Part shown: piece after piece, positions 1 through 64,000 of the stretch
How positions within the stretch are numbered: the first letter of the stretch is position 1
How the letters are laid out: each line of letters begins with the position of its first letter
From: Promicromonospora sp.
GTDB taxonomy: Bacteria > Actinomycetota > Actinomycetes > Actinomycetales > Cellulomonadaceae
Length of the DNA stretch: 64,000 bases
NCBI GenBank assembly: GCA_036010205.1
Contig: DATGOB010000251.1
Coordinates: 844-64,843 of the forward strand
Reading direction: 5' to 3'
Notes under the pieces: model-generated
What the model was told of the DNA's origin: nothing
What the model saw: the letters and a program-made list of their open reading frames with translations, nothing else
Database searches by the model: none
Made by a program: the position numbers and the translations under genes

Positions 1-2
1 CG

Positions 3-704
3 CCGATCGTTCCCCAGGCCACGTCCGGGCAGTGCGACTCGTGCGCCGCCATCGCACGTTCGCGGTCGGTGGCGACCGACACCGCCCTCGACGACCCGCG
101 CGAGTTCACCGTCTACCTGGCCCACCACGGGAGCGTTGTCAAGGTCGGGATCACCGCGACCGAGCGCGGCCCGGCGCGGCTGCTGGAGCAGGGTGCCTTG
201 TCCTCCGTGATCCTGTCGGCAGGGACTCTGTTGTCGGCCCGGCGGTGCGAGGCCCTGCTCACGGCGGCGCTCGGCCTGCCCCAGCAGGTCCGCACCGCCC
301 GCAAGCGAGCTGCGCGGTTCGCGCCGGAGCCTGCGGCGAGGCGCGCGGAGGAGCTGTCGGCGCTCGCCGACCGAGCTGGCCGCCTGGACTGGCCGGACGG
401 CCAGATCCGAGCGACCGCGGAGCCTGTCGACCATACGGGCACATACGGGCTGGCGCCCGCGGGGATCACACCCGAACATCAGGTCGCCCCTTTGCTGCCA
501 GGTACCACGATCGGTGGCGAGGTCAGGTGCCGCATCGGGCGGGATCTCTATCTCGCGACGTCCGCAGGGTCGGTGCTGGTGGACACGGGACTGCTCGAAG
601 GGTGGGCCCTGAGCCGCGCTGACGGCGACACGCAGTTCACGGCGGCCACGTCACCTGTTCCCGAGCCCGCCGCGACGGAGGACCAGCACGAGGCCCTCTT
701 CTGA
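3..704 (+). CDS. DUF2797-family protein (5'-partial, starts before the window)
   Basis: The frame of ORF 69..704 is open back to base 3 and includes QCDSC (CxxC), followed by VYLAHHGSVVKVGIT...RLLEQGA, typical of DUF2797. Confidence 0.75.
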   Translation, partial: PIVPQATSGQCDSCAAIARSRSVATDTALDDPREFTVYLAHHGSVVKVGITATERGPARLLEQGALSSVILSAGTLLSARRCEALLTAALGLPQQVRTARKRAARFAPEPAARRAEELSALADRAGRLDWPDGQIRATAEPVDHTGTYGLAPAGITPEHQVAPLLPGTTIGGEVRCRIGRDLYLATSAGSVLVDTGLLEGWALSRADGDTQFTAATSPVPEPAATEDQHEALF

Positions 705-854
705 CCGGCGTCCGGAGCGGCTCCGCTTCTACCCGGTGCTGAACGGGACTACGCGACGCGGATCGCGTGCGACCACCACGGCCGGGCTCGGCGCCGGTCA
801 CGAATGACGCGTCGTCGGAGGCCAGGTGCGCGGGGTCCCCGATGCCCCCCCGAC

Positions 855-1493
855 TCAGGCGCCGGGCAGCGTCCCCGCCACCGCCCCGATCGCCCGCCGC
901 GCGTAGGCCCGCGCCTCCTCCCGCGACGGCGCCGCGGTCAGCCCGAGCAGCCGCCTGCGGTGCGCCTCACCGAGCAGCAGCGTGTAGAGCATCTCGCCGC
1001 GCTCGCTCGCCGCGGCCCCGTGCTCGACCTCGAGCCCCGCGGTCAGCACCGCGATCGACCGCGCCGGACCCTTGGCGTAGAAGTCGGCCGCGAGCTGCGG
1101 GTGCCGCAGCGACTCGGCGACGACGAGGCGGTGGAGCGTGACGGCGTCGTCGCCGTGCAGGATGTGCACCATCCGGGTGGCCAGCTCCTCGAGGTCCTCG
1201 CCGTCGCGGACCGGGGGGCGTTCGTGGACGTGCAGCCGGTCGACGGCGGCGAAGAACAGGCCGGTCTTGTCGGTGAAGTGCCGGTAGACGGTGCGCTTGG
1301 TGGCGCCCACCGCCGCGGCGACGGCCTCGATCGTCGTGCCGCTGAACCCGTGCTCGGCGAACAGGCGCACGGCGGCCGCGAGGATCTCCTCGCGCCGCGC
1401 CTCGACGTCCTCCCGGCGCGGGCGCCCGGGCCCGCGCCGGGGCTCCGTGGCGGCCCGCCGTGTGGCGTTCGTCTCTGACCCCTCCGTCGTCAC
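855..1493 (-). CDS. TetR/AcrR family transcriptional regulator
   Basis: N-terminal HTH ILAAAVRLFAEHGFSGTTIEAVAAAVGATKRTVYRHF. GTG start at 1493 is preferred because 1500-1521 looks like an operator; the ORF track start is 1529. Confidence 0.9.
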   Translation of the reverse strand: MTTEGSETNATRRAATEPRRGPGRPRREDVEARREEILAAAVRLFAEHGFSGTTIEAVAAAVGATKRTVYRHFTDKTGLFFAAVDRLHVHERPPVRDGEDLEELATRMVHILHGDDAVTLHRLVVAESLRHPQLAADFYAKGPARSIAVLTAGLEVEHGAAASERGEMLYTLLLGEAHRRRLLGLTAAPSREEARAYARRAIGAVAGTLPGA

Positions 1494-1499
1494 GCCCGT

Positions 1500-1521
1500 A
1501 ATGATACGTTGCCGTTTCATT
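1500..1521. promoter_or_regulatory. Putative TetR operator between divergent tetR and DUF952 genes
   Basis: AATGATACG-TTGC-CGTTTCATT, an inverted repeat with 8/9 match, AT-rich against the GC-rich background. Confidence 0.6.
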
Positions 1522-1554
1522 GATGGCACGACTCATCGAGACGGAGGACGACCG

Positions 1555-1998
1555 ATGGCCGGCGAACGACTGGTGCACGTGGCCTTCAGCGACGACTGGG
1601 AGGCGTGCGAGCGCTTCGGCGAGTACGACGTCGCGACGCGCAGCACGCTCCTCGACGACACCGGGTTCATCCATGCCGCCACCGCCGACACCCTGCAGGC
1701 GGTGCTCGACGGTGTCTACGGCGACGCGTCCGAACCCCTCGTGCTCGCCGTGATCGACGAAGCGGCGCTCGCTGACCAGGGGATCGAGGTCCGGTGGGAG
1801 CCGGGCGCAGGGCCGGGCGGCACGGCGGCGCCCCGCATCGAGGGCGCCCTCCAGATGGACCGCGTCACCGTGCCCGCCGTCCTGCCGCTGCGGCGCGGAC
1901 CCGAGGGGTGGGTCGCCCCGGAGCTCGACGAGTGGGGCGTGCGCCGGACGGCGCCGACCGGCATGGCGGCGGCCGATGGTCGATCGGGCACCGTCTAG
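1555..1998 (+). CDS. DUF952-family protein
   Basis: ATG 1555 after a GGAGG RBS; HVAF..DW...GEY...STLLDDTGFIHAAT and LAVID...IEVRWE match DUF952. Confidence 0.8.
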   Translation: MAGERLVHVAFSDDWEACERFGEYDVATRSTLLDDTGFIHAATADTLQAVLDGVYGDASEPLVLAVIDEAALADQGIEVRWEPGAGPGGTAAPRIEGALQMDRVTVPAVLPLRRGPEGWVAPELDEWGVRRTAPTGMAAADGRSGTV

Positions 1999-2020
1999 AG
2001 GACTGCCGTAGACTCGCTGT

Positions 2021-2866
2021 ATGACCCCCTCCGAAGTGCGTGTGTCGATCGCCCAGCTGGCTGCCGGGCAGTGAGGGCTGGTCACGGCTGCTCAGGCGAG
2101 CGCCGCCGGTGCCACTCGCATGTTGCTCACGCGGATGGCCGAGAGGGGTGAGCTCGAGCGCGTGACCTACGGCATCTATGGGGTGCCCGCTGCGCTGGCG
2201 GACGAGCACCTGGAGAAGCGAGCTCTCTGGCTGTCGCTCGATCCGGCGAGGACCGCTGAGGAGCGGCTCGTTCGTCGGCACGAGGCGGGGGTGCTCTCGC
2301 ATGCGACGGCAGCAGCTCTGCATCAGATCGGGGACATCGTGGACGCTCGTGTCGAGATCACGACACCTCGTAGGCAGCAGTCGCGACGGCCGGAGCTGCG
2401 GCTGCACCGGGCAGCGCTGGGCCCGGACGAGGTGATCTCCGTGGGCGGGCTCCCGACGACCACTGTGTCGAGAACGATCGCCGACCTCGTCGCTGCAGGG
2501 CATGACCGCGATCACGTCGCCACCGCCCTTGCTGACGCTCTGCGTCAGGACCTCGCCACACGCGATCAGATCGGCGCAGCGCTCGAGCGGCGCCTCGGTG
2601 CGGACCAGGCCGACGAGGTGTTCGCCGAGCTGCTGACCGTTGCCGGCCTCGGCGAGGCGGGCCAGGAGCGCGCAGTGCTGGATTCCCCGATCGTGCGTCG
2701 GGCGATCGAGAACGTCGTCCACCAGCTCGGACAGGCCGTGCACTCCGAGGGGCCCCGCGATCTCGCATGGCTTCTTCCCCGAGCCTCGCCGCCCATCGAG
2801 GTCGGCGCGACGGGGCCGGAACGCGACGAAGCCTTCGATGACGAGCAAGCGAACGAAGCGCGGTGA
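2021..2866 (+). pseudogene. Type IV TA antitoxin AbiEi family, with premature stop (TGA at 2072-2074)
   Basis: The frame reads MTPSEVRVSIAQLAAGQ*GLVTAAQASAAGATRMLLTRMAERGELERVTYGIY. The stop falls where AbiEi proteins have QWG. Downstream LSHATAAALHQIGD and PTTTVSRTIADL are AbiEi-like. Confidence 0.75.
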
Positions 2867-3090
2867 CGACCGAGAAGCGGTACCGCAGCGCCATCGCGAT
2901 GTGGAACGGGGTGCGTGCTCGGGCCCGTGCCGCCGCCAAGGAGTCGGGTCGAACCGTGACGAGGACCCCGCGGGAGGGCAGGACGGTCGTGCGCATACGT
3001 TCTCCTGAGGTTCCGGTGGGCGCCGGTCGGCCGGGCGTGCCACCACCCGGCCCCGCGCCGCTTACAGTTGGACCATGCCCGCCACCATGA
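2863..3090 (+). pseudogene. Probable truncated AbiEii (nucleotidyltransferase toxin) remnant
   Basis: GTGA overlap with the abiEi stop. MTTEKRYRSAIAMWNGVRARARAAAKESG resembles AbiEii N-termini, then degenerates after about 30 codons with no catalytic domain. Confidence 0.5.
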
Positions 3091-4085
3091 AGGACGTGGC
3101 GACCCGGGCCGGGGTGTCGCTGAAGACCGTCTCACGGGTAGTCAACCGGGAGCCCCACATCCGCCCCGAGACCATGGCGCGGGTCGAGGCGGCCATCGCC
3201 GAGCTGGGCTGGGTGCCCAACCCGAGCGCCCGCAACCTCCGGACCGGTCGTACGGGCACCATCGGCATCGTCGTGGCCGAGCTGCGCCGCCCGTACCTCG
3301 CGATGCTCGTCGAGGCGCTCGTGCACGAGGCCGAGCGGCTGGGCCTCACGGCGACGGTCGAGCCCACGCACCGCCGCCCGCGGCGCATCTCGGAGGTGCT
3401 GGGGGAGCGCGGCCACCTGTACGACGGCGTGCTGCTGATCGACCCCGAGGACCTCGAGCCGGTCACGTGGGACCAGGCGCAGCAGCCCGTGGTGGTGATC
3501 CAGGGCGGCAGCTGGCAGGCCCCGGTCGACCGCGTCGACGAGGACGTCGTCGAGGCCGCGGGGCTGGTGGCCCGGCACCTCGGCGTCATGGGCCGGACGC
3601 GGCCCGTGCTGCTGGGGCCCGACCGCGCCCGCACGGAGACCGACAGGGAGAACCTGTCCGCGGCGCTCCGGGCCGCGCTCTCGGCGGTCGGCATCGAGGC
3701 GGGCGCCGTACCGCGGGTGTCGCTGGGCGGTGTCGGCGACCGGCGCGCGGGCGCCGCGGCGGCGGCCGCGGCCCTGGAGGTGCGCCCCGACCTCGACGCC
3801 CTGCTGTGCGTGAACGACGAGGTGGCGATCGGCGCGCTGTCCTGCCTGGTCGAGCGCGGCGTGGCCGTGCCGGACGACGTGGCGATCATCGGCTACGACA
3901 ACCTGGCCGACGGGCAGTTCTCCACGCCGACGCTCACCACGATCGACCCGTCGCCCGCGGGCCTGGCGCGTGCGGCCCTCGAGCTGCTCACGGAACGGCT
4001 GCGGGGCGGCGCGCCCGCCGCGGCCCGGCAGGTCACCGTGCCGGTCACGCTGGTGCGCCGCGAGTCGACGATGGGGATGCCGTGA
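3075..4085 (+). CDS. LacI family transcriptional regulator
   Basis: TMKDVATRAGVSLKTVSRVVN HTH, hinge ARNLRTG, and C-terminal PDDVAIIGYDN...PTLTTI. Confidence 0.95.
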   Translation: MPATMKDVATRAGVSLKTVSRVVNREPHIRPETMARVEAAIAELGWVPNPSARNLRTGRTGTIGIVVAELRRPYLAMLVEALVHEAERLGLTATVEPTHRRPRRISEVLGERGHLYDGVLLIDPEDLEPVTWDQAQQPVVVIQGGSWQAPVDRVDEDVVEAAGLVARHLGVMGRTRPVLLGPDRARTETDRENLSAALRAALSAVGIEAGAVPRVSLGGVGDRRAGAAAAAAALEVRPDLDALLCVNDEVAIGALSCLVERGVAVPDDVAIIGYDNLADGQFSTPTLTTIDPSPAGLARAALELLTERLRGGAPAAARQVTVPVTLVRRESTMGMP

Positions 4086-5095
4086 ACAGCGACACCACCC
4101 GCCGCCCCACCCTGGAGGACGTCGCGCGGCTGGCCGGCGTGTCGGCGAAGACCGTCTCGAACGTCATGCTCGACCGGCCGAACGTCTCGGCGGCCACCCG
4201 CGCCACGGTGCGCGCCGCCGCCGCGACCGTGGGCTACCGGCCGAACCACGCCGGCCGCGGGCTGGCGTCGGGCCGCACGGGCCGCATCGCGGTGGTGGTG
4301 CCCAACCTCTTCCAGCCCTACTTCGCCGAGATGGCGGAACGCCTCATCCTCGCTCTCGAGGACGAGGGCCTCACCACGACGCTGCGTGTCGCGGGCGACG
4401 TGCACGCGGAGCTGGCGGCCGTCATCGGGTCGTCCACGCGCGACGCCGACGGCGTCGTCATCTGCCCCGCCCACTTCCGCGCGGCGGCGCTCGGCGGCCG
4501 GGCGCTCGACCGGCCCGTCGTCCAGGTCGGCGGCCCCGCCACCGACTCCCTGGACTGCGTGATCATGGGCGAGTACGCCGGGGCCAACGCCGTCACCCGC
4601 CACCTGCTGGACACGGGCCGACGCCGCCTCGCGATCATCTGGAACGGCCTGAGCACCGAGAGCGGGCGCTACGCCGGGGTGGTCGACGCCCTCGCCGAGC
4701 GGGGGATCGACCCCGACCCGGCGCTGTTCGCCGTCGGCTCGGACTGGGACCGGCGGGAGTCCGGGTACGAGGCCATGGTCGGGCTGCTGCGGACCGGCGT
4801 CGAGTTCGACGCCGCGGTGTGCGCGAACGACGCGACGGCGATCGGCGTCGTGCGCGCGCTGCGCTCCCACGGCCGCCGGGTCCCTGACGACGTCGCCGTC
4901 ACCGGCTTCGACAACACGGACGAGAGCGAGTTCGCGAGCCCACCGCTGACCTCGGTGAGCCCGGACCCGGAGGCGATGGTCTCGGCCGCCGTCCGCATGC
5001 TCGTCGACCGGCTCGACGGGTACGACGGGCCGGCGCGCTCCGTGCGGACGGGGGCCGAGCTGATGATCCGGAAGTCGTCAGGACCGGCGTCCTGA
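4082..5095 (+). CDS. LacI family transcriptional regulator (second, coupled)
   Basis: GTG 4082 overlaps the upstream TGA; PTLEDVARLAGVSAKTVSNV HTH and PDDVAVTGFDN...PPLTSV. Confidence 0.95.
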   Translation: MNSDTTRRPTLEDVARLAGVSAKTVSNVMLDRPNVSAATRATVRAAAATVGYRPNHAGRGLASGRTGRIAVVVPNLFQPYFAEMAERLILALEDEGLTTTLRVAGDVHAELAAVIGSSTRDADGVVICPAHFRAAALGGRALDRPVVQVGGPATDSLDCVIMGEYAGANAVTRHLLDTGRRRLAIIWNGLSTESGRYAGVVDALAERGIDPDPALFAVGSDWDRRESGYEAMVGLLRTGVEFDAAVCANDATAIGVVRALRSHGRRVPDDVAVTGFDNTDESEFASPPLTSVSPDPEAMVSAAVRMLVDRLDGYDGPARSVRTGAELMIRKSSGPAS

Positions 5096-5099
5096 GACG

Positions 5100-7376
5100 T
5101 CAGGATCCCACGCGGACGGTGACCAGCGACCAGGCGGGGACCGGGATCGCGGCCCGGCCGTCGGTGAGCTCCGCCGTGGTCTCGACGGGCTCGACCGGGG
5201 AGGCCTCGAACGGGCGCCCGACGTCGGGGGCGCCACCGGCAAGCGTCGTGACGGTGACCGGCAGCGTGCCGGACGCGCCGTCGACCGTCAGGTGCGCGGT
5301 CCGGTCCTCGTCGGCGAGGCCGACGAGGGTGACGTGGGTGCTGCCGTCGGGCCCGCTGGTGGCACCGGCCACGAGGTCGGGCCAGGGGCGCAGGTCGTCC
5401 TCGTGGTCGTGCACGAGCGCGCCGTCGAGCCACACCCGGATGCGCGCCCCGTCCACCGTGACGCGGACGTGCAGGGGCTCGTCGGTACGGACGCCCTCGA
5501 ACGGGTGCGGCCCGTCCACCTCGTTGCCGATGCCGTCGTCGCGCCGGGCCAGGACGAGCGACTCGTTGCGCCAGCCTCCGACCTGGAACTCGTGCACGGT
5601 CTCGCCGTCCGCCCCGCCGAACCCGACGACGAAGCCCTCGGCGCCGTCGGTCCGGGTGGCGATCAGCTCGAGCTCGGTGCCGTCCGCCGCCAGCGTCGCC
5701 GTGTCCTCGGGGCCGACGAGCTGGTCCGGGTGCGTCGTGCCGCCCACCCGGATCGCGCTGAACCGGGTCGTCGAACCGGCGGAGCGGAACGTGACCCGCT
5801 GCATCGCGGGCGGCGACTGCGGTCGGTCGGTGTGCCCCGTGACCGCGCAGCCGAGCACCTGCTCGCCGCGAACCTGCGCCATCATCCGCTGCACGTGGTA
5901 GCTCGGGCTCGGCCGCACCTCGTCGTCGGTGAAGTAGACGAGGTCGGGCAGCCACTGGGTGCTGCCGACGCGCGCGAGCAGCGGCGCGTACGACGACAGG
6001 CGCACCACGTCCGAGCTCCGCTCGACGGCGGTCATGTACGCGGCCTCGGCGAGCGCCGAGCGCATCGTGGAGGTGTGGGCGGCCCACTCGCCGAGGTAGA
6101 CGGCGGGCCCGGACCGGTCGTAGTGGTCGAAGCGGTCCAGGTGCTGCAGGAGCCACCGCGGGGAGCGGTAGCTGTGCTCGTCGACCATCGGCACCCCGAG
6201 GCGGCGGGCCAGCTCCCACCCGGCGTCGTAGTCCGGGCCGTAGGGCTTGGGGCCGAGCGTGCCGATGACGGTGACGTCCGGGTACGCCTCCCGCACGGCC
6301 GCGAAGAGCTGCCCGAAGCGGTCGGCGAACTGCGCGTCGACGACGTCCTCGTTGCCGAGGCCCAGGTAGCGCAGCCCGAACGGCTCGGGGTGGCCGGCCG
6401 CGGCCCTGACGGCGCCCCAGCGGGTCTCGGGGCTGCCGTTGGCGTACTCGACGAGGTCGAGCACGTCCTGGATGTACTGCGGCATGCGCTGCTGCGGGAT
6501 CGCCTGCGGACCGCCGGGCACGTTCTGGCAGCACACGCCCGCGGCCACGACGGGCATCGGCGTGGCCCCGAGCTCCTCGCAGAGCAGGAAGTACTCGTGG
6601 TACCCGATCGCCATCGACTGGTGGTAGCCCCACGTGTTGGGCATGGGCAGGCGGTCCTCGCGAGGCCCGACGGTGCGCTTCCAGTGGTAGATGTTGTCGA
6701 GGCCGTAGCCGTGGGCGACGCAGCCTCCGGGGAACCGGACGAACGCGGGGCGCAGCGCGCGCAGCGTCTCCACCAGGTCGGGGCGGAACAGGCGGGCGCG
6801 GCCCTGCGGGTCGACGGGGCGCAGCTCGACGAGGTCGACGTCGACGGCGCCCTCACCGACCCCGATGGTCAGGGTGGCGCGGGCCGTCTCGGCGCTGGTC
6901 AGGTCCACCTCGACCCAGCGCCAGTCGTCGTCGGCGACGGGGATCTCGACCCGGGCGAGGGCACCGCCGTCGGCAGTGGTGAGGGACGCGTGCGCGGTGG
7001 CCGACGGCGTCGCCCGGCGGACGGCGAGCCGGAGCCGGGAGGTGCCCGCGGGCACGAGCATGCCGTCGGGGTCGTAGCCCCGGTTGGTCAGCCGCGACCC
7101 TGCGGTGAGGCGGACATGGGTGGCGTTGGCGGCTGAGACGGGCCGGTCGCTGCGGACCTGGACGCCCTCGGTGGGCTCCCAGCCGGTCAGCGGGCCCCAG
7201 CCGGGCCGGTCGGCGGGCGTGGCCTCGAAGTCGCCGTTGCGGACGAGGTCGGCGTTGAGCCCCCCGTCCAGCGCGTAGTTGATGTCCTCGAGGAACAGGC
7301 CCCACAGGTCCTGGCTCACCCGGGTCCCGGTGGGCTGCTGCACGTGGATCGCGACGTCGTTCGGGCTGGTGGTCAT
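5100..7376 (-). CDS. Alpha-L-arabinofuranosidase, GH51 (long form with CBM-like and inserted beta-sandwich domains)
   Basis: LWGLFLEDINYALDGGL, FVRFPGGC, GLGNED (acid/base), YLGEW (nucleophile), SYAPLL. Confidence 0.92.
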   Translation of the reverse strand: MTTSPNDVAIHVQQPTGTRVSQDLWGLFLEDINYALDGGLNADLVRNGDFEATPADRPGWGPLTGWEPTEGVQVRSDRPVSAANATHVRLTAGSRLTNRGYDPDGMLVPAGTSRLRLAVRRATPSATAHASLTTADGGALARVEIPVADDDWRWVEVDLTSAETARATLTIGVGEGAVDVDLVELRPVDPQGRARLFRPDLVETLRALRPAFVRFPGGCVAHGYGLDNIYHWKRTVGPREDRLPMPNTWGYHQSMAIGYHEYFLLCEELGATPMPVVAAGVCCQNVPGGPQAIPQQRMPQYIQDVLDLVEYANGSPETRWGAVRAAAGHPEPFGLRYLGLGNEDVVDAQFADRFGQLFAAVREAYPDVTVIGTLGPKPYGPDYDAGWELARRLGVPMVDEHSYRSPRWLLQHLDRFDHYDRSGPAVYLGEWAAHTSTMRSALAEAAYMTAVERSSDVVRLSSYAPLLARVGSTQWLPDLVYFTDDEVRPSPSYHVQRMMAQVRGEQVLGCAVTGHTDRPQSPPAMQRVTFRSAGSTTRFSAIRVGGTTHPDQLVGPEDTATLAADGTELELIATRTDGAEGFVVGFGGADGETVHEFQVGGWRNESLVLARRDDGIGNEVDGPHPFEGVRTDEPLHVRVTVDGARIRVWLDGALVHDHEDDLRPWPDLVAGATSGPDGSTHVTLVGLADEDRTAHLTVDGASGTLPVTVTTLAGGAPDVGRPFEASPVEPVETTAELTDGRAAIPVPAWSLVTVRVGS

Positions 7377-7459
7377 CGGTTCGCACCCTTCCTCGGGGTT
7401 CGGGCCGCCCCGGCGCGCCGCTCCCTCGCGCCGTCGCCGGGTTGTCGCAGGCCAACGTA

Positions 7460-7500
7460 CAGCGTTGTCACGTCCTCGTCGACAACCATTGACAACGCTG
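7460..7500. promoter_or_regulatory. Putative LacI operator pair in the divergent GH51/ABC promoter
   Basis: CAGCGTTGTCA (7460-7470) and TGACAACGCTG (7490-7500) form a perfect 11-bp inverted repeat with a 19-bp spacer. Confidence 0.6.
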
Positions 7501-7594
7501 AACCAAGTCCGCGATCATCGGTGGCGCTCGGGCACGACGACGGCGGGTCACCGAGGATCCGCCCGGCTCACGAGCACGACATCCGGAGGTCTCG

Positions 7595-9187
7595 ATGAAG
7601 AGCAGGACACGCCTCGTCGGCTTCGTGCTGGCGACCGGAGCACTCCTCCTCGCCGGCTGCAGCGGCGGGGGCGGCGGCAAGGACGCCGCGGACGGGACGA
7701 TCGACATCCTCGTCGTCAAGCACGGGCTGACCGGCCCGATGGCTGACATGGCCTGGGTCGAGGAGCTCGAGAAGAAGGCCGGCGTGACGATCCGCTGGGA
7801 GGAGGTCTCGGCCGACTGGAGCCAGAAGAAGGCCACGATGCTCGCGGCGGGCGAGGTGCCCGACCTCGTCGTGGGCGGGAACGCGATCACCAACGCCGAC
7901 CTCGCCACCTACTCGTCCCTGTTCGAGGACCTGTCCGACGACATGGACGCCCTGCCCAACGTGCAGGGCATGCTCGACTCGCACGCCGAGCTGGCGGCCA
8001 TGGCCACGCGGTCGACCGGCGAGGTCTACGCGCTGCCCAGCTACCGGCGCTACTGGCCGGAGACCATCTCGCGCCAGTACATCAACCAGGACTGGCTCGA
8101 CACCCTCGGCCTCGAGATGCCGACCACCTGGGACGAGCTCTTCGACGTGCTCGTCGCCTTCAAGGAGCAGGACGCCAACGGCGACGGCGACCCCGACGAC
8201 GAGATCCCCTGGGACTGGAACCCCGTCGACCCCGCGGGCTTCGCGGCAGGGCAGCCCACCATGCTGCTCGGCGGGCTCGGCCTGCCGACCACCTACGGCG
8301 GCGGCCAGGGGTACGTCGTCGAGGACGGCAAGGTGCTCAACTTCCTCGTCGACGAGCGGTACCGCCAGGTCATCGAGTTCACGCACCGCGCGTACGAGGC
8401 CGGGCTCATCAGCAAGCAGGTGATGACCCAGGACTACTCGGCCTTCCAGTCGGTCGGCCGTGGCGACGGCGACGTCGCGAAGGTCGGCTTCAGCTGGGGC
8501 TGGACGGCCTCGGACCGGTTCGGCGCGCAGCTCGCCGACCAGTACACGTCGATGGCGCCCCTCCGGGCGGAGGCCGGGCAGTCGACGCCCGTCACCTGGA
8601 ACTACGACACCGAGAACTTCAGCCCCAACCACATCGTCATGTCGGCGAGCACCGCCGACAAGGACGGGGCGCTCGCGGTGATCGACGCCTTCTACGACCC
8701 GGAGATCTCCGTCCAGGTGCTCTGGGGCGACCTGGGCGAGAACGTGGAGCGCGACGGCGACGGGTACACGGTGCTGCCGCCCGCCGACGGGAAGAGCGAC
8801 CCCTCGACGTGGAAGTGGACGACGACGCTCGCCGACGCCGGGCCGCACTGGATCCGGGACGACATCGACGTCGAGCCGCCCGCCGACCTCGCCGAGGCCG
8901 TCGAGCAGTCGGAGCCGCTGCGCGAGGCGCTCGGGAACGTCGACCCCGACACGGACATCTACCCCTTCAAGTACGTGAACATCTCCACCGAGGACCAGAG
9001 CACCATCACGCTCAACGACACCACGGTGCTCAACCTCGCGATGACGGCGTTCGGACGGTGGGTCACCGAGGGCGGCGTCGAGGAGGAGTGGGACGACTAC
9101 GTGGCGCAGCTCGAGGGCGCGGGCCTGCCGCAGAACGTCGAGATCTACCAGCGCTACTACGACGAGTACCAGGCGAGCCGGTCATGA
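7595..9187 (+). CDS. ABC sugar-binding lipoprotein (LplA-like)
   Basis: Lipobox LLLAGC; MLAAGEVPDL, INQDWLDTLGLEMPTTWDELFDVLVAFKEQDANG. Confidence 0.92.
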   Translation: MKSRTRLVGFVLATGALLLAGCSGGGGGKDAADGTIDILVVKHGLTGPMADMAWVEELEKKAGVTIRWEEVSADWSQKKATMLAAGEVPDLVVGGNAITNADLATYSSLFEDLSDDMDALPNVQGMLDSHAELAAMATRSTGEVYALPSYRRYWPETISRQYINQDWLDTLGLEMPTTWDELFDVLVAFKEQDANGDGDPDDEIPWDWNPVDPAGFAAGQPTMLLGGLGLPTTYGGGQGYVVEDGKVLNFLVDERYRQVIEFTHRAYEAGLISKQVMTQDYSAFQSVGRGDGDVAKVGFSWGWTASDRFGAQLADQYTSMAPLRAEAGQSTPVTWNYDTENFSPNHIVMSASTADKDGALAVIDAFYDPEISVQVLWGDLGENVERDGDGYTVLPPADGKSDPSTWKWTTTLADAGPHWIRDDIDVEPPADLAEAVEQSEPLREALGNVDPDTDIYPFKYVNISTEDQSTITLNDTTVLNLAMTAFGRWVTEGGVEEEWDDYVAQLEGAGLPQNVEIYQRYYDEYQASRS

Positions 9188-10158
9188 CGCTCCTGCGAGA
9201 GCGGACCGAGCAGGCGGGCGCCGCGGCCACCGGTCGCGGCGCGCCGCCCGGCCCGGGCGGGCGCCTGCGCCGGCACCTCGGGCGGTACTGGCAGCTGTGG
9301 GTGCTGCTGCTGCCCGCGATCGGGTTCACCGCCGTGTTCGCGTACGTGCCGATGTACGGCATCCAGCTCGCCTTCCGGGAGTTCGACTTCCAGGCGGGGC
9401 TCACCGGTGGCGAGTGGGTGGGGCTGAAGTACTTCGAGGTGTTCTTCAGCAGCCCCATGTTCGGCACGGTGCTGCGCAACACGCTGACGATCAGCATCAC
9501 GACCCTCGTCGTCGGGTTCCTCGCGCCGATCGCCCTCGCGCTGATCATCAACCAGATCGTCAACGCGACGCGGAAGCGCTTCATGCAGACCGCGACCTAC
9601 CTGCCCCACTTCATCTCGATCGTCGTCGTGGTCGGCATGCTCCAGGTGCTCCTCAACCCCTCGAACGGCACCGTCACACGCCTGTTCAGCGGGGTGGGGC
9701 TCGACCTCGACCTGCTCGGCGACCCCGACCTGTTCGTCCCGGTCTACGTGATCTCCGAGGTGTGGCAGCACTGCGGCTGGAACTCGATCATCTACCTCGC
9801 CGCGCTCGCCTCGGTCGACACGCAGCTCTACGAGGCGGCGCGGATCGACGGCGCCAACCGGCTGCACCTGATCCGGCACGTCGACATCCCGGCCCTCGTG
9901 CCCACGATGATCATCCTGTTCATCCTCACGATGGGCGGCGTGCTCTCGACCGGCTTCGAGAAGGTCTGGCTGATGCAGAACGCGCTGAACCTGCCGGTGA
10001 GCGAGGTGATCGCGACCTACACCTACCGGATCGGCATCCTCGGCAACCAGTTCAGCCTCGGGACGGCGATCGGGTTGTTCAACACGGTCATCAACTTCCT
10101 CTTCCTGGTCGTCACGAACTGGCTGGCCAAGAAGTTCGCCGACACGAGCCTGTGGTGA
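9184..10158 (+). CDS. ABC carbohydrate permease (LplB-like)
   Basis: ATG overlaps the SBP stop; YVPMYGIQLAF and the EAA loop QLYEAARIDGANR. Confidence 0.93.
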   Translation: MTLLRERTEQAGAAATGRGAPPGPGGRLRRHLGRYWQLWVLLLPAIGFTAVFAYVPMYGIQLAFREFDFQAGLTGGEWVGLKYFEVFFSSPMFGTVLRNTLTISITTLVVGFLAPIALALIINQIVNATRKRFMQTATYLPHFISIVVVVGMLQVLLNPSNGTVTRLFSGVGLDLDLLGDPDLFVPVYVISEVWQHCGWNSIIYLAALASVDTQLYEAARIDGANRLHLIRHVDIPALVPTMIILFILTMGGVLSTGFEKVWLMQNALNLPVSEVIATYTYRIGILGNQFSLGTAIGLFNTVINFLFLVVTNWLAKKFADTSLW

Positions 10159-10163
10159 GGTCC

Positions 10164-11072
10164 ATGACACGACTGTCCGCGCTCCGCGCCCGCACACCCG
10201 GCGACATCGCCTTCTCGGTGCTCCTCGCCGTCGTCTGCGCCGTCATCCTGTTCGTGACGATCTACCCGGTCTGGTTCGTCGCGGTCGCCTCGATCAGCGA
10301 GCCGCGCCTCGTCGCCACCGGCCAGGTGACCTTCCTGCCGCAGAACGTGAGCCTGTTCGGCTACGAGCAGATCTTCGCCGACGACCGGATCTGGACGGGT
10401 TACCGCAACACGGTGATCTACACGGTGGTCGGCACCGCGCTCAACATGCTCGTGACGATGCCTGCGGCCTTCGCCCTGTCGCGCCGCGAGTTCCGGCCCC
10501 GGCGCGTGCTCATGCTGTTCTTCGCGTTCACGATGTTCTTCAGCGGCGGCCTCATCCCGCAGTACCTGCTGTACCGCGACATCGGGCTGCTGGACAACTG
10601 GCTGGTGTTCATCCTGCCGACCGCCCTGAACGTGTACAACCTCATCATCGCGCGGGCGTTCTTCGAGAACACGCTGCCGGAGGAGCTCTTCGAGGCCGCG
10701 ACCCTCGACGGGGTCGACTACTTCCGGTACTTCCTGAACATCGCGCTCCCGCTGTCCAAGGCGATCCTCTCGGTCATCGCGCTCTACTACCTCGTGCAGC
10801 ACTGGAACGACTTCTTCACGGGCCTCATCTTCGTCCGCGACTACGAGCTCCAGCCGCTGCAGATCGTGCTGCGTGACATCCTGCTGTCCAACCAGGCGTT
10901 CGCCGGCGGGGCGGGCGGCGCGGGCGGCTCGGGTGGCGCGTACGGCCAGGACTTCGCCGACCAGATCAAGTACGGCGTCATCATCGTCTCCACGCTGCCC
11001 GTGCTCCTGCTGTACCCCTTCCTGCAGAAGTACTTCGAGAAGGGCGTCATGATCGGGTCGGTGAAGGGATGA
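10164..11072 (+). CDS. ABC carbohydrate permease (LplC-like)
   Basis: ELFEAATLDG EAA loop, WNDFF, YPFLQKYFEKGVMIGSVKG. Confidence 0.93.
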   Translation: MTRLSALRARTPGDIAFSVLLAVVCAVILFVTIYPVWFVAVASISEPRLVATGQVTFLPQNVSLFGYEQIFADDRIWTGYRNTVIYTVVGTALNMLVTMPAAFALSRREFRPRRVLMLFFAFTMFFSGGLIPQYLLYRDIGLLDNWLVFILPTALNVYNLIIARAFFENTLPEELFEAATLDGVDYFRYFLNIALPLSKAILSVIALYYLVQHWNDFFTGLIFVRDYELQPLQIVLRDILLSNQAFAGGAGGAGGSGGAYGQDFADQIKYGVIIVSTLPVLLLYPFLQKYFEKGVMIGSVKG

Positions 11073-11722
11073 TCAACCGGCTCGTCGCCCTGCACACCCA
11101 CGTCGGCACCTGGGGCTGGCGCCTGCTGAAGCTCCATCTCCTCTGGCTGCTGCACACCCTGCGCGGCGGCATCGTCCTCGGCGTCTTCCCCGCCACCGCG
11201 GCGGTGCACGAGGTGCTGCGGCACGACCTGATGAGCGACGACGTCGCCGAACGACGCGGTCTGCGGGCGGAGGTCGACGCCGCCTGGCGGGCCAACCTGC
11301 GCGGCGCGAACGTGCTCGGCTACACGCTCACCGCGCTCTGGGCCGTACTCCTGGCCGAGCGCCACGTGCTCGCCGGCGCGGGCAGCGGCCTCGCCGGGGC
11401 GGCCGGGAGCCTGCTGTGGTTCGCGGCGGCCTTCCTCGCCGTCGCCACGGCGCTGGTCTGGCCGCTGGCCGCGCACTATGCCGAGGGGCCGCTGCAGCCC
11501 CTGCGCCGCGCCGCCACGCTCGTCGTCGCCCGGCCGGCGACCGCCCTGGTCACGGCGTGCGCCGGCGGCGCGATCCTCGCCGCCTACTACCTCGTGCCGG
11601 GCCTCGTCCCGGTGCTCGGCATGGCCGCGCCCGCGCTCGCGACCACGTACTGCCTGCGGCGCAGCGGCATCCTGCCTGCGCCCGCACCCTCGCCCGACCG
11701 CATGAAGGAGAGCACCGTATGA
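11069..11722 (+). CDS. YesL/DUF624 family membrane protein
   Basis: Multiple hydrophobic helices, GGIVLGVFPATAA motif, typical position after ABC permeases. Confidence 0.8.
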   Translation: MINRLVALHTHVGTWGWRLLKLHLLWLLHTLRGGIVLGVFPATAAVHEVLRHDLMSDDVAERRGLRAEVDAAWRANLRGANVLGYTLTALWAVLLAERHVLAGAGSGLAGAAGSLLWFAAAFLAVATALVWPLAAHYAEGPLQPLRRAATLVVARPATALVTACAGGAILAAYYLVPGLVPVLGMAAPALATTYCLRRSGILPAPAPSPDRMKESTV

Positions 11723-13797
11723 CCACGACGACCACGCCGCCCGCCACCACCGGCCCGCCGCCCGAGGCAGCCTCCCCGTGGCACGTCGACGGCACCCGGC
11801 TGACGTGGCGCGGGGGCGGCGAGACGCTCGTCGTCGAACCGTGGGGGGCCGACAGCGCGCGCGTCCGGTCGGCGCAGGGTGAGGTCGTCGACACCGACTG
11901 GGCCCTCCTGCCCGCCCCGGAGGCCGCCGACGCCCGCGTCGAGCTCGACGGCGGCGTCGCAACCCTGGTGAACGGGCGTCTGCGCGTCGTCCTCACCGCG
12001 CACGACCACTACCACTGGCAGGGCGGTCAGCGTCGCTTCCGCTGCCACGTCAGCTTCCAGGACGCCGACGGCCGCGAGCTCCTGGCCGAGCGCGAGTCCG
12101 GCGGCGCCCTCGCGCTGCGCGCCCGCCGGTACGACGCACACCCCGCGGGGGGCTGGCGGACGTCGCTCCTCCTCGAGAGCCCAGCGGACGAGAAGCTCGT
12201 CGGGATGGGCCTGTACCAGCAGGACCACATCGACCTCAAGGGCTGCACCCTCGAGCTCGCCCACCGCAACTCCCAGGCCAGCGTGCCGTTCGTCGTCTCC
12301 AGCGCCGGGTACGGGATGCTCTGGCACACGCCCGCCGTCGGACGCGCGACCTTCGGCCGCAACGGCACCGAGTGGACGGCCGAGGCCGCGCCCCAGATCG
12401 ACTACTGGGTCACGGCAGGCGACACCCCGGCGCAGATCAGCCGCGCGTACGCCGACGCCACCGGCCACGCCCCCGTGATGCCGGAGCGCGGGCTCGGCTA
12501 CTGGCAGTGCAAGCTGCGCTACTCCTCCCAGGAGGAGCTGCTCGAGGTCGCGCGCGAGCACCGGCGCCGCGACCTGCCGCTCGACGTCATCGTCGCCGAC
12601 TTCTTCCACTGGCCCCGGATGGGCGACTTCCGGTTCGACGACGAGTTCTGGCCCGACCCCGCCGCGATGGTCGCCGAGCTGCGCGACCTGGGCGTCGAGC
12701 TCATGGTCAGCGTCTGGCCCCAGGTGGCGCTCACGTCCGAGAACTTCGACGAGATGTCCCGCCAGGGCCTGCTCGTGGCCACCAACCAGGGCATCGACGT
12801 GCAGATGTGGTTCGAGGGCCCCAGCCGGTTCGTCGACACCACGAACCCCCGGGCGCGCGCCTACCTCTGGGACAAGCTCCGCGCCGGGTACGCGCGGCAC
12901 GGCATCCGGACCTTCTGGCTCGACGAGGCCGAGCCCGAGTTCGGCCAGTACGACTTCGGCGCCTACCGGTACGACGCCGGACCGGCGCTCGCGGTCACCA
13001 ACATCTACCCGCAGACGTTCTCCCGCGCCGTCTTCGAGGGTCAGCAGGGCGACGGCGAGACCGAGATCGTCAACCTCGTGCGGTGCGCCTGGGCGGGCAG
13101 CCAGCGCTACGGGGCGCTCCTGTGGTCCGGCGACATCCACTCCTCGTGGACGGCGATGCGCCGGCAGATCACCGCGGGCATCCACGTGGGCGCGGCGGGC
13201 GTGCCGTGGTTCACGACCGACATCGGCGGGTTCGGCGGCGGGCGGACGGACGACCCGGCGTTCCAGGAGCTGCTGGTGCGCTGGTTCCAGATGGGCGCGT
13301 TCATGCCGGTGATGCGCATGCACGGCGACCGGGCGCCCCAGGTGCCGGTCGTGGCGGCGGACGGCAGCCGCCGTCTGCCGTCCGGCTCGGGGAACGAGCT
13401 GTGGAGCTTCGGCCCGGAGAACTACGAGATCCTCGCCCGCTACGTGCGGCTCCGCGAGCGCCTGCGCGACTACACGCGCGACGTCATGCGGGCCGCGCAC
13501 GAGGACGGGCAGCCCGTGATGCGCGGGCTGTTCCACAACTTCCCGGACGACCCGCAGGCCTGGGACGTGGGGGACCAGTTCATGCACGGCCCGGACGTGC
13601 TGGTCGCGCCCGTGACCGAGCCGGGGGCGACGTCGCGCGCCGTCTACCTGCCGGAGGGGGCGCGCTGGACCGACCTGCACACGGGTGCCGTGCACGCGGG
13701 CGGGCAGTGGATCGAGGTAGACGCCCCGCGGCACCTCGTGCCGGTCTTCACGCGTGACGGCGCGTTGTCCGACCTGCAGGGTTACCTCGTGCCCTGA
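11719..13797 (+). CDS. GH31 glycoside hydrolase (alpha-xylosidase-like)
   Basis: [27 protein letters not shown] (nucleophile), WSGDI (acid/base), MRMHG. Confidence 0.9.
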
Positions 13798-13840
13798 ATA
13801 CCCCTTCTTCTCTCGCCACCGCCGACCACCAGGAGAACCC

Positions 13841-15391
13841 ATGGCCACGATCACCGCCGTCGTCAACCTCGACCTGCCCGGACCGACCATCTCCCGCCAC
13901 GTCTACGGACACTTCGCCGAGCACCTCGGACGCTGCATCTACGGCGGCTTCTGGGTCGGGGAGGACTCCGACGTGCCGAACGTGCGCGGCATCCGGCGCG
14001 ACGTCGTCGACGCGCTCCGCGCGATCGGCATCCCGAACCTGCGCTGGCCCGGCGGGTGCTTCGCCGACGACTACCACTGGGAGGACGGGATCGGGCCGCG
14101 CGACCAGCGGCCCCGCATGGTCAACTCGCACTGGGGCGACGTCGTCGAGGACAACTCGTTCGGCACCCACGAGTTCATGGACCTGTGCGAGCTGCTGGGC
14201 GCGGACGCCTACATCAGCGGCAACATCGGGTCGGGCTCGGTGCGCGAGATGAGCGACTGGATCGAGTACCTGACCCGGGCGGACGACTCGCCCATGGCGA
14301 CGCTGCGGCGGGCCAACGGCCGGGACGAGCCCTGGAAGGTGCCGTTCTGGGGGCTGGGCAACGAGGCGTGGGGCTGCGGCGGCAACCTGCGGGTCGAGCA
14401 GTTCGCGTCGCTCGCCCGCCAGTACGCCACGTACACCCGCGACCACGCCGACAACCGCGTGTACCGGATCGCCGCCGGCGCGCACGAGGACGACTACCAC
14501 TGGACCGAGACCCTGATGCGGTCCTTCGACCCGCTCGACCAGGACGACCGCCCGGCCACGCCGTTCCAGGCGGTGTCCCTGCACTACTACACGCGCACCG
14601 GGTCCTGGGCCGAGAAGGGCAGGGCGACCGAGTTCAGCACGGACGAGTGGTATCTCGCCCTGAGCCGCGCGTCCTGGATGGAGGAGCTGGTCGCCCGGCA
14701 CTCGACCGTCATGGACCGGTACGACCCGGCGAAGAAGGTCGGGCTCGTCGTCGACGAGTGGGGCACCTGGTGGGACGTCGAACCGGGCACCAACCCCGGC
14801 TTCCTGTACCAGCAGAACACGCTCCGCGACGCGCTCGTGGCTTCCGTGCACTTCGACGCGTTCCACCGCCACGCCGACCGGGTCGTCATGGCCAACATCG
14901 CCCAGACCGTCAACGTGCTGCAGGCGATGGTCCTCACCGATCCCGAGTCGGGCGCGCTCGTGCTCACGCCCACGTACCACGTGTTCGAGATGAACCGGGG
15001 GCACCACGACGCCGCCGCGCTGGACGTGCACCTCAAGGGCGCGCCGGAGAAGGAGGTCGGCGGGCGCACGCTGGGGCTCGTCTCGGCGTCGGCGTCGACC
15101 CGCGGGGACTCGGCGCTGGTGTCGCTGTCGAACCTCGACGCGGAGACCGCGCACACGGTGACCCTCGACCTCCGCGGGCGGGACGTGGCGGGTCACCGGG
15201 CGCGGGTCCTCACCTCGCCGGAGCTCGCGGCGCACAACACGGCGTCCGCACCCGAGACGGTCGCCCCGCGCGACCACGACGGCGTCCGGCTCCGCGACGG
15301 GCGCCTGGAGATCGACCTGCCGGCCCATTCGTACGTGACGCTGGAGCTGACCCTGTCCCCGGCGCCAAGCCAACCGCTTGTGCCGAGGTAG
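13841..15391 (+). CDS. Alpha-N-arabinofuranosidase, GH51 (AbfA/Abf2-like)
   Basis: [43 protein letters not shown]. The stop TAG is supplied by the first repeat unit of array A. Confidence 0.95.
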
Positions 15392-15503
15392 TCACTTGGC
15401 GAGGTAGTCATCTGGCGAGGTAGTCACTGGGCGAGGTAGTCACGTAGTGCGCGTTGCGCGACTACCTCGCCAGGCGACTACCTCGCCACGTGACTACCTC
15501 GGC
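15382..15503. repeat. Repeat array A: 4 direct + 3 inverted 16-bp-period units (palindromic)
   Basis: CGAGGTAGTCA at 15384, 15400, 15416, 15432; GACTACCTCG at 15460, 15476, 15492. Confidence 0.95.
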
Positions 15504-15543
15504 CCGGTCGGGGCGGGCGCCTGCCCGGGCGGCGTGGTCGAGG

Positions 15544-16014
15544 TCAGGCGCGCGGGCAGACCTTGACGTTGTTCGAGTAGAGGATGCCTTCGTCGCCGAC
15601 GTAGTTCTCGTCCTGCCACGCGAGGCTCACCTTCGCGCGAATGCGTACCTGCTCAGAGGACTTGCAGGCCCACGAGGGGGTGCGTGCGACGTCCTGGACC
15701 GGCTCCCAGGGCTCGTTGTAGGGGTAGGACTCCGCGACGGTCCACCAGATACCGTCCCGCAGGATCTCGAGGTACACCGCGTCGACCCGGACGTCGTAGT
15801 CGCCGCCGCCCTCGCTGTCGGTCACCCGCGCGTGGGCGTTGAACACCCCGGGCTTCGTCATCTCGACGTTGGCGCAGCGGATGACCTCCTCACCCACGCA
15901 GGTGTGCGCGATCTGCTGGGCTGCCGCCGCCGGCGAGGCGATGAGCATGCTCGCGCCCAGCGCGATGCCGAAGGCGGCCGTCAGGACGCGCTTGGTCTGT
16001 CCGTTCTTTCGCAT
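15544..16014 (-). CDS. Small secreted hypothetical protein with 4 Cys, flanked by arrays A and B
   Basis: Sec-type signal MRKNGQTKRVLTAAFGIALGASMLIASPAAAA; mature part has 4 Cys; codon usage appears less GC-biased than neighbours. Confidence 0.75.
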   Translation of the reverse strand: MRKNGQTKRVLTAAFGIALGASMLIASPAAAAQQIAHTCVGEEVIRCANVEMTKPGVFNAHARVTDSEGGGDYDVRVDAVYLEILRDGIWWTVAESYPYNEPWEPVQDVARTPSWACKSSEQVRIRAKVSLAWQDENYVGDEGILYSNNVKVCPRA

Positions 16015-16076
16015 GACGGCAGTCAAACTCGGCGTGGCGGCGCGAGGTTGCAGGATCCTGCAGATCGCCCGGTCGG

Positions 16077-16122
16077 CTGACTACCTCGCCAACTGACTAC
16101 CTCGCCAACTGACTACCTCGGC
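16077..16122. repeat. Repeat array B: 3 units, half element
   Basis: TGACTACCTCG at 16078, 16094, 16110; the last unit ends CCTCGGC as in arrays A and C. Confidence 0.95.
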
Positions 16123-16130
16123 GAGGGGGT

Positions 16131-16145
16131 GGACAACGTTTGTCA
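16131..16145. promoter_or_regulatory. Putative LacI operator upstream of lacI
   Basis: GGACAACGTTTGTCA, sharing the AACGTT core with the sites at 17206 and 17247. Confidence 0.55.
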
Positions 16146-16151
16146 TAGCCT

Positions 16152-17168
16152 GTGCGGATGGAGTTGAGTCGCAGGCCGCCGGGGTTGGTCGACGTCGCGG
16201 CGAAGGCGGGGGTCAGCGTCTCGACGGTGTCGCGGGTACTCACCGGGCGGACGCCGGTCAGCGAGAAGCTGCGCACGAAGGTGCAGGCGGCGGTCGACGA
16301 GCTCGGGTACCGGCCGAACGCCGCCGCGCAGACCCTTGTCAGCGGCAGGCGGTCGGCGATCGGGGTGTTCGCCCGCAACACGGCGCGCTTCGGGTACGCG
16401 GCGACCCTGCAGGGCATCGAGGAGGCCGCCCGTGCCGCCGGCTACGTCGTGATGATCACCGTGGTCGAGTCCGGCCGGCCGGACGACATCGCCCGCGCCG
16501 TGGACATGACGCTCTCCCAGGCGCTCGCCGGTGCGATCGTCATCGAGTTCGACGCGGTCGGCGTCGCCACGCTCGAGGCGTTGCCCGACGTCGTCCCCGT
16601 GGTCGCCGCCGCGGGCGCCCGGCGTGAGCCGGGGCCCCGGCCGCACGCGTTCCTGGACGACGAGGCGGGCGGGCGGGCCGCCACCGAGTACCTGCTCGGC
16701 CTCGGCCACCGGACGGTGCACCACATCGCGATCCCGGCCACCCGGGAGCGCAGCGGGCGCGAGTGGGGGTGGCGCACCGCGCTCGAGGCGGCGGGCGCCC
16801 CGGTCCCGGACGTGGTGTCCGCGGAGTACTCGCCGACGTCGGGGTACGACGCCGCGCAGCGGCTGCTCGAGCAGGACGGTGTGACCGCGATCCTCTGCGG
16901 CAACGACGAGCTCGCGATCGGCGCCGCCCGCGCGCTGTCGGAGCGAGGGCTGCGGATCCCGCAGGACGTCGCCGTCGTCGGGTTCGACGACCAGCCGTTC
17001 GCCGAGATGTGGGTGCCCGCGCTGACGACCGTGGCGCAGGACTTCACCGATCTCGGACGCCGCACCTTCGGCCTGCTGGAGGAGTGGCTGCGCGCCGGCG
17101 AGCGCCCGGCGGACTCCGCGGTGCTGCCGTCGCTCGTGGTCCGGGGGAGCACCGCCGCCCGGGAGTGA
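16152..17168 (+). CDS. LacI family transcriptional regulator
   Basis: LVDVAAKAGVSVSTVSRVL HTH; PQDVAVVGFDD...PALTTV. Confidence 0.95.
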   Translation: MRMELSRRPPGLVDVAAKAGVSVSTVSRVLTGRTPVSEKLRTKVQAAVDELGYRPNAAAQTLVSGRRSAIGVFARNTARFGYAATLQGIEEAARAAGYVVMITVVESGRPDDIARAVDMTLSQALAGAIVIEFDAVGVATLEALPDVVPVVAAAGARREPGPRPHAFLDDEAGGRAATEYLLGLGHRTVHHIAIPATRERSGREWGWRTALEAAGAPVPDVVSAEYSPTSGYDAAQRLLEQDGVTAILCGNDELAIGAARALSERGLRIPQDVAVVGFDDQPFAEMWVPALTTVAQDFTDLGRRTFGLLEEWLRAGERPADSAVLPSLVVRGSTAARE

Positions 17169-17205
17169 CCGGGACCGGCCCGCGCGCGGCGTCGCGCACC
17201 GCCTT

Positions 17206-17265
17206 CTGACCAACGTTTGCAGAATCGCGCGACGGCACGCTACGGTCTGACCAACGTTTTCAGAA
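17206..17265. promoter_or_regulatory. Two putative LacI operators upstream of the GH36 operon
   Basis: CTGACCAACGTTTGCAGAA (17206) and CTGACCAACGTTTTCAGAA (17247), 18/19 identical, 41 bp apart. Confidence 0.7.
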
Positions 17266-17300
17266 CCGGGTCCCGGACCCAGCTCGAAAGGCAACGACGC

Positions 17301-19496
17301 TTGAGCACTCCTGTGACGCGCGAACGCGCCGAGTCCCGCGACGAGGTCGCCTGGCCCGAGGTGGTCCGGCTCGCCGCGGGCGGCGTCGCACTGATCCTCG
17401 CCGTCCCGCGCGACTCCCTTCCGCACGTCGTCCACTGGGGCCCCGACCCCGGCCCTCTGTCGGACGACGAGCTCCGGGCCGTCGCCGCGGCGGCCGTCCC
17501 GCCGCGCGCCACCAACGGCGTGGACTCCGCGGTCGTCGTGTCGGTCCTGCCGGAGGCACGCACCGGCTGGACGGGTACCCCGGGGCTGTCCGGGCACCGG
17601 GCCGGCGCCGGCTGGTCGCCGTGGCTCCGGCCCCAGCGGGTCGACGTCGTCGCCGAGCCCGGGGGAGGGGGCCGCGTCGACGTCCTTGCCGCCGATCCGC
17701 AGGCGGGCCTGCAGGTCGGTGTCCTCGTCGAGATGCTGCCGACGGGCGTCGTGCGGATGCAGGCGCACGTGACGAACACCGGGCCCGGCCCGTACGCCGT
17801 CGAGCGGCTCGACCTCGCGCTGCCGGTCCCGACCCGCGCCGACGGCCTGTGGGACCTCGCCGGACGATGGGCCAAGGAGCGGGTCGTCCAGCACCGCCCG
17901 TTCACCGTCGGCACGCACCTGCGCGAGGGGCGCCACGGCCGCACCGGCGCCGACGCCGCGACCCTGCTCGTCGCGGGCACCCCCGACCTCGGGTTCGCCG
18001 AGGGGGAGGCCTGGGGCCTGCACGTGGCGTTCAGCGGGAACCACCGCGTCGCCGCCGAGCGGGTCTTCTCCGGCGAGCGCCACCTGCTCGGCGGCGAGCT
18101 CCTGCTGCCGGGCGAGGTCGAGCTCCAGGAGGGCGAGACGTACCGGTCGCCGAAGCTGTTCGCCGTGTACGGTGCGGGCCTCGACGGGATGGCTGCCCGC
18201 CTGCACAGCCACCTGCGCGCCCGGCCGCACCACCCCCGCACGCCGCGCCCCGTGGTGATGAACGTGTGGGAGGCCGTGTACTTCGACCACGACCTCCAGC
18301 GGCTGCTCGACCTCGCCGAGCTCGCGGCCGACGTCGGCGTCGAACGGTTCGTGCTCGACGACGGGTGGTTCAGCAGCCGCCGCGACGACACCTCGGGTCT
18401 GGGGGACTGGGTGGTCGCGGACGCCGTCTGGGGGCAGGGCCGGTTCCGGACGCTGGTCGACGCGGTCAAGGGCCGCGGCATGCAGTTCGGCCTGTGGCTC
18501 GAGCCCGAGATGGTCAACCTCGACTCCGACGTCGCCCGCGCGCACCCGGACTGGATCCTGCAGCTCCCCGGCCGGATGCCCGTCGACTTCCGCCACCAGC
18601 AGGTCCTGGACCTGTCGCACCCCGATGCGTTCGCCCACGTCCGGGACCAGATCCTGGCCCTGGTGCGCGAGTACGGCATCGACTACGTGAAGTGGGACCA
18701 CAACCGCGACCTGATCGACGCCGGGTCCACCCGCACCGGCCGCGCCGGCGTGCACAGCCAGACCCTGGCGGCCTACCGCCTGCTCGACGAGATCCGGTCG
18801 GCCGCACCCGGCCTGGAGATCGAGTCGTGCTCGTCCGGCGGCGCGCGCATCGACCTGGAGATGATCGAGCACACCGACCGCGTGTGGGCCTCCGACTGCA
18901 TCGACGCGCGCGAGCGCCAGCAGATCCAGCGCTGGACGGCGCAGCTCCTGCCGCCCGAGCTGGTCGGCAGCCACGTCGGCGCCGGGCGCGCCCACACCAC
19001 CGGGCGGCAGCTCGACCTCGGCTTCCGTGCCGCCACGGCGCTGTTCGGCCACTTCGGCGTCGAGTGGGACCTGACCGACGCGACCCCCGCCGAACGGACG
19101 GAGCTCGCGGCCTGGATCCGGTTCTACAAGGAGGTCCGGTCCCTGATCCACACCGGCACCGTGGTGCGCCGCGACGTCGAGCACGGCGACCTGTGGGTGC
19201 ACGGCGCCGTCGCGCCGGACCGGCGCGACGCGCTGTTCGCCGTGACGCTGCGCGAGCGCCACGTCACCTGGCCCGCCGGCCGGGTCCCGATCCCCGGCCT
19301 GCGCCGCGACCTCACCTACCGGGTCAGTGCCGCGGGCCCCGGTTCGGACGCGCCGTACGACGACCGCGTCCACCCCACGTGGTGGGCCACGGGCCTCGAG
19401 CTCAGCGGCGCGGTCCTGGCCGACGTCGGCGTGCACGTGCCGGCGCTCGACCCTGACCACTCGGCTCTCCTGCGGATCGAGGCGATGCCGCGATGA
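17301..19496 (+). CDS. Alpha-galactosidase, GH36
   Basis: VMNVWEAVYFD, FVLDDGWF, FGLWLEPEMVN, YVKWDHNR, ESCSSGGARID, WASD. TTG 17301 chosen as start; the ORF track gives 17217. Confidence 0.95.
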   Translation: MSTPVTRERAESRDEVAWPEVVRLAAGGVALILAVPRDSLPHVVHWGPDPGPLSDDELRAVAAAAVPPRATNGVDSAVVVSVLPEARTGWTGTPGLSGHRAGAGWSPWLRPQRVDVVAEPGGGGRVDVLAADPQAGLQVGVLVEMLPTGVVRMQAHVTNTGPGPYAVERLDLALPVPTRADGLWDLAGRWAKERVVQHRPFTVGTHLREGRHGRTGADAATLLVAGTPDLGFAEGEAWGLHVAFSGNHRVAAERVFSGERHLLGGELLLPGEVELQEGETYRSPKLFAVYGAGLDGMAARLHSHLRARPHHPRTPRPVVMNVWEAVYFDHDLQRLLDLAELAADVGVERFVLDDGWFSSRRDDTSGLGDWVVADAVWGQGRFRTLVDAVKGRGMQFGLWLEPEMVNLDSDVARAHPDWILQLPGRMPVDFRHQQVLDLSHPDAFAHVRDQILALVREYGIDYVKWDHNRDLIDAGSTRTGRAGVHSQTLAAYRLLDEIRSAAPGLEIESCSSGGARIDLEMIEHTDRVWASDCIDARERQQIQRWTAQLLPPELVGSHVGAGRAHTTGRQLDLGFRAATALFGHFGVEWDLTDATPAERTELAAWIRFYKEVRSLIHTGTVVRRDVEHGDLWVHGAVAPDRRDALFAVTLRERHVTWPAGRVPIPGLRRDLTYRVSAAGPGSDAPYDDRVHPTWWATGLELSGAVLADVGVHVPALDPDHSALLRIEAMPR

Positions 19497-20398
19497 CCTC
19501 CACAGCAGCCGCACCCCAGCGGCTCGTCCGCCGGTGGGGCGACCTGCCCGTCGCCGCCGTGTTCATCGCGCCCGCCGCGCTCGGCTTCCTCGCCTTCTAC
19601 CTGGTGCCCGCGCTGCGCGGCATCTGGTTCAGCCTCACCGACCAGAACCTCGTGGGATCCGGCACCTTCATCGGGACGGCGAACTACCAGGAGATGTTCG
19701 CCGACCCGCTGTTCTGGAACGCGCTGAAGGTCACGGCCTGGTACGTCGTGATCAACATCGGCGTGCAGACCGTGCTCGCGGTGGGGATCGCCGTCCTCAT
19801 GCACCGGCTGACCCGGTCGGCGCTGGTGCGCGGCATCATCCTGCTGCCGTACCTCGTGGCCAACGTCGTCGTCGCCCTGGTGTGGTTCTGGATGATGGAC
19901 TACTCGACCGGGTTCATCAACGTCGCCCTCGACTGGGCCGGGCTGGACCGGGTCGCGTTCTTCGGCAACGAGGCGCTCGCGATCCCGACGATCGCCCTCA
20001 TCAACGTGTGGCGGTACGTCGGCTACACGGCGCTGCTCGTCTTCGCGGGCCTGCAGACGATCCCCGGCCAGCTCTACGAGGCCGCCGCGCTGGACGGCGC
20101 CTCCGAGCCGCGGATGTTCTGGTCGATCACGCTGCCGCTGCTGCGGCCGGTGCTGGCCCTCGTGCTCGTCATCACCGTCGTCGGCTCGTTCCAGATCTTC
20201 GACACCGTGGCCGTGACGACCGAGGGCGGGCCGATCGACTCGACGCGGGTCATCTACTACTACATCTACCAGCAGGCGTTCGAACGCTTCGACCTCGGCT
20301 ACGCCTCCGCGATGTCGGTCTTCCTGCTGGTCGCGCTCGCCGTCGTGGCCTACTTCCAGCTCAAGATCATGCGCTCGAACCAGTCGGACCTGGCCTGA
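19493..20398 (+). CDS. ABC sugar permease (MalF-like)
   Basis: QLYEAAALDGAS EAA loop, GSFQIFD. Confidence 0.93.
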   Translation: MTSTAAAPQRLVRRWGDLPVAAVFIAPAALGFLAFYLVPALRGIWFSLTDQNLVGSGTFIGTANYQEMFADPLFWNALKVTAWYVVINIGVQTVLAVGIAVLMHRLTRSALVRGIILLPYLVANVVVALVWFWMMDYSTGFINVALDWAGLDRVAFFGNEALAIPTIALINVWRYVGYTALLVFAGLQTIPGQLYEAAALDGASEPRMFWSITLPLLRPVLALVLVITVVGSFQIFDTVAVTTEGGPIDSTRVIYYYIYQQAFERFDLGYASAMSVFLLVALAVVAYFQLKIMRSNQSDLA

Positions 20399-20407
20399 GG
20401 AACCCTG

Positions 20408-21370
20408 ATGACCACCATCACCACGCGCGACGACGACGTCGCAGCAGGCACCCGCGCGACCGACGAGGAACCGCCCCGCAGGCGGTCCCGGCGTCGGCGA
20501 CCGAGCTGGGGCCGCGTGCTGGCCTGGGCGGCGCTCGGCGTCCTGCTGCTGGTCACGCTGTTCCCGTTCTACTGGATGCTGCGCACCGCGCTGTCGACGA
20601 ACACGGCGCTGTACGGCAGCCCGGGCAGCCTGCTCCCGGTCGAGCCGACCTGGGGCGCGTTCGAACGGGTGCTCGGCACCGCGACGCCGCAGGAGGCCGC
20701 CGCGGAGGGCGGGACGACCGGGTCGATCGACTTCTGGCTCTACCTGCGCAACTCCGTCGTCGTCGCCACGGCGATCACGCTCGGGCAGGTCTTCTTCTCC
20801 AGCCTGGCCGCCTACGCGTTCGCGCGGCTGCGGTGGCCCGGCCGGGACGCGGTGTTCTTCCTCTTCCTCACCGCGCTCATGATCCCGCCGATCTTCGTGC
20901 AGCTGCCCAACTTCATCCTCGTGCGCGACCTGGGGCTGCTGAACACCCTGACCGGCATCGTGCTGCCGTTCTTCTTCATGACGCCGTTCGCGGTGTTCTT
21001 CATGCGCCAGTTCTTCCTCGGCATCAGCCGGGAGGTCGAGGAGTCGGCGCGGATCGACGGCGCGGGGCACGGCCGGATCTTCTTCCAGATCATCCTGCCG
21101 ATGTCCAGCACGCCGCTGTTCACGCTCGGCCTGCTGACCTACGTCACGGCCTGGGGCGAGTACTTCTGGCCACTGCTGGTCGGGCGCGCGGACGAGTCGC
21201 GCGTGCTGACGGTGGCGCTGGGGATCTTCCGGTCGCAGACCCCGCAGACCGGCCCCGACTGGGCGGGACTCATGGCGGGCACGCTGATCGCGGCCCTGCC
21301 GGTGTTCGTCCTGTTCGTCGTCTTCGGACGCAAGCTCATCGACAACCTCGGCTACTCCGGCATCAAGTAG
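20408..21370 (+). CDS. ABC sugar permease (MalG-like)
   Basis: EVEESARIDGAG EAA loop, WGEYFWPL. Confidence 0.93.
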   Translation: MTTITTRDDDVAAGTRATDEEPPRRRSRRRRPSWGRVLAWAALGVLLLVTLFPFYWMLRTALSTNTALYGSPGSLLPVEPTWGAFERVLGTATPQEAAAEGGTTGSIDFWLYLRNSVVVATAITLGQVFFSSLAAYAFARLRWPGRDAVFFLFLTALMIPPIFVQLPNFILVRDLGLLNTLTGIVLPFFFMTPFAVFFMRQFFLGISREVEESARIDGAGHGRIFFQIILPMSSTPLFTLGLLTYVTAWGEYFWPLLVGRADESRVLTVALGIFRSQTPQTGPDWAGLMAGTLIAALPVFVLFVVFGRKLIDNLGYSGIK

Positions 21371-21372
21371 CC

Positions 21373-21409
21373 GGCATCACGCAACTGGCATCACGCAACT
21401 GGCATCACG
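21373..21409. repeat. Short tandem repeat, 14-bp unit x2.6
   Basis: GGCATCACGCAACT at 21373 and 21387, GGCATCACG at 21401. Confidence 0.9.
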
Positions 21410-21424
21410 ACAGAGAGGTCTGCC

Positions 21425-22774
21425 ATGAACCACCTGCCCCGACGGCGGCGCGCCCTCGCGCTGGCCGCCGTCCTGCCCGTGGCGCTCGCCGGGTGCGGCG
21501 CGTCCGGCGACACCGGCGCGTCCGGCGACTCGATCACGTACTGGCTGTGGGACACCAACCAGCAGCCCGCGTACGCACAGTGCGCCGCCGACTTCCAGGA
21601 GAAGACCGGCATCGAGGTCACCATCGAGCAGTACGGCTGGGCCGACTACTGGCAGGGCCTGACCACGGGTTTCGCCTCCAGCACCGCGCCCGACGTGTTC
21701 ACCGACCACCTGTCCTACTTCCCCGAGCTCGCCGCGCAGGGCCAGCTGCTGGACCTCGGCGACCGGATCGAGGAGGACGGGCTCGACCTGTCGATCTACC
21801 AGGACGGCCTCGCCGACCTGTGGGTCGGGCAGGACGGCGGCCGCTACGGCCTGCCGAAGGACTTCGACACCGTCGGCCTGTTCTACAGCGAGGAGGCGGT
21901 GGCCGACGCCGGGTACACGCCCGAGCAGCTCGCCGAGCTCGAGTGGAACCCCGACGACGGCGGCACGTTCGAAGAGCTGGTCGCCGCGCTGACCGTGGAC
22001 GAGGACGGCACCCGCGGCAACGAGCCCGGCTTCGACAAGGAGAACGTCGCCGTCTACGGTCTCGCCCTGAGCGGCAACGGCCTCAACGCGGCCGGCCAGC
22101 AGACCTGGGCGCCGTACGCCCTGAGCAACGACTGGTACTTCGGCGACACCACGCCGTGGACCACCGAGTGGAACTTCGACGACCCCCGGCTGGTCGAGAC
22201 GCTGACCTGGTACAAGCACCTCATCGACGAGGGGTACGTGCCGTCGGTCGACATCGCGCTCAGCGAGCAGGACCCGCTGAACGGCTACCTCGCCGGCCGC
22301 TACGCCGCCGTCACCGACGGGAGCTGGATGAACAGCTCCTACCTCGGTCAGGACGACGTGCCGACGAAGGCCGCGCCGACCCCGATCGGGCCCGGCGGCG
22401 AGCGGGCGAGCCTCTTCAACGGCCTGTCCGACGGCATCTGGGCGGGCACCGACAACCCGGACGGCGCCTGGGAGTGGGTCAAGTACCTCGCCTCCGCCGA
22501 CTGCCAGGACGTCATCGCCGAGTCCGCCGTCGTCTTCCCCGCGATCAAGACCTCCACGGAGAAGGCCGAGCAGGCCTTCGCCGACAAGGGCTGGGACGTG
22601 GACGCGTTCACCCGCCAGGTGGACGAGGGCACTACCGCCCTGCTGCCCATCGCCGACCACTGGTCGGAGACCAACGACACCGTCACCGCGGCCATCGAGG
22701 CGTTCCTCAAGGGAGCCCGCGGCCCGGAACAGCTCACCGAGGCCAACGACGCGGTGAACGCGTTGTTCGAGTGA
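21425..22774 (+). CDS. ABC sugar-binding lipoprotein
   Basis: Lipobox ALAGC; YGLPKDFDTVGLFY; SBP family 1 pattern. Confidence 0.92.
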   Translation: MNHLPRRRRALALAAVLPVALAGCGASGDTGASGDSITYWLWDTNQQPAYAQCAADFQEKTGIEVTIEQYGWADYWQGLTTGFASSTAPDVFTDHLSYFPELAAQGQLLDLGDRIEEDGLDLSIYQDGLADLWVGQDGGRYGLPKDFDTVGLFYSEEAVADAGYTPEQLAELEWNPDDGGTFEELVAALTVDEDGTRGNEPGFDKENVAVYGLALSGNGLNAAGQQTWAPYALSNDWYFGDTTPWTTEWNFDDPRLVETLTWYKHLIDEGYVPSVDIALSEQDPLNGYLAGRYAAVTDGSWMNSSYLGQDDVPTKAAPTPIGPGGERASLFNGLSDGIWAGTDNPDGAWEWVKYLASADCQDVIAESAVVFPAIKTSTEKAEQAFADKGWDVDAFTRQVDEGTTALLPIADHWSETNDTVTAAIEAFLKGARGPEQLTEANDAVNALFE

Positions 22775-22790
22775 CGGAGCCCGTCCTGCT

Positions 22791-22833
22791 GTCCGCACGT
22801 CCGTCCGCACGTCACATCAGCACGTCACATCAG
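22791..22833. repeat. Nested short duplications upstream of the GH39-like gene RBS
   Basis: GTCCGCACGTC x2 (12-bp period) and GCACGTCACATCA x2 (13-bp period) just before AAGGAG. Confidence 0.8.
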
Positions 22834-22841
22834 AAGGAGCG

Positions 22842-25523
22842 ATGATGGTCCACCTGATCCCCGTCCGCCTGATCTCCGCCCGGCGAAGAGCTGCCACCCG
22901 CGCTGCGGCCGTGGCCGGCTGCCTGGCCCTCGGAGGGAGCCTGCTCGTGGCGACCGCCCCCACCAGCGCCTTCGGCGCCGACGCCGCCGAGCAGGTGCGC
23001 GTCGACTTCTCCGCCCCGACCGGCGCCGTCCACGGCGGCGCCACCGGCGTCCTGTACGGGCTGTCGGACCACGAGGTGCCCACGACCGCCGTCGTCGCCG
23101 GGGCGGCGCCCCGCACGGTGACGCAGATGCCCGAGGGCGGTCTGCAGCACCCGAACGGCGGCGCCCTGAGCGTCTCCGAGACGTTCTTCGCCTCGGGCGG
23201 CGCCGACATCTACATCAACATCCAGGACTACTACCCCAAGTGGGGGTACGCGAACGCCGAGGACCCGCCGAACACGTACCCGGGGCAGGCCGACTTCCTG
23301 GACAAGGTCCGCACCGTCGTCGAGCGCGTCGCCCGCGAGGCCGACCCTGACGAGCTCGACCGGTACGTGTTCACGCCCTTCAACGAGCCCGACTGGATCT
23401 GGTACGGCGACTGGTCCGCCCAGCGCGAGCGGTTCCTCGCCGACTGGGAGGCGGCCTACGAGCTGATCCACGAGATCATCCCCGGCGCGCGCATCGCGGG
23501 CCTCGGCGAGGCCAACTACAACCCGCAGCGCGTCACCGACTTCATGACGTGGGCCGCCGAGCGCGACGTGCTGCCCGACATCATGACCTGGCACGAGCTG
23601 GACGGCGAGGACCTGGGGACGTTCTCCGGGCACCTGGAGCACTTCCGTGCGCTCGAGGAGTCCCTCGGCCTGCCCGAGACGCCGGTCAACATCACGGAGT
23701 ACTCGCCCTGGCGCAGCGACACCGGCGTGCCGGGCCGGATGATCCGCTGGATCTCCCTGTTCGAGACCCACAAGGTCGACGCCGAGATGGCCTACTGGAC
23801 CGCGGCGGGCAACCTCAGCGACCACACCTCCCGCACCCAGGGCGGCAACGGTGCCTGGTGGCTGCTCAAGTGGTACGGCGACCTGGCGGGGCAGACCGTG
23901 GACATGACCGTCCCCCGGCCGGAGACGCCCGGGACGCTGCAGGGCCTCGCCGCCCTCGACGAGGACCGGCGCAAGGGCACCGTCCTGCTCGGCGGCACCG
24001 ACCAGGCCGTCACCGTCGACGTCGAAGGGCTCGCACCCTCGGTGTTCGGCAAGGAGGTCGACGTCCGCCTCGAGCGCACCCGGTTCACCGGCCAGGAGGG
24101 CCTCGGCGGTGCGCCGCAGACCCTCTCGGTCGAGCGCGTGCGGGTCGGCGCGGACGGCGGGCTCGACGTCGACGTGCCGGCGGGCACCGAGATGGACGCC
24201 TACCAGGTGACGATCACGCCGTCGGCCAAGGGGGCGGTCCCGGCGGCGGACGCGGCCTGGTCGCAGAGGACCGAGGCCGAGGCGATGCGGCTGGACGGCG
24301 GGGCGTACGCCGCCACGCAGGAGGGCACCTATGCGACGTCCGGCGGCCGGGACGTGCGCGGCCTGACCACCGCGGCGGGCAGCCTGACCTGGGACGTCGA
24401 CGTGCCCGAGGCGGGCACCTACCGGCTCGACGTCTACCACGGCACCGGCGCAGCGGTCCCCGGGCAGGACAGGAGCCGCACCTCGGGGCGGCACGCGCTG
24501 TACGTCGGTGACCGACTCGACCAGGTCGTCCAGTACACCTCGACCCTCACCGACACCTACAAGGGCCTGACCAGCGTGCTCGTCGAGCTCCCTGCCGGCA
24601 CCTCGACGCTGTCCCTGCGCACCAGCGCCGACGACGGCGCCACCGCGCTGCCGGGCAGCGACCTCGCGATCGACGTCGTCGACCTCGTCGCCGTCGACGG
24701 GCCCGAGACGTCGTCCTACCCGGCGTCGTCCGCGCGGACCACCGGTGAGGCGACCGTCCGCCCGTCCGACGGCGGGCGGCTCCACCTCGCACCCGGCGCG
24801 CGGGCCGAGTTCTTCGTCGTCGCCCAGGAGGACGGCTACTACACGCTCGACGTCGACACCGGCTCGGCCGCGGGCGGTGGCGCCTACGGGCTCGCCGTCG
24901 ACGGCCGTGCGATCGAGGGTGCCGCCACCCGGCCGGGCCGCGACGGGCGCACCACCGTGACCCTCCACCTCGGCCGCGGCATGCACCAGGTGCACGTCAC
25001 CGCGGAGCGCCGGCTCGGCGTCGACGGGCTGCGGCTCACCCGGGACACCGCCGCCGACGAGCACGCCACCGTCGTCCAGGCGGAGGACCCGTCCGTGCGG
25101 CGCAGCGAAGGGGTGACGGTCGAGACCCCGCCCGCGGCGTCGGGCTCGAACGTCCAGGGCGAGTACGTCGGGTGGCTGACCGCCGGGCGGACGATCACCG
25201 TCCCGCGTCCGTCCGGCGCCGCGCCGGGTGACTACGACATCGGGCTCACCTACGCGAACGCCGACAAGTTCACCGGGCACCCCTACAACGCGGACATCAT
25301 CTCCCGCACGGCCGACATCCACGAGGAGGGCTCCGACACCACGAGCACCGTCGCGTACCAGCACACCTACAGCGACTACAGCTTCTGGACCCGGACGACC
25401 CCGCTGCGGCTGACCACGGCGGACGGCGACATCGTGATCGGCAACCCCGACGGCGACGCGCCGAACATCGACGCGGTGACGATCGCCCCGTTCGTCGTCG
25501 CCGTCACCACCACCCCCCGCTGA
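22842..25523 (+). CDS. Secreted clan GH-A (GH39-like) glycoside hydrolase with C-terminal CBM35/CBM6-like domains
   Basis: Signal peptide; PFNEPDW (acid/base), TWHEL, NITEY (nucleophile); repeated EAEA/QAED-initiated beta-sandwich modules ending PNIDAVTI. Confidence 0.75.
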   Translation: MMVHLIPVRLISARRRAATRAAAVAGCLALGGSLLVATAPTSAFGADAAEQVRVDFSAPTGAVHGGATGVLYGLSDHEVPTTAVVAGAAPRTVTQMPEGGLQHPNGGALSVSETFFASGGADIYINIQDYYPKWGYANAEDPPNTYPGQADFLDKVRTVVERVAREADPDELDRYVFTPFNEPDWIWYGDWSAQRERFLADWEAAYELIHEIIPGARIAGLGEANYNPQRVTDFMTWAAERDVLPDIMTWHELDGEDLGTFSGHLEHFRALEESLGLPETPVNITEYSPWRSDTGVPGRMIRWISLFETHKVDAEMAYWTAAGNLSDHTSRTQGGNGAWWLLKWYGDLAGQTVDMTVPRPETPGTLQGLAALDEDRRKGTVLLGGTDQAVTVDVEGLAPSVFGKEVDVRLERTRFTGQEGLGGAPQTLSVERVRVGADGGLDVDVPAGTEMDAYQVTITPSAKGAVPAADAAWSQRTEAEAMRLDGGAYAATQEGTYATSGGRDVRGLTTAAGSLTWDVDVPEAGTYRLDVYHGTGAAVPGQDRSRTSGRHALYVGDRLDQVVQYTSTLTDTYKGLTSVLVELPAGTSTLSLRTSADDGATALPGSDLAIDVVDLVAVDGPETSSYPASSARTTGEATVRPSDGGRLHLAPGARAEFFVVAQEDGYYTLDVDTGSAAGGGAYGLAVDGRAIEGAATRPGRDGRTTVTLHLGRGMHQVHVTAERRLGVDGLRLTRDTAADEHATVVQAEDPSVRRSEGVTVETPPAASGSNVQGEYVGWLTAGRTITVPRPSGAAPGDYDIGLTYANADKFTGHPYNADIISRTADIHEEGSDTTSTVAYQHTYSDYSFWTRTTPLRLTTADGDIVIGNPDGDAPNIDAVTIAPFVVAVTTTPR

Positions 25524-25535
25524 CCCCACCACCCA

Positions 25536-25651
25536 CCACCCAACCCCGCCGAGGTAGTCATCTGGCGAGGTAGTCATGTGGCGAGGTAGTCATGTGGCGC
25601 GCTGCGTGACTACCTCGCTGCGTGACTACCTCGCCACGTGACTACCTCGGC
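25536..25651. repeat. Repeat array C: 3 direct + 3 inverted 16-bp-period units
   Basis: CGAGGTAGTCA at 25550, 25566, 25582; TGACTACCTCG at 25607, 25623, 25639; C-rich left flank. Confidence 0.95.
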
Positions 25652-25719
25652 GGGTGGGTGACGTAGGGTTTCGGGCGGCCCGGGATCTCGGGTTCTTCGC
25701 GCTCCCGGAGGTGCCCGCT

Positions 25720-26277
25720 GTGTCGTACGTCGTCCGCCGCGCCTCCTCGTCGGAGCTGGACCACGCGGCGCGCGTGCTCGCCGCTGCGTTCGACGACTAC
25801 CCGTGGACGCGATGGGCGTTGCCCGCCACTGGATACCGGGAGCGCCTCGAGGAGGTCCAGCGCCTGTACCTGGGCCACGCCGCGGACCACGGGACGGTGC
25901 TGGTCGACGACGGTCTGCGCGCGGTCGCAGCCCTCCTGCCGCCGGACGCGCCGGAGCCCGCCGAGGCGGTCGCGCACCGCGTGGCAGAGCTGCACGGGCA
26001 GCGGTGGGCGTCGCTCGCGGCGCTCGATCTCCCGACGCTGCCGCCCGACGCGTGGGTACTGGCGACCGTCGGGGTGGACCCGGCGCACCGCGGAGCCGGG
26101 CTCGGGACGGCGGTGGTGCGCGCGGGGCTGACGGTCGCCGACGAGGCGGGCGCGCCGGTCGGTCTGGAGACGTCGGACGAACGCAACGTGCGCCTGTACG
26201 AGCGGCTGGGGTTCGCGACGGTCGCTGTCACGCAGGTTCCGGACGGTCCGGTCGTCCACACGATGATCCGTGCCTGA
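25720..26277 (+). CDS. GNAT N-acetyltransferase (puromycin-acetyltransferase-like), flanked by arrays C and D
   Basis: GTG 25720 after GGAGGT; LATVGVDPAHRGAGLG acetyl-CoA motif, LETSDERNVRLYERLGF; the stop TGA is the first base triplet of array D. Confidence 0.9.
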   Translation: MSYVVRRASSSELDHAARVLAAAFDDYPWTRWALPATGYRERLEEVQRLYLGHAADHGTVLVDDGLRAVAALLPPDAPEPAEAVAHRVAELHGQRWASLAALDLPTLPPDAWVLATVGVDPAHRGAGLGTAVVRAGLTVADEAGAPVGLETSDERNVRLYERLGFATVAVTQVPDGPVVHTMIRA

Positions 26278-26330
26278 CTACTTCGCCAGATGACTACTTC
26301 GCCAGGTGACTACCTCGCGGGTTTGGGTGG
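26275..26330. repeat. Repeat array D: 3 units, half element with G-rich tail
   Basis: TGACTACTTCG at 26275 and 26291, TGACTACCTCG at 26307, then GCGGGTTTGGGTGG. Confidence 0.92.
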
Positions 26331-26358
26331 GCGGCTCCTGCCGGAGGAGGAGCCGCCC
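26329..26358. terminator. Hairpin, likely terminator between convergent GNAT and lipase genes
   Basis: GGGCGGCTCCT-8nt-AGGAGCCGCCC, a perfect 11-bp stem. Confidence 0.65.
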
Positions 26359-26369
26359 TGCCCGGTCTG

Positions 26370-27386
26370 TCAGTCGCGCGAGCCGGACCTCACCCACGCG
26401 TCGTAGTCGACCCCCTTCTGCTTCGCCAGCGTGCGCAGTCGTTCCTCGGTCGGCGGCTGGAAGAGCTTCGGCGTGATGTGCCGGTCCTGCGCGGCGTACG
26501 TCCGCTGGAGCGCGGCCTGCTCGGCGGCGTCGTCCTGCGCCGCGGCGAGGACGGCGGGCGTCGCGGCCGCACTCGTGCCGGTCAGCACCCCGCTGACCAG
26601 CGGCAGGTAGCCCTCCGAGTGGCCCAGGCGGTTGGGGTGGTACGACTCACGGATCGGGTTGGAGAACCCGTTGATCCACTCCGTCGAGTCGCACACCGCG
26701 TGACCGGTGAACCGGCTGACGGGGTTGACGAACGTGAAGCCCCTGGCGGAGGCCGCCGAGGCGATGACGGAGTTGATGAGCACGACGGCGTCGTTCAGCG
26801 CCGCCTCGTCCTCCGGGCTGAAGAAGGTCGCGAGGTTGCAGTCCTCGCCCATGAAGATCTTCGGGTAGCCCACGACGACGACCTTGGCGTTGGGTGCCTT
26901 CGTCCGGATCCCGGAGTACAGCGTGCTGAGCCGGCCCGGGAGCGTGCCGTTGATGAACGAGCGCGCGCCCGCGACGGCGCCGGCACAGTCGCTGGCCCAC
27001 GCGGGCAGCGCGCACTCGGTGAGGACGTCGGCGAAGCCGGCGTCGTTGCCGCCCACCGAGATGGTCACGAACCGGGTGCTCGAGCTGAGCGCGCTGAGCT
27101 GGGTGTTCTGCACGTCGGCCACGACGGCGCCCGAGCAGGCGCGGAAGTTGAGCGTGTAGTTCTTGGCCGCCGCGGTGAGGCTGGCGTAGGCGTAGGTCGA
27201 CCGCAGGCACTCGGTCCCGTCGTCGATGTACGTCCTCGTCCCGGTGCCCGAGGAGTAGGAGTCGCCGAGGGCGACGTAGGACTCGCCGGCGGCGTGCGAC
27301 GGCTGGGCCGGTGACGTCACGAGTCCGATGGTGGCCAGGCTGGTCGCCGCGATGGCTCCGACGATGCGTAACAGGTGTCGCTTCAT
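26370..27386 (-). CDS. Secreted SGNH/GDSL lipase/esterase
   Basis: Signal peptide; YVALGDSYSSG, SVGGNDAGF, ESYHPN. Confidence 0.92.
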   Translation of the reverse strand: MKRHLLRIVGAIAATSLATIGLVTSPAQPSHAAGESYVALGDSYSSGTGTRTYIDDGTECLRSTYAYASLTAAAKNYTLNFRACSGAVVADVQNTQLSALSSSTRFVTISVGGNDAGFADVLTECALPAWASDCAGAVAGARSFINGTLPGRLSTLYSGIRTKAPNAKVVVVGYPKIFMGEDCNLATFFSPEDEAALNDAVVLINSVIASAASARGFTFVNPVSRFTGHAVCDSTEWINGFSNPIRESYHPNRLGHSEGYLPLVSGVLTGTSAAATPAVLAAAQDDAAEQAALQRTYAAQDRHITPKLFQPPTEERLRTLAKQKGVDYDAWVRSGSRD

Positions 27387-27505
27387 GAACAGGCACCCCC
27401 GCTGGTTCGTCAGGTCACTCCTGATGACCCGATCCGTACCTTTATAGGGGCCTGCACCCTATTTACACAATGTTCGTCAATAAACTGGTAAAGATTCCTT
27501 GCTGG

Positions 27506-28162
27506 TCACGGAGTCAGTCCGGCGCGGTCGGCGAGCACGGCGAGCTCCGCCCGGCTGGTCAGGCCCAGCTTCGTGAGCGACCGCGTGACGTGCGCCTTGA
27601 CGGTGTTCTCGGACATGCCCAGCCGGGTGCCGATCTGCTGGTTCGTCCAGGCCGCGACGTGCGCGGCGACCGTGCGCTCGCGCTCGGTGAGCTCCTCGAG
27701 GCGGGCGCGTGCCTCGGCGACGCGGTCGTGGGTCTCGGGCGCCGTCGTCATGCGCTGGATGACGAGGGCGGCGGCGTCGGGCCCGAGCGCGCCTCCGCCC
27801 TCGGCCACGGCGCGCAGGTGGCCCGCGAGCGTGGCCGGGTCGTCGTCCTTCGACAGGAAGCCGGCGGCGCCGGCCTGGATCGCCCGCAGGACGGCGTCCT
27901 CGGTGCCGTAGCCCGTGAGCGCCACGAAGCGGGGCGCACCGGGCAGCGCGGCGTTGCGCCGGATCGCCTCGACGCCGTCGACACGCCGCATCTGCAGGTC
28001 GACCAGCACGATGTCCGGCCGGTGCTCCGCGACGGCGGCAGGCACCTCGTCGCCGTCGCTCGCCTCGCCGACCACCTCGATCTGCTGGGCGGTCAGGATC
28101 GAGCAGATCATGGTGCGGGCGAAGGAGTCGTCGTCGACGATCAGCACTCTGGTCACGGTCAT
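27506..28162 (-). CDS. Response regulator, NarL/LuxR family
   Basis: VLIVDDD, DIVLVDLQMRRVDG, GAAGFLSK; C-terminal HTH LTERE...ENTVKAHV. Confidence 0.93.
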   Translation of the reverse strand: MTVTRVLIVDDDSFARTMICSILTAQQIEVVGEASDGDEVPAAVAEHRPDIVLVDLQMRRVDGVEAIRRNAALPGAPRFVALTGYGTEDAVLRAIQAGAAGFLSKDDDPATLAGHLRAVAEGGGALGPDAAALVIQRMTTAPETHDRVAEARARLEELTERERTVAAHVAAWTNQQIGTRLGMSENTVKAHVTRSLTKLGLTSRAELAVLADRAGLTP

Positions 28163-28194
28163 ACGGTAGGCGCGGGGTCTGACATCCCCGGTGG

Positions 28195-29466
28195 TCAGGC
28201 GTGATGCCAGGGCAGGCGGGCGTCGACGACCCAGCGGCCCTCGACCGGCCCCGCCGTCAGCGAGCCGCCGAGTGCCTGGGCGCGCTCGGTCATGCCCGTG
28301 ATCCCCGACCGGGTGCCGGCCGCGGGCGTCGCGCCGCCGTCGGGCAGCGCGTTGCGGACCGTGAGGGTGACGCCGACGGCGGGTGCACCGCGCAGCACGA
28401 TGTCGATCGGCAGGCCGGGCGCGTGCTTGAGCGCGTTGGTCACCGACTCCTGCACGATCCGGTAGCAGGCCCGGGTCAGCACGGTCGCGGCCGTGTGCCC
28501 CTCGGAGACCAGGACCGTGCTGTTGATGCGCGCGCCCTGGTCGTGCAGCGAGAGCAGCAGGCCGCCGAGGTCGTCGAAGGAGACGGGCGTCAGGCCGTCC
28601 GCGCCCGTGCGCAGCGTGGTGAGCACCCCGCGCAGCTCGGTGCCGGCCTGGCGGGCCGACGCACGGATGCGGGCCGCGGCGTCGCGCACCTCGATGGACG
28701 TGCCCGCGGCGGTCTCGAGGACCGACGCCTGCAGCGCGATCTGGGACAGCGAGTGGGCGACGGTGTCGTGCACCTCGCGCGCGATCTCGTCGCGCTCGGT
28801 CTGGCGCGTGATCCGGTCCTGCAGCACCGCGGTCTCCGCCGAGTGCTGCTCGGTGAGGGTGACGACGGCGCGACGCCCCGCGACGGCCCGCCGCCAGAAC
28901 CCGATGCCGACCGAGAACCCCAGGGCGAGCACACCGAGCACGACGTAGACAGGAGCGGGCAGCACGCCGTCGACCTGCCCGGTGACCGGGTCCCGGAGCG
29001 TGAAGAGCCGGTACTCCTCGGCCAGCGAGAGCTGACGCCACGTCGCGGCGGTGACGGCAGCGGCCACCGCGGCCGTGCAGCCGGCCACGGCTCGCGTCGA
29101 GCGCTGTGCGAACACCGCGGGCAGGCAGACGAGCGGGGTGACCGCGTCGTACGGGAGCAGGAGCGACAGGGCGCTGGTGGCGAGCACCACCGAGACGGGT
29201 GCGACGTTCCGGAGGAAGACGGTCCACGGGACCAGGAAGGCGACGAGCATCCCCACCAGCGACAGCGGCAGCGGAGTGACCGTGGCCGCGTCGAGGCCGG
29301 CGGGGCGGCCGGTCATGTCGAGGTAGACGACCGCGAGGCACGAGCTCGCGAAGCACAGGGCCACGAGGGCCAGCGAGCCGATCACGCTCCACACGGAGGG
29401 CGCGATCCTCCGCAGGAACGTGGTCGGCGAGGTGTCCGCCTGGTGCGGGACGTACGGCGGATACAT
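28195..29466 (-). CDS. Membrane sensor histidine kinase (HisKA_3)
   Basis: N-terminal TM helices; IAREVHDTVAHSLS; VQESVTNALKHA; GITGMTERA. Confidence 0.93.
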   Translation of the reverse strand: MYPPYVPHQADTSPTTFLRRIAPSVWSVIGSLALVALCFASSCLAVVYLDMTGRPAGLDAATVTPLPLSLVGMLVAFLVPWTVFLRNVAPVSVVLATSALSLLLPYDAVTPLVCLPAVFAQRSTRAVAGCTAAVAAAVTAATWRQLSLAEEYRLFTLRDPVTGQVDGVLPAPVYVVLGVLALGFSVGIGFWRRAVAGRRAVVTLTEQHSAETAVLQDRITRQTERDEIAREVHDTVAHSLSQIALQASVLETAAGTSIEVRDAAARIRASARQAGTELRGVLTTLRTGADGLTPVSFDDLGGLLLSLHDQGARINSTVLVSEGHTAATVLTRACYRIVQESVTNALKHAPGLPIDIVLRGAPAVGVTLTVRNALPDGGATPAAGTRSGITGMTERAQALGGSLTAGPVEGRWVVDARLPWHHA

Positions 29467-29687
29467 ATCGGTGAGGCTATGTCGCGCGCGGGTGCCGCCG
29501 CGTCGTCGGACCGGGTGATCTTGCCGGGCCCGATCGGGTGGGCGGTGCACACCGGATCGGGCGATGTGCGCGGGGCGGCGCTCCGGGGAGGGTGGTGCCA
29601 CCGGCGCGGTCCAGGCCCTCAGACGCCGCGGTCCCCAGAACCGCAGGGCCGCGCCGGGCCATCCCAGACCTCATCGTTGGAGTCCTC

Positions 29688-30362
29688 ATGTCCCAGCAGA
29701 TCCCCGCCCCCGCAGCGCCGGCACCCGCCCCGATGCCGAGGAAGGGCAACGCTCTCGCCCTGACCGGCATGATCCTCGGTGTCGTCGCGCTGCTGCTCTG
29801 CCTGATCCCTCTCGTCAACGGGTTCGCCGCGTTCCTCGGGGTGCTCGCCCTGGTCTTCGGCATCGTCGGGCTCGTCAAGGCGCGCGACGGCCGGCCCGGG
29901 CGGGGGATGGCGGTCGCCGCGATCATCCTCGCCGTCCTCGCCGGCATCGGGTTCGCCGTCTCGACGGCGTTCACCGTCGCGGCGGTCGACGCCATGGACA
30001 CCGCCGTCGACGAGCTCGACGCGGACCTCGACCGCATCGACGGCTCCGCGACCGACGACCTGCTCGCCACCGACGTCTCCGTCGAGCTCGGCGCGTTCGA
30101 GGCCGAGTCGGACGAGTTCGGCATCGTCGAGTCGGCGCTCCCGGTCACCGTCACCAACACGGCCGACGAGGCGTTCAGCTACACCATCCAGATCGAGGCC
30201 GTCGACGCCGACGGCAACCGCCTCGCCGACGACTACGTCTACGCCGACGAGCTGGCTCCGGGTCAGAAGAAGGACGAGAAGGTGTTCCTCTTCGTCGAGG
30301 ACGACCAGGTCGAGGCGATGCAGGCGGCGACGTTCCAGATCGTCGAGGTGTCGCAGATGTGA
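29688..30362 (+). CDS. DUF4190-like membrane protein with acidic C-terminal domain
   Basis: GNALALTGMILGVVALLLCLIPL...ALVFGIVGLVK...GMAVAAIIL; likely target of the divergent two-component system (inference). Confidence 0.75.
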   Translation: MSQQIPAPAAPAPAPMPRKGNALALTGMILGVVALLLCLIPLVNGFAAFLGVLALVFGIVGLVKARDGRPGRGMAVAAIILAVLAGIGFAVSTAFTVAAVDAMDTAVDELDADLDRIDGSATDDLLATDVSVELGAFEAESDEFGIVESALPVTVTNTADEAFSYTIQIEAVDADGNRLADDYVYADELAPGQKKDEKVFLFVEDDQVEAMQAATFQIVEVSQM

Positions 30363-30385
30363 CCGGCCGCCGATCGCCTTCGAGA

Positions 30386-30431
30386 CCGATGTTGCTCGGC
30401 TTTGAGCGCCGTGAAAACCGAGCAACATCGG
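30386..30431. terminator. Inverted repeat after the DUF4190-like gene (terminator or REP-like)
   Basis: CCGATGTTGCTCGG ... CCGAGCAACATCGG, a perfect 14-bp stem with an 18-nt loop. Confidence 0.6.
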
Positions 30432-30489
30432 CCTCGTTGACGATTCTCGTCGGGGACGACATGGCCGGCCCGCCACTAAGGTCTCACCC

Positions 30490-31017
30490 GTGACCGACGA
30501 CGCTCGCCCCCTCCTCTTCCTCGACGTGGACGGCACGCTGCTGCCGTTCGGCGGCCCCGGCATGCTGCCGGAGCCGCGCTCCGGCCCGCCCGCGCCCGGC
30601 GCGCCCCGCCCCGAGCTCGACCTCGTCGACCCTGCGATCGGTCCGCTGCTCCTCGACCTCGACTGCGACGTCGTGTGGGCGACGGCGTGGATGGGCGACG
30701 CGAACGTCGTCATCGGGCCGCGGGCCGGGCTGCCCACGCTGCCGGTCGCGGACCTGCCCCGGTACGGCGAGCCGGACCCGCAGGGGCTGGGCTGGAAGAC
30801 CCGGGCTCTCGTCCGTGAGGCGGCGGGGCGACCGTTCGTGTGGGTGGACGACGACATCACCGAGACGGACCGGTGGTGGATCGAGCTGGAGCACACGGGC
30901 CCCTCGCTCGCGTACCGCGTCGAGTCCGCCGTCGGCCTGACGGCGGCCGGCGTCGCGGAGATCGCCGCCTGGTTGGATGCGCTGCCCGAGGTGACTCTCG
31001 GCCGTACCGCGCCGTAG
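30490..31017 (+). CDS. HAD-superfamily protein (HAD_SAK_2-like)
   Basis: LLFLDVDGTL, VVWATAW, FVWVDDD motifs. Confidence 0.85.
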   Translation: MTDDARPLLFLDVDGTLLPFGGPGMLPEPRSGPPAPGAPRPELDLVDPAIGPLLLDLDCDVVWATAWMGDANVVIGPRAGLPTLPVADLPRYGEPDPQGLGWKTRALVREAAGRPFVWVDDDITETDRWWIELEHTGPSLAYRVESAVGLTAAGVAEIAAWLDALPEVTLGRTAP

Positions 31018-31058
31018 CGGCCGCGACGCCGGGCTGCGGCTCCGCCGGCCGGCGGTCG

Positions 31059-31670
31059 TCAGGCGCCGACCACGCCGTCCACCAACCGCACCCACCCGTC
31101 ACCGAGGCGCTCCGGCGACATCCCGTGCACGGTGCTCAGGTAGTGCAGGAACGGCGTGTCGAGGTAGGCCAGCAGGCTCTGCGTGAGCAGCTCGAGGTCG
31201 CCCGTCGCGCCCGCAGCGCCCAGCAGGGTGCCGACGTGGCGCGCGTGCACGGCGCGCGGCGGGTCGTCGGCGTAGCGCCGCTCGGCGGGCTCCTCCGCGG
31301 CGAGGTACATGTCCCGGTAGCGGAGCCGGTGCGCGATCATCGCGACGCCGAACGCCCGCAGCCGTTCGACCGGACCGGAGCCGGGTCCGAGCGGCGGGGG
31401 ACCGGTGAGGAACTCCCGTTGGAACGTCTTCTCCGCGTGGTCCAACAGTGCGCGCATGAGACCCGTGCGGTCCCCGAACCGGCGGAAGACCGTGCCCTTC
31501 CCGACGCCGGCACCCGCCGCGACCTGCTCCATGGTCACGTTCTGCGCGCCGTGCTCCGCGACGAGCCGTGCGGCGACGTCGAGCAGCCGGGTGCGGTTGC
31601 GGGCGGCGTCCGACCGCTCCTTGGGCGGGCTGCCCAGGACGGTCAGCTCGGGTGGCGTCGTGGGGCTCAT
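31059..31670 (-). CDS. TetR family regulator
   Basis: ERSDAARNRTRLLDVA...VTMEQVAAGAGVGKGTVFRRFGD. Confidence 0.93.
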   Translation of the reverse strand: MSPTTPPELTVLGSPPKERSDAARNRTRLLDVAARLVAEHGAQNVTMEQVAAGAGVGKGTVFRRFGDRTGLMRALLDHAEKTFQREFLTGPPPLGPGSGPVERLRAFGVAMIAHRLRYRDMYLAAEEPAERRYADDPPRAVHARHVGTLLGAAGATGDLELLTQSLLAYLDTPFLHYLSTVHGMSPERLGDGWVRLVDGVVGA

Positions 31671-31710
31671 GTGCCGAGCGTAACCACGGCGAGGTCGCCC
31701 GGAATGGAAG

Positions 31711-31758
31711 CGGACCGCGGTCCGTTACGCTGGTCGACAATATCCGGACCGCGGTCCG
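31711..31758. promoter_or_regulatory. Two perfect palindromic TetR operators
   Basis: CGGACCGCGGTCCG at 31711-31724 and 31745-31758, in the divergent intergenic region. Confidence 0.8.
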
Positions 31759-31800
31759 TTTCTGCGGTCCGGAACGTGGCCAAGCAAAGGAGGCAGCGCG

Positions 31801-33606
31801 ATGGAGCTCGCGCTGGGAGTCGTGCTCGATGCGTCGGCGGACGCCGCACGCACGACCGAGCTCGCACGACAGGCCGACGCCGGAGGGCTCGACCTCGTCG
31901 TGCTGCGCGGCGGTCCCGACACGGGGCTCGACCCGTGGACCGCCGCGGTCTGGGTGGCGGGCGTCACCGACCGCATCGCGATCGGCACCACGGGGTTCGC
32001 CCCGCCGCCCGCGCACGAGACGCCCTACCCGTCCGTCGTCGAGAAGGCGCGCGAGAGCGCGGACCTGCTCACCGGCCGCCGTCTCGTCGACGGCGAGCCC
32101 TGGACGACGGCGCCCGCCGACGCCGACCGCGCTGCGCTCGAGACGCTCGCGGCCGACGGCCGCACGGTGGTGGTCCCCGTGTCGGACGCCGCGGACGTCG
32201 CGCGCCTCGTCGCGCTGGTCGGCCCGGCGGCCGGTCGTCGACGGACCGCGGCCGCCCGGGCGCTGCGCCGGGACGGCATCGACTACGACGGCGTGCCCGC
32301 GTCCCTCGCCGCGACCGCGGTCGAGCCCGGCGATCCCGAGTATCTCGCTGCGAGCTCGACCTACCTGCGCGGCGGCGCGCCAGGCCTCGTGCTGCGGCCG
32401 GAGACGCCCGAGCAGGTCGCGGACGCGCTGGAGTTCGCGCGGGCGCACACCCACGTGCCGCTCGGGGTGCGCAGCGGCGGCCACGGCATCTCGGGTCGCT
32501 CGACCAACGACGGCGGCGTCGTGATCGACGTCGGCCGGATGAACCGGATCGAGGTGCTCGACGCGTCGCGACGGCTCGTGCGGATCGGTCCTGGCGCCAC
32601 GTGGAAGCAGGTCGCCGCTGCGCTCGACCCGTACGGCTGGGCGCTCGGCTCGGGCGACTACGGCGGCGTGGGCGTCGGCGGGCTCGCCACGGCCGGGGGC
32701 ATCGGGCTGCTGGGGCGGGCGCACGGGCTGACGATCGACCGCCTGCGCGCCGTCGAGCTCGTGCTCGCCGACGGCACCCTCGTGCGCGCGTCCGCCGACG
32801 AGCACCCCGACCTGTTCTGGGCGGTGCGCGGCGCGGGCGCCAACTTCGGCGTCGCGACGGCGTTCGAGGCGGAGGTGTACGACGTCGGCGAGGTGGGCTG
32901 GGCGAAGCTCGGGCTGGTCAGCACCGACCTCGAGAAGTCCCTGCTGCGGTTCGGCGAGGTGGCTACGGCGGCCCCGCGCGACACGACGGTCTTCCTCGTC
33001 ACCGGGCGACCGCAGCGCGGGCAGTCGATGATCCAGCTGTACGCGATCGTCGACTCGTCGGACCCGCAGGTCGTCGTCGAGCGGCTCCAGCCGTTCCTCG
33101 ACCTCGGCGTGCTGGTGCAGCAGGAGGCCTTCATGGCGCGGTACAAGGACATCATGGGGCAGGCGCCCGACATCGGCCCCGAGGGGCACAACGGCCAGGG
33201 CGAGCCGGTGTCGCGCTCGGCGTTCCTGCCCGCGATCACGCCCCGGGCGGCGCACGACACGGCCGAGCTGCTGCGCAGCGGTCGGGTGTACTTCTACCAG
33301 CTGCGCACCATGGGCGGCGCGATCGCCGACGTGCCCGCCGACGAGACCGCCTTCGCGCACCGGACACCCGCGTTCCAGGCGACAGCGATGGGCGTCGACC
33401 AGGCGGACCTGGACGCCCGGTGGGACCGGCTCGCCGAGCACTTCGACGGCCTCTACCTCAGCTTCGACACCGACCGGCGTCCCGGACGTCTGCACGACGC
33501 GTTCCCGCCCGGCGTGCTCGCCCGGCTGCGCGATCTCAAGCGCCGCTACGACCCCGACGCCCTGTTCCGCGACAACTTCCCCATCGACCCGAGGACGACC
33601 CTATGA
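31801..33606 (+). CDS. FAD-linked oxidoreductase (FAD_binding_4/BBE) with a truncated luciferase-like N-terminal segment
   Basis: N-terminus resembles an LLM start (RQADAGGLDLV, DPWTAAVWVAGVTDRIAIG); then VRSGGHG, GGLATAGGIG, FWAVRGAGANFGV, DLKRRYDPDALF. Confidence 0.85.
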   Translation: MELALGVVLDASADAARTTELARQADAGGLDLVVLRGGPDTGLDPWTAAVWVAGVTDRIAIGTTGFAPPPAHETPYPSVVEKARESADLLTGRRLVDGEPWTTAPADADRAALETLAADGRTVVVPVSDAADVARLVALVGPAAGRRRTAAARALRRDGIDYDGVPASLAATAVEPGDPEYLAASSTYLRGGAPGLVLRPETPEQVADALEFARAHTHVPLGVRSGGHGISGRSTNDGGVVIDVGRMNRIEVLDASRRLVRIGPGATWKQVAAALDPYGWALGSGDYGGVGVGGLATAGGIGLLGRAHGLTIDRLRAVELVLADGTLVRASADEHPDLFWAVRGAGANFGVATAFEAEVYDVGEVGWAKLGLVSTDLEKSLLRFGEVATAAPRDTTVFLVTGRPQRGQSMIQLYAIVDSSDPQVVVERLQPFLDLGVLVQQEAFMARYKDIMGQAPDIGPEGHNGQGEPVSRSAFLPAITPRAAHDTAELLRSGRVYFYQLRTMGGAIADVPADETAFAHRTPAFQATAMGVDQADLDARWDRLAEHFDGLYLSFDTDRRPGRLHDAFPPGVLARLRDLKRRYDPDALFRDNFPIDPRTTL

Positions 33607-34502
33607 CCGACTACGGACACGACCTGCTGTTCGGCACCTTCCTGACCCCGAGCGCCCAGGGGGCGCGCCAGGTGATCGACCTGGCCGTGGCCTCCGACAG
33701 GGCCGGGCTCGACCTGGTCACGTTCCAGGACCATCCCTACCAGCCGGCGTTCCTCGACACGTGGACCCTGCTCACCTACGTGGCCGCCCGCACGGAGCGG
33801 GTGCACCTCAGCGGCAACGTGCTCAGCCTGCCGCTGCGCCCGCCGGCCGTGCTGGCGCGCGCTGCTGCGTCCCTCGACCTGCTCAGCGGCGGCCGGGTCG
33901 ACCTCGGCCTCGGGGCGGGCGCGTTCTGGGACGGCGTCGCCGCGATGGGCGGACGCCGGCTCACTCCTGCCCAGGGCGTCGACGCGCTCCGGGAGGCGAT
34001 CGTGATCATGCGCGACCTGTGGGACACCCAGACGCGCGGCGGCGTGCGGCACGACGGGACGTACTACCAGGTGGTCGGCGCCAAGCGAGGGCCCGCCCCC
34101 GCGCACGACATCCCGATCTGGGTCGGCGCGTACAAGAAGCGCATGCTCGCCCTCACGGGGGAGGTGGGCGACGGCTGGCTGCCCACTCTCGAGTACCTGC
34201 CCGACGGCGTGGACACCCTCCCCGCCCTCAACGCGCAGATCGACGAGGCGGCGACGTCGGTCGGCCGGTCCCCGCGCGACGTGCGGCGGCTGCTCAACGT
34301 CATGAACGTGCGCTTCTCCGCGACCGGCCGCGGCGTGCTGGACGGACCGGTGGACCAGTGGGTCGAGCAGCTCGCCTCTCTCGCGCTCGAGCACGGCGAG
34401 TCCGCGTTCCTCATCGGCGGCGACGACCTGCCCACCATCGAGCGGTTCGCCGCCGAGGTGGCGCCCGCGGTGCGCGAGGCGGTGGCGCGCGAGCGGCAGT
34501 GA
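33603..34502 (+). CDS. LLM-class flavin-dependent oxidoreductase
   Basis: DLVTFQDHPYQP, DTWTLLTYVAARTERV, LDLLSGGRVDLGLGAG; ATGA overlap. Confidence 0.9.
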   Translation: MTDYGHDLLFGTFLTPSAQGARQVIDLAVASDRAGLDLVTFQDHPYQPAFLDTWTLLTYVAARTERVHLSGNVLSLPLRPPAVLARAAASLDLLSGGRVDLGLGAGAFWDGVAAMGGRRLTPAQGVDALREAIVIMRDLWDTQTRGGVRHDGTYYQVVGAKRGPAPAHDIPIWVGAYKKRMLALTGEVGDGWLPTLEYLPDGVDTLPALNAQIDEAATSVGRSPRDVRRLLNVMNVRFSATGRGVLDGPVDQWVEQLASLALEHGESAFLIGGDDLPTIERFAAEVAPAVREAVARERQ

Positions 34503-34535
34503 TTCGTGTCGGTGGCCGGCCGTACGATCGCCCGC

Positions 34536-35120
34536 ATGACCGACCAGACGACCCTGCCCCACGCCGAGACGCCGGCGGCCCTGCGCGCCGTCATGGACGC
34601 CGAGTACGACTACGCCGACGGGTACGGGGTCGACTTCGAGCCCTACCCGGAGCTCGAGCCGGTGGCCGAGACGGCGTCGTGGTTCCGGCTGTGGACCGGG
34701 AACCCGGACGTGACGGGGGAGCAGCTGCGCCCGTTCGGCCAGGACGGGTCGGGCGGGTACGTGTGCTCGTGGGTCGTCCGGGACGGGCGCGGGCTCGCCG
34801 AGCAGCCCGTGGTGTTCATCGGCTCCGAGGGCGAGGTCGCGCTGCTGGCCGCCGACGCGGCGGACGCCCTGTGGTTCTTCGCCCAGGGGTGGGGACCCCA
34901 TGACGTGCCGCTGACGTACGCCGGAGGGGTGCAGCTCGGGCCCACCGCACCGCTCGGCGAGCTCGACGAGGAGCGGGTCGTGCGGCCCGTTCCGGAGCTC
35001 CTCGAGACCGCCGAGCGGCTGGCGCCCGAGCGGCGCAGGGCGCCGGGACGGATCGTCGCCGACGCCGCGGCCGCGGGCCTGCCCGACCTGCGGGAGTGGG
35101 TGGACGGGCTGTGCCGGTGA
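34536..35120 (+). CDS. SMI1/KNR4 (SUKH)-like protein
   Basis: PFGQDGSGG..CSW...QPVVFIGSEGE, typical of actinobacterial SUKH-like proteins. Confidence 0.6.
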   Translation: MTDQTTLPHAETPAALRAVMDAEYDYADGYGVDFEPYPELEPVAETASWFRLWTGNPDVTGEQLRPFGQDGSGGYVCSWVVRDGRGLAEQPVVFIGSEGEVALLAADAADALWFFAQGWGPHDVPLTYAGGVQLGPTAPLGELDEERVVRPVPELLETAERLAPERRRAPGRIVADAAAAGLPDLREWVDGLCR

Positions 35121-35154
35121 GGCTGGGACCACCACCGTCCGCCCACGCCGACCG

Positions 35155-35997
35155 TCAGTCCAGCGCCACCCGGTGGGCCCGGAGCGCCTCGATGACGGGC
35201 TGATAGAACGAGACGCCGCCGGACGAGCAGTCGCCGCTGCCACCCGACGTGATGCCGAGCGCCTTGTCTCCGGACCAGAGCGGGCCGCCGGAGTCGCCGG
35301 GCTCGGAGCAGACGTCGGTCTCGATCAGACCGTGCATCGAGACGCCCCCGTCGTACTTGACGGCGACGTTGGTCGCCGTGACCTCTCCGGTGTGCTCGCC
35401 GCTCGCGGCCCCGTCGCGCGTCACCTCCTGTCCGGTGTGCGCCCTGCCCTCCGTGTACCCACCGGGGCGGTCGGCGTCCTGGTTGGCGTAGCGGATGATG
35501 GCGAAGTCGTTGCTGGGGTAGCTCGCCGAGACGGTCTCGCCGAGCACGACGTCGCCGCCCTCGTCCTCGTACCAGGTCTCGACCTCCTCACCGCAGTGCC
35601 CTGCGGTGAGGACGTGCCTGCCCTTGTGGTTGCTCACGTTGAACGCCATCGAGCAGCGGTAGTCCGGGCCGTAGATCGCGTCGCCGGGGGCGATGCGCAG
35701 GTCGAAGACGCCGTCGGTCGGCCGGACCTCGATGGCGGCGGACGTCTCCCGGAGCAGGTCTCGCTCCGCCGCGGTCACGGTGGAGTCCACGCGGACGACC
35801 ACCGTTCCGGTCTCTTCATCGGTGTGCCAGGCGATGCCGTCGACACCCGTCGCATCGACGGCCTCGCTCACGGCGGCCAGCTCGGCCGACGACGGCCCGT
35901 CCGGTTCTGCCGCCGCGGGTGGCATCGCGAGGACGGACAGGCCGGCGACGGTGACGGCGGCCAGGCCGACGGTGCGGATCAGAGTCGTGCGCTTCAT
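35155..35997 (-). CDS. Secreted S1 serine protease (streptogrisin/alpha-lytic-like) with propeptide
   Basis: Signal peptide; CSMAFNV, LTAGHC, NDFAII, GDSGGP catalytic triad motifs. Confidence 0.92.
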   Translation of the reverse strand: MKRTTLIRTVGLAAVTVAGLSVLAMPPAAAEPDGPSSAELAAVSEAVDATGVDGIAWHTDEETGTVVVRVDSTVTAAERDLLRETSAAIEVRPTDGVFDLRIAPGDAIYGPDYRCSMAFNVSNHKGRHVLTAGHCGEEVETWYEDEGGDVVLGETVSASYPSNDFAIIRYANQDADRPGGYTEGRAHTGQEVTRDGAASGEHTGEVTATNVAVKYDGGVSMHGLIETDVCSEPGDSGGPLWSGDKALGITSGGSGDCSSGGVSFYQPVIEALRAHRVALD

Positions 35998-36047
35998 GGT
36001 GACCTCCTGGGGAAGATCCCTCGCTGCGAACGTAACCCCGCCGAATT

Positions 36048-37064
36048 TCATCCGCCGGGTGCATGCATAGGGGTGAAGACGCGCTCACGGTGCCACCTCA
36101 GGTACTTCTCGGACGGTGCGACCGTGGGCGGCTCGAGAACGATCTTCCGCCGCAACCCCGCTCCCGCGAAGTAGCGGGCGGTCTCGGGGACCTGGTCCGC
36201 CGCCGACCGGAGCCGGTGCGACATCGTGACCGTCAGGTGGTCGCCCGAGGGCTCGAGCGTCATCAGCCCCGCGTCGAAGGCGGCGTCGTGCGTGGGGCAG
36301 GCCGCGACGCCGTTGGCGACGTCGACACGCTCGCCGTCGCTCGAGTCGCGCCATGGCTTGATGTGCCCGGCGCGCAGGAGGGTAGGCCGCAGGCCGTCGC
36401 CCAGCGTGAAGCCGCAGAAGGCGCAGGCGCCGCCGTAGTTGCGCAGCACCTGGTTGGCGAAGGCGCTCTGCCCGATGCGCAGCATCTGCACGAACGCGCG
36501 CTCGGTCGCGCTGTCGGTCGGCTCGTGCTCGGGCAGGAGCGCGGGGAGTTCGCGTTCGAGCACGGCCTGCAGGTCGTCGTCGCTGAGCTCGTCCTGGCCG
36601 AGCAGGACCACCGTGCCGCGGTAGTGCTCGACGCCGAGGAAGTCGGGCAGGCGGTCGGTGCCGATGCCCAGGTTTCGCGCGGCGGCGAGGATGGTGCGGT
36701 AGAGGTCGACCAGCGCCGGTGGGGAGGCGGCTAGCAGTCGCCCGAGCTCGATGTCGGTCCTCGCCCCGCGGTTGCGTCCCGGTACGCCGGACAGGTTCTG
36801 CACCTTCGAGGCGACCGCGTTCGGCTTGCGGCGGAAGAGCCGCGCCAGCTCTGGTACGGGGTAGGGGAACTTCCGGTCCCCACCGCCTGCCCGAACGTTG
36901 GCGACGAGCCGGACGGCGCCGGCCAGGAGCGTCTCGACCGGAAGATGGTTGACCCGTCCTTGTCCCGAGGCCGGTCCAGGGGCCAGGTCGGGGCGGGTCA
37001 GGATCTCCCGCCACTGCTGCTCCGCCTGGACGATGGTGAGGTCGAGGTAAGCGGAGAGGGGCAC
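36048..37064 (-). CDS. HNH endonuclease (HNH_2 type, putative restriction/defence nuclease)
   Basis: RIGQSAFANQVLRNYGGACAFCG...LRAGHIKPW...NGVAACPTHDAAFDAGL...YLRWHRERVF; N-terminal helical domain with ELARLFRRKPNAVASKVQNL; GTG start at 37064. Confidence 0.85.
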   Translation of the reverse strand: MPLSAYLDLTIVQAEQQWREILTRPDLAPGPASGQGRVNHLPVETLLAGAVRLVANVRAGGGDRKFPYPVPELARLFRRKPNAVASKVQNLSGVPGRNRGARTDIELGRLLAASPPALVDLYRTILAAARNLGIGTDRLPDFLGVEHYRGTVVLLGQDELSDDDLQAVLERELPALLPEHEPTDSATERAFVQMLRIGQSAFANQVLRNYGGACAFCGFTLGDGLRPTLLRAGHIKPWRDSSDGERVDVANGVAACPTHDAAFDAGLMTLEPSGDHLTVTMSHRLRSAADQVPETARYFAGAGLRRKIVLEPPTVAPSEKYLRWHRERVFTPMHAPGG

Positions 37065-37148
37065 GCCGCCAGCCTCTGGTACCGGGCGGGGCCCGTCAAG
37101 GCGGAATTTTCTCTGGACCCCGCCCCCACCCTGCACCACCATCGCTCC

Positions 37149-38054
37149 ATGCCCACGCCCATCCACCAGCACCCCCTCGCCTACCTCCTCGGCCTCGAGG
37201 GAGTCGCCCTGCTGCGGGCGTTCGCGGGCGAGCACGGCCAGGAGTTCACCGAGGCGCGGTTCGCGGAGATCCGCCGTCTGCTCGACCGTGCGGACGAGAT
37301 CGGCCCCGGGGTCGACGTCGACCCGATCTCGGTGCGCGACGGCTACGACGGCTGGTCCGCGACCTACGACATCGAGGGCAACACCTGCTTCCCGATGCGC
37401 GACGACCTGCTGGCCCCGCTGCTCGACCGCCTGCCGAAGGGTCGCGTGCTCGACGCCGCGTGCGGCAGCGGTGCGGTGACCCGGCAGCTCCTGGACCGAG
37501 GGCACGACGTCGTCGGCGTCGACGGCTCCGCGGGCATGCTCGGGCTCGCCCGGCGGGCGGTCCCGGAGGCGGTCCTCCTGGAGGGCGACCTCGCCGCCCT
37601 GCCGCTGCCCGACGCCGACGTCGACCACGTGACGTGCACGCTGGCGCTGAGCCACGTGACGGACCTGCGGCCGTTCTTCGCCGAGGCGGCGCGCGTCATG
37701 CGGCCCGGCGGGCACCTGATCGCGCTCGACGTGCGCGGCTACTACCCACGCACGCCGCTGTTCCCACTCGTCCAGCGGACGCCGGACGGCCGCGTCGGGT
37801 ACATGCCGGGCGGCAGCCACGAGGCGGGCGACTACCTGCGCGCGGCGCTGCCGCACGGGTTCGTGGTGCGGGCGTGCGAGGAGCTCTTCGCCCCGCCGTA
37901 CACGCCGCGCCCGGACGCGGAGCCCGCGCCGCTGACGCCCGGGCCGCCGGACATCTGGGAGCTGGCGACCTGGGTCCCGGACGCGGTGACCGCCGCGGAC
38001 GCTGGCCGGTCGCAGGTGATCGCCTGGGACTTCGAGCTGCGGCCCGACGTCTGA
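37149..38054 (+). CDS. Class I SAM-dependent methyltransferase
   Basis: RVLDAACGSG motif I, VVGVDGS, RVMRPGGHL. Confidence 0.9.
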   Translation: MPTPIHQHPLAYLLGLEGVALLRAFAGEHGQEFTEARFAEIRRLLDRADEIGPGVDVDPISVRDGYDGWSATYDIEGNTCFPMRDDLLAPLLDRLPKGRVLDAACGSGAVTRQLLDRGHDVVGVDGSAGMLGLARRAVPEAVLLEGDLAALPLPDADVDHVTCTLALSHVTDLRPFFAEAARVMRPGGHLIALDVRGYYPRTPLFPLVQRTPDGRVGYMPGGSHEAGDYLRAALPHGFVVRACEELFAPPYTPRPDAEPAPLTPGPPDIWELATWVPDAVTAADAGRSQVIAWDFELRPDV

Positions 38055-38055
38055 C

Positions 38056-38811
38056 TCAGGCCCCGATCCGCTCGCCGTCCACGAGCACCTCGAGCTCGGT
38101 GCTCCGCTCCGGCCAGAAGCACACCAGCCCCGCCACCCCGTGGGCCTCGCGCAGCGGGGTCTCGTACCCCCACACGGCGTCGTGCAGCGTGAGGTCGCCG
38201 ACGCGGACGGACCAGTAGCGCGCGATGCCCTTGTACGGGCAGTAGCTCACGGCGTCGGTGGGGGCGAGCAGATCCATCCGCACGTCGGAGCGCGGCAGGT
38301 AGTACCGCGCGGGCAACCCGGTCTCGGTCAGCATGACAGGACGGCGCGACTCGGCGACCACCTCGCCCCGCACCACCACGCGCACGTGCCGGGTGGAGCG
38401 CAGCGTGTCGACCCGCACGTACGGGCTGCGGGCGTGGAAGTGGATCACCTCGTCCTCCTCGAACCAGGTGTCCATCGCGGACCACGTGAGCGTGAACGTG
38501 CCCCGCATGCCCTCGGTCGGCGCCTCGGGGTAGCGCTGCGCCGCGCCCGGCAGCACGCGGTCCCCGAGCACGACGTCGTACAGCTCGCTGCGCCCCAGCA
38601 CGCGCGAGCGCTCACCGAGCCCGGACCGGCGCAGCTCGGCGCGCAGGTCGCCGGGCCGGAAGAAGTACCGGGGCGCGTACGCGTACTCCCAGACCAGCAG
38701 CGGCACGGCGTCCGCGACCACCACGCCCTGGCTGACCGCCCGGACCCGGGTCACGCCGTGCTGGACGGTCCCGGCCGGGATCACGAACGGGTTGGTCACG
38801 ATGTCGGGCAC
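38056..38811 (-). CDS. DUF427 (NTP_transf_9) tandem-domain protein
   Basis: Two DUF427-like halves; ETGLPARYYLP, CPYKGIARYW, WGYETP. The start is uncertain. Confidence 0.8.
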   Translation of the reverse strand: MPDIVTNPFVIPAGTVQHGVTRVRAVSQGVVVADAVPLLVWEYAYAPRYFFRPGDLRAELRRSGLGERSRVLGRSELYDVVLGDRVLPGAAQRYPEAPTEGMRGTFTLTWSAMDTWFEEDEVIHFHARSPYVRVDTLRSTRHVRVVVRGEVVAESRRPVMLTETGLPARYYLPRSDVRMDLLAPTDAVSYCPYKGIARYWSVRVGDLTLHDAVWGYETPLREAHGVAGLVCFWPERSTELEVLVDGERIGA

Positions 38812-38887
38812 GGGGAACCTCTCGTCGTCGGTCGCGCGGCCTGTCCGCGCCGTCGCGAGAGGCAACCCCGCAGGCCGCGGCGTTATT

Positions 38888-41401
38888 TCACCCGACGGTC
38901 CATGTGTGCCGGCCCGACCCCACGGTCTCCTCCGCCGTCCCGGGCAGCCGCACGACGGCCCGCGCGTTCGCGGGCACGTCCGCCTCGACGACGACGCCGC
39001 CACCCGCGCGGCGCCAGGCGACCCGTGCCCGGCCGTACGGCGTGTCGAGCACGGCCTCGGCGTGGTCGATCCCGGCGATCGGCCGGGGCGCGACGAGGAT
39101 CGTCCGGTACCCGGGCTCCGCCGGAGCCAAGCCCGCGACGGTGCGGTGCAGCCAGTCGGCGACGGCGCCGAGCGCGTAGTGGTTGAACGACGTCATCTCG
39201 CCGGGGTTGATCGTGCCGTCCTCGAGCATCGAGTCCCAGCGCTCCCAGACGGTCGTCGCGCCCATCGTCACCGGGTACAGCCAGGACGGGTTGCCGGTCT
39301 CGAGCAGCAGCCGCCCGGCGGTCTCCAGGTGCCCGGTGTCGGTCAGGGCGTCGGCGACGATCGGTGTGCCGACGAACCCCGTGCCGATCCGGTGCCAGTT
39401 CTCCGCGACGAGAGCCGCCAGCCGGTCGCCGAGGCGCTCGCGCAGCGCCGGGTCCCGCACCAGGTCGAAGTGCAGGGCCAGGGCGTAGGCGGTCTGTGAC
39501 GGCGAGGTCAGCGCGCCGTCCTCCCCGACGTACGCCGCGCCGAACGCCGAACGCACCCGCTCGGCGGTCTCCGCGAACCGGCGCGCGTCGTCGTCCCGGC
39601 CGAGGACGGCGGCCGCGCGCGCCGTCAGGTCGCACGACCGCACCAGGTACGCCGTCGCGACCAGGCCGGGATCAGTCATGGCCCGGAACGGGTCGTCCGG
39701 CGGCGCCGCCGGGTCGAGCCAGTCGCCGAACTGGAACCCCTCGTCCCACAGCAGCGTCTCGCCCGCCAGCCCCAGGACGTGCTCCGTCCAGGCGCGCATG
39801 CTGTCGTACTGCGCCGCCAGGACGCCGGCGTCGCCGTACCGCTCGTGCAGCACGTTCGGCACGACGGTCGCGGCGTCGCCCCACGCCGCGGCCGGGCGCG
39901 ACGCCTCGACCAGCACGTTCGGCACCACGAACGGCACGGCGCCCGACGCGTCCTGCTCGATCGCGAGGTCCCGCAGCCACGAGGCGAGGAACGACCGCGT
40001 GTCGAACAGGAAGCTCGCCGTGGGGGAGAAGACCTGGATGTCGCCCGTCCAGCCCAGGCGCTCGTCGCGCTGCGGGCAGTCCGTCGGCACGGACAGGAAG
40101 TTGCCGCGCATGCTCCGCACGACGTTCTCGTGAAGCTGGTTCAGCAGCGCGTGCGAGCTCGTGAACCAGCCCGTGCGCCGCAGCTCGCTGTGCAGCACCT
40201 CGGCCTCGACCTCCCACGCGTCGGCGGGCAGGCCGGACACCTCGACGTAGCGGAAGCCGTGGAACGTCGTGGCCGGCGCCCACACCTCCCCGTCCGGGTC
40301 CCCGGCGGTCACATAGGTGTCCGTCGCCTCGGCGGCCCGCAGCGGGCGGACGCCGAGCTCCCCGTGCTCCAGCACCTCCGCGTGCCGCAGCGTGACCGCG
40401 GTGCCGCGCGGCGCCGTCACCCGCAGGCGCACCCGTCCCACGAGGTTCTGCCCGAGGTCGACGAGCTGCGCCCCGCCCGGCGACGTCAGCCGCGCCACCG
40501 GGGCGACGGTCTCCGTCACCCGGACGGCGGGCGCCGACCTGGCCTCCGGCACGGGCGCCTCGGCGGCGAACCGCACACGCTGCCACCGGGCGTCGTCGAA
40601 GCCGGGCAGGTCCCAGCCGGGGGTCTCGGCCCGCGCGTCGTACACCTCGCCGTCGTACAGGCTGCTGCGCACCACGGGCCCGTCACCCGTCGCGCGCCAG
40701 TCACCGTCCGTCACCACGCGCTCGACCCGGCCGTCCGCGTACTCCAGCCGCAGCTGCAGCGCCACGGACGGTTGCGCGCCGTACCGCGGCTCGGGCAGGA
40801 ACCACCGCTCGGTGAACCAGCCGCCCGCCACGTCGGCGGCCAGCGCGTTCACCGCGCCCGGCCGCACGAGCCCCGTCACGTCGGTCGACTCGTGCACGAG
40901 GCGCTCGCGGTACGGCGTCCAGCCCGGCGTGAGGAGGTGGTCGTCGACGGCGGCGCCGTTCAGCCGCGCCTGGTAGACGCCGAGCGCGGTGCCGAACAGG
41001 GTCGCCCGCACGAGGCCGTCGGCGACCGGGAACTCCCGCCGGACGCGGAACGGCTGGGCGTCGCGCCGCGCGACGGCGAGCTCGACGAACCGGGCGGTCC
41101 ACTCGCCGTCGGCCAGGAACGTCGCGGTGACGTCGACGGGGGTGCTCCACGGCCCCGTCCCGCCGTCGGCCCCCGTGACCCGTACGCGCAGCGTGTGCCG
41201 GGAGTGGGGGAGAAGGTCGGCGAAGGGCCAGGCCACGAGCACGGAACCGGGGCCGTCGAGCGTCACGCGCCGGTCGCCGTCGAGCTCGAGCTCCGCACGC
41301 CCCTGCGTCCAGTCGGGCACCTCGGTCTCTGTGACCCAGGACAGGCGCGGGCGGGGGACGGCGACGGGCGACTCGACCGTCAGCGTGGTGGTGAGCGTCA
41401 T
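38888..41401 (-). CDS. Alpha-L-rhamnosidase, GH78
   Basis: DLGQNLVG, TFHGFRYVEV, PTDCPQRDERLGWTGD, GDWLDP, GATTVWERWD, SFNHYALGAV. Confidence 0.95.
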   Translation of the reverse strand: MTLTTTLTVESPVAVPRPRLSWVTETEVPDWTQGRAELELDGDRRVTLDGPGSVLVAWPFADLLPHSRHTLRVRVTGADGGTGPWSTPVDVTATFLADGEWTARFVELAVARRDAQPFRVRREFPVADGLVRATLFGTALGVYQARLNGAAVDDHLLTPGWTPYRERLVHESTDVTGLVRPGAVNALAADVAGGWFTERWFLPEPRYGAQPSVALQLRLEYADGRVERVVTDGDWRATGDGPVVRSSLYDGEVYDARAETPGWDLPGFDDARWQRVRFAAEAPVPEARSAPAVRVTETVAPVARLTSPGGAQLVDLGQNLVGRVRLRVTAPRGTAVTLRHAEVLEHGELGVRPLRAAEATDTYVTAGDPDGEVWAPATTFHGFRYVEVSGLPADAWEVEAEVLHSELRRTGWFTSSHALLNQLHENVVRSMRGNFLSVPTDCPQRDERLGWTGDIQVFSPTASFLFDTRSFLASWLRDLAIEQDASGAVPFVVPNVLVEASRPAAAWGDAATVVPNVLHERYGDAGVLAAQYDSMRAWTEHVLGLAGETLLWDEGFQFGDWLDPAAPPDDPFRAMTDPGLVATAYLVRSCDLTARAAAVLGRDDDARRFAETAERVRSAFGAAYVGEDGALTSPSQTAYALALHFDLVRDPALRERLGDRLAALVAENWHRIGTGFVGTPIVADALTDTGHLETAGRLLLETGNPSWLYPVTMGATTVWERWDSMLEDGTINPGEMTSFNHYALGAVADWLHRTVAGLAPAEPGYRTILVAPRPIAGIDHAEAVLDTPYGRARVAWRRAGGGVVVEADVPANARAVVRLPGTAEETVGSGRHTWTVG

Positions 41402-41422
41402 GGGCTTCTCCGGGGGTAGGGG

Positions 41423-42256
41423 TCAGCCCTTGAGGGCGCCGTTGGTCATGCCCGCGACGATCTGCCGGTTGAAGAACACGTACAGCACGAGCGGCGGGAT
41501 CGTGATGAGCAGGATGTCCATGAACAGGAGGTTGTACTGGTTCAGCGACTGGCCCTGGAAGTTGTAGAGCGTGAGCTGGACGGTGGCGTTCTCGTCGCCG
41601 GGCAGGAAGTACAGGGGCCCGGTGAAGTCGTTGAACACCGCGACGGCCTGCACCACGACCACCGTGATGATCACGGGCCGCAGGAGCGGCACGATCATGG
41701 TCCAGAACAGGCGGACCGGGCCGGCGCCGTCGAGGATCGCGGCCTCGTCGAGCTCCCGGGGGATCGTCGCGACGAACGCCCGGAACAGCAGGATGCAGAA
41801 CGACAGGCCGAACGTGACCTCGACGAGCACCAGCCCGCCGAGGGTCTTGAACAGCTCGAGGCGCTGCAGCACCCACACGGTCGGCACGACGGCGGGCGGC
41901 ACGATGAGCCCGGCCAGCACCATCGTGTCGACCACGGGGTTGAGCCACGACCGGCGCCGCTGCGTCACGTAGCCGACCATCGCGGCCAGCAGCACCATCG
42001 CCGTCACGCTGAGCACCGTGAGCACCGCCGAGTTGACGAACGCGCGCAGCACCAGGCCGTCCCGGTAGCTCACGACCTCGACGAGGTTGTCGAGGAACGC
42101 CCAGTCCTGCGGCAGCGAGAACTCGAGCTGGGACGCGTCGGGCGCCGTCTTGGACGCCGTGAGCACGATGAACGCGAACGGTACGAGGAAGACGACCGCG
42201 CTCACCGCGATCGCCAGCACGCCGTAGGCGGCGCGGCGCAGACGAAGGGTTCTCAC
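41423..42256 (-). CDS. ABC sugar permease
   Basis: ELDEAAILDGAG EAA loop; GTG 42256 overlaps the upstream stop. Confidence 0.92.
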   Translation of the reverse strand: MRTLRLRRAAYGVLAIAVSAVVFLVPFAFIVLTASKTAPDASQLEFSLPQDWAFLDNLVEVVSYRDGLVLRAFVNSAVLTVLSVTAMVLLAAMVGYVTQRRRSWLNPVVDTMVLAGLIVPPAVVPTVWVLQRLELFKTLGGLVLVEVTFGLSFCILLFRAFVATIPRELDEAAILDGAGPVRLFWTMIVPLLRPVIITVVVVQAVAVFNDFTGPLYFLPGDENATVQLTLYNFQGQSLNQYNLLFMDILLITIPPLVLYVFFNRQIVAGMTNGALKG

Positions 42257-43173
42257 AGCTCCTGCTCCCGTCGTCGCAGGGCCAGGGACACGGGGACCAT
42301 GACGGCGGCCACGACGGCGAACAGCACCACGTTGCCCGCCGTCGACAGGCCGTAGAAGCCCGCCTGGTACTGCTTGTAGATGACCGAGCCGATGACGTCG
42401 CTCGTGAACCCGGGCCCGCCGTTGGTCATCGCCCAGATGAGGTCGAAGGACCGCAGGCCGCCGATGAGCGACAGGATGACGACCGTCCCCGTCGCGGGCA
42501 TGGACAGCGGGAGCGTGATGTGCCGGAACTGCTGCCAGCCGCTCGCGCCGTCCATCCGGGCGGCCTCGAAGTAGTCCTGCGGGATGGCGACGATGCCCGC
42601 GATGAAGATGAGCGTCGCGATGCCGAGGCCCTTCCAGACGTCCACGGCCGCCACGGTGAGCAGGGCGAGGTCGGGGTCGGTGAGCCAGCCCGGCCCTGCG
42701 ACCCCGAACCAGCCCAGCACCTGGTTCACGACGCCGTCGAACGGGTCGAGCAGCACCTTGAACGTGATGCCGACACCGATCGTCGACACCAGCACGGGGA
42801 AGAACACGATCGCGCGCAGGTAGCCCCGGCCGAGGATCGGCGAGGTGAGGAACACGCCCAGCGCCAGCCCGAGCACGACCTTGGCGGCGCTGGTCACCAC
42901 GCCGTAGACCAGCGTGTTCACGAACCCCGTGACGAGCTGCGGTTCCCGGAAGAACTGCACGAAGTTGTCGAACCCGATGAACTCGACGTCGAACAGCGTC
43001 CAGCGCGTGAGGCTGAACCAGAACGACGCGAACGTCGGCACCGCGAAGAACACCAGGAACAGCACGGCGGCGGGGACCGCGAACCACAGGGGGTAGCTCG
43101 AGTCGGTCCGACGGCGTGCCGAGCCCGCTGCCTCCTTGCGCAGGAGCGTGCCGGGTGGCGAGAGGGTCGTCAT
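42253..43173 (-). CDS. ABC sugar permease
   Basis: DYFEAARMDGAS EAA loop, GLRSFDLI; ATG 43173. Confidence 0.92.
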   Translation of the reverse strand: MTTLSPPGTLLRKEAAGSARRRTDSSYPLWFAVPAAVLFLVFFAVPTFASFWFSLTRWTLFDVEFIGFDNFVQFFREPQLVTGFVNTLVYGVVTSAAKVVLGLALGVFLTSPILGRGYLRAIVFFPVLVSTIGVGITFKVLLDPFDGVVNQVLGWFGVAGPGWLTDPDLALLTVAAVDVWKGLGIATLIFIAGIVAIPQDYFEAARMDGASGWQQFRHITLPLSMPATGTVVILSLIGGLRSFDLIWAMTNGGPGFTSDVIGSVIYKQYQAGFYGLSTAGNVVLFAVVAAVMVPVSLALRRREQEL

Positions 43174-43175
43174 GG

Positions 43176-44504
43176 TCACCAGCCGTCGAGGCCGAGCTGC
43201 TGGGCCTGCTTGCGCACGTCCTCGTCGTAGGCGGCCGCGCCGTCCGCGGCCGACCGGATGCCGGAGCCCACCTCGATCGCGATGTTCTCCAGGTTGGGGC
43301 CCTTGACCGGCGAGACGAACTCCAGCGCGGGCTCGGCGCGGCCCTCGTCGACGTAGGCCTGCAGGTCCTCGACCATGCGCGGCACGCCGTCCTCGAGCGG
43401 GCACGTGTCGATCACGTACGGTCCGGTCGCGACGCCGGTGTCCTGCGCGATCGCGCACGCCTCGGGGCTGGAGGTGATGAACTCGACGAGCGTCTTCGCG
43501 GCCTCCAGCTCCTCGCCCGTCGTGCTGCTCGGGATGTACACGGCGCCCGGCTGCCAGATCGTCGCCGCCGTGTGCTCGGCGTCGGGGGCGGGCAGGGCGA
43601 AGAAGCCGACGTCGTCCAGCTCGTCGGGGTTGTTCTGCGCGATGGCGGGCGCCGCGTTCGTGAGCATCGGGTAGTGCGCCGCCCCGCCCTCGGCGAGCTG
43701 CCGGAGCGCCTGGTCGTGCGTGAGCGACGCGAAGTCCTCGTTGAGCAGGCCCGCGTCGTGCACCTCCTGCAGGTGCTCGAACCCGGCGAGCGCCGGCTCC
43801 TGCGCGAACTTCGCCTCGCCCGCGGTGAACCTGTCGGCCCACTCCGGGTCCTCCTGCGCGACCGACCCGTGGGCGGCGAGGATCAGCATCTGCGCCGTCC
43901 ACGTCTCGCCGTAGGCCTGCAGCACCGGCGTGACGTCGGGGCGTTCGCGGGCGATCGTCTCGCTGTTCGCGACGAAGTCGTCCCAGGTCTCCGGCACCTC
44001 GAGGCCGAGCTCCTCGTAGAGCGGCACGTTGTAGAGGATGCCGCCGCCGAAGGAGGAGCCGGTCGGCGCGCCGTACAGGCCCTGCTCGGTGCGGACCGTG
44101 TCGAGGAAGTCGTCGGTCACGTGCGAGACCCACTCCTCGTCCGAGAGGTCCGTCAGCGTCTGGTCCGGGTTGAGTGCCTGCAGCAGCGACCCCGTGTTGT
44201 AGACGAAGACGTCCTCCATCTCGCCCGTGGCGAGCTTGGTCTTGGTGAGGTTGTCGCCCTCCGTGCCGTCCGGCTGCGTCTGCAGGTCGACGGCGATGTC
44301 CGGGTGCGCCTCCTCGAACGCGGCGATGAGGCGCTCGGCGGACTCGACGCCCGTCGGGTCGTTCGGCACCAGGTAGCTGATCTCGGTCGCGCCGCCACCG
44401 TCTCCGCCGCCGGAGCACCCCGCGACGAGGGCGCCGAGCGTCACCGCCGCACCGGCCGCAAGACCTCGCCGGAGCCCTCGGCCGTGGCCGTGTGCTGTGA
44501 ACAT
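43176..44504 (-). CDS. ABC sugar-binding lipoprotein
   Basis: Lipobox LVAGC; KTKLATGEM, GILYN...ETWDDF. Confidence 0.92.
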   Translation of the reverse strand: MFTAHGHGRGLRRGLAAGAAVTLGALVAGCSGGGDGGGATEISYLVPNDPTGVESAERLIAAFEEAHPDIAVDLQTQPDGTEGDNLTKTKLATGEMEDVFVYNTGSLLQALNPDQTLTDLSDEEWVSHVTDDFLDTVRTEQGLYGAPTGSSFGGGILYNVPLYEELGLEVPETWDDFVANSETIARERPDVTPVLQAYGETWTAQMLILAAHGSVAQEDPEWADRFTAGEAKFAQEPALAGFEHLQEVHDAGLLNEDFASLTHDQALRQLAEGGAAHYPMLTNAAPAIAQNNPDELDDVGFFALPAPDAEHTAATIWQPGAVYIPSSTTGEELEAAKTLVEFITSSPEACAIAQDTGVATGPYVIDTCPLEDGVPRMVEDLQAYVDEGRAEPALEFVSPVKGPNLENIAIEVGSGIRSAADGAAAYDEDVRKQAQQLGLDGW

Positions 44505-44532
44505 GCCTACCTCCTTGTGGCCACCGGGTACG

Positions 44533-44591
44533 TTTGCCTCGATGCAAACTCCGGTTCGCCGACATGCTAGGGGTGGCGTTGAATCGATGCA
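44533..44591. promoter_or_regulatory. Putative LacI operators in the divergent promoter
   Basis: TTTGCCTCGATGCAAA (44533) and TGAATCGATGCA (44580), imperfect palindromes sharing TCGATGCA. Confidence 0.5.
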
Positions 44592-44637
44592 AGGGCCGTC
44601 GTGGCCGTAGGCTCCGCCCGTGGAGGGGAGGGCTCAC

Positions 44638-45636
44638 ATGGTGACGCGCCGCGAGGTCGCCGAGGCCGCAGGCGTCTCCGTGCGCACGGTGTCCAACGTC
44701 GTCAACGGGTTCGTGCACGTCGCGGAGCCGACGCGCCGGCGGGTGCTCGAGGCCGTCGAGCGGCTCGGCTACCGGCCCAGCGAGATGGCGCGGAGCCTCA
44801 AGGTCGGCCGCACCGGGCTCATCGGCCTCATGCTGCCGGACCTCGAGACGCCCTACTTCGCCGAGCTCACCCGCGACTTCGTCGAGGAGGGCGCGGCCCG
44901 CGGCTTCACCGTCGTCATCGACCAGACCGACGGCGACCTCGAGCGCGAGACGTCGCTGCTCGCGCGGGCCGCGCGCGGCGGGCTGTTCGACGCGCTCGTG
45001 CTCAGCCCCATCGCGCTGCGGGCCCACGACGTGACCGCCCGGCTGCCCGACAGCCCCCTGGTGTTCCTCGGCGAGACGGACGTCCCGGGGTTCGACCACG
45101 TCGCCATCGACAACCGGGAGGCCGCGCGGGTCGCGGTGCGCCACCTCGTCGAGCGCGGGCACCGACGCATCGCCGCGATCGGCTGGCGCGACGACGGCAA
45201 CGGGACCGTCGAGCTCCGCACCGCCGGGTACCTTGCGGCGCTCGAGGAGGCGGGTCTCGCGGTGCCCTCGGGCGGCATGCCCCTGACAGGCGGGTTCGGG
45301 CGGCGCTTCGGTGCCGAGACCCTGCGCACCTTGGTCGACGGCGGCGACCCGCCGGACGCCGTCTTCTGCTTCTCCGACTCGCTCGCCCTCGGCGCGCTGC
45401 GGGCCGCCCACGACGCCGGGCTGCGCGTGCCCGACGACCTCGCGGTCGTCGGCTTCGACGACGCCGAGGACGGCCGCTACTCGGTGCCGTCGCTCACCAG
45501 CGTCTCACCGGACAAGCGGTGGATCGCGCACACGGCGTTCACGCGCATCGCCCGGCGGCTCGCGGGCGAGGACATGCCGGCCGAGACGCTGGTGGCGCCG
45601 TTCCGGCTCGTCGTGCGGGAGAGCAGCGGCGGCTGA
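44638..45636 (+). CDS. LacI family regulator
   Basis: VTRREVAEAAGVSVRTVSNVVNG; PDDLAVVGFDD...PSLTSV. Confidence 0.95.
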   Translation: MVTRREVAEAAGVSVRTVSNVVNGFVHVAEPTRRRVLEAVERLGYRPSEMARSLKVGRTGLIGLMLPDLETPYFAELTRDFVEEGAARGFTVVIDQTDGDLERETSLLARAARGGLFDALVLSPIALRAHDVTARLPDSPLVFLGETDVPGFDHVAIDNREAARVAVRHLVERGHRRIAAIGWRDDGNGTVELRTAGYLAALEEAGLAVPSGGMPLTGGFGRRFGAETLRTLVDGGDPPDAVFCFSDSLALGALRAAHDAGLRVPDDLAVVGFDDAEDGRYSVPSLTSVSPDKRWIAHTAFTRIARRLAGEDMPAETLVAPFRLVVRESSGG

Positions 45637-45663
45637 CCCCGCACGGTGGCTGAGTCGGTGCGC

Positions 45664-45837
45664 TCAGTCGGTGAACGCGTCCTTGACGTCGTCGCCGGCC
45701 TTCTTGAGCTTGGCCTTCGTCTGGTCGACCTCGCCCTCGGCCTGGAGGTCCTCGTCGTCGGTGGCGCGGCCGGCGGTCTCCTTGAGCTTGCCGCCCGCGT
45801 CCTCGGCGGCGTGCTTGATCTTGTCGTCCATGCCCAT
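45664..45837 (-). CDS. CsbD family stress protein
   Basis: MGMDDKIKHAAEDAGGKLKETAGRATDDEDLQAEG...KKAGDDVKDAF. Confidence 0.9.
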   Translation of the reverse strand: MGMDDKIKHAAEDAGGKLKETAGRATDDEDLQAEGEVDQTKAKLKKAGDDVKDAFTD

Positions 45838-45914
45838 GGTGTCCTCCGGTGCTCGGTGGGGTGGTACCAGCCCACCGTCACCCGGGCGCGCGGCACTCGC
45901 CACCCGCGGCGGGG

Positions 45915-46544
45915 TCACTCCTTCCAGACGAGGACCTCGACGTCGATCTCGGTGCTGTCCGCCCCGGGCGCGATCTTCGTGAAGTGCACCCGGGCTGTGC
46001 GTCCGCCGTCGGAGTCGACGCACACGTACTTGTCGAGGAGCCCCTCGTACCGCGTGGACGACGTCAGCTGGGTGCGGGCGTCGCAGTCCGCGTGGCTGGG
46101 CTCGTCGTCGAACACCGTGAGATTCTCGCCCTCGACGAAGCCGCTGCTGAGGCAGAAGTCTCCCTGGTAGTCGGTGGCGTCCCAGTCGGGCGCGGTGCTG
46201 TCGAGCGTGATGCACGAGTAGTTGTCCAGGTGGAGCGGTCCGTCCGTCTGCCGGACGACCTCCACGTCGTCGTCCGCCGCGCTCACCGTGCCGGAACCCG
46301 TGCCGACGCCCGACGCCTCGGCGAGCTGGTCCTCGAGCTCGCCGTTGCGCTGCTCGAGCTCGTTCACCTTGCCCTCGAGCGACTGCACCGTCTGCTCGAG
46401 CTCGGACGACCCCGGCCTGCCCGTGAGCGACGGAATCTCCACCGCCCCGGAGAAGAGGCCGATGACGGCCGCGAGGACCGTGCCGGCCGCGACGATGAGC
46501 GCCACGATGATCGACGTCCTCGAGTCGGAAGATCCGTCCGCCAT
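45915..46544 (-). CDS. Hypothetical membrane-anchored protein with coiled coil and Cys-containing C-terminal domain
   Basis: N-terminal TM, heptad LEQTVQSLEGKVNELEQRNGELEDQL, acidic beta-rich domain with 4 Cys. Confidence 0.7.
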   Translation of the reverse strand: MADGSSDSRTSIIVALIVAAGTVLAAVIGLFSGAVEIPSLTGRPGSSELEQTVQSLEGKVNELEQRNGELEDQLAEASGVGTGSGTVSAADDDVEVVRQTDGPLHLDNYSCITLDSTAPDWDATDYQGDFCLSSGFVEGENLTVFDDEPSHADCDARTQLTSSTRYEGLLDKYVCVDSDGGRTARVHFTKIAPGADSTEIDVEVLVWKE

Positions 46545-46661
46545 GCCCCTGCCCCAGCCGCTCGTCGTGAAGGTCGGGCACAGCGTAGTGCTTCACCCGC
46601 CGTTGTCACGTGACGTGCGACGGGCCGGTCCGGCGCCGTGGCGCCGGGCCGGGACCCGCCG

Positions 46662-47231
46662 CTACGCCGTCTGCCGCACGCGGTCGGCGAGCAGGCCCGC
46701 GACGTCGTCGACCGCCATCTCGACGCGACCGTAGACGCGGGGTGTGAGCAGCGTCGTGCCGTCGAAGTCACCGGACGACGCGAACACCGCCACGGGCACG
46801 GTCAGCGACTGGAAGAAGCCGAACAGCGGGCGCAGCGCGTGCTCCAGCACGAGGGCGTGGTGCTCCCCGCCGCCGGTCGCGGCCAGCAGCACGGGCTTGT
46901 TCGCCAGGGCGTACTGGTCCACGAGGTCGAAGAAGTGCTTGAACAGCCCGGTGTAGGAGCCGCGGAACACCGGGGTGGCGGCGACCAGGAGGTCGGCCTG
47001 CTCGGCCTGGCGCAGCACCTCCTCGACGGCGGGGGCCACGCGGTCGCGCTCGAGGGCGCCCGTGAAGTCGGGGCCGAGCCGGTAGACGTCGATCCGCCGG
47101 GCCTCGACCGCCACGCCGTGCGGGGCGAGTGCCTTCTCGAGCGTGCCGAGCACCACGTCGACGAGCCCCACCGTCTTCGACTTCTCGCTCGGGCTCCCGT
47201 TGACGGCGACCACGCGCAGGGCGGCGCTCAT
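46662..47231 (-). CDS. NAD(P)H-dependent FMN reductase
   Basis: VVAVNGSPS..SKT, ATPVFRGSYTGLFKHFFD, LAATGG. Confidence 0.92.
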   Translation of the reverse strand: MSAALRVVAVNGSPSEKSKTVGLVDVVLGTLEKALAPHGVAVEARRIDVYRLGPDFTGALERDRVAPAVEEVLRQAEQADLLVAATPVFRGSYTGLFKHFFDLVDQYALANKPVLLAATGGGEHHALVLEHALRPLFGFFQSLTVPVAVFASSGDFDGTTLLTPRVYGRVEMAVDDVAGLLADRVRQTA

Positions 47232-48322
47232 GCGACGCGCGCCGTCCGCCCGGCGACCTCGCGGCGCACGACGGGTGCCACCTCGGTGCCGAGCAGCTCG
47301 ATCGCCTCGAGCACGTCCTTCTGAGCCATGCCGCCGAACCCGATCTGGATCAGCGCGCGGTCGAGCCCGTACACCTCGTGGTAGGCCAGCAGCTTGTCGA
47401 CGACCTCCTGCGGGCTGCCGACGACGAGGCCCGCGGCGGGCGAGGTCTGTGCGTCGAACGCGACGCGCGGCATCTGGAAGCCGCGACCCCGCTGGTGGTT
47501 GTTCTCCATCATCCCGCGCGCGAACGCGGGGTACATCGTGTCGCGTGCGCCCTGGCTGGTGCGTGCGACGTGGCCGTGCACGTTGATGCTGGTGCGGAGC
47601 GTCGCCGGGTCGTGGCCGGCCTGCTCGGCGGCCGCCCGGTACGTCTCGACCGTCTGCTCGTGGTAGGTCAGCGGGCCGAGCAGCAGCGCCATGGCCATGG
47701 GCAGGCCGAGGCGTCCCGTCGCGACGGCGGACGCGAGCGTGCCGCCGACGCCGACCCAGACGGGCAGCTCGTCCTGCACGGCGCGCGGGCCGATGTCGGC
47801 GTTCTCGAGCGGCGGGCGGAACCGGCCGCGCCACGTGAGGGGGTTGCGGTCCCGGATGGCCAGCAGCAGCTCGAGCTTCTCGCGGAAGAGGTCGGCGTAG
47901 TCCGCCAGGTCGTAGCCGAACAGCGGGAACGACTCGGTGTACGAGCCGCGGCCGGCGATGATCTCGGCGCGCCCGCCCGAGAACTGGTCGAGGGTGGCGA
48001 ACTGCTCCCAGACGCGGACCGGGTCGTCCGAGCTGAGCACGGTGACGGAGCTGCTCAGGCGGATGTGCTCCGTCGCCTCGGCCGCCGCGGCGAGCACCAT
48101 CGCGGGGGCGGACCCGACGAAGTCGGTGCGGTGGTGCTCGCCGACGGCGAACAGGTCGAGCCCGACCTGGTCGGCGAGCCGCGCCTGCTCGATCGTGTCG
48201 CGGGCGCGGCGGTGGGGGGAGGGGGTGCGTCCGGTCGCCGGGTCCTCGGTGATCTCCACGAACGTCATGAAGCCGATCTCGAACGGCGAGCGCTCCCGCC
48301 CCGGGCGGGTCTCGGTGGTCAT
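47228..48322 (-). CDS. LLM-class flavin-dependent monooxygenase
   Basis: GLDLFAVGEHHR, LSSSVTVLSSDDPVRVWEQFATLD, GRGSYTESFPLFG. Confidence 0.92.
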   Translation of the reverse strand: MTTETRPGRERSPFEIGFMTFVEITEDPATGRTPSPHRRARDTIEQARLADQVGLDLFAVGEHHRTDFVGSAPAMVLAAAAEATEHIRLSSSVTVLSSDDPVRVWEQFATLDQFSGGRAEIIAGRGSYTESFPLFGYDLADYADLFREKLELLLAIRDRNPLTWRGRFRPPLENADIGPRAVQDELPVWVGVGGTLASAVATGRLGLPMAMALLLGPLTYHEQTVETYRAAAEQAGHDPATLRTSINVHGHVARTSQGARDTMYPAFARGMMENNHQRGRGFQMPRVAFDAQTSPAAGLVVGSPQEVVDKLLAYHEVYGLDRALIQIGFGGMAQKDVLEAIELLGTEVAPVVRREVAGRTARVA

Positions 48323-48389
48323 CGCGGTTACCTGTCTCTCGTGTGCGGTCCGATGGGTCGTGCGCGGCGGTGCACCGCCGCCGTCCGAT

Positions 48390-48413
48390 ATAACTGTCTG
48401 CGCAGGCAGATAT
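48390..48413. promoter_or_regulatory. Putative MarR operator
   Basis: ATAACTGTCTGCGCAGGCAGATAT, an imperfect palindrome (10/12 pairs) between the divergent LLM and MarR genes. Confidence 0.6.
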
Positions 48414-48452
48414 TCCGCCGCGCGGCGGACCGGTCACGGTTAGGATCCCGAC

Positions 48453-48914
48453 ATGACGACGCCGCGCCTCACCGCCCTCGAGGACGAGGCCTGGCGGGGC
48501 TTCCTCTACGCGCACGACCGGATCTGGCGCGAGATCGAGGAGGGCCTCGCGCCCCTCGGCGTGAGCATGGCCGAGTACAGCGTGCTCGCGCTCCTGGGGG
48601 AGGCAGGCCGGGACGGGATGCGGATGTCGGAGCTCGCGCGTCGGCGCGTCATGTCGACCGGCGGCTTCACCCGGATGGCGGACCGGCTCGAGCGCCGCGG
48701 GCTCATCGAGCGCCGGCGGATCGAGGAGGACGGGCGCGGCTACGTCGCCACGCTCACCGAGGAGGGCCGGACCCTTCTGCGCAAGGCCTGGCGCCGGCAG
48801 CACGCGGACATCCGCCGCCTCTTCCTCGACCACCTCGACGACGACGACGTCCGCGCGCTGGTGCGGGTGTGGTCGCGCCTCGACCTCGACCCGGAGGTGG
48901 GGCGGGGGCGCTGA
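48453..48914 (+). CDS. MarR family regulator
   Basis: MRMSELARRRVMSTGGFTRMADRLERRGLIER...DGRG...LTEEG winged HTH. Confidence 0.92.
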   Translation: MTTPRLTALEDEAWRGFLYAHDRIWREIEEGLAPLGVSMAEYSVLALLGEAGRDGMRMSELARRRVMSTGGFTRMADRLERRGLIERRRIEEDGRGYVATLTEEGRTLLRKAWRRQHADIRRLFLDHLDDDDVRALVRVWSRLDLDPEVGRGR

Positions 48915-48927
48915 GCCCCCGCCCGTC

Positions 48928-49500
48928 TCACGCCCGCGTGTACTCCGCGAGCAGCACGCCCGAGCCGAACGCCTGGACGTCCGCGCGCTTCCACTGCTGC
49001 GGCGCGTAGCCGCGCCCGCCGAACAGCGGGACGCCGGCGCCGAGCACCACGGGGTTGATCTTGAGGGCCAGGCGGTCGATCTCGTCGGCGAGCGCCGCGG
49101 CCAGCGACCCGCCCCCGCACAGCCAGATGCCCTTCCCGTCCTCCTGCTTGAGCGCGCGCACCGTCTCGACCGGGTCGGCGTCGGTGAAGGTCACGGCCTC
49201 GCTGCCTGTCGGCGCCTCGTGCGAGCGCGTGAACACGACCTGCCGCAGGTGCTCGTACGGGCTCGGCAGGTCCGGCAGGCCGACGGCGTAGGTGTTCCAG
49301 CCCATGAGGACCGTGTCGAACGGGCTGTCGTCCAGTGGGAGGCCCACGGCCTCGGCGAGCCGTGTCGGGGCGGTGCCGCCGTAGCGCGCCCAGATCGGTG
49401 CCATGTGGTCGCCCTCCGCCAGGAAGGCGTCGAACTGGCCGTCCGGCCCGGCGATGTAGCCGTCCAGGCTGACGGCGACGTAATAGGTGAGCTCGCGCAT
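48928..49500 (-). CDS. Dihydrofolate reductase-like (RibD C-terminal) protein
   Basis: YVAVSLDGYIAGPDG, VLMGWNTY, IWLCGGGSLA, PVVLGAGVPLF. Confidence 0.9.
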   Translation of the reverse strand: MRELTYYVAVSLDGYIAGPDGQFDAFLAEGDHMAPIWARYGGTAPTRLAEAVGLPLDDSPFDTVLMGWNTYAVGLPDLPSPYEHLRQVVFTRSHEAPTGSEAVTFTDADPVETVRALKQEDGKGIWLCGGGSLAAALADEIDRLALKINPVVLGAGVPLFGGRGYAPQQWKRADVQAFGSGVLLAEYTRA

Positions 49501-49512
49501 CGATTCTCCGAT

Positions 49513-49552
49513 CACTACAGATGCAGTGGTTGGAAACTACAACAGATGTAGT
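49513..49552. promoter_or_regulatory. Putative TetR operators
   Basis: CACTACA-GA-TGCAGTG (49513) and ACTACA-ACAGA-TGTAGT (49536) in the divergent spacer. Confidence 0.55.
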
Positions 49553-49574
49553 GCTTCGCGCTACCCTCTGTCCC

Positions 49575-50144
49575 ATGGTCACCAACTCCGCCCGCCGAGC
49601 CGCCCTCGCCGACGCCGGCATCGCCGTGCTCGCCCGGGAGGGCGCCCGCGGGCTGACCCACCGCGCGATCGACACCGAGGCCGGGGTGCCGACCGGGACG
49701 ACGTCGAACTACTTCCGCAGCCGGGACACCCTCGTCGCCGGGCTGTTCGAGCGGATCGGGCAGCGGCTCGCGCCGTCGGCGGAGGACCTCGCGAGCCGCG
49801 CCGGGCGGACGCCGGGCCGCGCGCTGTTCGCGGAGTACCTGCGCGACATCGTGCGGCGGCTGACCGCCGAGCCGGACGTGACGCGCGCCCTCTTCGAGCT
49901 GCGCCTGGACTCCGCGCGGCGGCCCGAGCTCGCCGCGGTGCTCGCGCCCTGGCTGCGCGCCGGGTTCGACGCCGATGTCGCGTTCAACCAGCAGGCGGGT
50001 CTGCCGGGCGGGCGGCGGGAGATCGCCCTGTTCCACTACGCGATCGACGGCCTGCTGCTGGACCGGCTCACCACGCCGATCGACCCGGACCTGCCGGTCG
50101 ACGACGTCATCGACGCGCTCGTGGCGGGGCTGCTGCCGGAGTGA
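49575..50144 (+). CDS. TetR family regulator
   Basis: GLTHRAIDTEAGVPTGTTSNYFRSR HTH. Confidence 0.9.
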   Translation: MVTNSARRAALADAGIAVLAREGARGLTHRAIDTEAGVPTGTTSNYFRSRDTLVAGLFERIGQRLAPSAEDLASRAGRTPGRALFAEYLRDIVRRLTAEPDVTRALFELRLDSARRPELAAVLAPWLRAGFDADVAFNQQAGLPGGRREIALFHYAIDGLLLDRLTTPIDPDLPVDDVIDALVAGLLPE

Positions 50145-50147
50145 GGT

Positions 50148-50744
50148 TCAGCCGTAGATCAGGTAGGTCCCCGCCTTGCCCGGCTCGACGAGGGCGAACC
50201 GCCTGGTCAGCCCGCTGTTCTCGAGCAGCCCGACCTGCTGGGTGAACTGCTCGTTGGTCACGAACACGGTGCGCTCGACGCCCCAGTCGTCGGCGAACCA
50301 CGTGCGGAGCGTGTCCAGCAGGCGCCGGTCGAGCCCGTCGGCCGTGCGTGACGTCCGGACCCAGAAGTACACGACGGCCTGCACGTCTCCCCACGCCTCG
50401 TCGGCGAGCGGCGTCACCGCCGAGCGTGCGAGGAACGCCGCGGTGGTCGGGAAGACGTAGACGCAGCCGAGGCTGCGCGGGTCGGCGGGGTCGGGACTCG
50501 CCGGGTCGAGCACCGTGTAGGTGAAGGCGTGCCCGGCGACGTGCCGCTCCTCGAGCCCGGCGAGGTCGGCGCGGTTGGCCTCGACCGTGAAGTCGTCCTC
50601 CGGCCAGGCCGACTGCTCCCAGAGGCGCAGGTCGGCGCGCGCCTCCATGACGGCGTCGTGGTCGCGTGCCGCGTCGTCGGCCGTGATCGGGCGCAGCGCG
50701 AGCTCGTCGGTGCGCGGCATGCGCGCCGGTTCGTGCAGGATCAT
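50148..50744 (-). CDS. GNAT-fold (RimJ/L-like) protein
   Basis: LRPITADDAARDHDAV, FTYTVLDP, LGCVYVFP, VYFWVR. Confidence 0.7.
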   Translation of the reverse strand: MILHEPARMPRTDELALRPITADDAARDHDAVMEARADLRLWEQSAWPEDDFTVEANRADLAGLEERHVAGHAFTYTVLDPASPDPADPRSLGCVYVFPTTAAFLARSAVTPLADEAWGDVQAVVYFWVRTSRTADGLDRRLLDTLRTWFADDWGVERTVFVTNEQFTQQVGLLENSGLTRRFALVEPGKAGTYLIYG

Positions 50745-50877
50745 CGGGGGCTCCCTCTCGTCCCTCGCACCCTAGGCGGGGCCGGGTCCGGACCTCGACG
50801 GGTTTTCGCGGGTACCGATGAGTTCCGGTCGCCCGCCCGGTCGGCACGGGCAGACACCAACCCTGGAGGAACCCCTG

Positions 50878-51535
50878 ATGCCTCGTCCCACCCCGGCCCG
50901 CGTACGAGACGCGATCGTGGAGCACACCCGTCGGTTCGCGGAGGCGGCGTCGGCCGCCGGACCGCAGGCTCCCGTGCCGACCGCCCCGGCCTGGACCGTC
51001 GCCGACCTCGTCACGCACGTCGGCGGCACGCAGCACTGGACCGCCGAGATCATGGAGCGACGCGTCGCCGACTTCGCCGACCTGCCCACGGAGAGCCCGG
51101 AGGCCCCCGCGGACCCCGGTGCGTGGCCCGGCTGGCTCGACGAGTCCGCGCGGCGCGTGACCACGGCCTTCGCCGACGACGCGCTCGATGCCCCCGTGCT
51201 CAACGCCGCGGGCGACGACCGCCAGGGCAGCCTGTTCTGGCTGGTCAACGTCCTCAACGAAGCGGTGGCGCGCCGGCGCGCTCCGGGGCACGGGGCAGGC
51301 GCTGCAGTGGCGGGCCGACGACACCGGCGACGCGTGGCACGTCGAGCGACGCCCGGAGGGCGCGGTGTGGCGGGCCGGGACCGGCCCGGCGGACGTGACG
51401 GTGACCGGACCGGCCGGCCCGCTCCTGCTCGCCCTCACCCGGCGCCTGCCGCTCGAGGACGCCGGCCTCCGGGTGGACGGCGACGCCGCGCTGGTGCGGC
51501 ACTGGCTCGACCACACGGCGCACGTCGCGGACTAG
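50878..51535 (+). pseudogene. Mycothiol-dependent maleylpyruvate isomerase (MDMPI/DinB-like) family, frameshifted/internally deleted
   Basis: Frame 1 gives VPTAPAWTVADLVTHVG...FWLVNVLNEAV; the C-terminal domain (ALRGTGQALQW...DVTVTG...LLLALTRR) continues in another frame from about 51270. Confidence 0.7.
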
Positions 51536-52734
51536 CGCGGGCCCACGCCCCGGTCGCTCCACGCCGTGCCGAACGCCGCCCACACCATCGGGGAGAACGC
51601 GGCCTCGCCCGTGCGCTCCCAGGCGTCGGCCTGCTCGCGCTGCCACGCGTTGAGCGCCGCGACCGGGTCGGCGGCCTCGTGCGCCGCGTCGACGGCGACG
51701 ACCGCCCGGGCGAAGGCGTCGATGCCCGCGACGCCCGCGACCACCTCCAGCCCGGTGTCCGTCGGCAGCGTCCAGCGGGTCGCGGTGACGTGCTCCGCGC
51801 CGCGCGCGGTGAAGGCGGCCACCAGGCCGGTCGGGTCGGCGTAGGCGGTGTCGGCGCCGGACGCGCAGCCGACGAGCGCGACACGGGCGGGCGCCGTCCA
51901 CCCGTCGAGCGCGATGTCAGAGGCCAGCAGCGGGCGGTGCACGCCGTCCACGAGCGGGGCACGGCCTGCGGCCTCCGGCCCGTCGGTGAGGTGCAGGCCG
52001 GTGCCCAGGGCGTACGCGCCCGCGGTCACGTGCCCGACGTACAGGAAGCGGGCGGCGCCGGTGAGGTGCTCGCGAAGCTGCGCGCGGCTCGTGCGGGGGT
52101 GGACGGGGGCCTCGGCCGGTGCGCCCCGCAGCCGGTCGCCGTGCCGCGCGAGCACGGCCTCGACCAGGGGCTCCGCGCGGCGCAGCACCGGTTCGAGGCC
52201 GGCGACGCCGCCGGGCACGACGGGGTCGACGGTCGCGACGACGGGTCCGCCGGGCCGCGCGGGCGACGCGACCCGGGCGGGCGACCGGCGGATCGACGCA
52301 GGCAGCAGCACCGACACGTCGCAGCGGTGCACCAGGCGCTCGGCGTCCTCGATGCGCAGGGCCTCCCACGGCACGGCGGCCAGAGCGGGCGAGGCCTGGA
52401 CACGGACGTGCGGGCGCAGGCCCTGCGCGAACCGTTCCTCGAGCTCGGCTCCCAGCCGCGGCGGGACGAGCGCCGCGGTGAGCGCGCCGCTGAGCGCCGT
52501 CTCCTGCCCGACGTCGCCGAGCACCGCCCAGGAGCGCACCAGCGCGTCGCGCACGGACTCGCCGTCCAGGGGGCGCGGAGCCGCCCGGCGCCACGCGTCG
52601 AGCGCCGGCAGGGGCGGCGGGACGCCCCACAGCCGGGGCTCGTCGAGCGCGTCCTGCCAGCGCCACGTCACCCACAGGCCGCCCTCGGCGGTGTCGACGT
52701 ACTTGACCTGCACCGTCGGGTCCTGGCCGGTCAC
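51532..52734 (-). CDS. CHAT-domain (caspase-like) cysteine protease, stand-alone
   Basis: LAAVPWEAL, FLYVGH (His235, codon 52030-52032), VALVGCASG (Cys290, codon 51865-51867), VTATRWTL, WAAF; the GTG start overlaps the TPR stop (GTGA). Confidence 0.88.
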   Translation of the reverse strand: MTGQDPTVQVKYVDTAEGGLWVTWRWQDALDEPRLWGVPPPLPALDAWRRAAPRPLDGESVRDALVRSWAVLGDVGQETALSGALTAALVPPRLGAELEERFAQGLRPHVRVQASPALAAVPWEALRIEDAERLVHRCDVSVLLPASIRRSPARVASPARPGGPVVATVDPVVPGGVAGLEPVLRRAEPLVEAVLARHGDRLRGAPAEAPVHPRTSRAQLREHLTGAARFLYVGHVTAGAYALGTGLHLTDGPEAAGRAPLVDGVHRPLLASDIALDGWTAPARVALVGCASGADTAYADPTGLVAAFTARGAEHVTATRWTLPTDTGLEVVAGVAGIDAFARAVVAVDAAHEAADPVAALNAWQREQADAWERTGEAAFSPMVWAAFGTAWSDRGVGPR

Positions 52735-54179
52735 CACGCGTCGACCACCTCCCGGCCTCGGACGGCGACGCCGTACCGCTCCTGCGCGGCGTCCAGGGCC
52801 CACGCGACGGCGCTGCGCCCGTCCGGGCGCGTCCGGACGCGCGGCGGGACGGCGAGCAGGTCGGCACCGGTGTGCGGCTCGGCGACCGCCGGGTCGAGGG
52901 TGGCGCTCGCGGCGACGTGCTCCAGGAGGTCGAGCACCTCGTCCTCGCGGCCGGCGACCGTGAGCGTCCGCAGCGCGACGTCGAGGATCCGGGCCGCCTC
53001 GGCCGCCCACGCCTCGCGCAGCTCGCCGGGCCGCAGGCCGTAGCGGACGGCGTCGGCGGCGAGGGCGCAGGGCACCGCGATATCGACCGCGCGGTCATGT
53101 TCGGGGGTGCCCGCGGTGCCCGTGCGGAGCGCCGCGTTGTGCGCCGCGACCGCGCGGCGCACGTCGACGCGTACCCGCTCGGGCAGCGTCGTGGCGAGCC
53201 CCCTGGCGCGGTCGTGCGCGGCCAGCGCCTCCTCGCCACGGCCCGCCTCGTCGAGCGCGAGGCCGAGCACCGCCCACGCCTCGGCCTCGCTCGCGGGGTC
53301 GCCCACGGCGCGGCACCGCTCGACGGCCTCGCGGGCGGCCCCGACCGCGCCGTCGAGGTCGCCGCGCAGGCGCAGCACCTCGCCGCGGACGGCCACGACG
53401 GCTGCCGCGCCGCGCCGGTCGCCGACCGACAGGTACGCGTGCTCGGCGTCGTCGAGGTGGCGCTCCGCGGCGTCCGCGTCGCCCTGCGCGAGCGCGAGGG
53501 AGGCGGCATGGCGCGCGCGCTCGGCGCGCCGGGAGGCGTCGAGCGGCTGCGTGGCGGCGATCGCCTCGGCGGCGTGGGCGGGGGCGGCGGCGTCGGCCCC
53601 GGCGAGCCGCCGCAGCAGGGCGAGCCGGTCGAGGCAGAGCGGCACCAGGCGCGGCTCGTGCCCGGACGCCAGGGCGAGGGCGGCGCGGACGTCGTCCTCG
53701 GCGCCGTCCAGGTCGCCCGACTGCTGCCGCACGGTCGCGCGCCCGAGGTGCACGTGCACGCGTGCCTCCCACCACATCGGGTGGCCGAGCGGGTCGTCGA
53801 GCCGCAGCGCGGTGTCGTAGTCGGTGGTGGCGGCGGCCGCGTCGCCGGTCAGGAGGTGCTGGTCGGCACGGGCGGTGAGCAGCACCACGGTCTCGAAGGC
53901 GACGCGCGGGTCGCGGACCCGGGCCGCCCGCCGCGCCGCCTTCAGCCCCTCGGCGATGTGCTCGCGTGCGGCGGCGTGGTCGCCGCGGTCGGCCGCGGCC
54001 TGGGACAGGACGTGCCGCACCCGGGCCCGCAGGTACAGCGCGTCGGGATGGGTGCCCAGCCACCACCGGCCCACGACGGCCAGCAGCTGCTCGGCGTACG
54101 GTTCGGCGGCGGTGTGCCCGCCCCGGTCGTACGCCTGGGCCATCTGCGCGCCGAGGGCGTTGACGTCGGGGAGCGTCAC
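52731..54179 (-). CDS. TPR-repeat protein (482 aa)
   Basis: Ala-rich helical repeats, e.g. EAWAVLGLALDEAGRGEEALAAHDRA and HVHLGRATVRQQSGDLDGAEDDVRAAL; GTG 54179 overlaps the upstream stop. Confidence 0.8.
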   Translation of the reverse strand: MTLPDVNALGAQMAQAYDRGGHTAAEPYAEQLLAVVGRWWLGTHPDALYLRARVRHVLSQAAADRGDHAAAREHIAEGLKAARRAARVRDPRVAFETVVLLTARADQHLLTGDAAAATTDYDTALRLDDPLGHPMWWEARVHVHLGRATVRQQSGDLDGAEDDVRAALALASGHEPRLVPLCLDRLALLRRLAGADAAAPAHAAEAIAATQPLDASRRAERARHAASLALAQGDADAAERHLDDAEHAYLSVGDRRGAAAVVAVRGEVLRLRGDLDGAVGAAREAVERCRAVGDPASEAEAWAVLGLALDEAGRGEEALAAHDRARGLATTLPERVRVDVRRAVAAHNAALRTGTAGTPEHDRAVDIAVPCALAADAVRYGLRPGELREAWAAEAARILDVALRTLTVAGREDEVLDLLEHVAASATLDPAVAEPHTGADLLAVPPRVRTRPDGRSAVAWALDAAQERYGVAVRGREVVDAW

Positions 54180-55024
54180 GGGCCCACCGCCCGCGCGATC
54201 TCGACGAGGCGGTGCGGGTCGACGTCGGGCACCGGCGTCAGGCCCGGCACCTCGAGCCGGAACCGGGGTCGCGCGGCCAGGAGGGCCGGTGGCGCGGGAA
54301 CCGTGCCGGACCACGCGTCCCCGGCCCGGCGGAGCGGGACGACCGTCTCGCCCGCGACGGCCCGCAGCGTGACGCGCGGCGGCGCGCCGACCACGGGAGC
54401 CGTCGGCACCGTGACGGCGAGCGTCAGGTCGGCGCCGCCGGCCAGGTCCACCCGCCACGCGACCTGCCCGAGGGGGTCGACCACCCCCTGCGGCACCGCA
54501 CCCGGGTCGACCGGGTCGACGCCATCGAGCACCGGGGCACCGCGCGGCCCGGCCGCGCCCGCCGCGAGGGCGTACTCCTCCGGCCGGGGGCCGGGGGAGC
54601 CCAGCGGGTCGGACGCCGCGAGGTCGACGCCGTGGTCGGCGGCGAGCTCGCGGACCTGCTCGTCGAGCGGGCCGCCGACCGGACCGGGCCCGAGGGCCGC
54701 GAGCTCGCGCAGCGCGCGGACCACCGCCTCGTCGTCGTCGGTGACCCCGTCGAGGGCGGCCAGCGCAAGAGCCCGCCGCGCGGTGAGGACCCGCGGGTCG
54801 AGCGGCGGCACGTCGGCGACCCGCGACGCGGGCCACCAGGCCGCGCGCCACGCGTCGAGCGCAGCCCGGCGGGCGGGGACGAGCACGTCCTCGCCCGCGA
54901 CGTCCAGCCACCCCGCCGCACGTGCCTCGTCCCACACGTCCGCGCCCTGCTCGCCGGTGCCGAGGTCCCACCACAGGAGCGCGCCCGCGCCCTCGAGGAC
55001 GGCGGTGCGCCAGGCCGGCGTCAA
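54176..55024 (-). CDS. Hypothetical protein (282 aa) in the TPR-CHAT operon
   Basis: TTG 55024 overlaps the upstream TGA (TTGA); LDAWRAAWWPAS...PPLDPRVL and EEYALAAG motifs; no family recognised. Confidence 0.7.
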   Translation of the reverse strand: MTPAWRTAVLEGAGALLWWDLGTGEQGADVWDEARAAGWLDVAGEDVLVPARRAALDAWRAAWWPASRVADVPPLDPRVLTARRALALAALDGVTDDDEAVVRALRELAALGPGPVGGPLDEQVRELAADHGVDLAASDPLGSPGPRPEEYALAAGAAGPRGAPVLDGVDPVDPGAVPQGVVDPLGQVAWRVDLAGGADLTLAVTVPTAPVVGAPPRVTLRAVAGETVVPLRRAGDAWSGTVPAPPALLAARPRFRLEVPGLTPVPDVDPHRLVEIARAVGP

Positions 55025-56241
55025 GCCGCACCACCCTGGGCCAGCATCGCCTTGACCTGGTCGCGCCGGTCGAGCACCACGGACCGCATCGCGCCGTCGA
55101 GCAGGTCCCACACCGCCTCGGCGGGCAGGTCGCGGCCGCGCAGCTCGCGCCCGTGCACGCGGGCCCAGAGCCGGCGCAGGAACGCCTCGCGCACGCCGTC
55201 GGCCGGGCCGGTGCCGTCGGGCAGGCGCAGCGCCTTGCGGACGAAGGCCTCGCGCTCCCAGCGGGCGGCGAGCCGGCGGGCGGCGTCGGTGGTGCCGTCG
55301 AGCCGGGCCGCGGCCGCACCGGCCACCATGACCGCCCGGTCAGGTTCGGCGGCGAGCTGCCAGGGCCGCGCGCTGCGCGCCGCCTCGGCCGTCACCACGT
55401 CGCGCAGTGCGCCCGCCCCGTCGAGCCCCAGGGCGGTCACCGTGCCGAAGAGCCGCTCCAGGATCGACCGGTCGAACGGTGGCGGCAGCGCGGACTTCGA
55501 CGCCCGCGTGCCGACCTCGGGCGGTCGCACCGTCTCGTGCGCGCTCAGCCCCGCGGCCCGGGCGCGGCCGGGGGAGCGCAGCGCAGTCCCCGCCGCGGTC
55601 CCGTCCCCCGCCGCGACGACGTGGTCGAGCGCGTCCCGGCCGTCGGTCGCGCAGGTGTCCAGCAGCCGTGTCAGCCGGTCCGTCGTGCCCTCCTCGTCGG
55701 GCGGCCCCGGCGCGACGGCCCCGCGGTCGGCGTCCGTCCACGCCGCGTCGACCGCCCGGCGCACCTCGTCCGCGACGTCGGGGAGCGTGAGGTAGGCGCG
55801 CAGGTCGGCGGCCGTGACGCGGCCGGCGTCGTGCACGTCCTCGACCTCCTTGCCCGCGAGCGCCGCGGCGTCGGGCCCGGGTGCGCCGTGGCGGTGGGCG
55901 AGCTCGTAGGCGCGCTGGAAGTACAGGTCCTGCGGGTGCCCGTCGGTGATGCGCCGGGCGCGGCGCTCGCGCTTGAGGTGCACGAACCAGGCGGCGGTGG
56001 CCACGAGGTCGTCCCGGGCGGCGAGGATGCGGGCGCGCAGCTCCCGTGCGGCGTCGTCGTCGAGCAGGGCGCGCCCCAGGTGCGGGTGCTGCGCGGGGCG
56101 GACCACGAGCGGGTCGAGGACGAGCTTCACGGTGCGGGCGAGCGGCAGGCCCGCCGCGTTGCTCAGGGGCGCGACGCCGTCGCCGAGCTCGCGCCAGACC
56201 TGGGCGAGGACGCGCGTGCGCGCCGTGGTCTGCGCGGTCAC
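55021..56241 (-). CDS. Hypothetical helical protein (406 aa), first gene of the TPR-CHAT operon
   Basis: Clean ORF with GC-biased codon use; motifs KLVLDPLVVRP, DLYFQRAYELA, PPPFDRSILERLF, RWEREAF, LRRLWARVHGRE. Confidence 0.75.
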   Translation of the reverse strand: MTAQTTARTRVLAQVWRELGDGVAPLSNAAGLPLARTVKLVLDPLVVRPAQHPHLGRALLDDDAARELRARILAARDDLVATAAWFVHLKRERRARRITDGHPQDLYFQRAYELAHRHGAPGPDAAALAGKEVEDVHDAGRVTAADLRAYLTLPDVADEVRRAVDAAWTDADRGAVAPGPPDEEGTTDRLTRLLDTCATDGRDALDHVVAAGDGTAAGTALRSPGRARAAGLSAHETVRPPEVGTRASKSALPPPFDRSILERLFGTVTALGLDGAGALRDVVTAEAARSARPWQLAAEPDRAVMVAGAAAARLDGTTDAARRLAARWEREAFVRKALRLPDGTGPADGVREAFLRRLWARVHGRELRGRDLPAEAVWDLLDGAMRSVVLDRRDQVKAMLAQGGAA

Positions 56242-56322
56242 ACCGCAACCCTACCGGCGGGCGGGCGGCCTGCCTCGGGGACCTGTGACCGGGAGGGGGC
56301 GGCCGGCGCTACCGTGCGGCGC

Positions 56323-56925
56323 ATGAGGACGGACATCCCCCCGAGCCGCGCCGCGCTGGCGATCGCGCGGATGCGCGACTTCGGCGCACACCAGGCGGCC
56401 TACCCGGTCAACCGGTCGCTCGACCGGTCGCTCGGTCTCGTCGGCGTGGTGCTCGTCGTGGCACCGGTGCCGTTCGCGTGGGTGGCGTACACGGAGTCGC
56501 CCTGGGGCGACGGGGTGGGCAGCGTCGGCGGGATGATCGCGTCGGGGCTGGCCGCGCTGGTGTTCGGCGCCCTCGCGGTCGTCATCGGCATCCCGGCCCT
56601 GCTGGCGGTGTTCAGCCACCCGCACGCGACGGTGCACCTCTTCGAGCGCGGTGCGATCGCGATCCGGCACCGCGGGGGGAGCTGGTCCTGGACGTACGAG
56701 AACGCGACGGTCCGGTACGTGCTGTGGCACGAGCCCTGGGAGGGTGAGTCCCGGCCGCGCAGGCAGCTCTGGGTCACCTTCCGCGACGGCGAGACGATCT
56801 GCTTCGACGGCCTCGGCGACGCCGACCGCGCGGTGCTGCCCCACCTGTCGGTGGCGCTGGGCGGCAGCCGCGAGCCGGAGGACGTCGGGACCCTGCGCGG
56901 CAGCGACGTGCCGGCACCGTTCTGA
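56323..56925 (+). CDS. Hypothetical membrane protein (2 TM + soluble domain)
   Basis: ATG 56323; two hydrophobic helices followed by a beta-rich PH-like tail. Confidence 0.65.
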   Translation: MRTDIPPSRAALAIARMRDFGAHQAAYPVNRSLDRSLGLVGVVLVVAPVPFAWVAYTESPWGDGVGSVGGMIASGLAALVFGALAVVIGIPALLAVFSHPHATVHLFERGAIAIRHRGGSWSWTYENATVRYVLWHEPWEGESRPRRQLWVTFRDGETICFDGLGDADRAVLPHLSVALGGSREPEDVGTLRGSDVPAPF

Positions 56926-56934
56926 GGAGGACAC

Positions 56935-57945
56935 ATGACGGATCTGCCACGCGTCCTCCGTCCGGAGGACCTCGGCCTGCCTCGCGAGCCCGCGGTCAAC
57001 GCGCGCGGCGTGCTGGGCACGCTCGGCACCGTGGCCGCGCTGGTCCTCGTCGGCGTCCTGGTCGGCTCGGTCCTCACCCTCCGTGACGTGGAGCCGGGGT
57101 ACGCGGTCGCGGTCGGCGAGCGGGCCGGGCGCGAGGTGGTCGTGGTCCCGTCCGAGCACGGCGCCGGTGCGTCCTTCGTGGCCGCCTACGACACCGCGAC
57201 GGGCGAACGCCTGTGGCGGCACCGCACGGCCCGTGCACCCTGGCCGCTGGCCGCCGGCACGGAGCACGTGCTCCTCCGGGACGACGACCAGCTCGTCGTG
57301 CTCGACGTGGCCGACGGCTCGGTCGTGGCCGAGGGCGACGGCATCCCCGGGCTCGACCTGCCCCACGGCGAGCTCAACTTCCGGGAGGACGGCGACGCCG
57401 CCGACGCGACCGAGGGCGTCGTCTACGTGTCGGTGCACGACGGGTTCCCCGAGCAGCGCCCCGACCTGGTGCGCGCCGTGCCCGTGGACGGCCCGCCGGT
57501 CGCGGCGCCCCTGACGGGCCGGCAGGCCGAGCGCTGGTCCTGCTACGTCACGTCCGCCGGCGCCCAGCGGCCGGACGGCGCCCAGGTCGTCGACGGCGTC
57601 GTCCGCGAGGGGGCGGAGGGCGTCGTCGTGCCCGACGTGTGCGACCGTGACCCGATGCGCGCCGTGAGCGACGAGCTCGCGCCGGGCTCGGGCGTCGTCG
57701 CGACCATGACGCCAGGGCGGGACGCGTACGGGCGGTCCGAGCTCGTGCTCACCGCAGCGGACGGGGCCGCGCTGCACCGCGTCGACGACGTGTCCGACGT
57801 CGCCGCGGCCCGCACCACGCCGTCGGGCGGCGCCGTCCTGCTGCTGCGGACGCAGCGGTCCGTGCTGTTCGGCCTCACCACCCGGTACGACGCCGTGCTC
57901 CTGCTGGTCTCGCCGGGCGGCGAGGTGAGGGAGGTCGGGCTGTGA
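56935..57945 (+). CDS. Membrane-anchored PQQ-like beta-propeller protein (PA2928-like)
   Basis: AGGAGG RBS; N-terminal TM; AAYDTATGERLW and VVLDVADGSVV propeller blades. Confidence 0.6.
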   Translation: MTDLPRVLRPEDLGLPREPAVNARGVLGTLGTVAALVLVGVLVGSVLTLRDVEPGYAVAVGERAGREVVVVPSEHGAGASFVAAYDTATGERLWRHRTARAPWPLAAGTEHVLLRDDDQLVVLDVADGSVVAEGDGIPGLDLPHGELNFREDGDAADATEGVVYVSVHDGFPEQRPDLVRAVPVDGPPVAAPLTGRQAERWSCYVTSAGAQRPDGAQVVDGVVREGAEGVVVPDVCDRDPMRAVSDELAPGSGVVATMTPGRDAYGRSELVLTAADGAALHRVDDVSDVAAARTTPSGGAVLLLRTQRSVLFGLTTRYDAVLLLVSPGGEVREVGL

Positions 57946-57948
57946 GGC

Positions 57949-59223
57949 TCACCGGCGCGTGCCGGCCATCCACTCCCAGACGTGCCGCCCACGGTGCCGC
58001 GGGTCGTTGCGCGCCACGTAGATCCACGACCAGTGCCCCGGGTAGGTGTTCCCGTCCCGTGTCACGCTGTCGTACAGGCTCAGGATCGAGCCGTCGATCC
58101 GCTCGTGCGCGTACACGGTGTTGTCCTCGGGGTCCAGCGTCGTGTCGTCGGCCGAGGCGACCAGCCACGTCGGCGTCGTCATCGCCGCGAGCTCGTCGTC
58201 CGAGACGAAGTACGGGCCCGACCCGTCGCGCGGGCCGATGCCGCAGCAGATCGGCACGGACGTCGCGAACACCTCGGGGTGCTCGGCGACCATCTTGAGC
58301 GACATGTAACCGCCGTTCGAGCAGCCGACCACGTGGATCCGGCGCCGGTCGATCCGGTGCCGTGCCACGACCTCCTCGATCGCCTCGGCGATCCGGGGCG
58401 CGTAGCCGTCGCCGTCGTCCATCCAGGCCGACGTCGCCTGCGGCGCGAGCACGTAGGCGCCACCGAACAGACGCTGCGCCTCGGGGGTCGCGAAGCCGAG
58501 CGCGCCGCGGTTGGCCCGCAGGGTCGCCTCGTTGTCGTAGTAGTCGTGCCCGTCGACGAGCAGCCCGCCCTCGCCGCCCCCGTGCAACCACACGACCAGC
58601 GCGGCGCCGTGCCGCCCGCCGCCGCTCCTGGGTGAGAACAACCGGTAGTTCATGCCCGACGCCGTCGCGTGGTAGCTGAACGCGTCCACCTCCGGGTCGG
58701 TCAGCCTGCCCTCGCGGAACCGGTCCAGGACCACCTGCCCGCCGGGCCCGCGCAGCGGCTCCGACTGGGTGACCGTGTGCTCCAGCTCGAGCAGCACGTT
58801 GCGGCTGTACGCGCCCACGTACTGGAGCGTGTCGCCGCCCGGCACCTGCCACCCGTGCTCGAGGTCGAGCACCACCTCGCCCCGCGGGGTCCAGCGGGCG
58901 CCCGTGACCACGCGGTCCTGCTCGTACGCGAGCTCGCCGGTCACCGGGTTGGTGGCCCGGACGTGCACCGTGAACGTCGACGGTGTCAGGGACGCGCGCC
59001 GCACCCCGTGCAGGGCGCGCGACGAGAGCACGAGCGAGGTCACCTGCTCGCCGCTGTCGAGCACCTCGGCGACGGGCGTCACCAGGGCGTCGCGGTGGCC
59101 GCGCGGGGTGCCGGCGGGATCCCGGGGGGCGGCGCTCGCGGTCGGGACCCCCAGCAGGGCGGAGGCGCCCAGGGCGGCGCCGGAGGCGAGCAGGGTACGG
59201 CGGGTCACGGGCGTGCTGCGCAT
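57949..59223 (-). CDS. Tat-exported alpha/beta-hydrolase (esterase/PHB-depolymerase-like)
   Basis: TRRTLL Tat motif; LVVWLHGGGEGG, GCSNGG nucleophile elbow, C-terminal GHWSW. Confidence 0.82.
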   Translation of the reverse strand: MRSTPVTRRTLLASGAALGASALLGVPTASAAPRDPAGTPRGHRDALVTPVAEVLDSGEQVTSLVLSSRALHGVRRASLTPSTFTVHVRATNPVTGELAYEQDRVVTGARWTPRGEVVLDLEHGWQVPGGDTLQYVGAYSRNVLLELEHTVTQSEPLRGPGGQVVLDRFREGRLTDPEVDAFSYHATASGMNYRLFSPRSGGGRHGAALVVWLHGGGEGGLLVDGHDYYDNEATLRANRGALGFATPEAQRLFGGAYVLAPQATSAWMDDGDGYAPRIAEAIEEVVARHRIDRRRIHVVGCSNGGYMSLKMVAEHPEVFATSVPICCGIGPRDGSGPYFVSDDELAAMTTPTWLVASADDTTLDPEDNTVYAHERIDGSILSLYDSVTRDGNTYPGHWSWIYVARNDPRHRGRHVWEWMAGTRR

Positions 59224-59324
59224 GGCGGAACTCCTTCGTTCGGTGCCGGGCCACCGGGGAGGCTATGGCGGCGGGGGGTGAACGTCAACGCTCCCGGCGC
59301 GAGTCGGTTGCCTCGGGCATGCGC

Positions 59325-59777
59325 TCAGCCGCCCAGGTGACCGGGGAGGCGGGCGAGAACCCGCTCGTGCGCCACCCGGGCCTGGCGGGCCATGTACCCG
59401 ACCACCGCGAGGGGCGCCGTCACGTGCGTGGTCTCGGTGAGGATGGCGCCGTCGCCGTCGCCGTCGGGTGCGGCCTGGGTGGTCGTGCGCAGCGTGCAGC
59501 CGGGGGCGGCGCGCACCGCCGTCACCATCGTGCGCGCGTCGGGGCGCGCGACCCGCGCGCCGAAGCGCAACCGGTAGCGCAGGGGGCCGAGCGGCGGACG
59601 TTCGACCACGCGCCAGTCCTGCCACGGGCCGTCCGGCCCGCTTCCTGTGCCGACGACCTGCGCCGACACGAAGAACGGGTGCAGGCCCGCGTGCCGGGTG
59701 AGGTCGGCGAGGGCGTCGATCGCGGCGTCCGGCGGGACCGGGACGCGGGCGGTCAACTCGAAGCGACGGGTGGCCAC
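59325..59777 (-). CDS. SRPBCC (polyketide cyclase/START-like) protein
   Basis: ALADLTRHAGLHPF...LTETTHVTAP...AHERVLARLP; GTG 59777. Confidence 0.7.
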   Translation of the reverse strand: MATRRFELTARVPVPPDAAIDALADLTRHAGLHPFFVSAQVVGTGSGPDGPWQDWRVVERPPLGPLRYRLRFGARVARPDARTMVTAVRAAPGCTLRTTTQAAPDGDGDGAILTETTHVTAPLAVVGYMARQARVAHERVLARLPGHLGG

Positions 59778-59784
59778 GGCACGA

Positions 59785-59837
59785 TTGTGCCAGGTTGTGC
59801 CGGGTTGTGCCGGGAGTGGTGCCGGGGGTTGTGGTGC
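59785..59837. repeat. 10-bp-period direct repeats in a divergent promoter region
   Basis: TTGTGCC at 59785, 59795, 59805, then two degenerate copies. Confidence 0.7.
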
Positions 59838-59964
59838 GGCGGACCCCGCCACGGTGTCCAGCGGGTGAAACGCGCCGCATGCCGCAGGTCCGCCGGGGCC
59901 GAAGTGACGCTACGGTACGGGGTGCCGACCGGCAGTCGTCCATGTCGACCCGAACGGAGCACCT

Positions 59965-61314
59965 GTGTCACGTGGCACCACCCGCACCCGTCGCACCATG
60001 ACAGCGCTTGCAGCGGCGGGGGTCGCGGCCGCTCTGGCCGGGTGTGCGACCGACGCAGGCAGCGGCGTGACCGCGGCGGCCGGCGTCTCGCCGCAGGACG
60101 TGTCGGCGGCGCTGGAGGCCGGCGGTGAACTGCTGGTGTGGGCCTGGGAGCCGACGCTGGAGCAGGTCGTCGAGGACTTCGAGGCCGAGTACCCGAACGT
60201 CGACGTCGAGCTGGCCAACGTCGGCACCGGCAACGACCACTACGTCGTCCTGCAGAACGCGATCAGCGCCGGGTCGGGCGTGCCGGACGTGGCGCAGGTC
60301 GAGTACTACGCGCTGCCGCAGTTCTCGATCTCGGGCTCGCTGGCCGACCTCGCCCCTTACGGGGCCGCCGGGCTGGGCGACACCTATTCGCCGGGCACGT
60401 GGAACGCCGTGACCGACGGCGACGCCGTGTACGGCCTGCCGATGGACTCCGGCCCGATGGCGCTGTTCTACAACGCGAAGACGTTCGAGGAGGCCGGCGT
60501 CGAGGTGCCGACCACCTGGGCGCAGTTCGTGGACGCGGCCCGGGCGATCCACGCCCACGACCCGGACACCTACATCCTCGCCGACAACGGCGACGCCGGG
60601 TTCACGACGTCGATGATCTGGCAGGCAGGCGGCCACCCGTTCCGTGTGGACGGCACGTCGGTCACCGTGGACCTCACCGACGAGGGGGCCACCCGGTTCG
60701 CGCAGCTGTGGCAGCAGCTCCTCGACGGCGATCTCGTCGCCGACATCCCGCAGTGGTCCGACGAGTGGTTCCAGCGGCTCGGCGACGGCACGATCGCGGC
60801 GCTCGTGACCGGCGCCTGGATGCCCGCCAACCTCGAGTCGGGCGCTCCCCAGGCCGCGGGGGACTGGCGGGTGGCGCCCATGCCGCAGTGGACCGAGGGC
60901 GCGAACGAGACCGCGGAGAACGGTGGCTCCTCGCTCGCGGTGACGGAGGCGAGCGACGCCAAGGCGCTGGCCTACGGGTTCGTGCAGTACGCCAACGCGG
61001 GTGACGGCGTGCGTGCCCGCCTCGACCAGGGGACCTTCCCCGCCACGACGGCTGACCTCGAGAGCCCCGAGTTCCTCGCCGAGGAGCCCGAGTACTTCGG
61101 CGGGCAGCGGATCAACGAGGTGCTCGCGGCCTCGGCGTCCGGCGTCGTCGAGGGCTGGCAGTACCTGCCCTACCAGGTCTACGCCAACAGCGTGTACTCC
61201 GACACCGTCGGCCAGGCCTACACGGGCTCGACGTCGCTCACCGTCGGGCTGCTCGCCTGGCAGCGCGCCATGACGACCTACGGCGCGAACCAGGGGTTCA
61301 CGGTCCAGGACTGA
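59965..61314 (+). CDS. ABC sugar-binding lipoprotein (no adjacent permeases)
   Basis: Lipobox ALAGC; VPDVAQVEYYALPQF, YGLPMDSGPMALFYN, GAWMPANL. Confidence 0.9.
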   Translation: MSRGTTRTRRTMTALAAAGVAAALAGCATDAGSGVTAAAGVSPQDVSAALEAGGELLVWAWEPTLEQVVEDFEAEYPNVDVELANVGTGNDHYVVLQNAISAGSGVPDVAQVEYYALPQFSISGSLADLAPYGAAGLGDTYSPGTWNAVTDGDAVYGLPMDSGPMALFYNAKTFEEAGVEVPTTWAQFVDAARAIHAHDPDTYILADNGDAGFTTSMIWQAGGHPFRVDGTSVTVDLTDEGATRFAQLWQQLLDGDLVADIPQWSDEWFQRLGDGTIAALVTGAWMPANLESGAPQAAGDWRVAPMPQWTEGANETAENGGSSLAVTEASDAKALAYGFVQYANAGDGVRARLDQGTFPATTADLESPEFLAEEPEYFGGQRINEVLAASASGVVEGWQYLPYQVYANSVYSDTVGQAYTGSTSLTVGLLAWQRAMTTYGANQGFTVQD

Positions 61315-62041
61315 TCGCCTCCTCCTGGAGCGCGGTGACCGCCCGGTCGAGCCACTCGGTGAGCAGCGTGCGCTCCGCGTCGGTGAGCGCCGGCAGCTCG
61401 GGCACGGCCGCCCGCGCGGCGACGGCCAGCGGCGCCAGGTCGGAGGCCGGGGGCGCCGGGTCCTGCGTGACGATGCCCCGCAGGGTGGTGTCGATGACCG
61501 CGTCCGCCAGGGCGAGGTCGCGCTCGGCCTCCGGCCGGGCGAGCAGTGTCAGCACGACGCCGTTGCCTGCGGCCTGGATCATCTGTACCGCCCGCTCCTG
61601 CGCGACGCGCAGCCGACCGGCCGCGGCGACCCGGGCGACCCGCGTCGCGAGCGCCTCGGTGCCCGCCACGGCAGCGGGGGAGTCCGCGTGCCGTCCGGGT
61701 GCGGCGAGCAGCACGAACAGGTCCGGGTTGGCCAGGCCGAAGTCGACGTGGGTGCGCCACGCGGTGCGCAGGACCTCGACCGGGTCGCCCTGCTCGTCGG
61801 CGACCTGCTGCGCCTTCCGCGTGACGTAGCGCGCGAGCACCTGCTCCGCGACGGACTCCATGAGCCCGTCCTTGTCGCCGAAGATCCGGAAGATCGTCGG
61901 GGCGGGCACACCGGCCCGCTGCGCGACGGCGCGCGTGGTCACCGCGTCGGCCCCGCGCTCTCGCAAGAGGTTCTCCGCCGCGTCGACGATGCGGGTGCGG
62001 GGCGACGTCTTCTCTGCCGGATCGTCTGCTGTCTCGACCAT
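61298..62041 (-). CDS. TetR family regulator
   Basis: VTTRAVAQRAGVPAPTIFRIFGDKDGL HTH. Confidence 0.92.
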   Translation of the reverse strand: MVETADDPAEKTSPRTRIVDAAENLLRERGADAVTTRAVAQRAGVPAPTIFRIFGDKDGLMESVAEQVLARYVTRKAQQVADEQGDPVEVLRTAWRTHVDFGLANPDLFVLLAAPGRHADSPAAVAGTEALATRVARVAAAGRLRVAQERAVQMIQAAGNGVVLTLLARPEAERDLALADAVIDTTLRGIVTQDPAPPASDLAPLAVAARAAVPELPALTDAERTLLTEWLDRAVTALQEEAISPGP

Positions 62042-62061
62042 GGATCGACGATATCAAGGTG

Positions 62062-62093
62062 ACGCTACCGGCGCTCCGGATCGGTGGTAGCGT
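62062..62093. promoter_or_regulatory. Putative TetR operator
   Basis: ACGCTACC-16nt-GGTAGCGT inverted repeat in the divergent spacer. Confidence 0.5.
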
Positions 62094-62130
62094 TGTGGAC
62101 GAAGCACCGATCCACCCACGGAGGAGAGCA

Positions 62131-63018
62131 ATGATCGTCGTCACCGGCGCCACCGGGCGCCTGGGTTCCCAGGTCGTCGAGCGGCTGCTCGAGCGCGTCC
62201 CCGCCGACGCGCTCGGCGTCAGCGTCCGCGACGCGGCGCAGGCCGCCCACCTCGCGGAGCGCGGCGTGCGCGTGCGCGAGGCCGACTTCACGCAGCCTGC
62301 GTCGCTCGCCACCGTGTTCGAGGGCGCCGACACCGTGCTCGTCGTGTCCCCGTCCATCGTCGGCGCGGAGGCATCGGCGGCAGGCAGGGCCGCCGTCGAC
62401 CACGCCGTCGCAGCGGGCGCGGGGCGCATCCTGTACACGAGCCACCAGGCGGCCTCGCCCGACTCGCAGTTCGCCGCGCAGCCGACGCACGCCGCCGTCG
62501 AGGAGCACCTGCGGACCGTGCCCGTGCCCACGGTCGCCCTGCGCCACGGGTTCTACACGAGCACGCTGGAGCGCTATGCCCCGGGTGCCCTGGAGACGGG
62601 TGAGCTGCGCGCTCCGGAGGACGGGCCGTTCTCCTGGACCGACCACGCCGACCTCGCGGAGGCCGACGCCGTCGCCCTGACCGAGGCACGCGGCCTCGAG
62701 GGCGTCACGCCGCCGCTGACCGCGCCCGACCTGCTCGACCTCGCCGACGTCGCGCGCGTGCTCACCGACCTCACCGGCCGCACGGTGCGCCGTGTGGTGG
62801 TCGACGACGAGGAGTGGGTCGTCGACCAGGTCGCCCTCGGTGTCCCGCGACCCGTCGCGGAGTTCGTGCTCGGCATGTTCCGCGCCGCGCGGAACGGGGA
62901 GTTCGCCGTCGCGGACCCGTTCCTCGAGGAGCTCGTCGGGCGGCGGCCGATCACGGTGCGCGAGAGCCTCGACCGGTTCGTCCGGACGCTGCCCGCGCCG
63001 TCCGGTTCAGCGGTGTGA
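62131..63018 (+). CDS. NmrA-like NAD(P)H-binding oxidoreductase (YtfG/QOR2-like)
   Basis: GGAGGAG RBS; IVVTGATGRLG Rossmann motif, LRHGFY. Confidence 0.9.
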   Translation: MIVVTGATGRLGSQVVERLLERVPADALGVSVRDAAQAAHLAERGVRVREADFTQPASLATVFEGADTVLVVSPSIVGAEASAAGRAAVDHAVAAGAGRILYTSHQAASPDSQFAAQPTHAAVEEHLRTVPVPTVALRHGFYTSTLERYAPGALETGELRAPEDGPFSWTDHADLAEADAVALTEARGLEGVTPPLTAPDLLDLADVARVLTDLTGRTVRRVVVDDEEWVVDQVALGVPRPVAEFVLGMFRAARNGEFAVADPFLEELVGRRPITVRESLDRFVRTLPAPSGSAV

Positions 63019-63453
63019 CGTGCGCGTGCCGCCGTCGCGGTGGGCGAGCGTGGCCAGCGCGTCCGTCCAGTGCCCCTCGGCGGCGGCCGCGTGCTGCTCG
63101 GTGTCGATGTTCTCCTGGACCACCGTGACCCGTGTGCCGCCGTCGTCGGGCTCGAGGAGGATGCGGATCTCGTGGTAGTTCTCCGGTACGTCCTCGAGGC
63201 CGCTCATCGGGGAGAAGTGCGTGAAGTGCAGCAGGCGCGGCCGGTCCACCGCGAGGACGCGACCCTTGTCGGCGAACACGCGGCCGAAGAAGTGACCCTC
63301 GAACGTGATGGGGCTGCCGGGGCGGTAGTCCGTCTCGATGTTCGCGCCGAGCACCCAGCGCGCGCCCGGGTGGGTGAGCTCGGCCCACACGCGGTCGGGC
63401 GGTTCGGCGATGTGCGTCGTCGCGGTGGCGGTGTGGCGCGGGGTGTCGGTCAT
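63007..63453 (-). CDS. SRPBCC/AHSA1-like protein
   Basis: PDRVWAELT, TDYRPGSPI, DKGRVLAVDRPRLL. Confidence 0.85.
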   Translation of the reverse strand: MTDTPRHTATATTHIAEPPDRVWAELTHPGARWVLGANIETDYRPGSPITFEGHFFGRVFADKGRVLAVDRPRLLHFTHFSPMSGLEDVPENYHEIRILLEPDDGGTRVTVVQENIDTEQHAAAAEGHWTDALATLAHRDGGTRTSHR

Positions 63454-63503
63454 CGCTGCCTCCGTGGTGCTCGTCCGCAACCGACCGTACCGCGCCCGCG
63501 CGG

Positions 63504-64000
63504 TCAGGGCCGGGCGTGCTCGTGCCAGCCCATGACGCTGCCCGCAAGGGCCGCGTCGGCCACCCGCTGCGCGAAAATGGTCGTGAGCCCGGCGCGCGAG
63601 CTGTCGATCCACGGCTGCACGTGCCGGTACCCGGCCGCGCGGTACTCCAGGGCCTGCAGCAGGCACTCGAGCAGGTCGGCGTCCTTGGCGCAGCGGGCCT
63701 CCGGCGTCGTGCGCTCCTCGTACTCCGCCACGGCGCCGGTCACCGTCCGCGCGGCGGCGTCGGGGAGCCGGGCGACCTGGTCACGCGTGACGGCCTCGTT
63801 GCCGGCCGTGCGCGCCACGTACGGGCGGGCGGAGTGCGGCAGGTCCGTCGTCCGGGTCTCCTGGGAGTCGTGCCACAGGCCGAGGTACGCCGCGCGTGCC
63901 GGGTCGGCGCCCTCCTCCGCGGCGATCAGGCCGGCGAGCTGCGCGACGCGCAGGCTGTGCTCGGCCACCGACTCCGGGTCCCGTACACCCACCTGCCACC
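63504..64000 (-). CDS. HD-domain hydrolase (YfbR-like), 5'-partial
   Basis: ESVAEHSLRV, LWHDSQETRTTD, AKDADLLE; the frame is open to the window edge. Confidence 0.85.
   Translation of the reverse strand, partial: WQVGVRDPESVAEHSLRVAQLAGLIAAEEGADPARAAYLGLWHDSQETRTTDLPHSARPYVARTAGNEAVTRDQVARLPDAAARTVTGAVAEYEERTTPEARCAKDADLLECLLQALEYRAAGYRHVQPWIDSSRAGLTTIFAQRVADAALAGSVMGWHEHARP

Follow-up and report, generated by a model that had tools for sequence, protein, structure and literature searches.

REP-like palindromic arrays of 16-bp modules probably underlie the cassette-like look of a Promicromonospora locus

Four arrays of a 16-bp repeat unit that separate genes in a 64-kb stretch of Promicromonospora DNA (the window, by which the whole analysed stretch is meant) are probably members of a lineage-specific family of dispersed, REP-like extragenic palindromes, the cassette-like look of the locus arising from a rearranged and partly horizontally acquired region. 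No evidence was obtained for an integron-like gene-capture system. The arrays and surrounding genes are located as follows.

13754-15391, forward strand: alpha-L-arabinofuranosidase-like gene (Pfam Alpha-L-AF_C, 8.7e-47)
15382-15503, no strand: array A, full palindromic element with outer boundaries GCC and GGC, consisting of four forward units (cores 15385-15442), a 16-nt centre (15443-15458) and three reverse units (cores 15459-15500)
15544-16026, reverse strand: gene encoding a secreted protein of 160 aa from a narrow family, between arrays A and B
16078-16122, no strand: array B, half element of three reverse units
16152-25523, forward strand: block encoding a LacI regulator, a GH36 alpha-galactosidase, two ABC permeases, a solute-binding protein and an 893-aa protein (Pfam)
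25524-25547, forward strand: C-rich flank of array C (run of the heptamer CCCACCA), following the stop codon of the 893-aa gene
25548-25651, no strand: array C, full palindromic element of three forward and three reverse units
25654-26277, forward strand: GNAT acetyltransferase gene (Pfam Acetyltransf_1, 1.4e-9), between arrays C and D
26275-26319, no strand: array D, half element of three reverse units
26370-27386, reverse strand: SGNH/GDSL hydrolase (lipase) gene, a core gene of the genus (Pfam), convergent with the GNAT gene

The 10-bp core of the repeat, GAGGTAGTCA, was matched with no more than one mismatch 20 times in the window as opposed to 1.6 times expected from shuffles. Nineteen of these matches fell in the four arrays (15385-15500, 16078-16119, 25551-25648 and 26275-26316), which contain 4+3, 3, 3+3 and 3 units, respectively, and the remaining one was an isolated match with one mismatch at 44504. 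In agreement with the preliminary description of this DNA, each array had a period of 16 by TRF, no further array of this core was found in the 64-kb window, and the order was array A (four forward then three reverse units), the 160-aa gene, array B (three reverse units), the 9.4-kb LacI-GH36-ABC-GH5/39 block, array C (three forward then three reverse units), the GNAT gene and array D (three reverse units). The polarity that had been ascribed to the arrays from a variant of the outermost unit (GCCGAGG/CCTCGGC) was likewise evident in arrays A, B and C.

Predicted RNA folds were very stable for array A (-100.1 kcal/mol, z = -12) and array C (-108 kcal/mol, z = -16.6, or about -17), the self-complementarity of the latter being nearly perfect and extending to the linkers. 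In the case of array B, RNA folding gave no hairpin above chance (z = -1.6). This half element sits in a divergent promoter region with its outer boundary (CCTC-GGC and a G-rich flank) pointing toward the LacI operator and its inner end breaking off abruptly 51 bp upstream of the 160-aa gene. The heptamer run beside array C is the typical C-rich outer flank of the repeat family and is longer in P. citrea. An Rfam search of the arrays returned no family; a match to mir-1421 (E = 0.085) was dismissed as merely reflecting the array hairpin.

Two of the arrays overlap the ends of neighbouring genes. Thus, the first unit of array A contains the TAG (15389-15391) at which the arabinofuranosidase gene ends, an arrangement also present in P. 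citrea, and the TGA stop codon of the GNAT gene (26275-26277) forms the first three bases of array D. The lipase gene has a hairpin of its own, at approximately 26325-26360, between its stop codon and array D. The four spacers that hold the arrays probably belong to a rearranged, partly horizontally acquired sugar-utilisation region.

The gene blocks between the arrays have different histories. The 160-aa protein matched no Pfam family and 22 homologues of it were found; in three other Promicromonospora species, the homologous gene sits between uvrA and osmC without arrays, and the homology covers only the promoter palindrome TGCAGGnTCCTGCA and the open reading frame (ORF). The block between arrays B and C, which ends with the 893-aa protein (GH5/39-like with CBM35 by Pfam and PDB 8uwt/5u22), has its closest relatives in Nocardioides, no other Promicromonospora species appearing among the best 120 matches. 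This block is also conserved in Nocardioides luteus and in a JGI contig, the flanks there being different and repeat units absent. Homology begins at the LacI operator, at a distance of 12 bp from array B, and extends to the stop codon before array C. Orthologues of the lipase that are 80-88% identical occur in many Promicromonospora species with other neighbours and no arrays; a synteny test based on this gene was abandoned, as its neighbours differed in all four other species and no empty site could be defined. The arrays of the window lie at borders between gene blocks of different histories, and on that account array-associated rearrangement may have occurred in the window. The preliminary description had noted that the window is devoid of an integrase or transposase, and this was upheld: neither of these, nor a tyrosine recombinase, an rve protein or a RAYT, was found among its 41 ORFs.

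A genome scan placed the same arrays at 66 or more further Promicromonospora loci, at least 48 of them in P. citrea, to which the window is about 95% identical. Among the matches listed, the family was abundant in P. citrea, present in P. iranensis and represented by a single array each in P. panici, P. soli and one further Promicromonospora species; it was absent or rare in most congeners sampled. Two matches from the scan, in Phycisphaerales (L032) and Streptosporangiaceae (L060), proved to be tandem repeats that have different spacers and are unrelated to the family. Viral contigs, plasmids and 0.7 Mb of metagenome DNA recovered with the arabinofuranosidase as query, in which the best relatives were only 80% identical, yielded no arrays, and TRF revealed no comparable modular palindromes at other actinobacterial loci.

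Members of the family are built to one plan, in which a C-rich flank, a GCC-marked outer unit, n tandem 16-bp modules and a short centre are followed by the mirror image. The module consists of the 10-bp core and a 6-bp linker, nnnGGC, the core being strongly conserved and the linkers varying freely. Among the matches listed, the period was 16 in 249 of 258 neighbouring unit pairs, the outer flanks were 50% C on the left and 53% G on the right, and the GCC prefix (instead of GGC) was carried by 94 of 127 outermost units as opposed to 1 of 254 inner units, so that polarity is a property of the family as a whole. Forward units preceded reverse units, never the opposite, in all 80 listed arrays of two or more units, a set that includes two arrays from unrelated MAG contigs. 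The arms are inverted repeats whose conserved terminus is GCC-GAGGTAGTCA. No self-complementarity exists within the 16-nt unit, GAGGTAGTCAnnnGGC, a palindrome arising only at the level of the whole forward plus reverse array, and for this reason the family is not one of classical REPs. GTAG is present in every unit, recurring along the stem instead of sitting at the hairpin foot.

Elements sit just after stop codons and mostly between convergent genes, as do REP and BIME sequences. Thus, where both neighbours were called among the matches listed, full elements lay between convergent genes in 28 cases, between tandem genes in 14 and between divergent genes in none. The distance from array to flanking stop codon was mostly -22 to +30 bp in the same matches, with many stops inside a unit, and arrays often provided the stop codon of the neighbouring gene; all but one questionable array were outside predicted genes. 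Half arrays, from which no hairpin can form, accounted for 27 of 78 listed arrays, and their inner ends fell at unit or linker boundaries rather than randomly. Arrays cluster locally, and the module of full palindrome, gene and half array in the same sense recurs at two other loci (L045 and L064). Genes sandwiched by arrays elsewhere were a miscellany (DUF3592, TetR, GPP34, NmrA and TspO). No RAYT was noted among these genes or beside any array examined, and a 385-aa ORF between forward and reverse half arrays (L061) matched no Pfam or NCBIfam family. No U-tract follows the array hairpins, which is why a scan for canonical terminators found nothing at the arrays.

The units are entered by an insertion sequence (IS). 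In P. citrea (L069), array D is interrupted by an IS of 1285 bp that encodes a transposase of the IS30 family (NCBIfam, 253.7 bits). The IS splits unit 2 with a 3-bp CTA duplication (TGACTA-IS-CTACCTC), and array D of the window is the corresponding empty site. Three or more further IS30-family copies occupied the identical unit position, and four distinct 'end-2' IS junctions in P. citrea all directly abutted GAGGTAG or TGACTA. The inverted repeats of the element (GGCGGATTCAA...) are unrelated to the array units. Taken together, these junctions show the TAG of the core to be a specific target of the IS30-family element. That REPs are targets of IS, and that REPs prefer convergent spacers, was described earlier (PMC1525189).

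P. citrea has all four window arrays, together with all window genes of the array region, but the unit numbers and linkers of the arrays differ. Thus, array A has 4+3 units in the window and 2+2 in its P. citrea ortholog, the site of array C has 3+3 as opposed to 5+2, and both linkers of array B read gccaac in the window as opposed to gccacg. Half arrays persist between strains. One array site is common to P. iranensis (L027) and P. citrea (L038) within conserved synteny, the 4.4 kb that flank the array on its two sides being 82% identical and the array having 3+2 and 5+3 units, respectively, which points to vertical inheritance; at another pair of loci (L008 and L026), unit numbers were 2+3 and 2+2. 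These comparisons show that module number and linkers turn over fast between relatives. Adjacent linkers were identical in 34 of 128 cases among the matches listed, a sign of local duplication, and complementarity between the linkers of the two arms was 20% as opposed to 11% by chance. This slight excess indicates that full pairing is not strongly selected. Two loci (L035 and L057) have in common a distinctive 41-nt centre (36 of 41 positions identical) but have unrelated flanks, and this shows that whole elements have been copied between unrelated loci. Target-site duplications were not apparent, as 51 full elements compared with cross-locus controls gave no excess of direct repeats at offsets 0-15 and k = 2-6. 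Insertion into pre-existing hairpins was also considered and rejected, as flank complementarity was no higher within a locus than between loci.

The preferred reading is that of a REP-like family whose members act on transcripts. RNA of an element would fold into a hairpin of great length where the transcript ends and may serve to terminate or stabilise the two transcripts that converge on it. Termination by U-tract-less hairpins in actinobacteria is debated. Since 16 leaves a remainder of 1 on division by 3, three modules put TAG (or TGA) in all three frames, and any reading frame that enters an array would thereby be closed. Modules would turn over by slippage or unequal exchange, elements would be copied by an enzyme that acts in trans, and half arrays may have arisen where a palindrome broke or was rearranged at its centre or close to it. 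Simple deletion does not explain why half arrays end at unit or linker boundaries. Further points against this reading are the missing U-tracts, the failure to find a RAYT or another mobilising enzyme, the lack of target-site duplications and the high share of half arrays, which cannot fold into the hairpin and of which array B lies in a divergent promoter region. The window would look cassette-like because a family member is present in each of four successive non-operonic spacers; chance and regional plasticity are left to account for the position of all four arrays at block junctions.

The preliminary description had inclined to another view, in which the arrays are recombination or insertion sites of a gene-capture system whose enzyme is encoded elsewhere. 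As considered here, modules would be moved by an enzyme in trans or by homologous exchange between arrays, the gene with its half array being the mobile cassette. The part of this proposal that stood is that units serve as integration sites for an IS and that all four window arrays lie at junctions between blocks of different histories, a coincidence that holds to the resolution at which intergenic DNA can be aligned. The position of the 160-aa gene at uvrA-osmC in three species, the Nocardioides affinity of the GH36 block, the different neighbours of the lipase in four species, the repeated module at L045 and L064, the non-random inner ends of half arrays and the local clustering of arrays all favour it as well. 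The scattering of the family did not fit this proposal. Arrays sought elsewhere turned up at intergenic loci beside ordinary genes, most of these convergent, and the genes sandwiched by arrays were not of a kind. Comparison with relatives for the precise absence of a gene plus half array revealed no such form, P. citrea having all of the arrays and genes and more distant species having no synteny left, and one array was orthologous in P. citrea and P. iranensis within intact synteny. Nor were precise deletion forms seen in four metagenomes that contain a near-identical strain, in which contigs break at arrays A, B and C and one spans array D unchanged; contig joints listed in these metagenomes were discarded as noise from short G+C-rich contigs at 90% likeness. 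The supposed cassettes have their own promoters or operators and a regulator (the 160-aa gene keeps its conserved upstream palindrome and promoter region, and the GH36 block is equipped with LacI and an operator of its own), are between 0.5 and 9.4 kb in size and run in both orientations, and there is no integrase or transposase in the window to move them. Moreover, exchange between full palindromes would be expected to regenerate only full ones, never halves. Arrays scattered over intergenic sites beside syntenic, conserved genes had been named in the preliminary description as evidence against its own proposal, and much of that pattern was found. We consider gene capture unlikely. Arrays may instead be preferred breakpoints and landing pads for gene reshuffling and acquisition, breakage of these long palindromes, which have almost no loop, at the centre and homing of the IS30-family element to the TAG of each module making them de facto capture sites. 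This view, which is rather unlikely, would if true account for orphan half arrays whose inner ends are precise to the unit and for the separation by all four window arrays of blocks of different origin.

The strict 16-bp register, the conserved core with free linkers, the preservation between strains of half arrays without hairpin potential, the near-chance complementarity of arm linkers and the recognition of a fixed unit position by the IS30-family element would also suit arrays of protein-binding sites, in which the 13-bp GGCGAGGTAGTCA is the recognition site, tandem units allow cooperative binding and the hairpin is secondary. A species-specific uptake or self-recognition signal like Neisseria DUS, which likewise occur as inverted pairs behind genes, a site for a nucleoid or segregation protein, or one for the HTH domain of the IS30-family transposase might be envisaged; we know of no candidate protein. 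The strict order of forward then reverse units and the avoidance of divergent promoters better fit a hairpin at transcript ends, and the absence or rarity of the family in most congeners sampled argues against a core cellular function, so that protein binding as the primary role seems quite improbable. Finally, inverted arms of direct repeats with a distinct terminal unit are the layout of multi-site transposon ends, and this, with the copying of whole elements between loci, could indicate a classical MITE derived from a DDE transposon with multiple subterminal transposase-binding repeats (as in Tn7 and Mu) and mobilised in trans. This origin is very improbable given the lack of a target-site duplication at symmetric offsets of 0-15 and k = 2-6, the unrelated inverted repeats of the only IS seen, the absence of a full-length element with these ends from approximately 0.6 Mb of Promicromonospora DNA and the lack of a transposase family match for the 385-aa gene between half arrays at L061.

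To our knowledge, what is understood of REP-like elements and their mobilisation comes almost entirely from Proteobacteria. The REP-like family proposed here is actinobacterial and of unusual modular build, with direct 16-bp arm modules, a marked terminal module and stops in all frames. Its change from strain to strain is rapid, and an IS30-family element is its dedicated 'guest'. As such, the family offers a tractable system for the spread of palindromes without a recognisable RAYT, for the question of whether giant hairpins that lack a U-tract end transcripts in high-G+C bacteria and for target choice by an IS30-family transposase. In practical terms, short-read assemblies of these genomes break at the arrays, which could serve as VNTR loci for strain typing.

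Several known systems resemble the arrays in part. Like integron cassettes with their attC sites, genes of the window are separated by imperfect palindromes and have a serial look, but the window has no intI, attI, Pc, attC core sites or attC layout. Moreover, integron cassettes are promoterless, co-oriented and single-gene whereas segments of the window carry their own promoters and a regulator, are of mixed orientation and reach 9.4 kb, and most members of the family flank ordinary chromosomal genes. MIRU/VNTR loci of mycobacteria are also actinobacterial intergenic tandem units that vary in number between strains and overlap neighbouring stop codons; however, MIRU units are 46-101 bp long, in one orientation and inside operons, as opposed to 16-bp modules arranged as inverted arms. 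Neisseria DUS resemble the arrays as short motifs that form terminator-like hairpins downstream of genes when inverted, but they lack a tandem 16-bp register, and there is no evidence of competence or a receptor here. MITEs differ in having a locus-specific target-site duplication, of which the 51 full elements gave no sign above cross-locus controls.

The closest likeness is to REP/BIME sequences and REPINs of Proteobacteria, which are also short, G+C-rich, extragenic hairpins at multiple loci that prefer 3' ends and convergent spacers, contain GTAG, form clusters of variable copy number, occupy some orthologous sites and are specific IS hot spots. Differences are that the basic REP is an imperfect palindrome of 20-40 nt whereas the 16-bp unit is not palindromic, and that BIMEs contain alternating REPs as opposed to direct tandem arms with a marked outermost unit in an actinobacterial host. 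GTAG, which in REPs is conserved at the 5' foot of the hairpin, is present here in each unit along the stem. In addition, REPINs are mobilised by RAYT Y1 transposases, whereas neither the window nor the surroundings of any array examined revealed a RAYT. IS that target REPs (IS1397, ISKpn1, IS621, ISPpu9/10, ISPa11 and ISRm22) parallel the present element in that several of their insertions arose independently at a single position within the repeat, in one orientation or the other, the repeat being a landing site at which they do no harm. REP-targeting elements in a 2006 survey were of the IS3, IS110, IS4, IS256 and IS5 families (PMC1525189), whereas the element described here belongs to the IS30 family and targets TAG within a tandem module, duplicating 3 bp.

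Matches to GAGGTAGTCA with no more than one mismatch numbered 20 in the 64-kb window compared with 1.6 expected from dinucleotide shuffles, and 19 of these fell within four arrays, the other being a single 1-mismatch match at 44504. The period of every array was 16 according to TRF, and the units, each comprising a 10-bp core and a 6-bp linker in forward or reverse sense, were also visible directly in the sequence. These results confirmed the four-array layout reported in a preliminary description of this region, and the gene order reported there was also borne out with small refinements, as listed below.

Arrays and genes, from left to right
Left of array A: GH31 gene and arabinofuranosidase-like gene
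15385-15500: array A, 4 forward, then 3 reverse units
Between A and B: gene for a 160-aa secreted protein without a Pfam family
16078-16119: array B, 3 reverse units
Between B and C: genes for LacI, GH36 alpha-galactosidase, two ABC permeases, a solute-binding protein and an 893-aa protein
25551-25648: array C, 3 forward, then 3 reverse units
Between C and D: GNAT gene
26275-26316: array D, 3 reverse units
Right of array D: SGNH hydrolase gene, convergent

Newly added to this description were the stop codons of the arabinofuranosidase gene (TAG) and the GNAT gene (TGA), which lie within the first units of A and D, respectively. Hairpins were predicted for A (-100 kcal/mol, z = -12) and C (-108 kcal/mol, z = -17); in the same analysis, B and D folded no better than chance. 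The C-rich flank before C is a short heptamer repeat (CCCACCA / CCCTCCA) that differs in length between strains (window 25524-25547 compared with 18185-18228 of the P. citrea locus L069). Other short repeats, which bear no relation to the 16-bp family, separate the permease and solute-binding-protein genes (a perfect 14-bp tandem repeat, GGCATCACGCAACT x2.6, at 21373-21409) and the binding-protein and 893-aa genes (13-bp and 15-bp repeats at 22791-22882). Elsewhere in the window, positions 52000-56000 have about 80% G+C and long overlapping ORFs without a Pfam family, and homology to P. citrea contig 159 (83-87%) was confined to 53972-55049, indicating a strain difference there.

The arrays make up a genuine and clearly defined family of repeats. 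Two adjacent exact cores were found at no fewer than 68 loci of species-representative genomes; among the matches listed, P. citrea ATCC 15908 accounted for 48 and two P. iranensis-group genomes for 15, and P. panici, P. soli and one further Promicromonospora had one each. Two matches outside this genus were rejected as unrelated tandem repeats with other spacers. Positions 7260-28198 of the window were approximately 95% identical to P. citrea, with gene order kept and each of the four arrays matched by one at the corresponding place. Searches for arrays were negative in 84 kb of sequence belonging to four other Promicromonospora species, in 0.7 Mb comprising three further Promicromonospora loci and metagenomic contigs fetched by an arabinofuranosidase query, in IMG/VR viral contigs or in plasmids. 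No Rfam family matched the arrays, nothing relevant was found in the literature on Promicromonospora intergenic repeats and, as far as we could find, the family has no earlier description. Sequence nearly identical to window 13800-17200 and 24800-26400 was noted in many public metagenomes (up to 96% of sampled 31-mers) from soil, compost, sludge, manure and wastewater as well as in compost metatranscriptomes; the strain of the window, or a very close one, is widespread.

Among 78 arrays from Promicromonospora loci and the window (51 full palindromes and 27 halves, the latter having one arm only), forward units preceded reverse units in every array that contained both, with no case of the opposite order, and the spacing between same-sense neighbors was exactly 16 bp in 249 of 258 pairs. 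GCC preceded 94 of 127 outermost units whereas inner units were preceded by GGC (206), AGC (43) or, in one instance, GCC. Thus, the polarity marker previously noted on the outermost unit is a family-wide feature. Beyond the terminal unit, the left flank was rich in C and the right flank rich in G over about 6-15 nt. Since flanks from the same locus were no more complementary (7.67/20) than flanks from different loci (7.31/20), insertion of the elements into pre-existing hairpins was rejected. Target-site duplications of the repeat elements were looked for and none was detectable.

Element centres were variable, many being loops of the cccagcgcgaNctggg type and some being loopless (e.g., GAGGTAGTACTACCTC). 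Linkers matched slightly more often between the two arms than by chance (20% versus 11%), and adjacent linkers within one arm were identical in 27% of cases. These figures suggest that the stem alternates 13-bp helices with small internal loops and that arms grow by local duplication. Because 16 mod 3 is 1, three modules place a stop codon (TAG in forward or TGA in reverse sense) in all three frames, as read directly off the sequence. A single 'gene inside a palindrome' was encountered, namely a 385-aa ORF without a Pfam or NCBIfam family (569-1882 of L061, P. citrea contig 5), situated exactly between a forward and a reverse half array with its TGA stop inside the first reverse unit.

Differences in unit number were evident at conserved sites. 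Thus, at an orthologous site that lies within 4.4 kb of collinear, 82% identical sequence, the array of P. iranensis (L027) differed from that of P. citrea (L038) in unit number (3+2 versus 5+3), and a second site common to two P. iranensis-group genomes contained 2+3 versus 2+2. Similarly, window and P. citrea differed in array A (4+3 versus 2+2) and array C (3+3 versus 5+2), and both linkers of array B had changed in concert (gccaac versus gccacg). From these comparisons, arrays may have long-standing positions and yet a rapidly changing interior, in the manner of VNTRs. Whole elements have also been copied between loci, as shown by a distinctive 41-nt centre (36/41 identical) common to the unrelated P. 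citrea loci L035 and L057.

Spacers that held full palindromes were convergent in 28 cases, tandem in 14 and divergent in none, a very strong 3'-end bias relative to an assumed, rough 1:2:1 expectation, and the first or last unit was usually -22 to +30 bp from a stop codon. This bias matches the published positional behavior of REP elements (PMC1525189). Genes between two arrays at other loci were a mixed bag (DUF3592, TetR plus DUF4267, GPP34, NmrA/DUF2867 and TspO). Position, polarity, hairpin stability and promoter avoidance all point to a role of the arrays at transcript 3' ends, where they may act as bidirectional terminators or stabilizers; at the least, the elements would be tolerated only at 3' ends. 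U-tracts were absent after the hairpins, and the RNA data consisted of a sparse set of metatranscriptome contigs. The 13-bp motif might also be a protein-binding site, which would fit the conservation of the core, the free variation of linkers and the fact that half arrays persist.

The preliminary description regarded the arrays as possible recombination or insertion sites of a gene-capture system. Capture was not shown, but in favor of this proposal each array of the window adjoins a border between gene blocks of differing history. Three other Promicromonospora species have homologues of the 160-aa gene (66-72% identity) that occupy a conserved uvrA-gene-osmC-uvrC-rapZ context without arrays, and window homology to them was limited to the promoter palindrome and ORF. 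The GH36 block is kept as a unit, with other flanks and no repeat units, in Nocardioides luteus (GH36 79%) and a JGI contig (81%), and no other Promicromonospora species was among the best 120 GH36 matches. The SGNH hydrolase gene, although a core gene, had differing neighbors in all four species fetched, and inner ends of half arrays were non-random (13 directly after the core, 14 after the linker and 1 inside the core). However, the agreement between block ends and arrays counts for little since intergenic DNA would not be alignable across genera anyway. As previously reported, no integrase or transposase was present among the 41 window ORFs; nor was a RAYT, and the only nuclease-like protein was an HNH_2 protein 10 kb away. 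The supposed cassettes carry their own promoters, operator and regulator, vary 18-fold in size and occur in both orientations. The integron-like reading is unsupported. Most family members adjoin ordinary genes at convergent ends and one array lies within intact cross-species synteny, a distribution much like one that the preliminary description had itself set against capture. Deletion forms, with gene plus half array absent as a precise unit, were not seen in metagenome contigs of a near-identical strain. Rearrangement associated with the arrays, by way of palindrome breakage or of the IS, is a live minority reading.

Upstream of the 160-aa gene (16040-16075, minus strand), the palindrome TGCAGGATCCTGCA is kept as TGCAGGTTCCTGCA in the uvrA-linked homologues of three other species; this operator or promoter element, as it probably is, would have accompanied the gene when it moved. 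The LacI gene is preceded, at 16130-16150, by a LacI-type operator-like palindrome (GACAACGTTTGTC) that is kept in Nocardioides luteus and the JGI metagenome contig. The HNH_2 endonuclease domain belongs to a 602-aa protein (36048-37856, minus strand) with third-position G+C (0.83) below that of its neighbors and no flanking arrays; in P. thailandica (L074), an HNH_2 protein is likewise found close to the lipase orthologue.

Array D of P. citrea (L069, complete contig JBHSVD010000003.1) is interrupted at 18991-20275 by a 1285-bp element. The 359-aa transposase encoded by this element contains HTH_38 and rve domains and matched the NCBIfam IS30 model at 253.7 bits (cut-off 80). The junctions, TGACTA followed by GGCGGATTCAATCGG... 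and ...CAGTTGAATCCGCC followed by CTACCTC, show that the IS lies within the second of the three units and is bordered by a 3-bp duplication (CTA). Its inverted repeats are GGCGGATTCAA(T/C)(C/T)GGTGGT(T/C)GCAACACC. Array D of the window, which has no IS copy, is the intact, empty site. Four contig ends of the draft P. citrea assembly terminate in the same IS, each abutting a unit at the same position (GAGGTAG then IS, or IS then TAGTCA), and from the distinct junctions of one IS end the independent copies number four or more, with both orientations represented. At these loci, chosen for having arrays, insertions were always at the TAG of a repeat unit. The IS30-family element thus appears to home to the repeat unit, and several draft contigs end there because of its insertion (contig ends in L007, L010, L021, L022 and L048). 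In contrast, the REP-targeting IS families of a 2006 survey were IS3, IS110, IS4, IS256 and IS5, IS30 not being among them (PMC1525189). Since the unit is no palindrome in itself and a RAYT was not encountered, unlike REP/BIME, and since target-site duplications are absent, unlike MITEs, the arrays are best filed as akin to the REP/BIME-MITE kind yet as members of neither.

Follow-up and report, generated by a model that had tools for sequence, protein, structure and literature searches.

We describe here a four-gene module that is previously undescribed and is kept in many actinobacteria. It is a self-contained, chromosomal module of Actinomycetota. In the window, by which we mean the whole 64,000-nucleotide stretch analysed, the module lies on the minus strand and consists of gene A (55021-56241; GTG start; 406 aa), the first gene of the operon, gene B (54176-55024; TTG start; 282 aa), gene C (52731-54179; GTG start; 482 aa), which encodes a TPR protein, and gene D (51532-52734; GTG start; 400 aa), which encodes a CHAT protein. 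The four reading frames given in a preliminary description of this DNA were all recovered with the same coordinates, lengths, start and stop codons, and the 4-nt overlaps reported at the A/B (TTGA, 55021-55024), B/C (GTGA, 54176-54179) and C/D (GTGA, 52731-52734) junctions read in the sequence as described. The protein collection contains an identical 282-aa product (P0241), which supports the TTG start of B, as does the alignment of its N-terminus with those of homologs. An 81-bp intergenic region (56242-56322) separates A from the divergent gene E and presumably contains promoters for both arms; a sigma-70 consensus scan of this region gave no match, as expected at 73-80% GC.

To assess conservation, we surveyed 185,579 species genomes, with one genome per species, and obtained 236 matches. 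We compared 82 loci, 75 of which were untruncated species loci and were used for gene order. The order A-B-C-D is kept in 71 of these 75 loci (about 95%), spread over dozens of genera of Micrococcales, Pseudonocardiales, Glycomycetales, Streptomyces and Nocardia. Genomes from five orders, annotated independently of one another, again show stop/start overlaps, of 1-7 nt. The recurrence of four families in the same order and with overlaps in dozens of genera is far beyond chance, and it runs against the lack of co-occurrence that the preliminary description had named as a refutation. A and B are dedicated partners of C and D. Leaving aside shadow ORFs of the module genes, we found no other gene family in more than 20 of the 82 loci, indicating that the flanks are unrelated. 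With no cas genes, no repeat array and no further conserved family, the system is CRISPR-independent, as had been suggested. Four loci (L013, L025, L039 and L054) carry C and D without A and B; in these loci and in a Rhodococcus plasmid variant the upstream genes are different ones, all lacking the motif of B described below, so D must have other substrates or modes there.

The comparative data also dispose of the reading that the TPR/CHAT split is a frameshift, or that A-D are shadow ORFs of a GC-rich genome. High-GC DNA does yield many long spurious ORFs, and beyond this the reading finds no specific support. Against it, the frame with a GC3 of 0.94-0.99 is in each gene exactly the one claimed, changing at every junction, and independent annotations call the same four genes. 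C always ends in a conserved Trp followed by the stop codon, C and D are separate, translationally coupled ORFs paired in 82 of 82 loci, and the D homologs are all stand-alone proteins of 380-460 aa. The frameshift is thus rejected, as are the shadow ORFs, and we assign this reading a negligible probability; TPR and CHAT are separate polypeptides, as first described.

D matches the Pfam CHAT family PF12770 over residues 81-388 with 47.6 bits (cut-off 24), behind an N-terminal extension of about 80 residues. The catalytic dyad noted earlier, His235 (within YVGHV, codon 52030-52032) and Cys290 (within VGCAS, codon 51865-51867), is intact and is invariant in 85 of 85 D homologs. Based on the above-threshold match and this invariance, D is predicted to be an active, stand-alone caspase-like (clan CD) protease. 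A D-family HMM matched none of the solved CHAT structures by sequence.

C matches Pfam TPR_2 with 32.4 bits (cut-off 27), and TPR_12 and TPR_MalT below their cut-offs. Its TPR region (about residues 1-370) is variable, while the C-terminal domain (373-482, nt 52734-53063) is conserved: among 84 homologs, most positions conserved at 95% or more fall in this domain, the last residue W482 among them. The preliminary description was silent on this division. The length of C varies from 271 to 835 aa across loci, the TPR part itself ranging from 0 to about 700 aa, and C is duplicated in four Streptomyces loci. Conservation mainly in the last 110 residues, together with a TPR part that varies and is duplicated in Streptomyces, gives C the look of a sensor. 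Neither C nor D has TM segments, indicating that both are cytoplasmic.

The module is mostly accompanied by membrane-protein genes, which the preliminary description does not mention. Of the 71 A-B-C-D loci, 62 (about 87%) have F and/or G beside them, mostly divergent and upstream of A, and 52 have an F homolog beside the module. In the window, F (56935-57945, plus strand; 336 aa) is divergent from A-D and has one N-terminal TM segment (23-53). A weak PQQ_2/BamB match (22 bits, below the Pfam cut-off), found again in a Streptomyces homolog, makes an extracytoplasmic beta-propeller in F probable. G, which appears from its sequences to have two TM helices, is absent from the window, and its place is occupied by the unrelated two-TM gene E (56323-56925, plus strand; 200 aa; TM segments 35-58 and 64-102, beta-rich C-terminal domain). 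E is lineage-specific (Promicromonospora and Isoptericola), with orthologs only in L006 and L007, no Pfam match and no detectable homology to G. By the positive-inside rule, the C-terminal domains of E and G are predicted to be cytoplasmic and most of F to be outside.

This arrangement is relevant to a possible, if doubtful, role in housekeeping or envelope signalling, in which F and G/E would sense a cue that the cytoplasmic TPR-CHAT pair transduces by regulated proteolysis, with A as a regulator. Anti-sigma cascades such as those of RseA or DdvA are comparable cases of regulated proteolysis. The predicted topology, the presence of F and/or G beside 62 of 71 modules and the ordinary chromosomal neighbourhoods are consistent with such a role; moreover, cleavage-exposed Ala-Ala degrons are known for regulators (PMC7652416) and DdvA, a TPR-CHAT protein, controls an ECF sigma factor (PMC11506125). 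On the other hand, neither F nor G could be detected close to nine of the A-B-C-D modules, Pfam and fold searches of A gave no DNA-binding, sigma or anti-sigma domain, and the absence of the module from most actinobacteria speaks against core physiology.

We also considered an anti-phage or abortive-infection role, in which the variable TPR region senses a phage protein and the unleashed CHAT protease allows A or G/E to kill or arrest the cell. Several observations fit: the distribution is patchy (236 loci among 185,579 species genomes); the copy of a second Promicromonospora species is only 48% identical to that of the window and thus more distant than the Microbacterium copies (53-57%); one Actinophytocola genome carries two paralogous loci (L054 and L060); the sensor-like TPR part is variable and some loci have exchanged partner genes; distant CHAT relatives occur on Rhodococcus and Streptomyces plasmids; an Abi_2 fragment adjoins the Jiangella locus; and the known CHAT systems (Craspase, SAVED-CHAT, the type IV Thoeris-like caspase) serve in defence. 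However, A-D have no match in PADLOC-DB v2, searches of phage records and IMG/VR contigs gave no relative of A, and synteny is kept between the P. citrea-like and P. thailandica genomes. The eight neighbourhoods sampled, the window included, hold metabolic and regulatory genes and no integrases, transposases, restriction-modification or other defence genes. The defence or cell-death role put forward in the preliminary description is therefore unsupported by the PADLOC, viral-record and neighbourhood checks, and we regard it as conceivable but unlikely.

The two partner genes give few clues by homology. A is modelled by AlphaFold2 (pLDDT 91.7) as an all-alpha protein of about 20 helices; Foldseek searches of PDB and BFVD gave nothing at E<=0.001, and sequence searches of PDB, Pfam, NCBIfam and PADLOC gave no match. 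At 50% identity its family makes up only 190 clusters among 1.84 billion proteins, and the fold, PDB-sequence and protein-cluster searches returned no relatives or fusions hinting at an activity. A is basic and Arg-rich (pI 8.8 in the window), with 88 positions conserved at 95% or more, of which 20 are Arg, and it contains a conserved extended segment (221-259). B likewise matched nothing in Pfam, NCBIfam or PADLOC. Its AlphaFold2 model (pLDDT 90.4, pTM 0.83) has an alpha/beta domain at the N-terminus (1-130) and a beta-sandwich at the C-terminus (164-258), the latter with weak Ig-like Foldseek matches only; the two are joined by a disordered linker in which residues 149-157 are the only stretch with pLDDT <50. 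B is acidic (pI 4.5; family median charge -21), and the families of A and B have opposite charges (median pI 8.7 versus 4.5).

The linker of B contains an SsrA-like motif, P148-E-E-Y-A-L-A-A-G-A157 (54554-54583, minus strand; YALAA at 54560-54574), which was overlooked in the preliminary description. Across 77 homologs L153, A154 and A155 are present in all 77, A152 in 74, an aromatic residue at position 151 in 73, G156 in 64 and a Gly at position 157 in 61, while the flanks vary in both sequence and length and the linker is hypervariable. The consecutive residues A152-L153-A154-A155 are among only 20 positions of B conserved at 95% or more, and they sit in the sole low-confidence segment of the model. 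The family profile, R-x-[D/E/G]-[F/W/Y]-A-L-A-A, corresponds to the end of the SsrA tag in actinobacteria; the comparison is with the tags of other actinobacteria, as the 64-kb window has no tmRNA gene. In M. smegmatis the SsrA tag ends in YALAA, which is a proven Clp degron there (PMC9067928); the terminal LAA-COO- is the key determinant for ClpX, and Ala-Ala C-degrons are also used by other cellular proteins (PMC7652416, citing Flynn 2003 and Neher 2006). The tripeptide LAA is common in these Ala/Leu-rich proteins, with six copies in B alone, so the case rests on invariance and disorder and not on the tripeptide. The pattern suggests that the motif is a candidate CHAT cleavage site and a cryptic ClpXP C-degron. 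An SsrA-like motif in the only disordered loop of B also singles it out over A, making B the likelier substrate as judged from sequence and model.

Our best explanation, which we advance tentatively and to which we give a little less than an even chance, is that the module is a proteolytic switch with a split TPR-CHAT core that cuts B and then has it destroyed. C would dock on D through its conserved C-terminal domain and keep the protease off, its variable TPR region would be the signal-binding part, and the membrane proteins F and G/E may relay the signal to C. Activated D would then cut the only disordered loop of B, at or beside [F/W/Y]-A-L-A-A | G-G. Such a cut would leave a ...YALAA-COOH end, an SsrA mimic by which ClpXP would destroy the N-terminal part of B, making the switch irreversible. 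Acidic B may be an inhibitor or anti-factor of basic A, with its 20 invariant arginines, a pairing suggested by the 4-nt gene overlap and the opposite protein charges; once freed, A may act on a polyanionic target, e.g. nucleic acid or membrane. For CHAT proteases we know of no precedent for Ala at P1. The modes independent of B that the protease must have in the C-D-only loci, as read from their gene content, count against a model with a single cut in B.

It is equally conceivable that the motif of B serves as a TPR-binding peptide or forms a structural element. Short extended peptides are typical ligands of TPR domains, and ALAA-GG may thus dock in the TPR groove of C, or plug D as a pseudosubstrate in the manner of securin; B would then be an adaptor or inhibitor, and the true substrate would be A, F/G/E or a foreign or host protein. 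An invariant, disordered motif suits a docking peptide as well as a cleavage site, the C-D-only loci imply that the protease can work without B, and segment 221-259 of A could also be offered to the protease. Nevertheless, no part of the module is less conserved than the TPR region of C, a poor fit with an invariant peptide, and docking would reduce to coincidence the exact match to the SsrA pentapeptide, with its aromatic residue at -5, and to the Arg and acidic residues ahead of it. We consider this alternative wiring rather improbable.

Among known systems, Craspase (type III-E CRISPR: Cas7-11 and Csx29, with the substrate Csx30 and the partners Csx31/RpoE) shares the TPR and His/Cys CHAT combination and adjacent genes for dedicated partners without known domains; moreover Csx30 has a large alpha-helical and a beta-rich part, a combination that A and B make together. 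The Craspase protease is held off allosterically, and Csx29 cuts Csx30 after a non-polar P1 residue, AVGM|KKDK (bioRxiv 10.1101/2022.08.17.504292), a point in favour of B as a substrate. In contrast to Craspase, neither the window nor any of the 82 loci has Cas7-11, an array or a sigma factor, TPR and CHAT are on separate polypeptides, and the module comes with membrane partners (F/G/E). The PDB library that was searched gave no structural match for A or B, and the D-family HMM found no solved CHAT. The SAVED-CHAT protease (type III-B CRISPR/CBASS-associated cascade) and the TIR-activated protease of type IV Thoeris are stand-alone, as D is; they are signal-switched and act on the products of neighbouring genes or broadly. 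Unlike them, D lacks SAVED and any other nucleotide-sensor domain, the loci share no cyclase or TIR gene close by, and no PADLOC model matched. By description, the module also resembles the EACC1-caspase "System 4" (Kaur et al. 2020, PMC7159879), a two-gene, membrane-associated conflict system enriched in multicellular and actinobacterial lineages, in pairing a caspase-superfamily protease with a small TM gene for action near the membrane. That caspase has variable fused C-terminal effector or sensor domains and its TM gene lies directly upstream on the same strand, whereas D carries no such fusions, most of the TM genes here are divergent, and the module has A, B and C in addition.

For the proposed fate of B, the parallel is with cleavage-exposed ClpXP C-degrons, since its internal [F/W/Y]ALAA equals the terminal pentapeptide of SsrA. 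A single cut that exposes an Ala-Ala end, followed by ClpXP, is established for RseA, whose 1-108 fragment ends in VAA after RseP, and for LexA, whose N-terminal fragment ends in VAA after autocleavage; by comparison, the cut in B is a proposal from sequence, and we know of no caspase-like protease that generates an Ala-Ala ClpXP degron. DdvA offers a TPR-CHAT protein acting as a membrane-linked, signal-transducing protease, with a proposed self-cleavage of a flexible linker and further proteolysis that frees a cytoplasmic factor (PMC11506125). DdvA, however, is a single fused protein of the membrane; its CHAT domain is periplasmic, its active site is incomplete and its partner is an ECF sigma factor. 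In the present module CHAT and TPR are separate, cytoplasmic polypeptides, and the loci share no sigma factor in their vicinity. Separase, craspase and DdvA are structurally kin (PMC11506125). Separase is one polypeptide, cuts after Arg at P1, is eukaryotic and tied to the cell cycle, and has no detectable sequence relation to D; still, separase and securin combine helical repeats, a caspase-like CHAT-type protease and a bound pseudosubstrate inhibitor, and would be the closest working analogy if B is an inhibitor.

Four overlapping minus-strand genes had been predicted in the preliminary description, and their coordinates, lengths and start/stop overlaps are exactly as it gave them: A (55021-56241, minus strand, GTG start, 406 aa), B (54176-55024, minus strand, TTG start, 282 aa), the TPR protein C (52731-54179, minus strand, GTG start, 482 aa) and the CHAT protease D (51532-52734, minus strand, GTG start, 400 aa), with the junctions A/B, B/C and C/D reading TTGA, GTGA and GTGA, respectively. 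Since long open reading frames by themselves are no proof of coding in a GC-rich genome, we examined the GC content by codon position. In all four genes the third position is the richest (0.94-0.99) and the second the lowest, and the GC phase shifts at every junction, matching the four frames exactly. The operon (52000-56000) has a GC content of 80%, compared to about 73% for the window, while its third-position GC equals that of the neighbouring genes; the excess therefore lies in codon positions one and two and reflects a composition rich in Ala, Arg and Gly. For this reason a foreign origin of the operon, suggested by its GC content, was dropped, as was extreme lysine depletion as a trait of the module, the flanking genes being just as poor in lysine. 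A scan for promoter and terminator consensus sequences was empty, which is uninformative at such GC content, and Rfam, tRNA and tmRNA scans of the window were empty as well.

The nearest relative by identity is Promicromonospora citrea, and D is 94% identical to the CHAT protein of locus L004. Downstream, an MDMPI_N/DinB-type (mycothiol maleylpyruvate isomerase-like) gene at 50818-51535 on the plus strand, convergent with D, appears disrupted: residues 1-130 of the P. thailandica ortholog (263 aa) align at 50878-51267 and residues 175-263 in another frame at 51272-51532, with about 44 codons missing in between, which points to a pseudogene or else to an error in the assembly. Between this gene and a TetR gene lies a 198-aa reading frame (50148-50744, minus strand) with no Pfam match; it has no counterpart in the P. 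thailandica locus L001, which is syntenic in other respects. Near-identical DNA to 51532-57945 (0.76-0.98 of sampled words) is present in public runs X1-X20 from soil, compost, manure, sludge and wastewater metagenomes. The runs holding the locus are metagenome contigs; some libraries are labelled metagenomic RNA-Seq (wastewater), and these cover genes and spacers equally and therefore carry no evidence on co-transcription.

To follow the module across genomes, a D alignment was scanned against one genome per species (185,579 species), yielding 236 loci, a minimum count that rests on two peptide patterns; 80 loci were fetched with 10-kb flanks. Gene order was scored by tblastn and then by HMM scans of all six-frame ORFs, with 75 loci uncut by a contig end. 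The results show that the order A-B-C-D, all on one strand, is kept in 71 of these 75 loci. Independent annotations (Promicromonospora thailandica, Saccharothrix, Streptomyces zhaozhouensis, Jiangella, Microbacterium, Glycomyces and Saccharopolyspora) give the same four genes with stop/start overlaps of 1-7 nt. The module is thus conserved, inherited together and translationally coupled. All-against-all clustering of ORFs from 82 loci, excluding shadow ORFs of the module genes, found no other family in more than 20 loci; the module therefore stands on its own, its chromosomal surroundings being unrelated from locus to locus. It is a four- to six-gene unit conserved in at least about 200 actinobacterial species, its carriers including Nocardia farcinica, Saccharopolyspora, Microbacterium and some Streptomyces.

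A sequencing frameshift within one fused TPR-CHAT gene would explain the split between C and D. However, in 82 of 82 loci C and D are two distinct ORFs that overlap in different frames, with C closing on a conserved Trp and a stop codon, and this explanation therefore fails: the split is genuine. D matches the Pfam CHAT family PF12770 with 47.6 bits (cut-off 24, E = 1.9e-12) over residues 81-388, covering model positions 3-284 of 289, and the same family is precomputed on nearly all D homologs. The protein is thus a bare CHAT domain following about 80 conserved residues. The previously noted catalytic dyad is intact, His235 (in YVGHV) and Cys290 (in xCxSG) both being invariant in 85/85 homologs, and D is accordingly a predicted protease with an intact putative active site. 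A search with D leads to a large stand-alone CHAT family of 380-460 aa in many actinobacterial genera, and no homolog exceeding about 490 aa was found. Compared by sequence with solved structures, the D-family HMM matched no CHAT structure. C exceeds the threshold for TPR_2 (32.4 bits, cut-off 27) and falls below it for TPR_12 (29.9 vs 30.1) and TPR_MalT (28.4 vs 45), its homologs giving faint to weak TPR matches. Positions at least 95% conserved are found mainly in the last ~110 residues of C, while the TPR region is highly variable, both in sequence and in length: C ranges from a form of 271 aa with essentially no TPR to one of 835 aa. In four Streptomyces loci the region is duplicated.

Several loci depart from the common arrangement. 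Two consecutive TPR genes lie between B and D in Streptomyces modules (L040, L043, L047, L051, L084; Streptomyces zhaozhouensis, S. sedi, S. chisholmiae and Streptomyces sp. NBRC 109706), forming a five-gene forward operon; in S. zhaozhouensis the pair measures 835 aa and 574 aa. In two Glycomyces loci, L070 (Glycomyces sp. NRRL B-16210) and L068 (Glycomyces paridis), A appears as two HMM matches, and L070 carries ~1.7 kb of extra DNA between A and B, which may reflect insertion into the module or its decay. C and D occur without A and B in four loci (L013, L025, L039, L054), and the [FWY]ALAA motif described below for B is absent from their alternative partner genes. One of them belongs to Actinophytocola sp. 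NPDC049390, where two paralogous loci (L054 and L060) share a genome: one is full, with G, a two-TM protein, divergent from A-B-C-D, while the other has C and D only, preceded by a different gene and followed by a G-like one. In L039, C has just 271 aa and consists of the conserved C-terminal domain alone; about 2.7 kb upstream lies an ORF whose C-terminus resembles, by eye, a histidine-kinase ATPase domain.

On the mobilizable plasmid p4 of Rhodococcus sp. DN22 (128.8 kb, L085), a distant CHAT relative of ~31% identity has as its neighbours a C-like TPR protein of 1078 aa, encoded convergently, and a pair of unrelated hypothetical proteins. Plasmid-transfer genes (including one for a TraM-recognition-domain protein), two NYN-domain genes and one gene each of the sigma-like HTH and CHAP-domain types lie close by. 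The two hypotheticals, upstream of the CHAT gene, were considered as A or B and rejected, with no detectable homology; the N-terminus of the second faintly recalls the GAGxLxWW motif of B, a resemblance that is not significant. The 2.66-Mb 'plasmid 2' of Nocardia farcinica NCTC11134 (L086), a clinically relevant and tractable species, holds a complete module with G and a D of ~38% identity, and this record is probably a piece of chromosome.

Two membrane proteins are encoded divergently upstream of A in the window, E (56323-56925, plus strand, 200 aa, two TM helices) and F (56935-57945, plus strand, 336 aa, one N-terminal TM helix), the latter with a weak, below-threshold PQQ_2/BamB beta-propeller signal. 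Elsewhere the place of E is taken by G (~260 aa), in whose sequence two TM helices can be read at the N-terminus; its C-terminal domain is internally duplicated, and it has no Pfam match. F homologs adjoin 52 of 71 modules and G 53 of 71, and 62 of the 71 have at least one of the two. The most frequent arrangement is G<F<A>B>C>D>, seen in 42 loci. The Promicromonospora/Isoptericola lineage lacks G, and the gap between A and F is filled by E. The topology of E matches that of G, but E was rejected as a divergent G, since no homology is detectable (hhalign probability 0.1%). A to D themselves have no TM segments. In Jiangella sp. DSM 45060 (L087, 13738-17113), D is followed by three more same-strand genes without Pfam domains, the last two of which match the F model, and a fragment of Abi_2 (abortive infection) lies just past them.

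For the two partner proteins A and B, Pfam, NCBIfam and PADLOC give no match, and a profile search of all PDB sequences found no relative of either. The model of A (pLDDT 91.7) is all-alpha with about 20 helices and has no Foldseek match in the PDB or BFVD at E<=0.001; that of B (pLDDT 90.4, pTM 0.83) has two domains, and it too matches nothing in the PDB at E<=0.001, the C-terminal beta-sandwich being weakly Ig-like or CBM-like. Both folds are thus confidently predicted by modelling and appear unmatched. The A family is small, with 190 clusters at 50% identity among 1.84 billion proteins. Among these representatives no informative domain fusion was found: longer matches carry no Pfam domain, only low-complexity inserts or N-terminal extensions resembling mis-called starts. 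A is also the best conserved partner, with 88 positions at least 95% conserved, of which 20 are Arg and none His or Cys. With a median pI of 8.7 the protein is basic, opposite in charge to B, which is strongly acidic (median pI 4.5, charge about -21).

A lead on the mechanism comes from the segment of B where its model is weakest. Residues 149-157, the sole segment with pLDDT below 50, belong to a linker whose length and sequence are both hypervariable, and yet contain a motif with the profile P-x-R-x-[D/E/G]-[F/W/Y]-A-L-A-A-G-G. Among 77 B homologs, L153, A154 and A155 are conserved in 77/77, A152 in 74 and an aromatic residue at 151 in 73, followed by G156 in 64 and G157 in 61; only 20 positions of B are equally conserved, and four consecutive ones fall within the motif. 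In the window it reads PEEYALAAGA (54554-54583, minus strand). The SsrA/tmRNA tag ends in [Y/F]ALAA; in B the motif is internal, not C-terminal. Ala-Ala degrons exposed by cleavage are known from RseA and LexA. YALAA forms the last five residues of the Mycobacterium smegmatis SsrA tag and suffices there to make mScarlet a Clp substrate (PMC9067928). In Escherichia coli a terminal Ala-Ala-COO- is the main ClpX determinant, and Ala-Ala C-degrons are found on other cellular proteins too (PMC7652416). The motif in B would become a degron only if a cut fell exactly after A155. The small Gly-Gly that follows suits the P1'-P2' position; Csx29, the single bacterial TPR-CHAT studied in depth, likewise cuts Csx30 after a non-polar residue, AVGM|KKDK (bioRxiv 10.1101/2022.08.17.504292). 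Alternatively, the motif may serve as a docking or pseudosubstrate peptide, the true substrate being something else.

Based on these observations, we propose a switch in which C gates D, D cuts B, ClpXP clears B and A is freed, an outline to which we give slightly less than an even chance. C would bind D through its conserved C-terminal domain, the place where TPR joins CHAT in fused enzymes, and keep it inactive. The variable TPR region would sense a signal, perhaps passed on by F and G or E, that activates D, and D would then cleave B at the motif; the internal copy would be inert, whereas a cut directly after A155 would turn it into a degron, upon which ClpXP would degrade the N-terminal part of B. 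A, once released, might act on a polyanionic target. The more specific proposal, that the CHAT protease unmasks a built-in mimic of the SsrA tag and a cut after [F/W/Y]ALAA hands B over to ClpXP, is one that we consider rather unlikely. Such a hand-over would allow one specific cut to bring about the complete and irreversible loss of an inhibitor (B) and the release of an Arg-rich effector (A), gated by a separately encoded, fast-evolving TPR sensor wired to membrane proteins. If true, it would link a clan CD protease to an AAA+ protease through a new hand-over, and the module, with its two novel protein folds, would represent a new class of signalling or immune system in actinobacteria. Its confirmation would show how a specific endoprotease is coupled to the general degradation machinery in bacteria, and could provide a compact, programmable protease-degron switch. 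The SsrA-like motif offers a precise and cheap experimental handle.

The output of the module could be anti-phage defence. Its patchy distribution, with the copy in a second Promicromonospora species just 48% identical to that of the window, the two paralogous loci in one Actinophytocola genome, the swapping of partner genes in some loci, the plasmid-borne distant relatives and the Abi_2 fragment near the Jiangella locus are all consistent with such a role. On the other hand, the defence assignment considered in the preliminary description found no backing in PADLOC-DB v2.0.0, where A, B, C and D match no family at E<=1; neither phage records nor IMG/VR contigs contain a relative of A, and the eight annotated neighbourhoods contain metabolic and regulatory genes without mobile elements. 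A role in envelope signalling would suit the membrane partners of the module just as well. If related to defence, it would add a family that is absent from current defence catalogues.

TPR-CHAT proteases are bacterial relatives of separase and caspases, and Craspase, separase-securin and DdvA are TPR-CHAT switches which the module may resemble, by analogy, in its proposed working. It differs from each in composition. In type III-E CRISPR-Cas (Craspase), a Cas7-11/gRAMP gene and a CRISPR array lie beside the TPR-CHAT gene, and neither was found at the module: the eight annotated neighbourhoods contain no cas genes and the window has no spaced direct repeats between 40 and 64 kb, in agreement with the CRISPR-independence proposed earlier. 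As to Csx30/Csx31-type substrates, A and B had no match in the PDB library, either with Foldseek at E<=0.001 or by sequence, though this library may not include Csx30 or Csx31 chains. Csx29, separase and DdvA combine TPR and CHAT in one polypeptide, whereas here they are separate, and in contrast to DdvA the module has no TM segment in A-D and no sigma factor. Nor does it have the SAVED or TIR partner of SAVED-CHAT and TIR-linked proteases. Unlike bacterial gasdermin and protease systems, it shows no gasdermin fold in the predicted structures, A being all-alpha and unmatched and B weakly Ig- or CBM-like. Full-text searches of the literature turned up no account of the A-B-C-D gene set. Because the module lacks the defining components of each known system and no such account was found, we rate it as a split, CRISPR-independent TPR-CHAT with two novel partner proteins and membrane-protein neighbours. 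To our knowledge, the CRISPR-guided Craspase is the sole well-understood bacterial TPR-CHAT, and the present module sets beside it a CRISPR-free one, divided into sensor and protease subunits.
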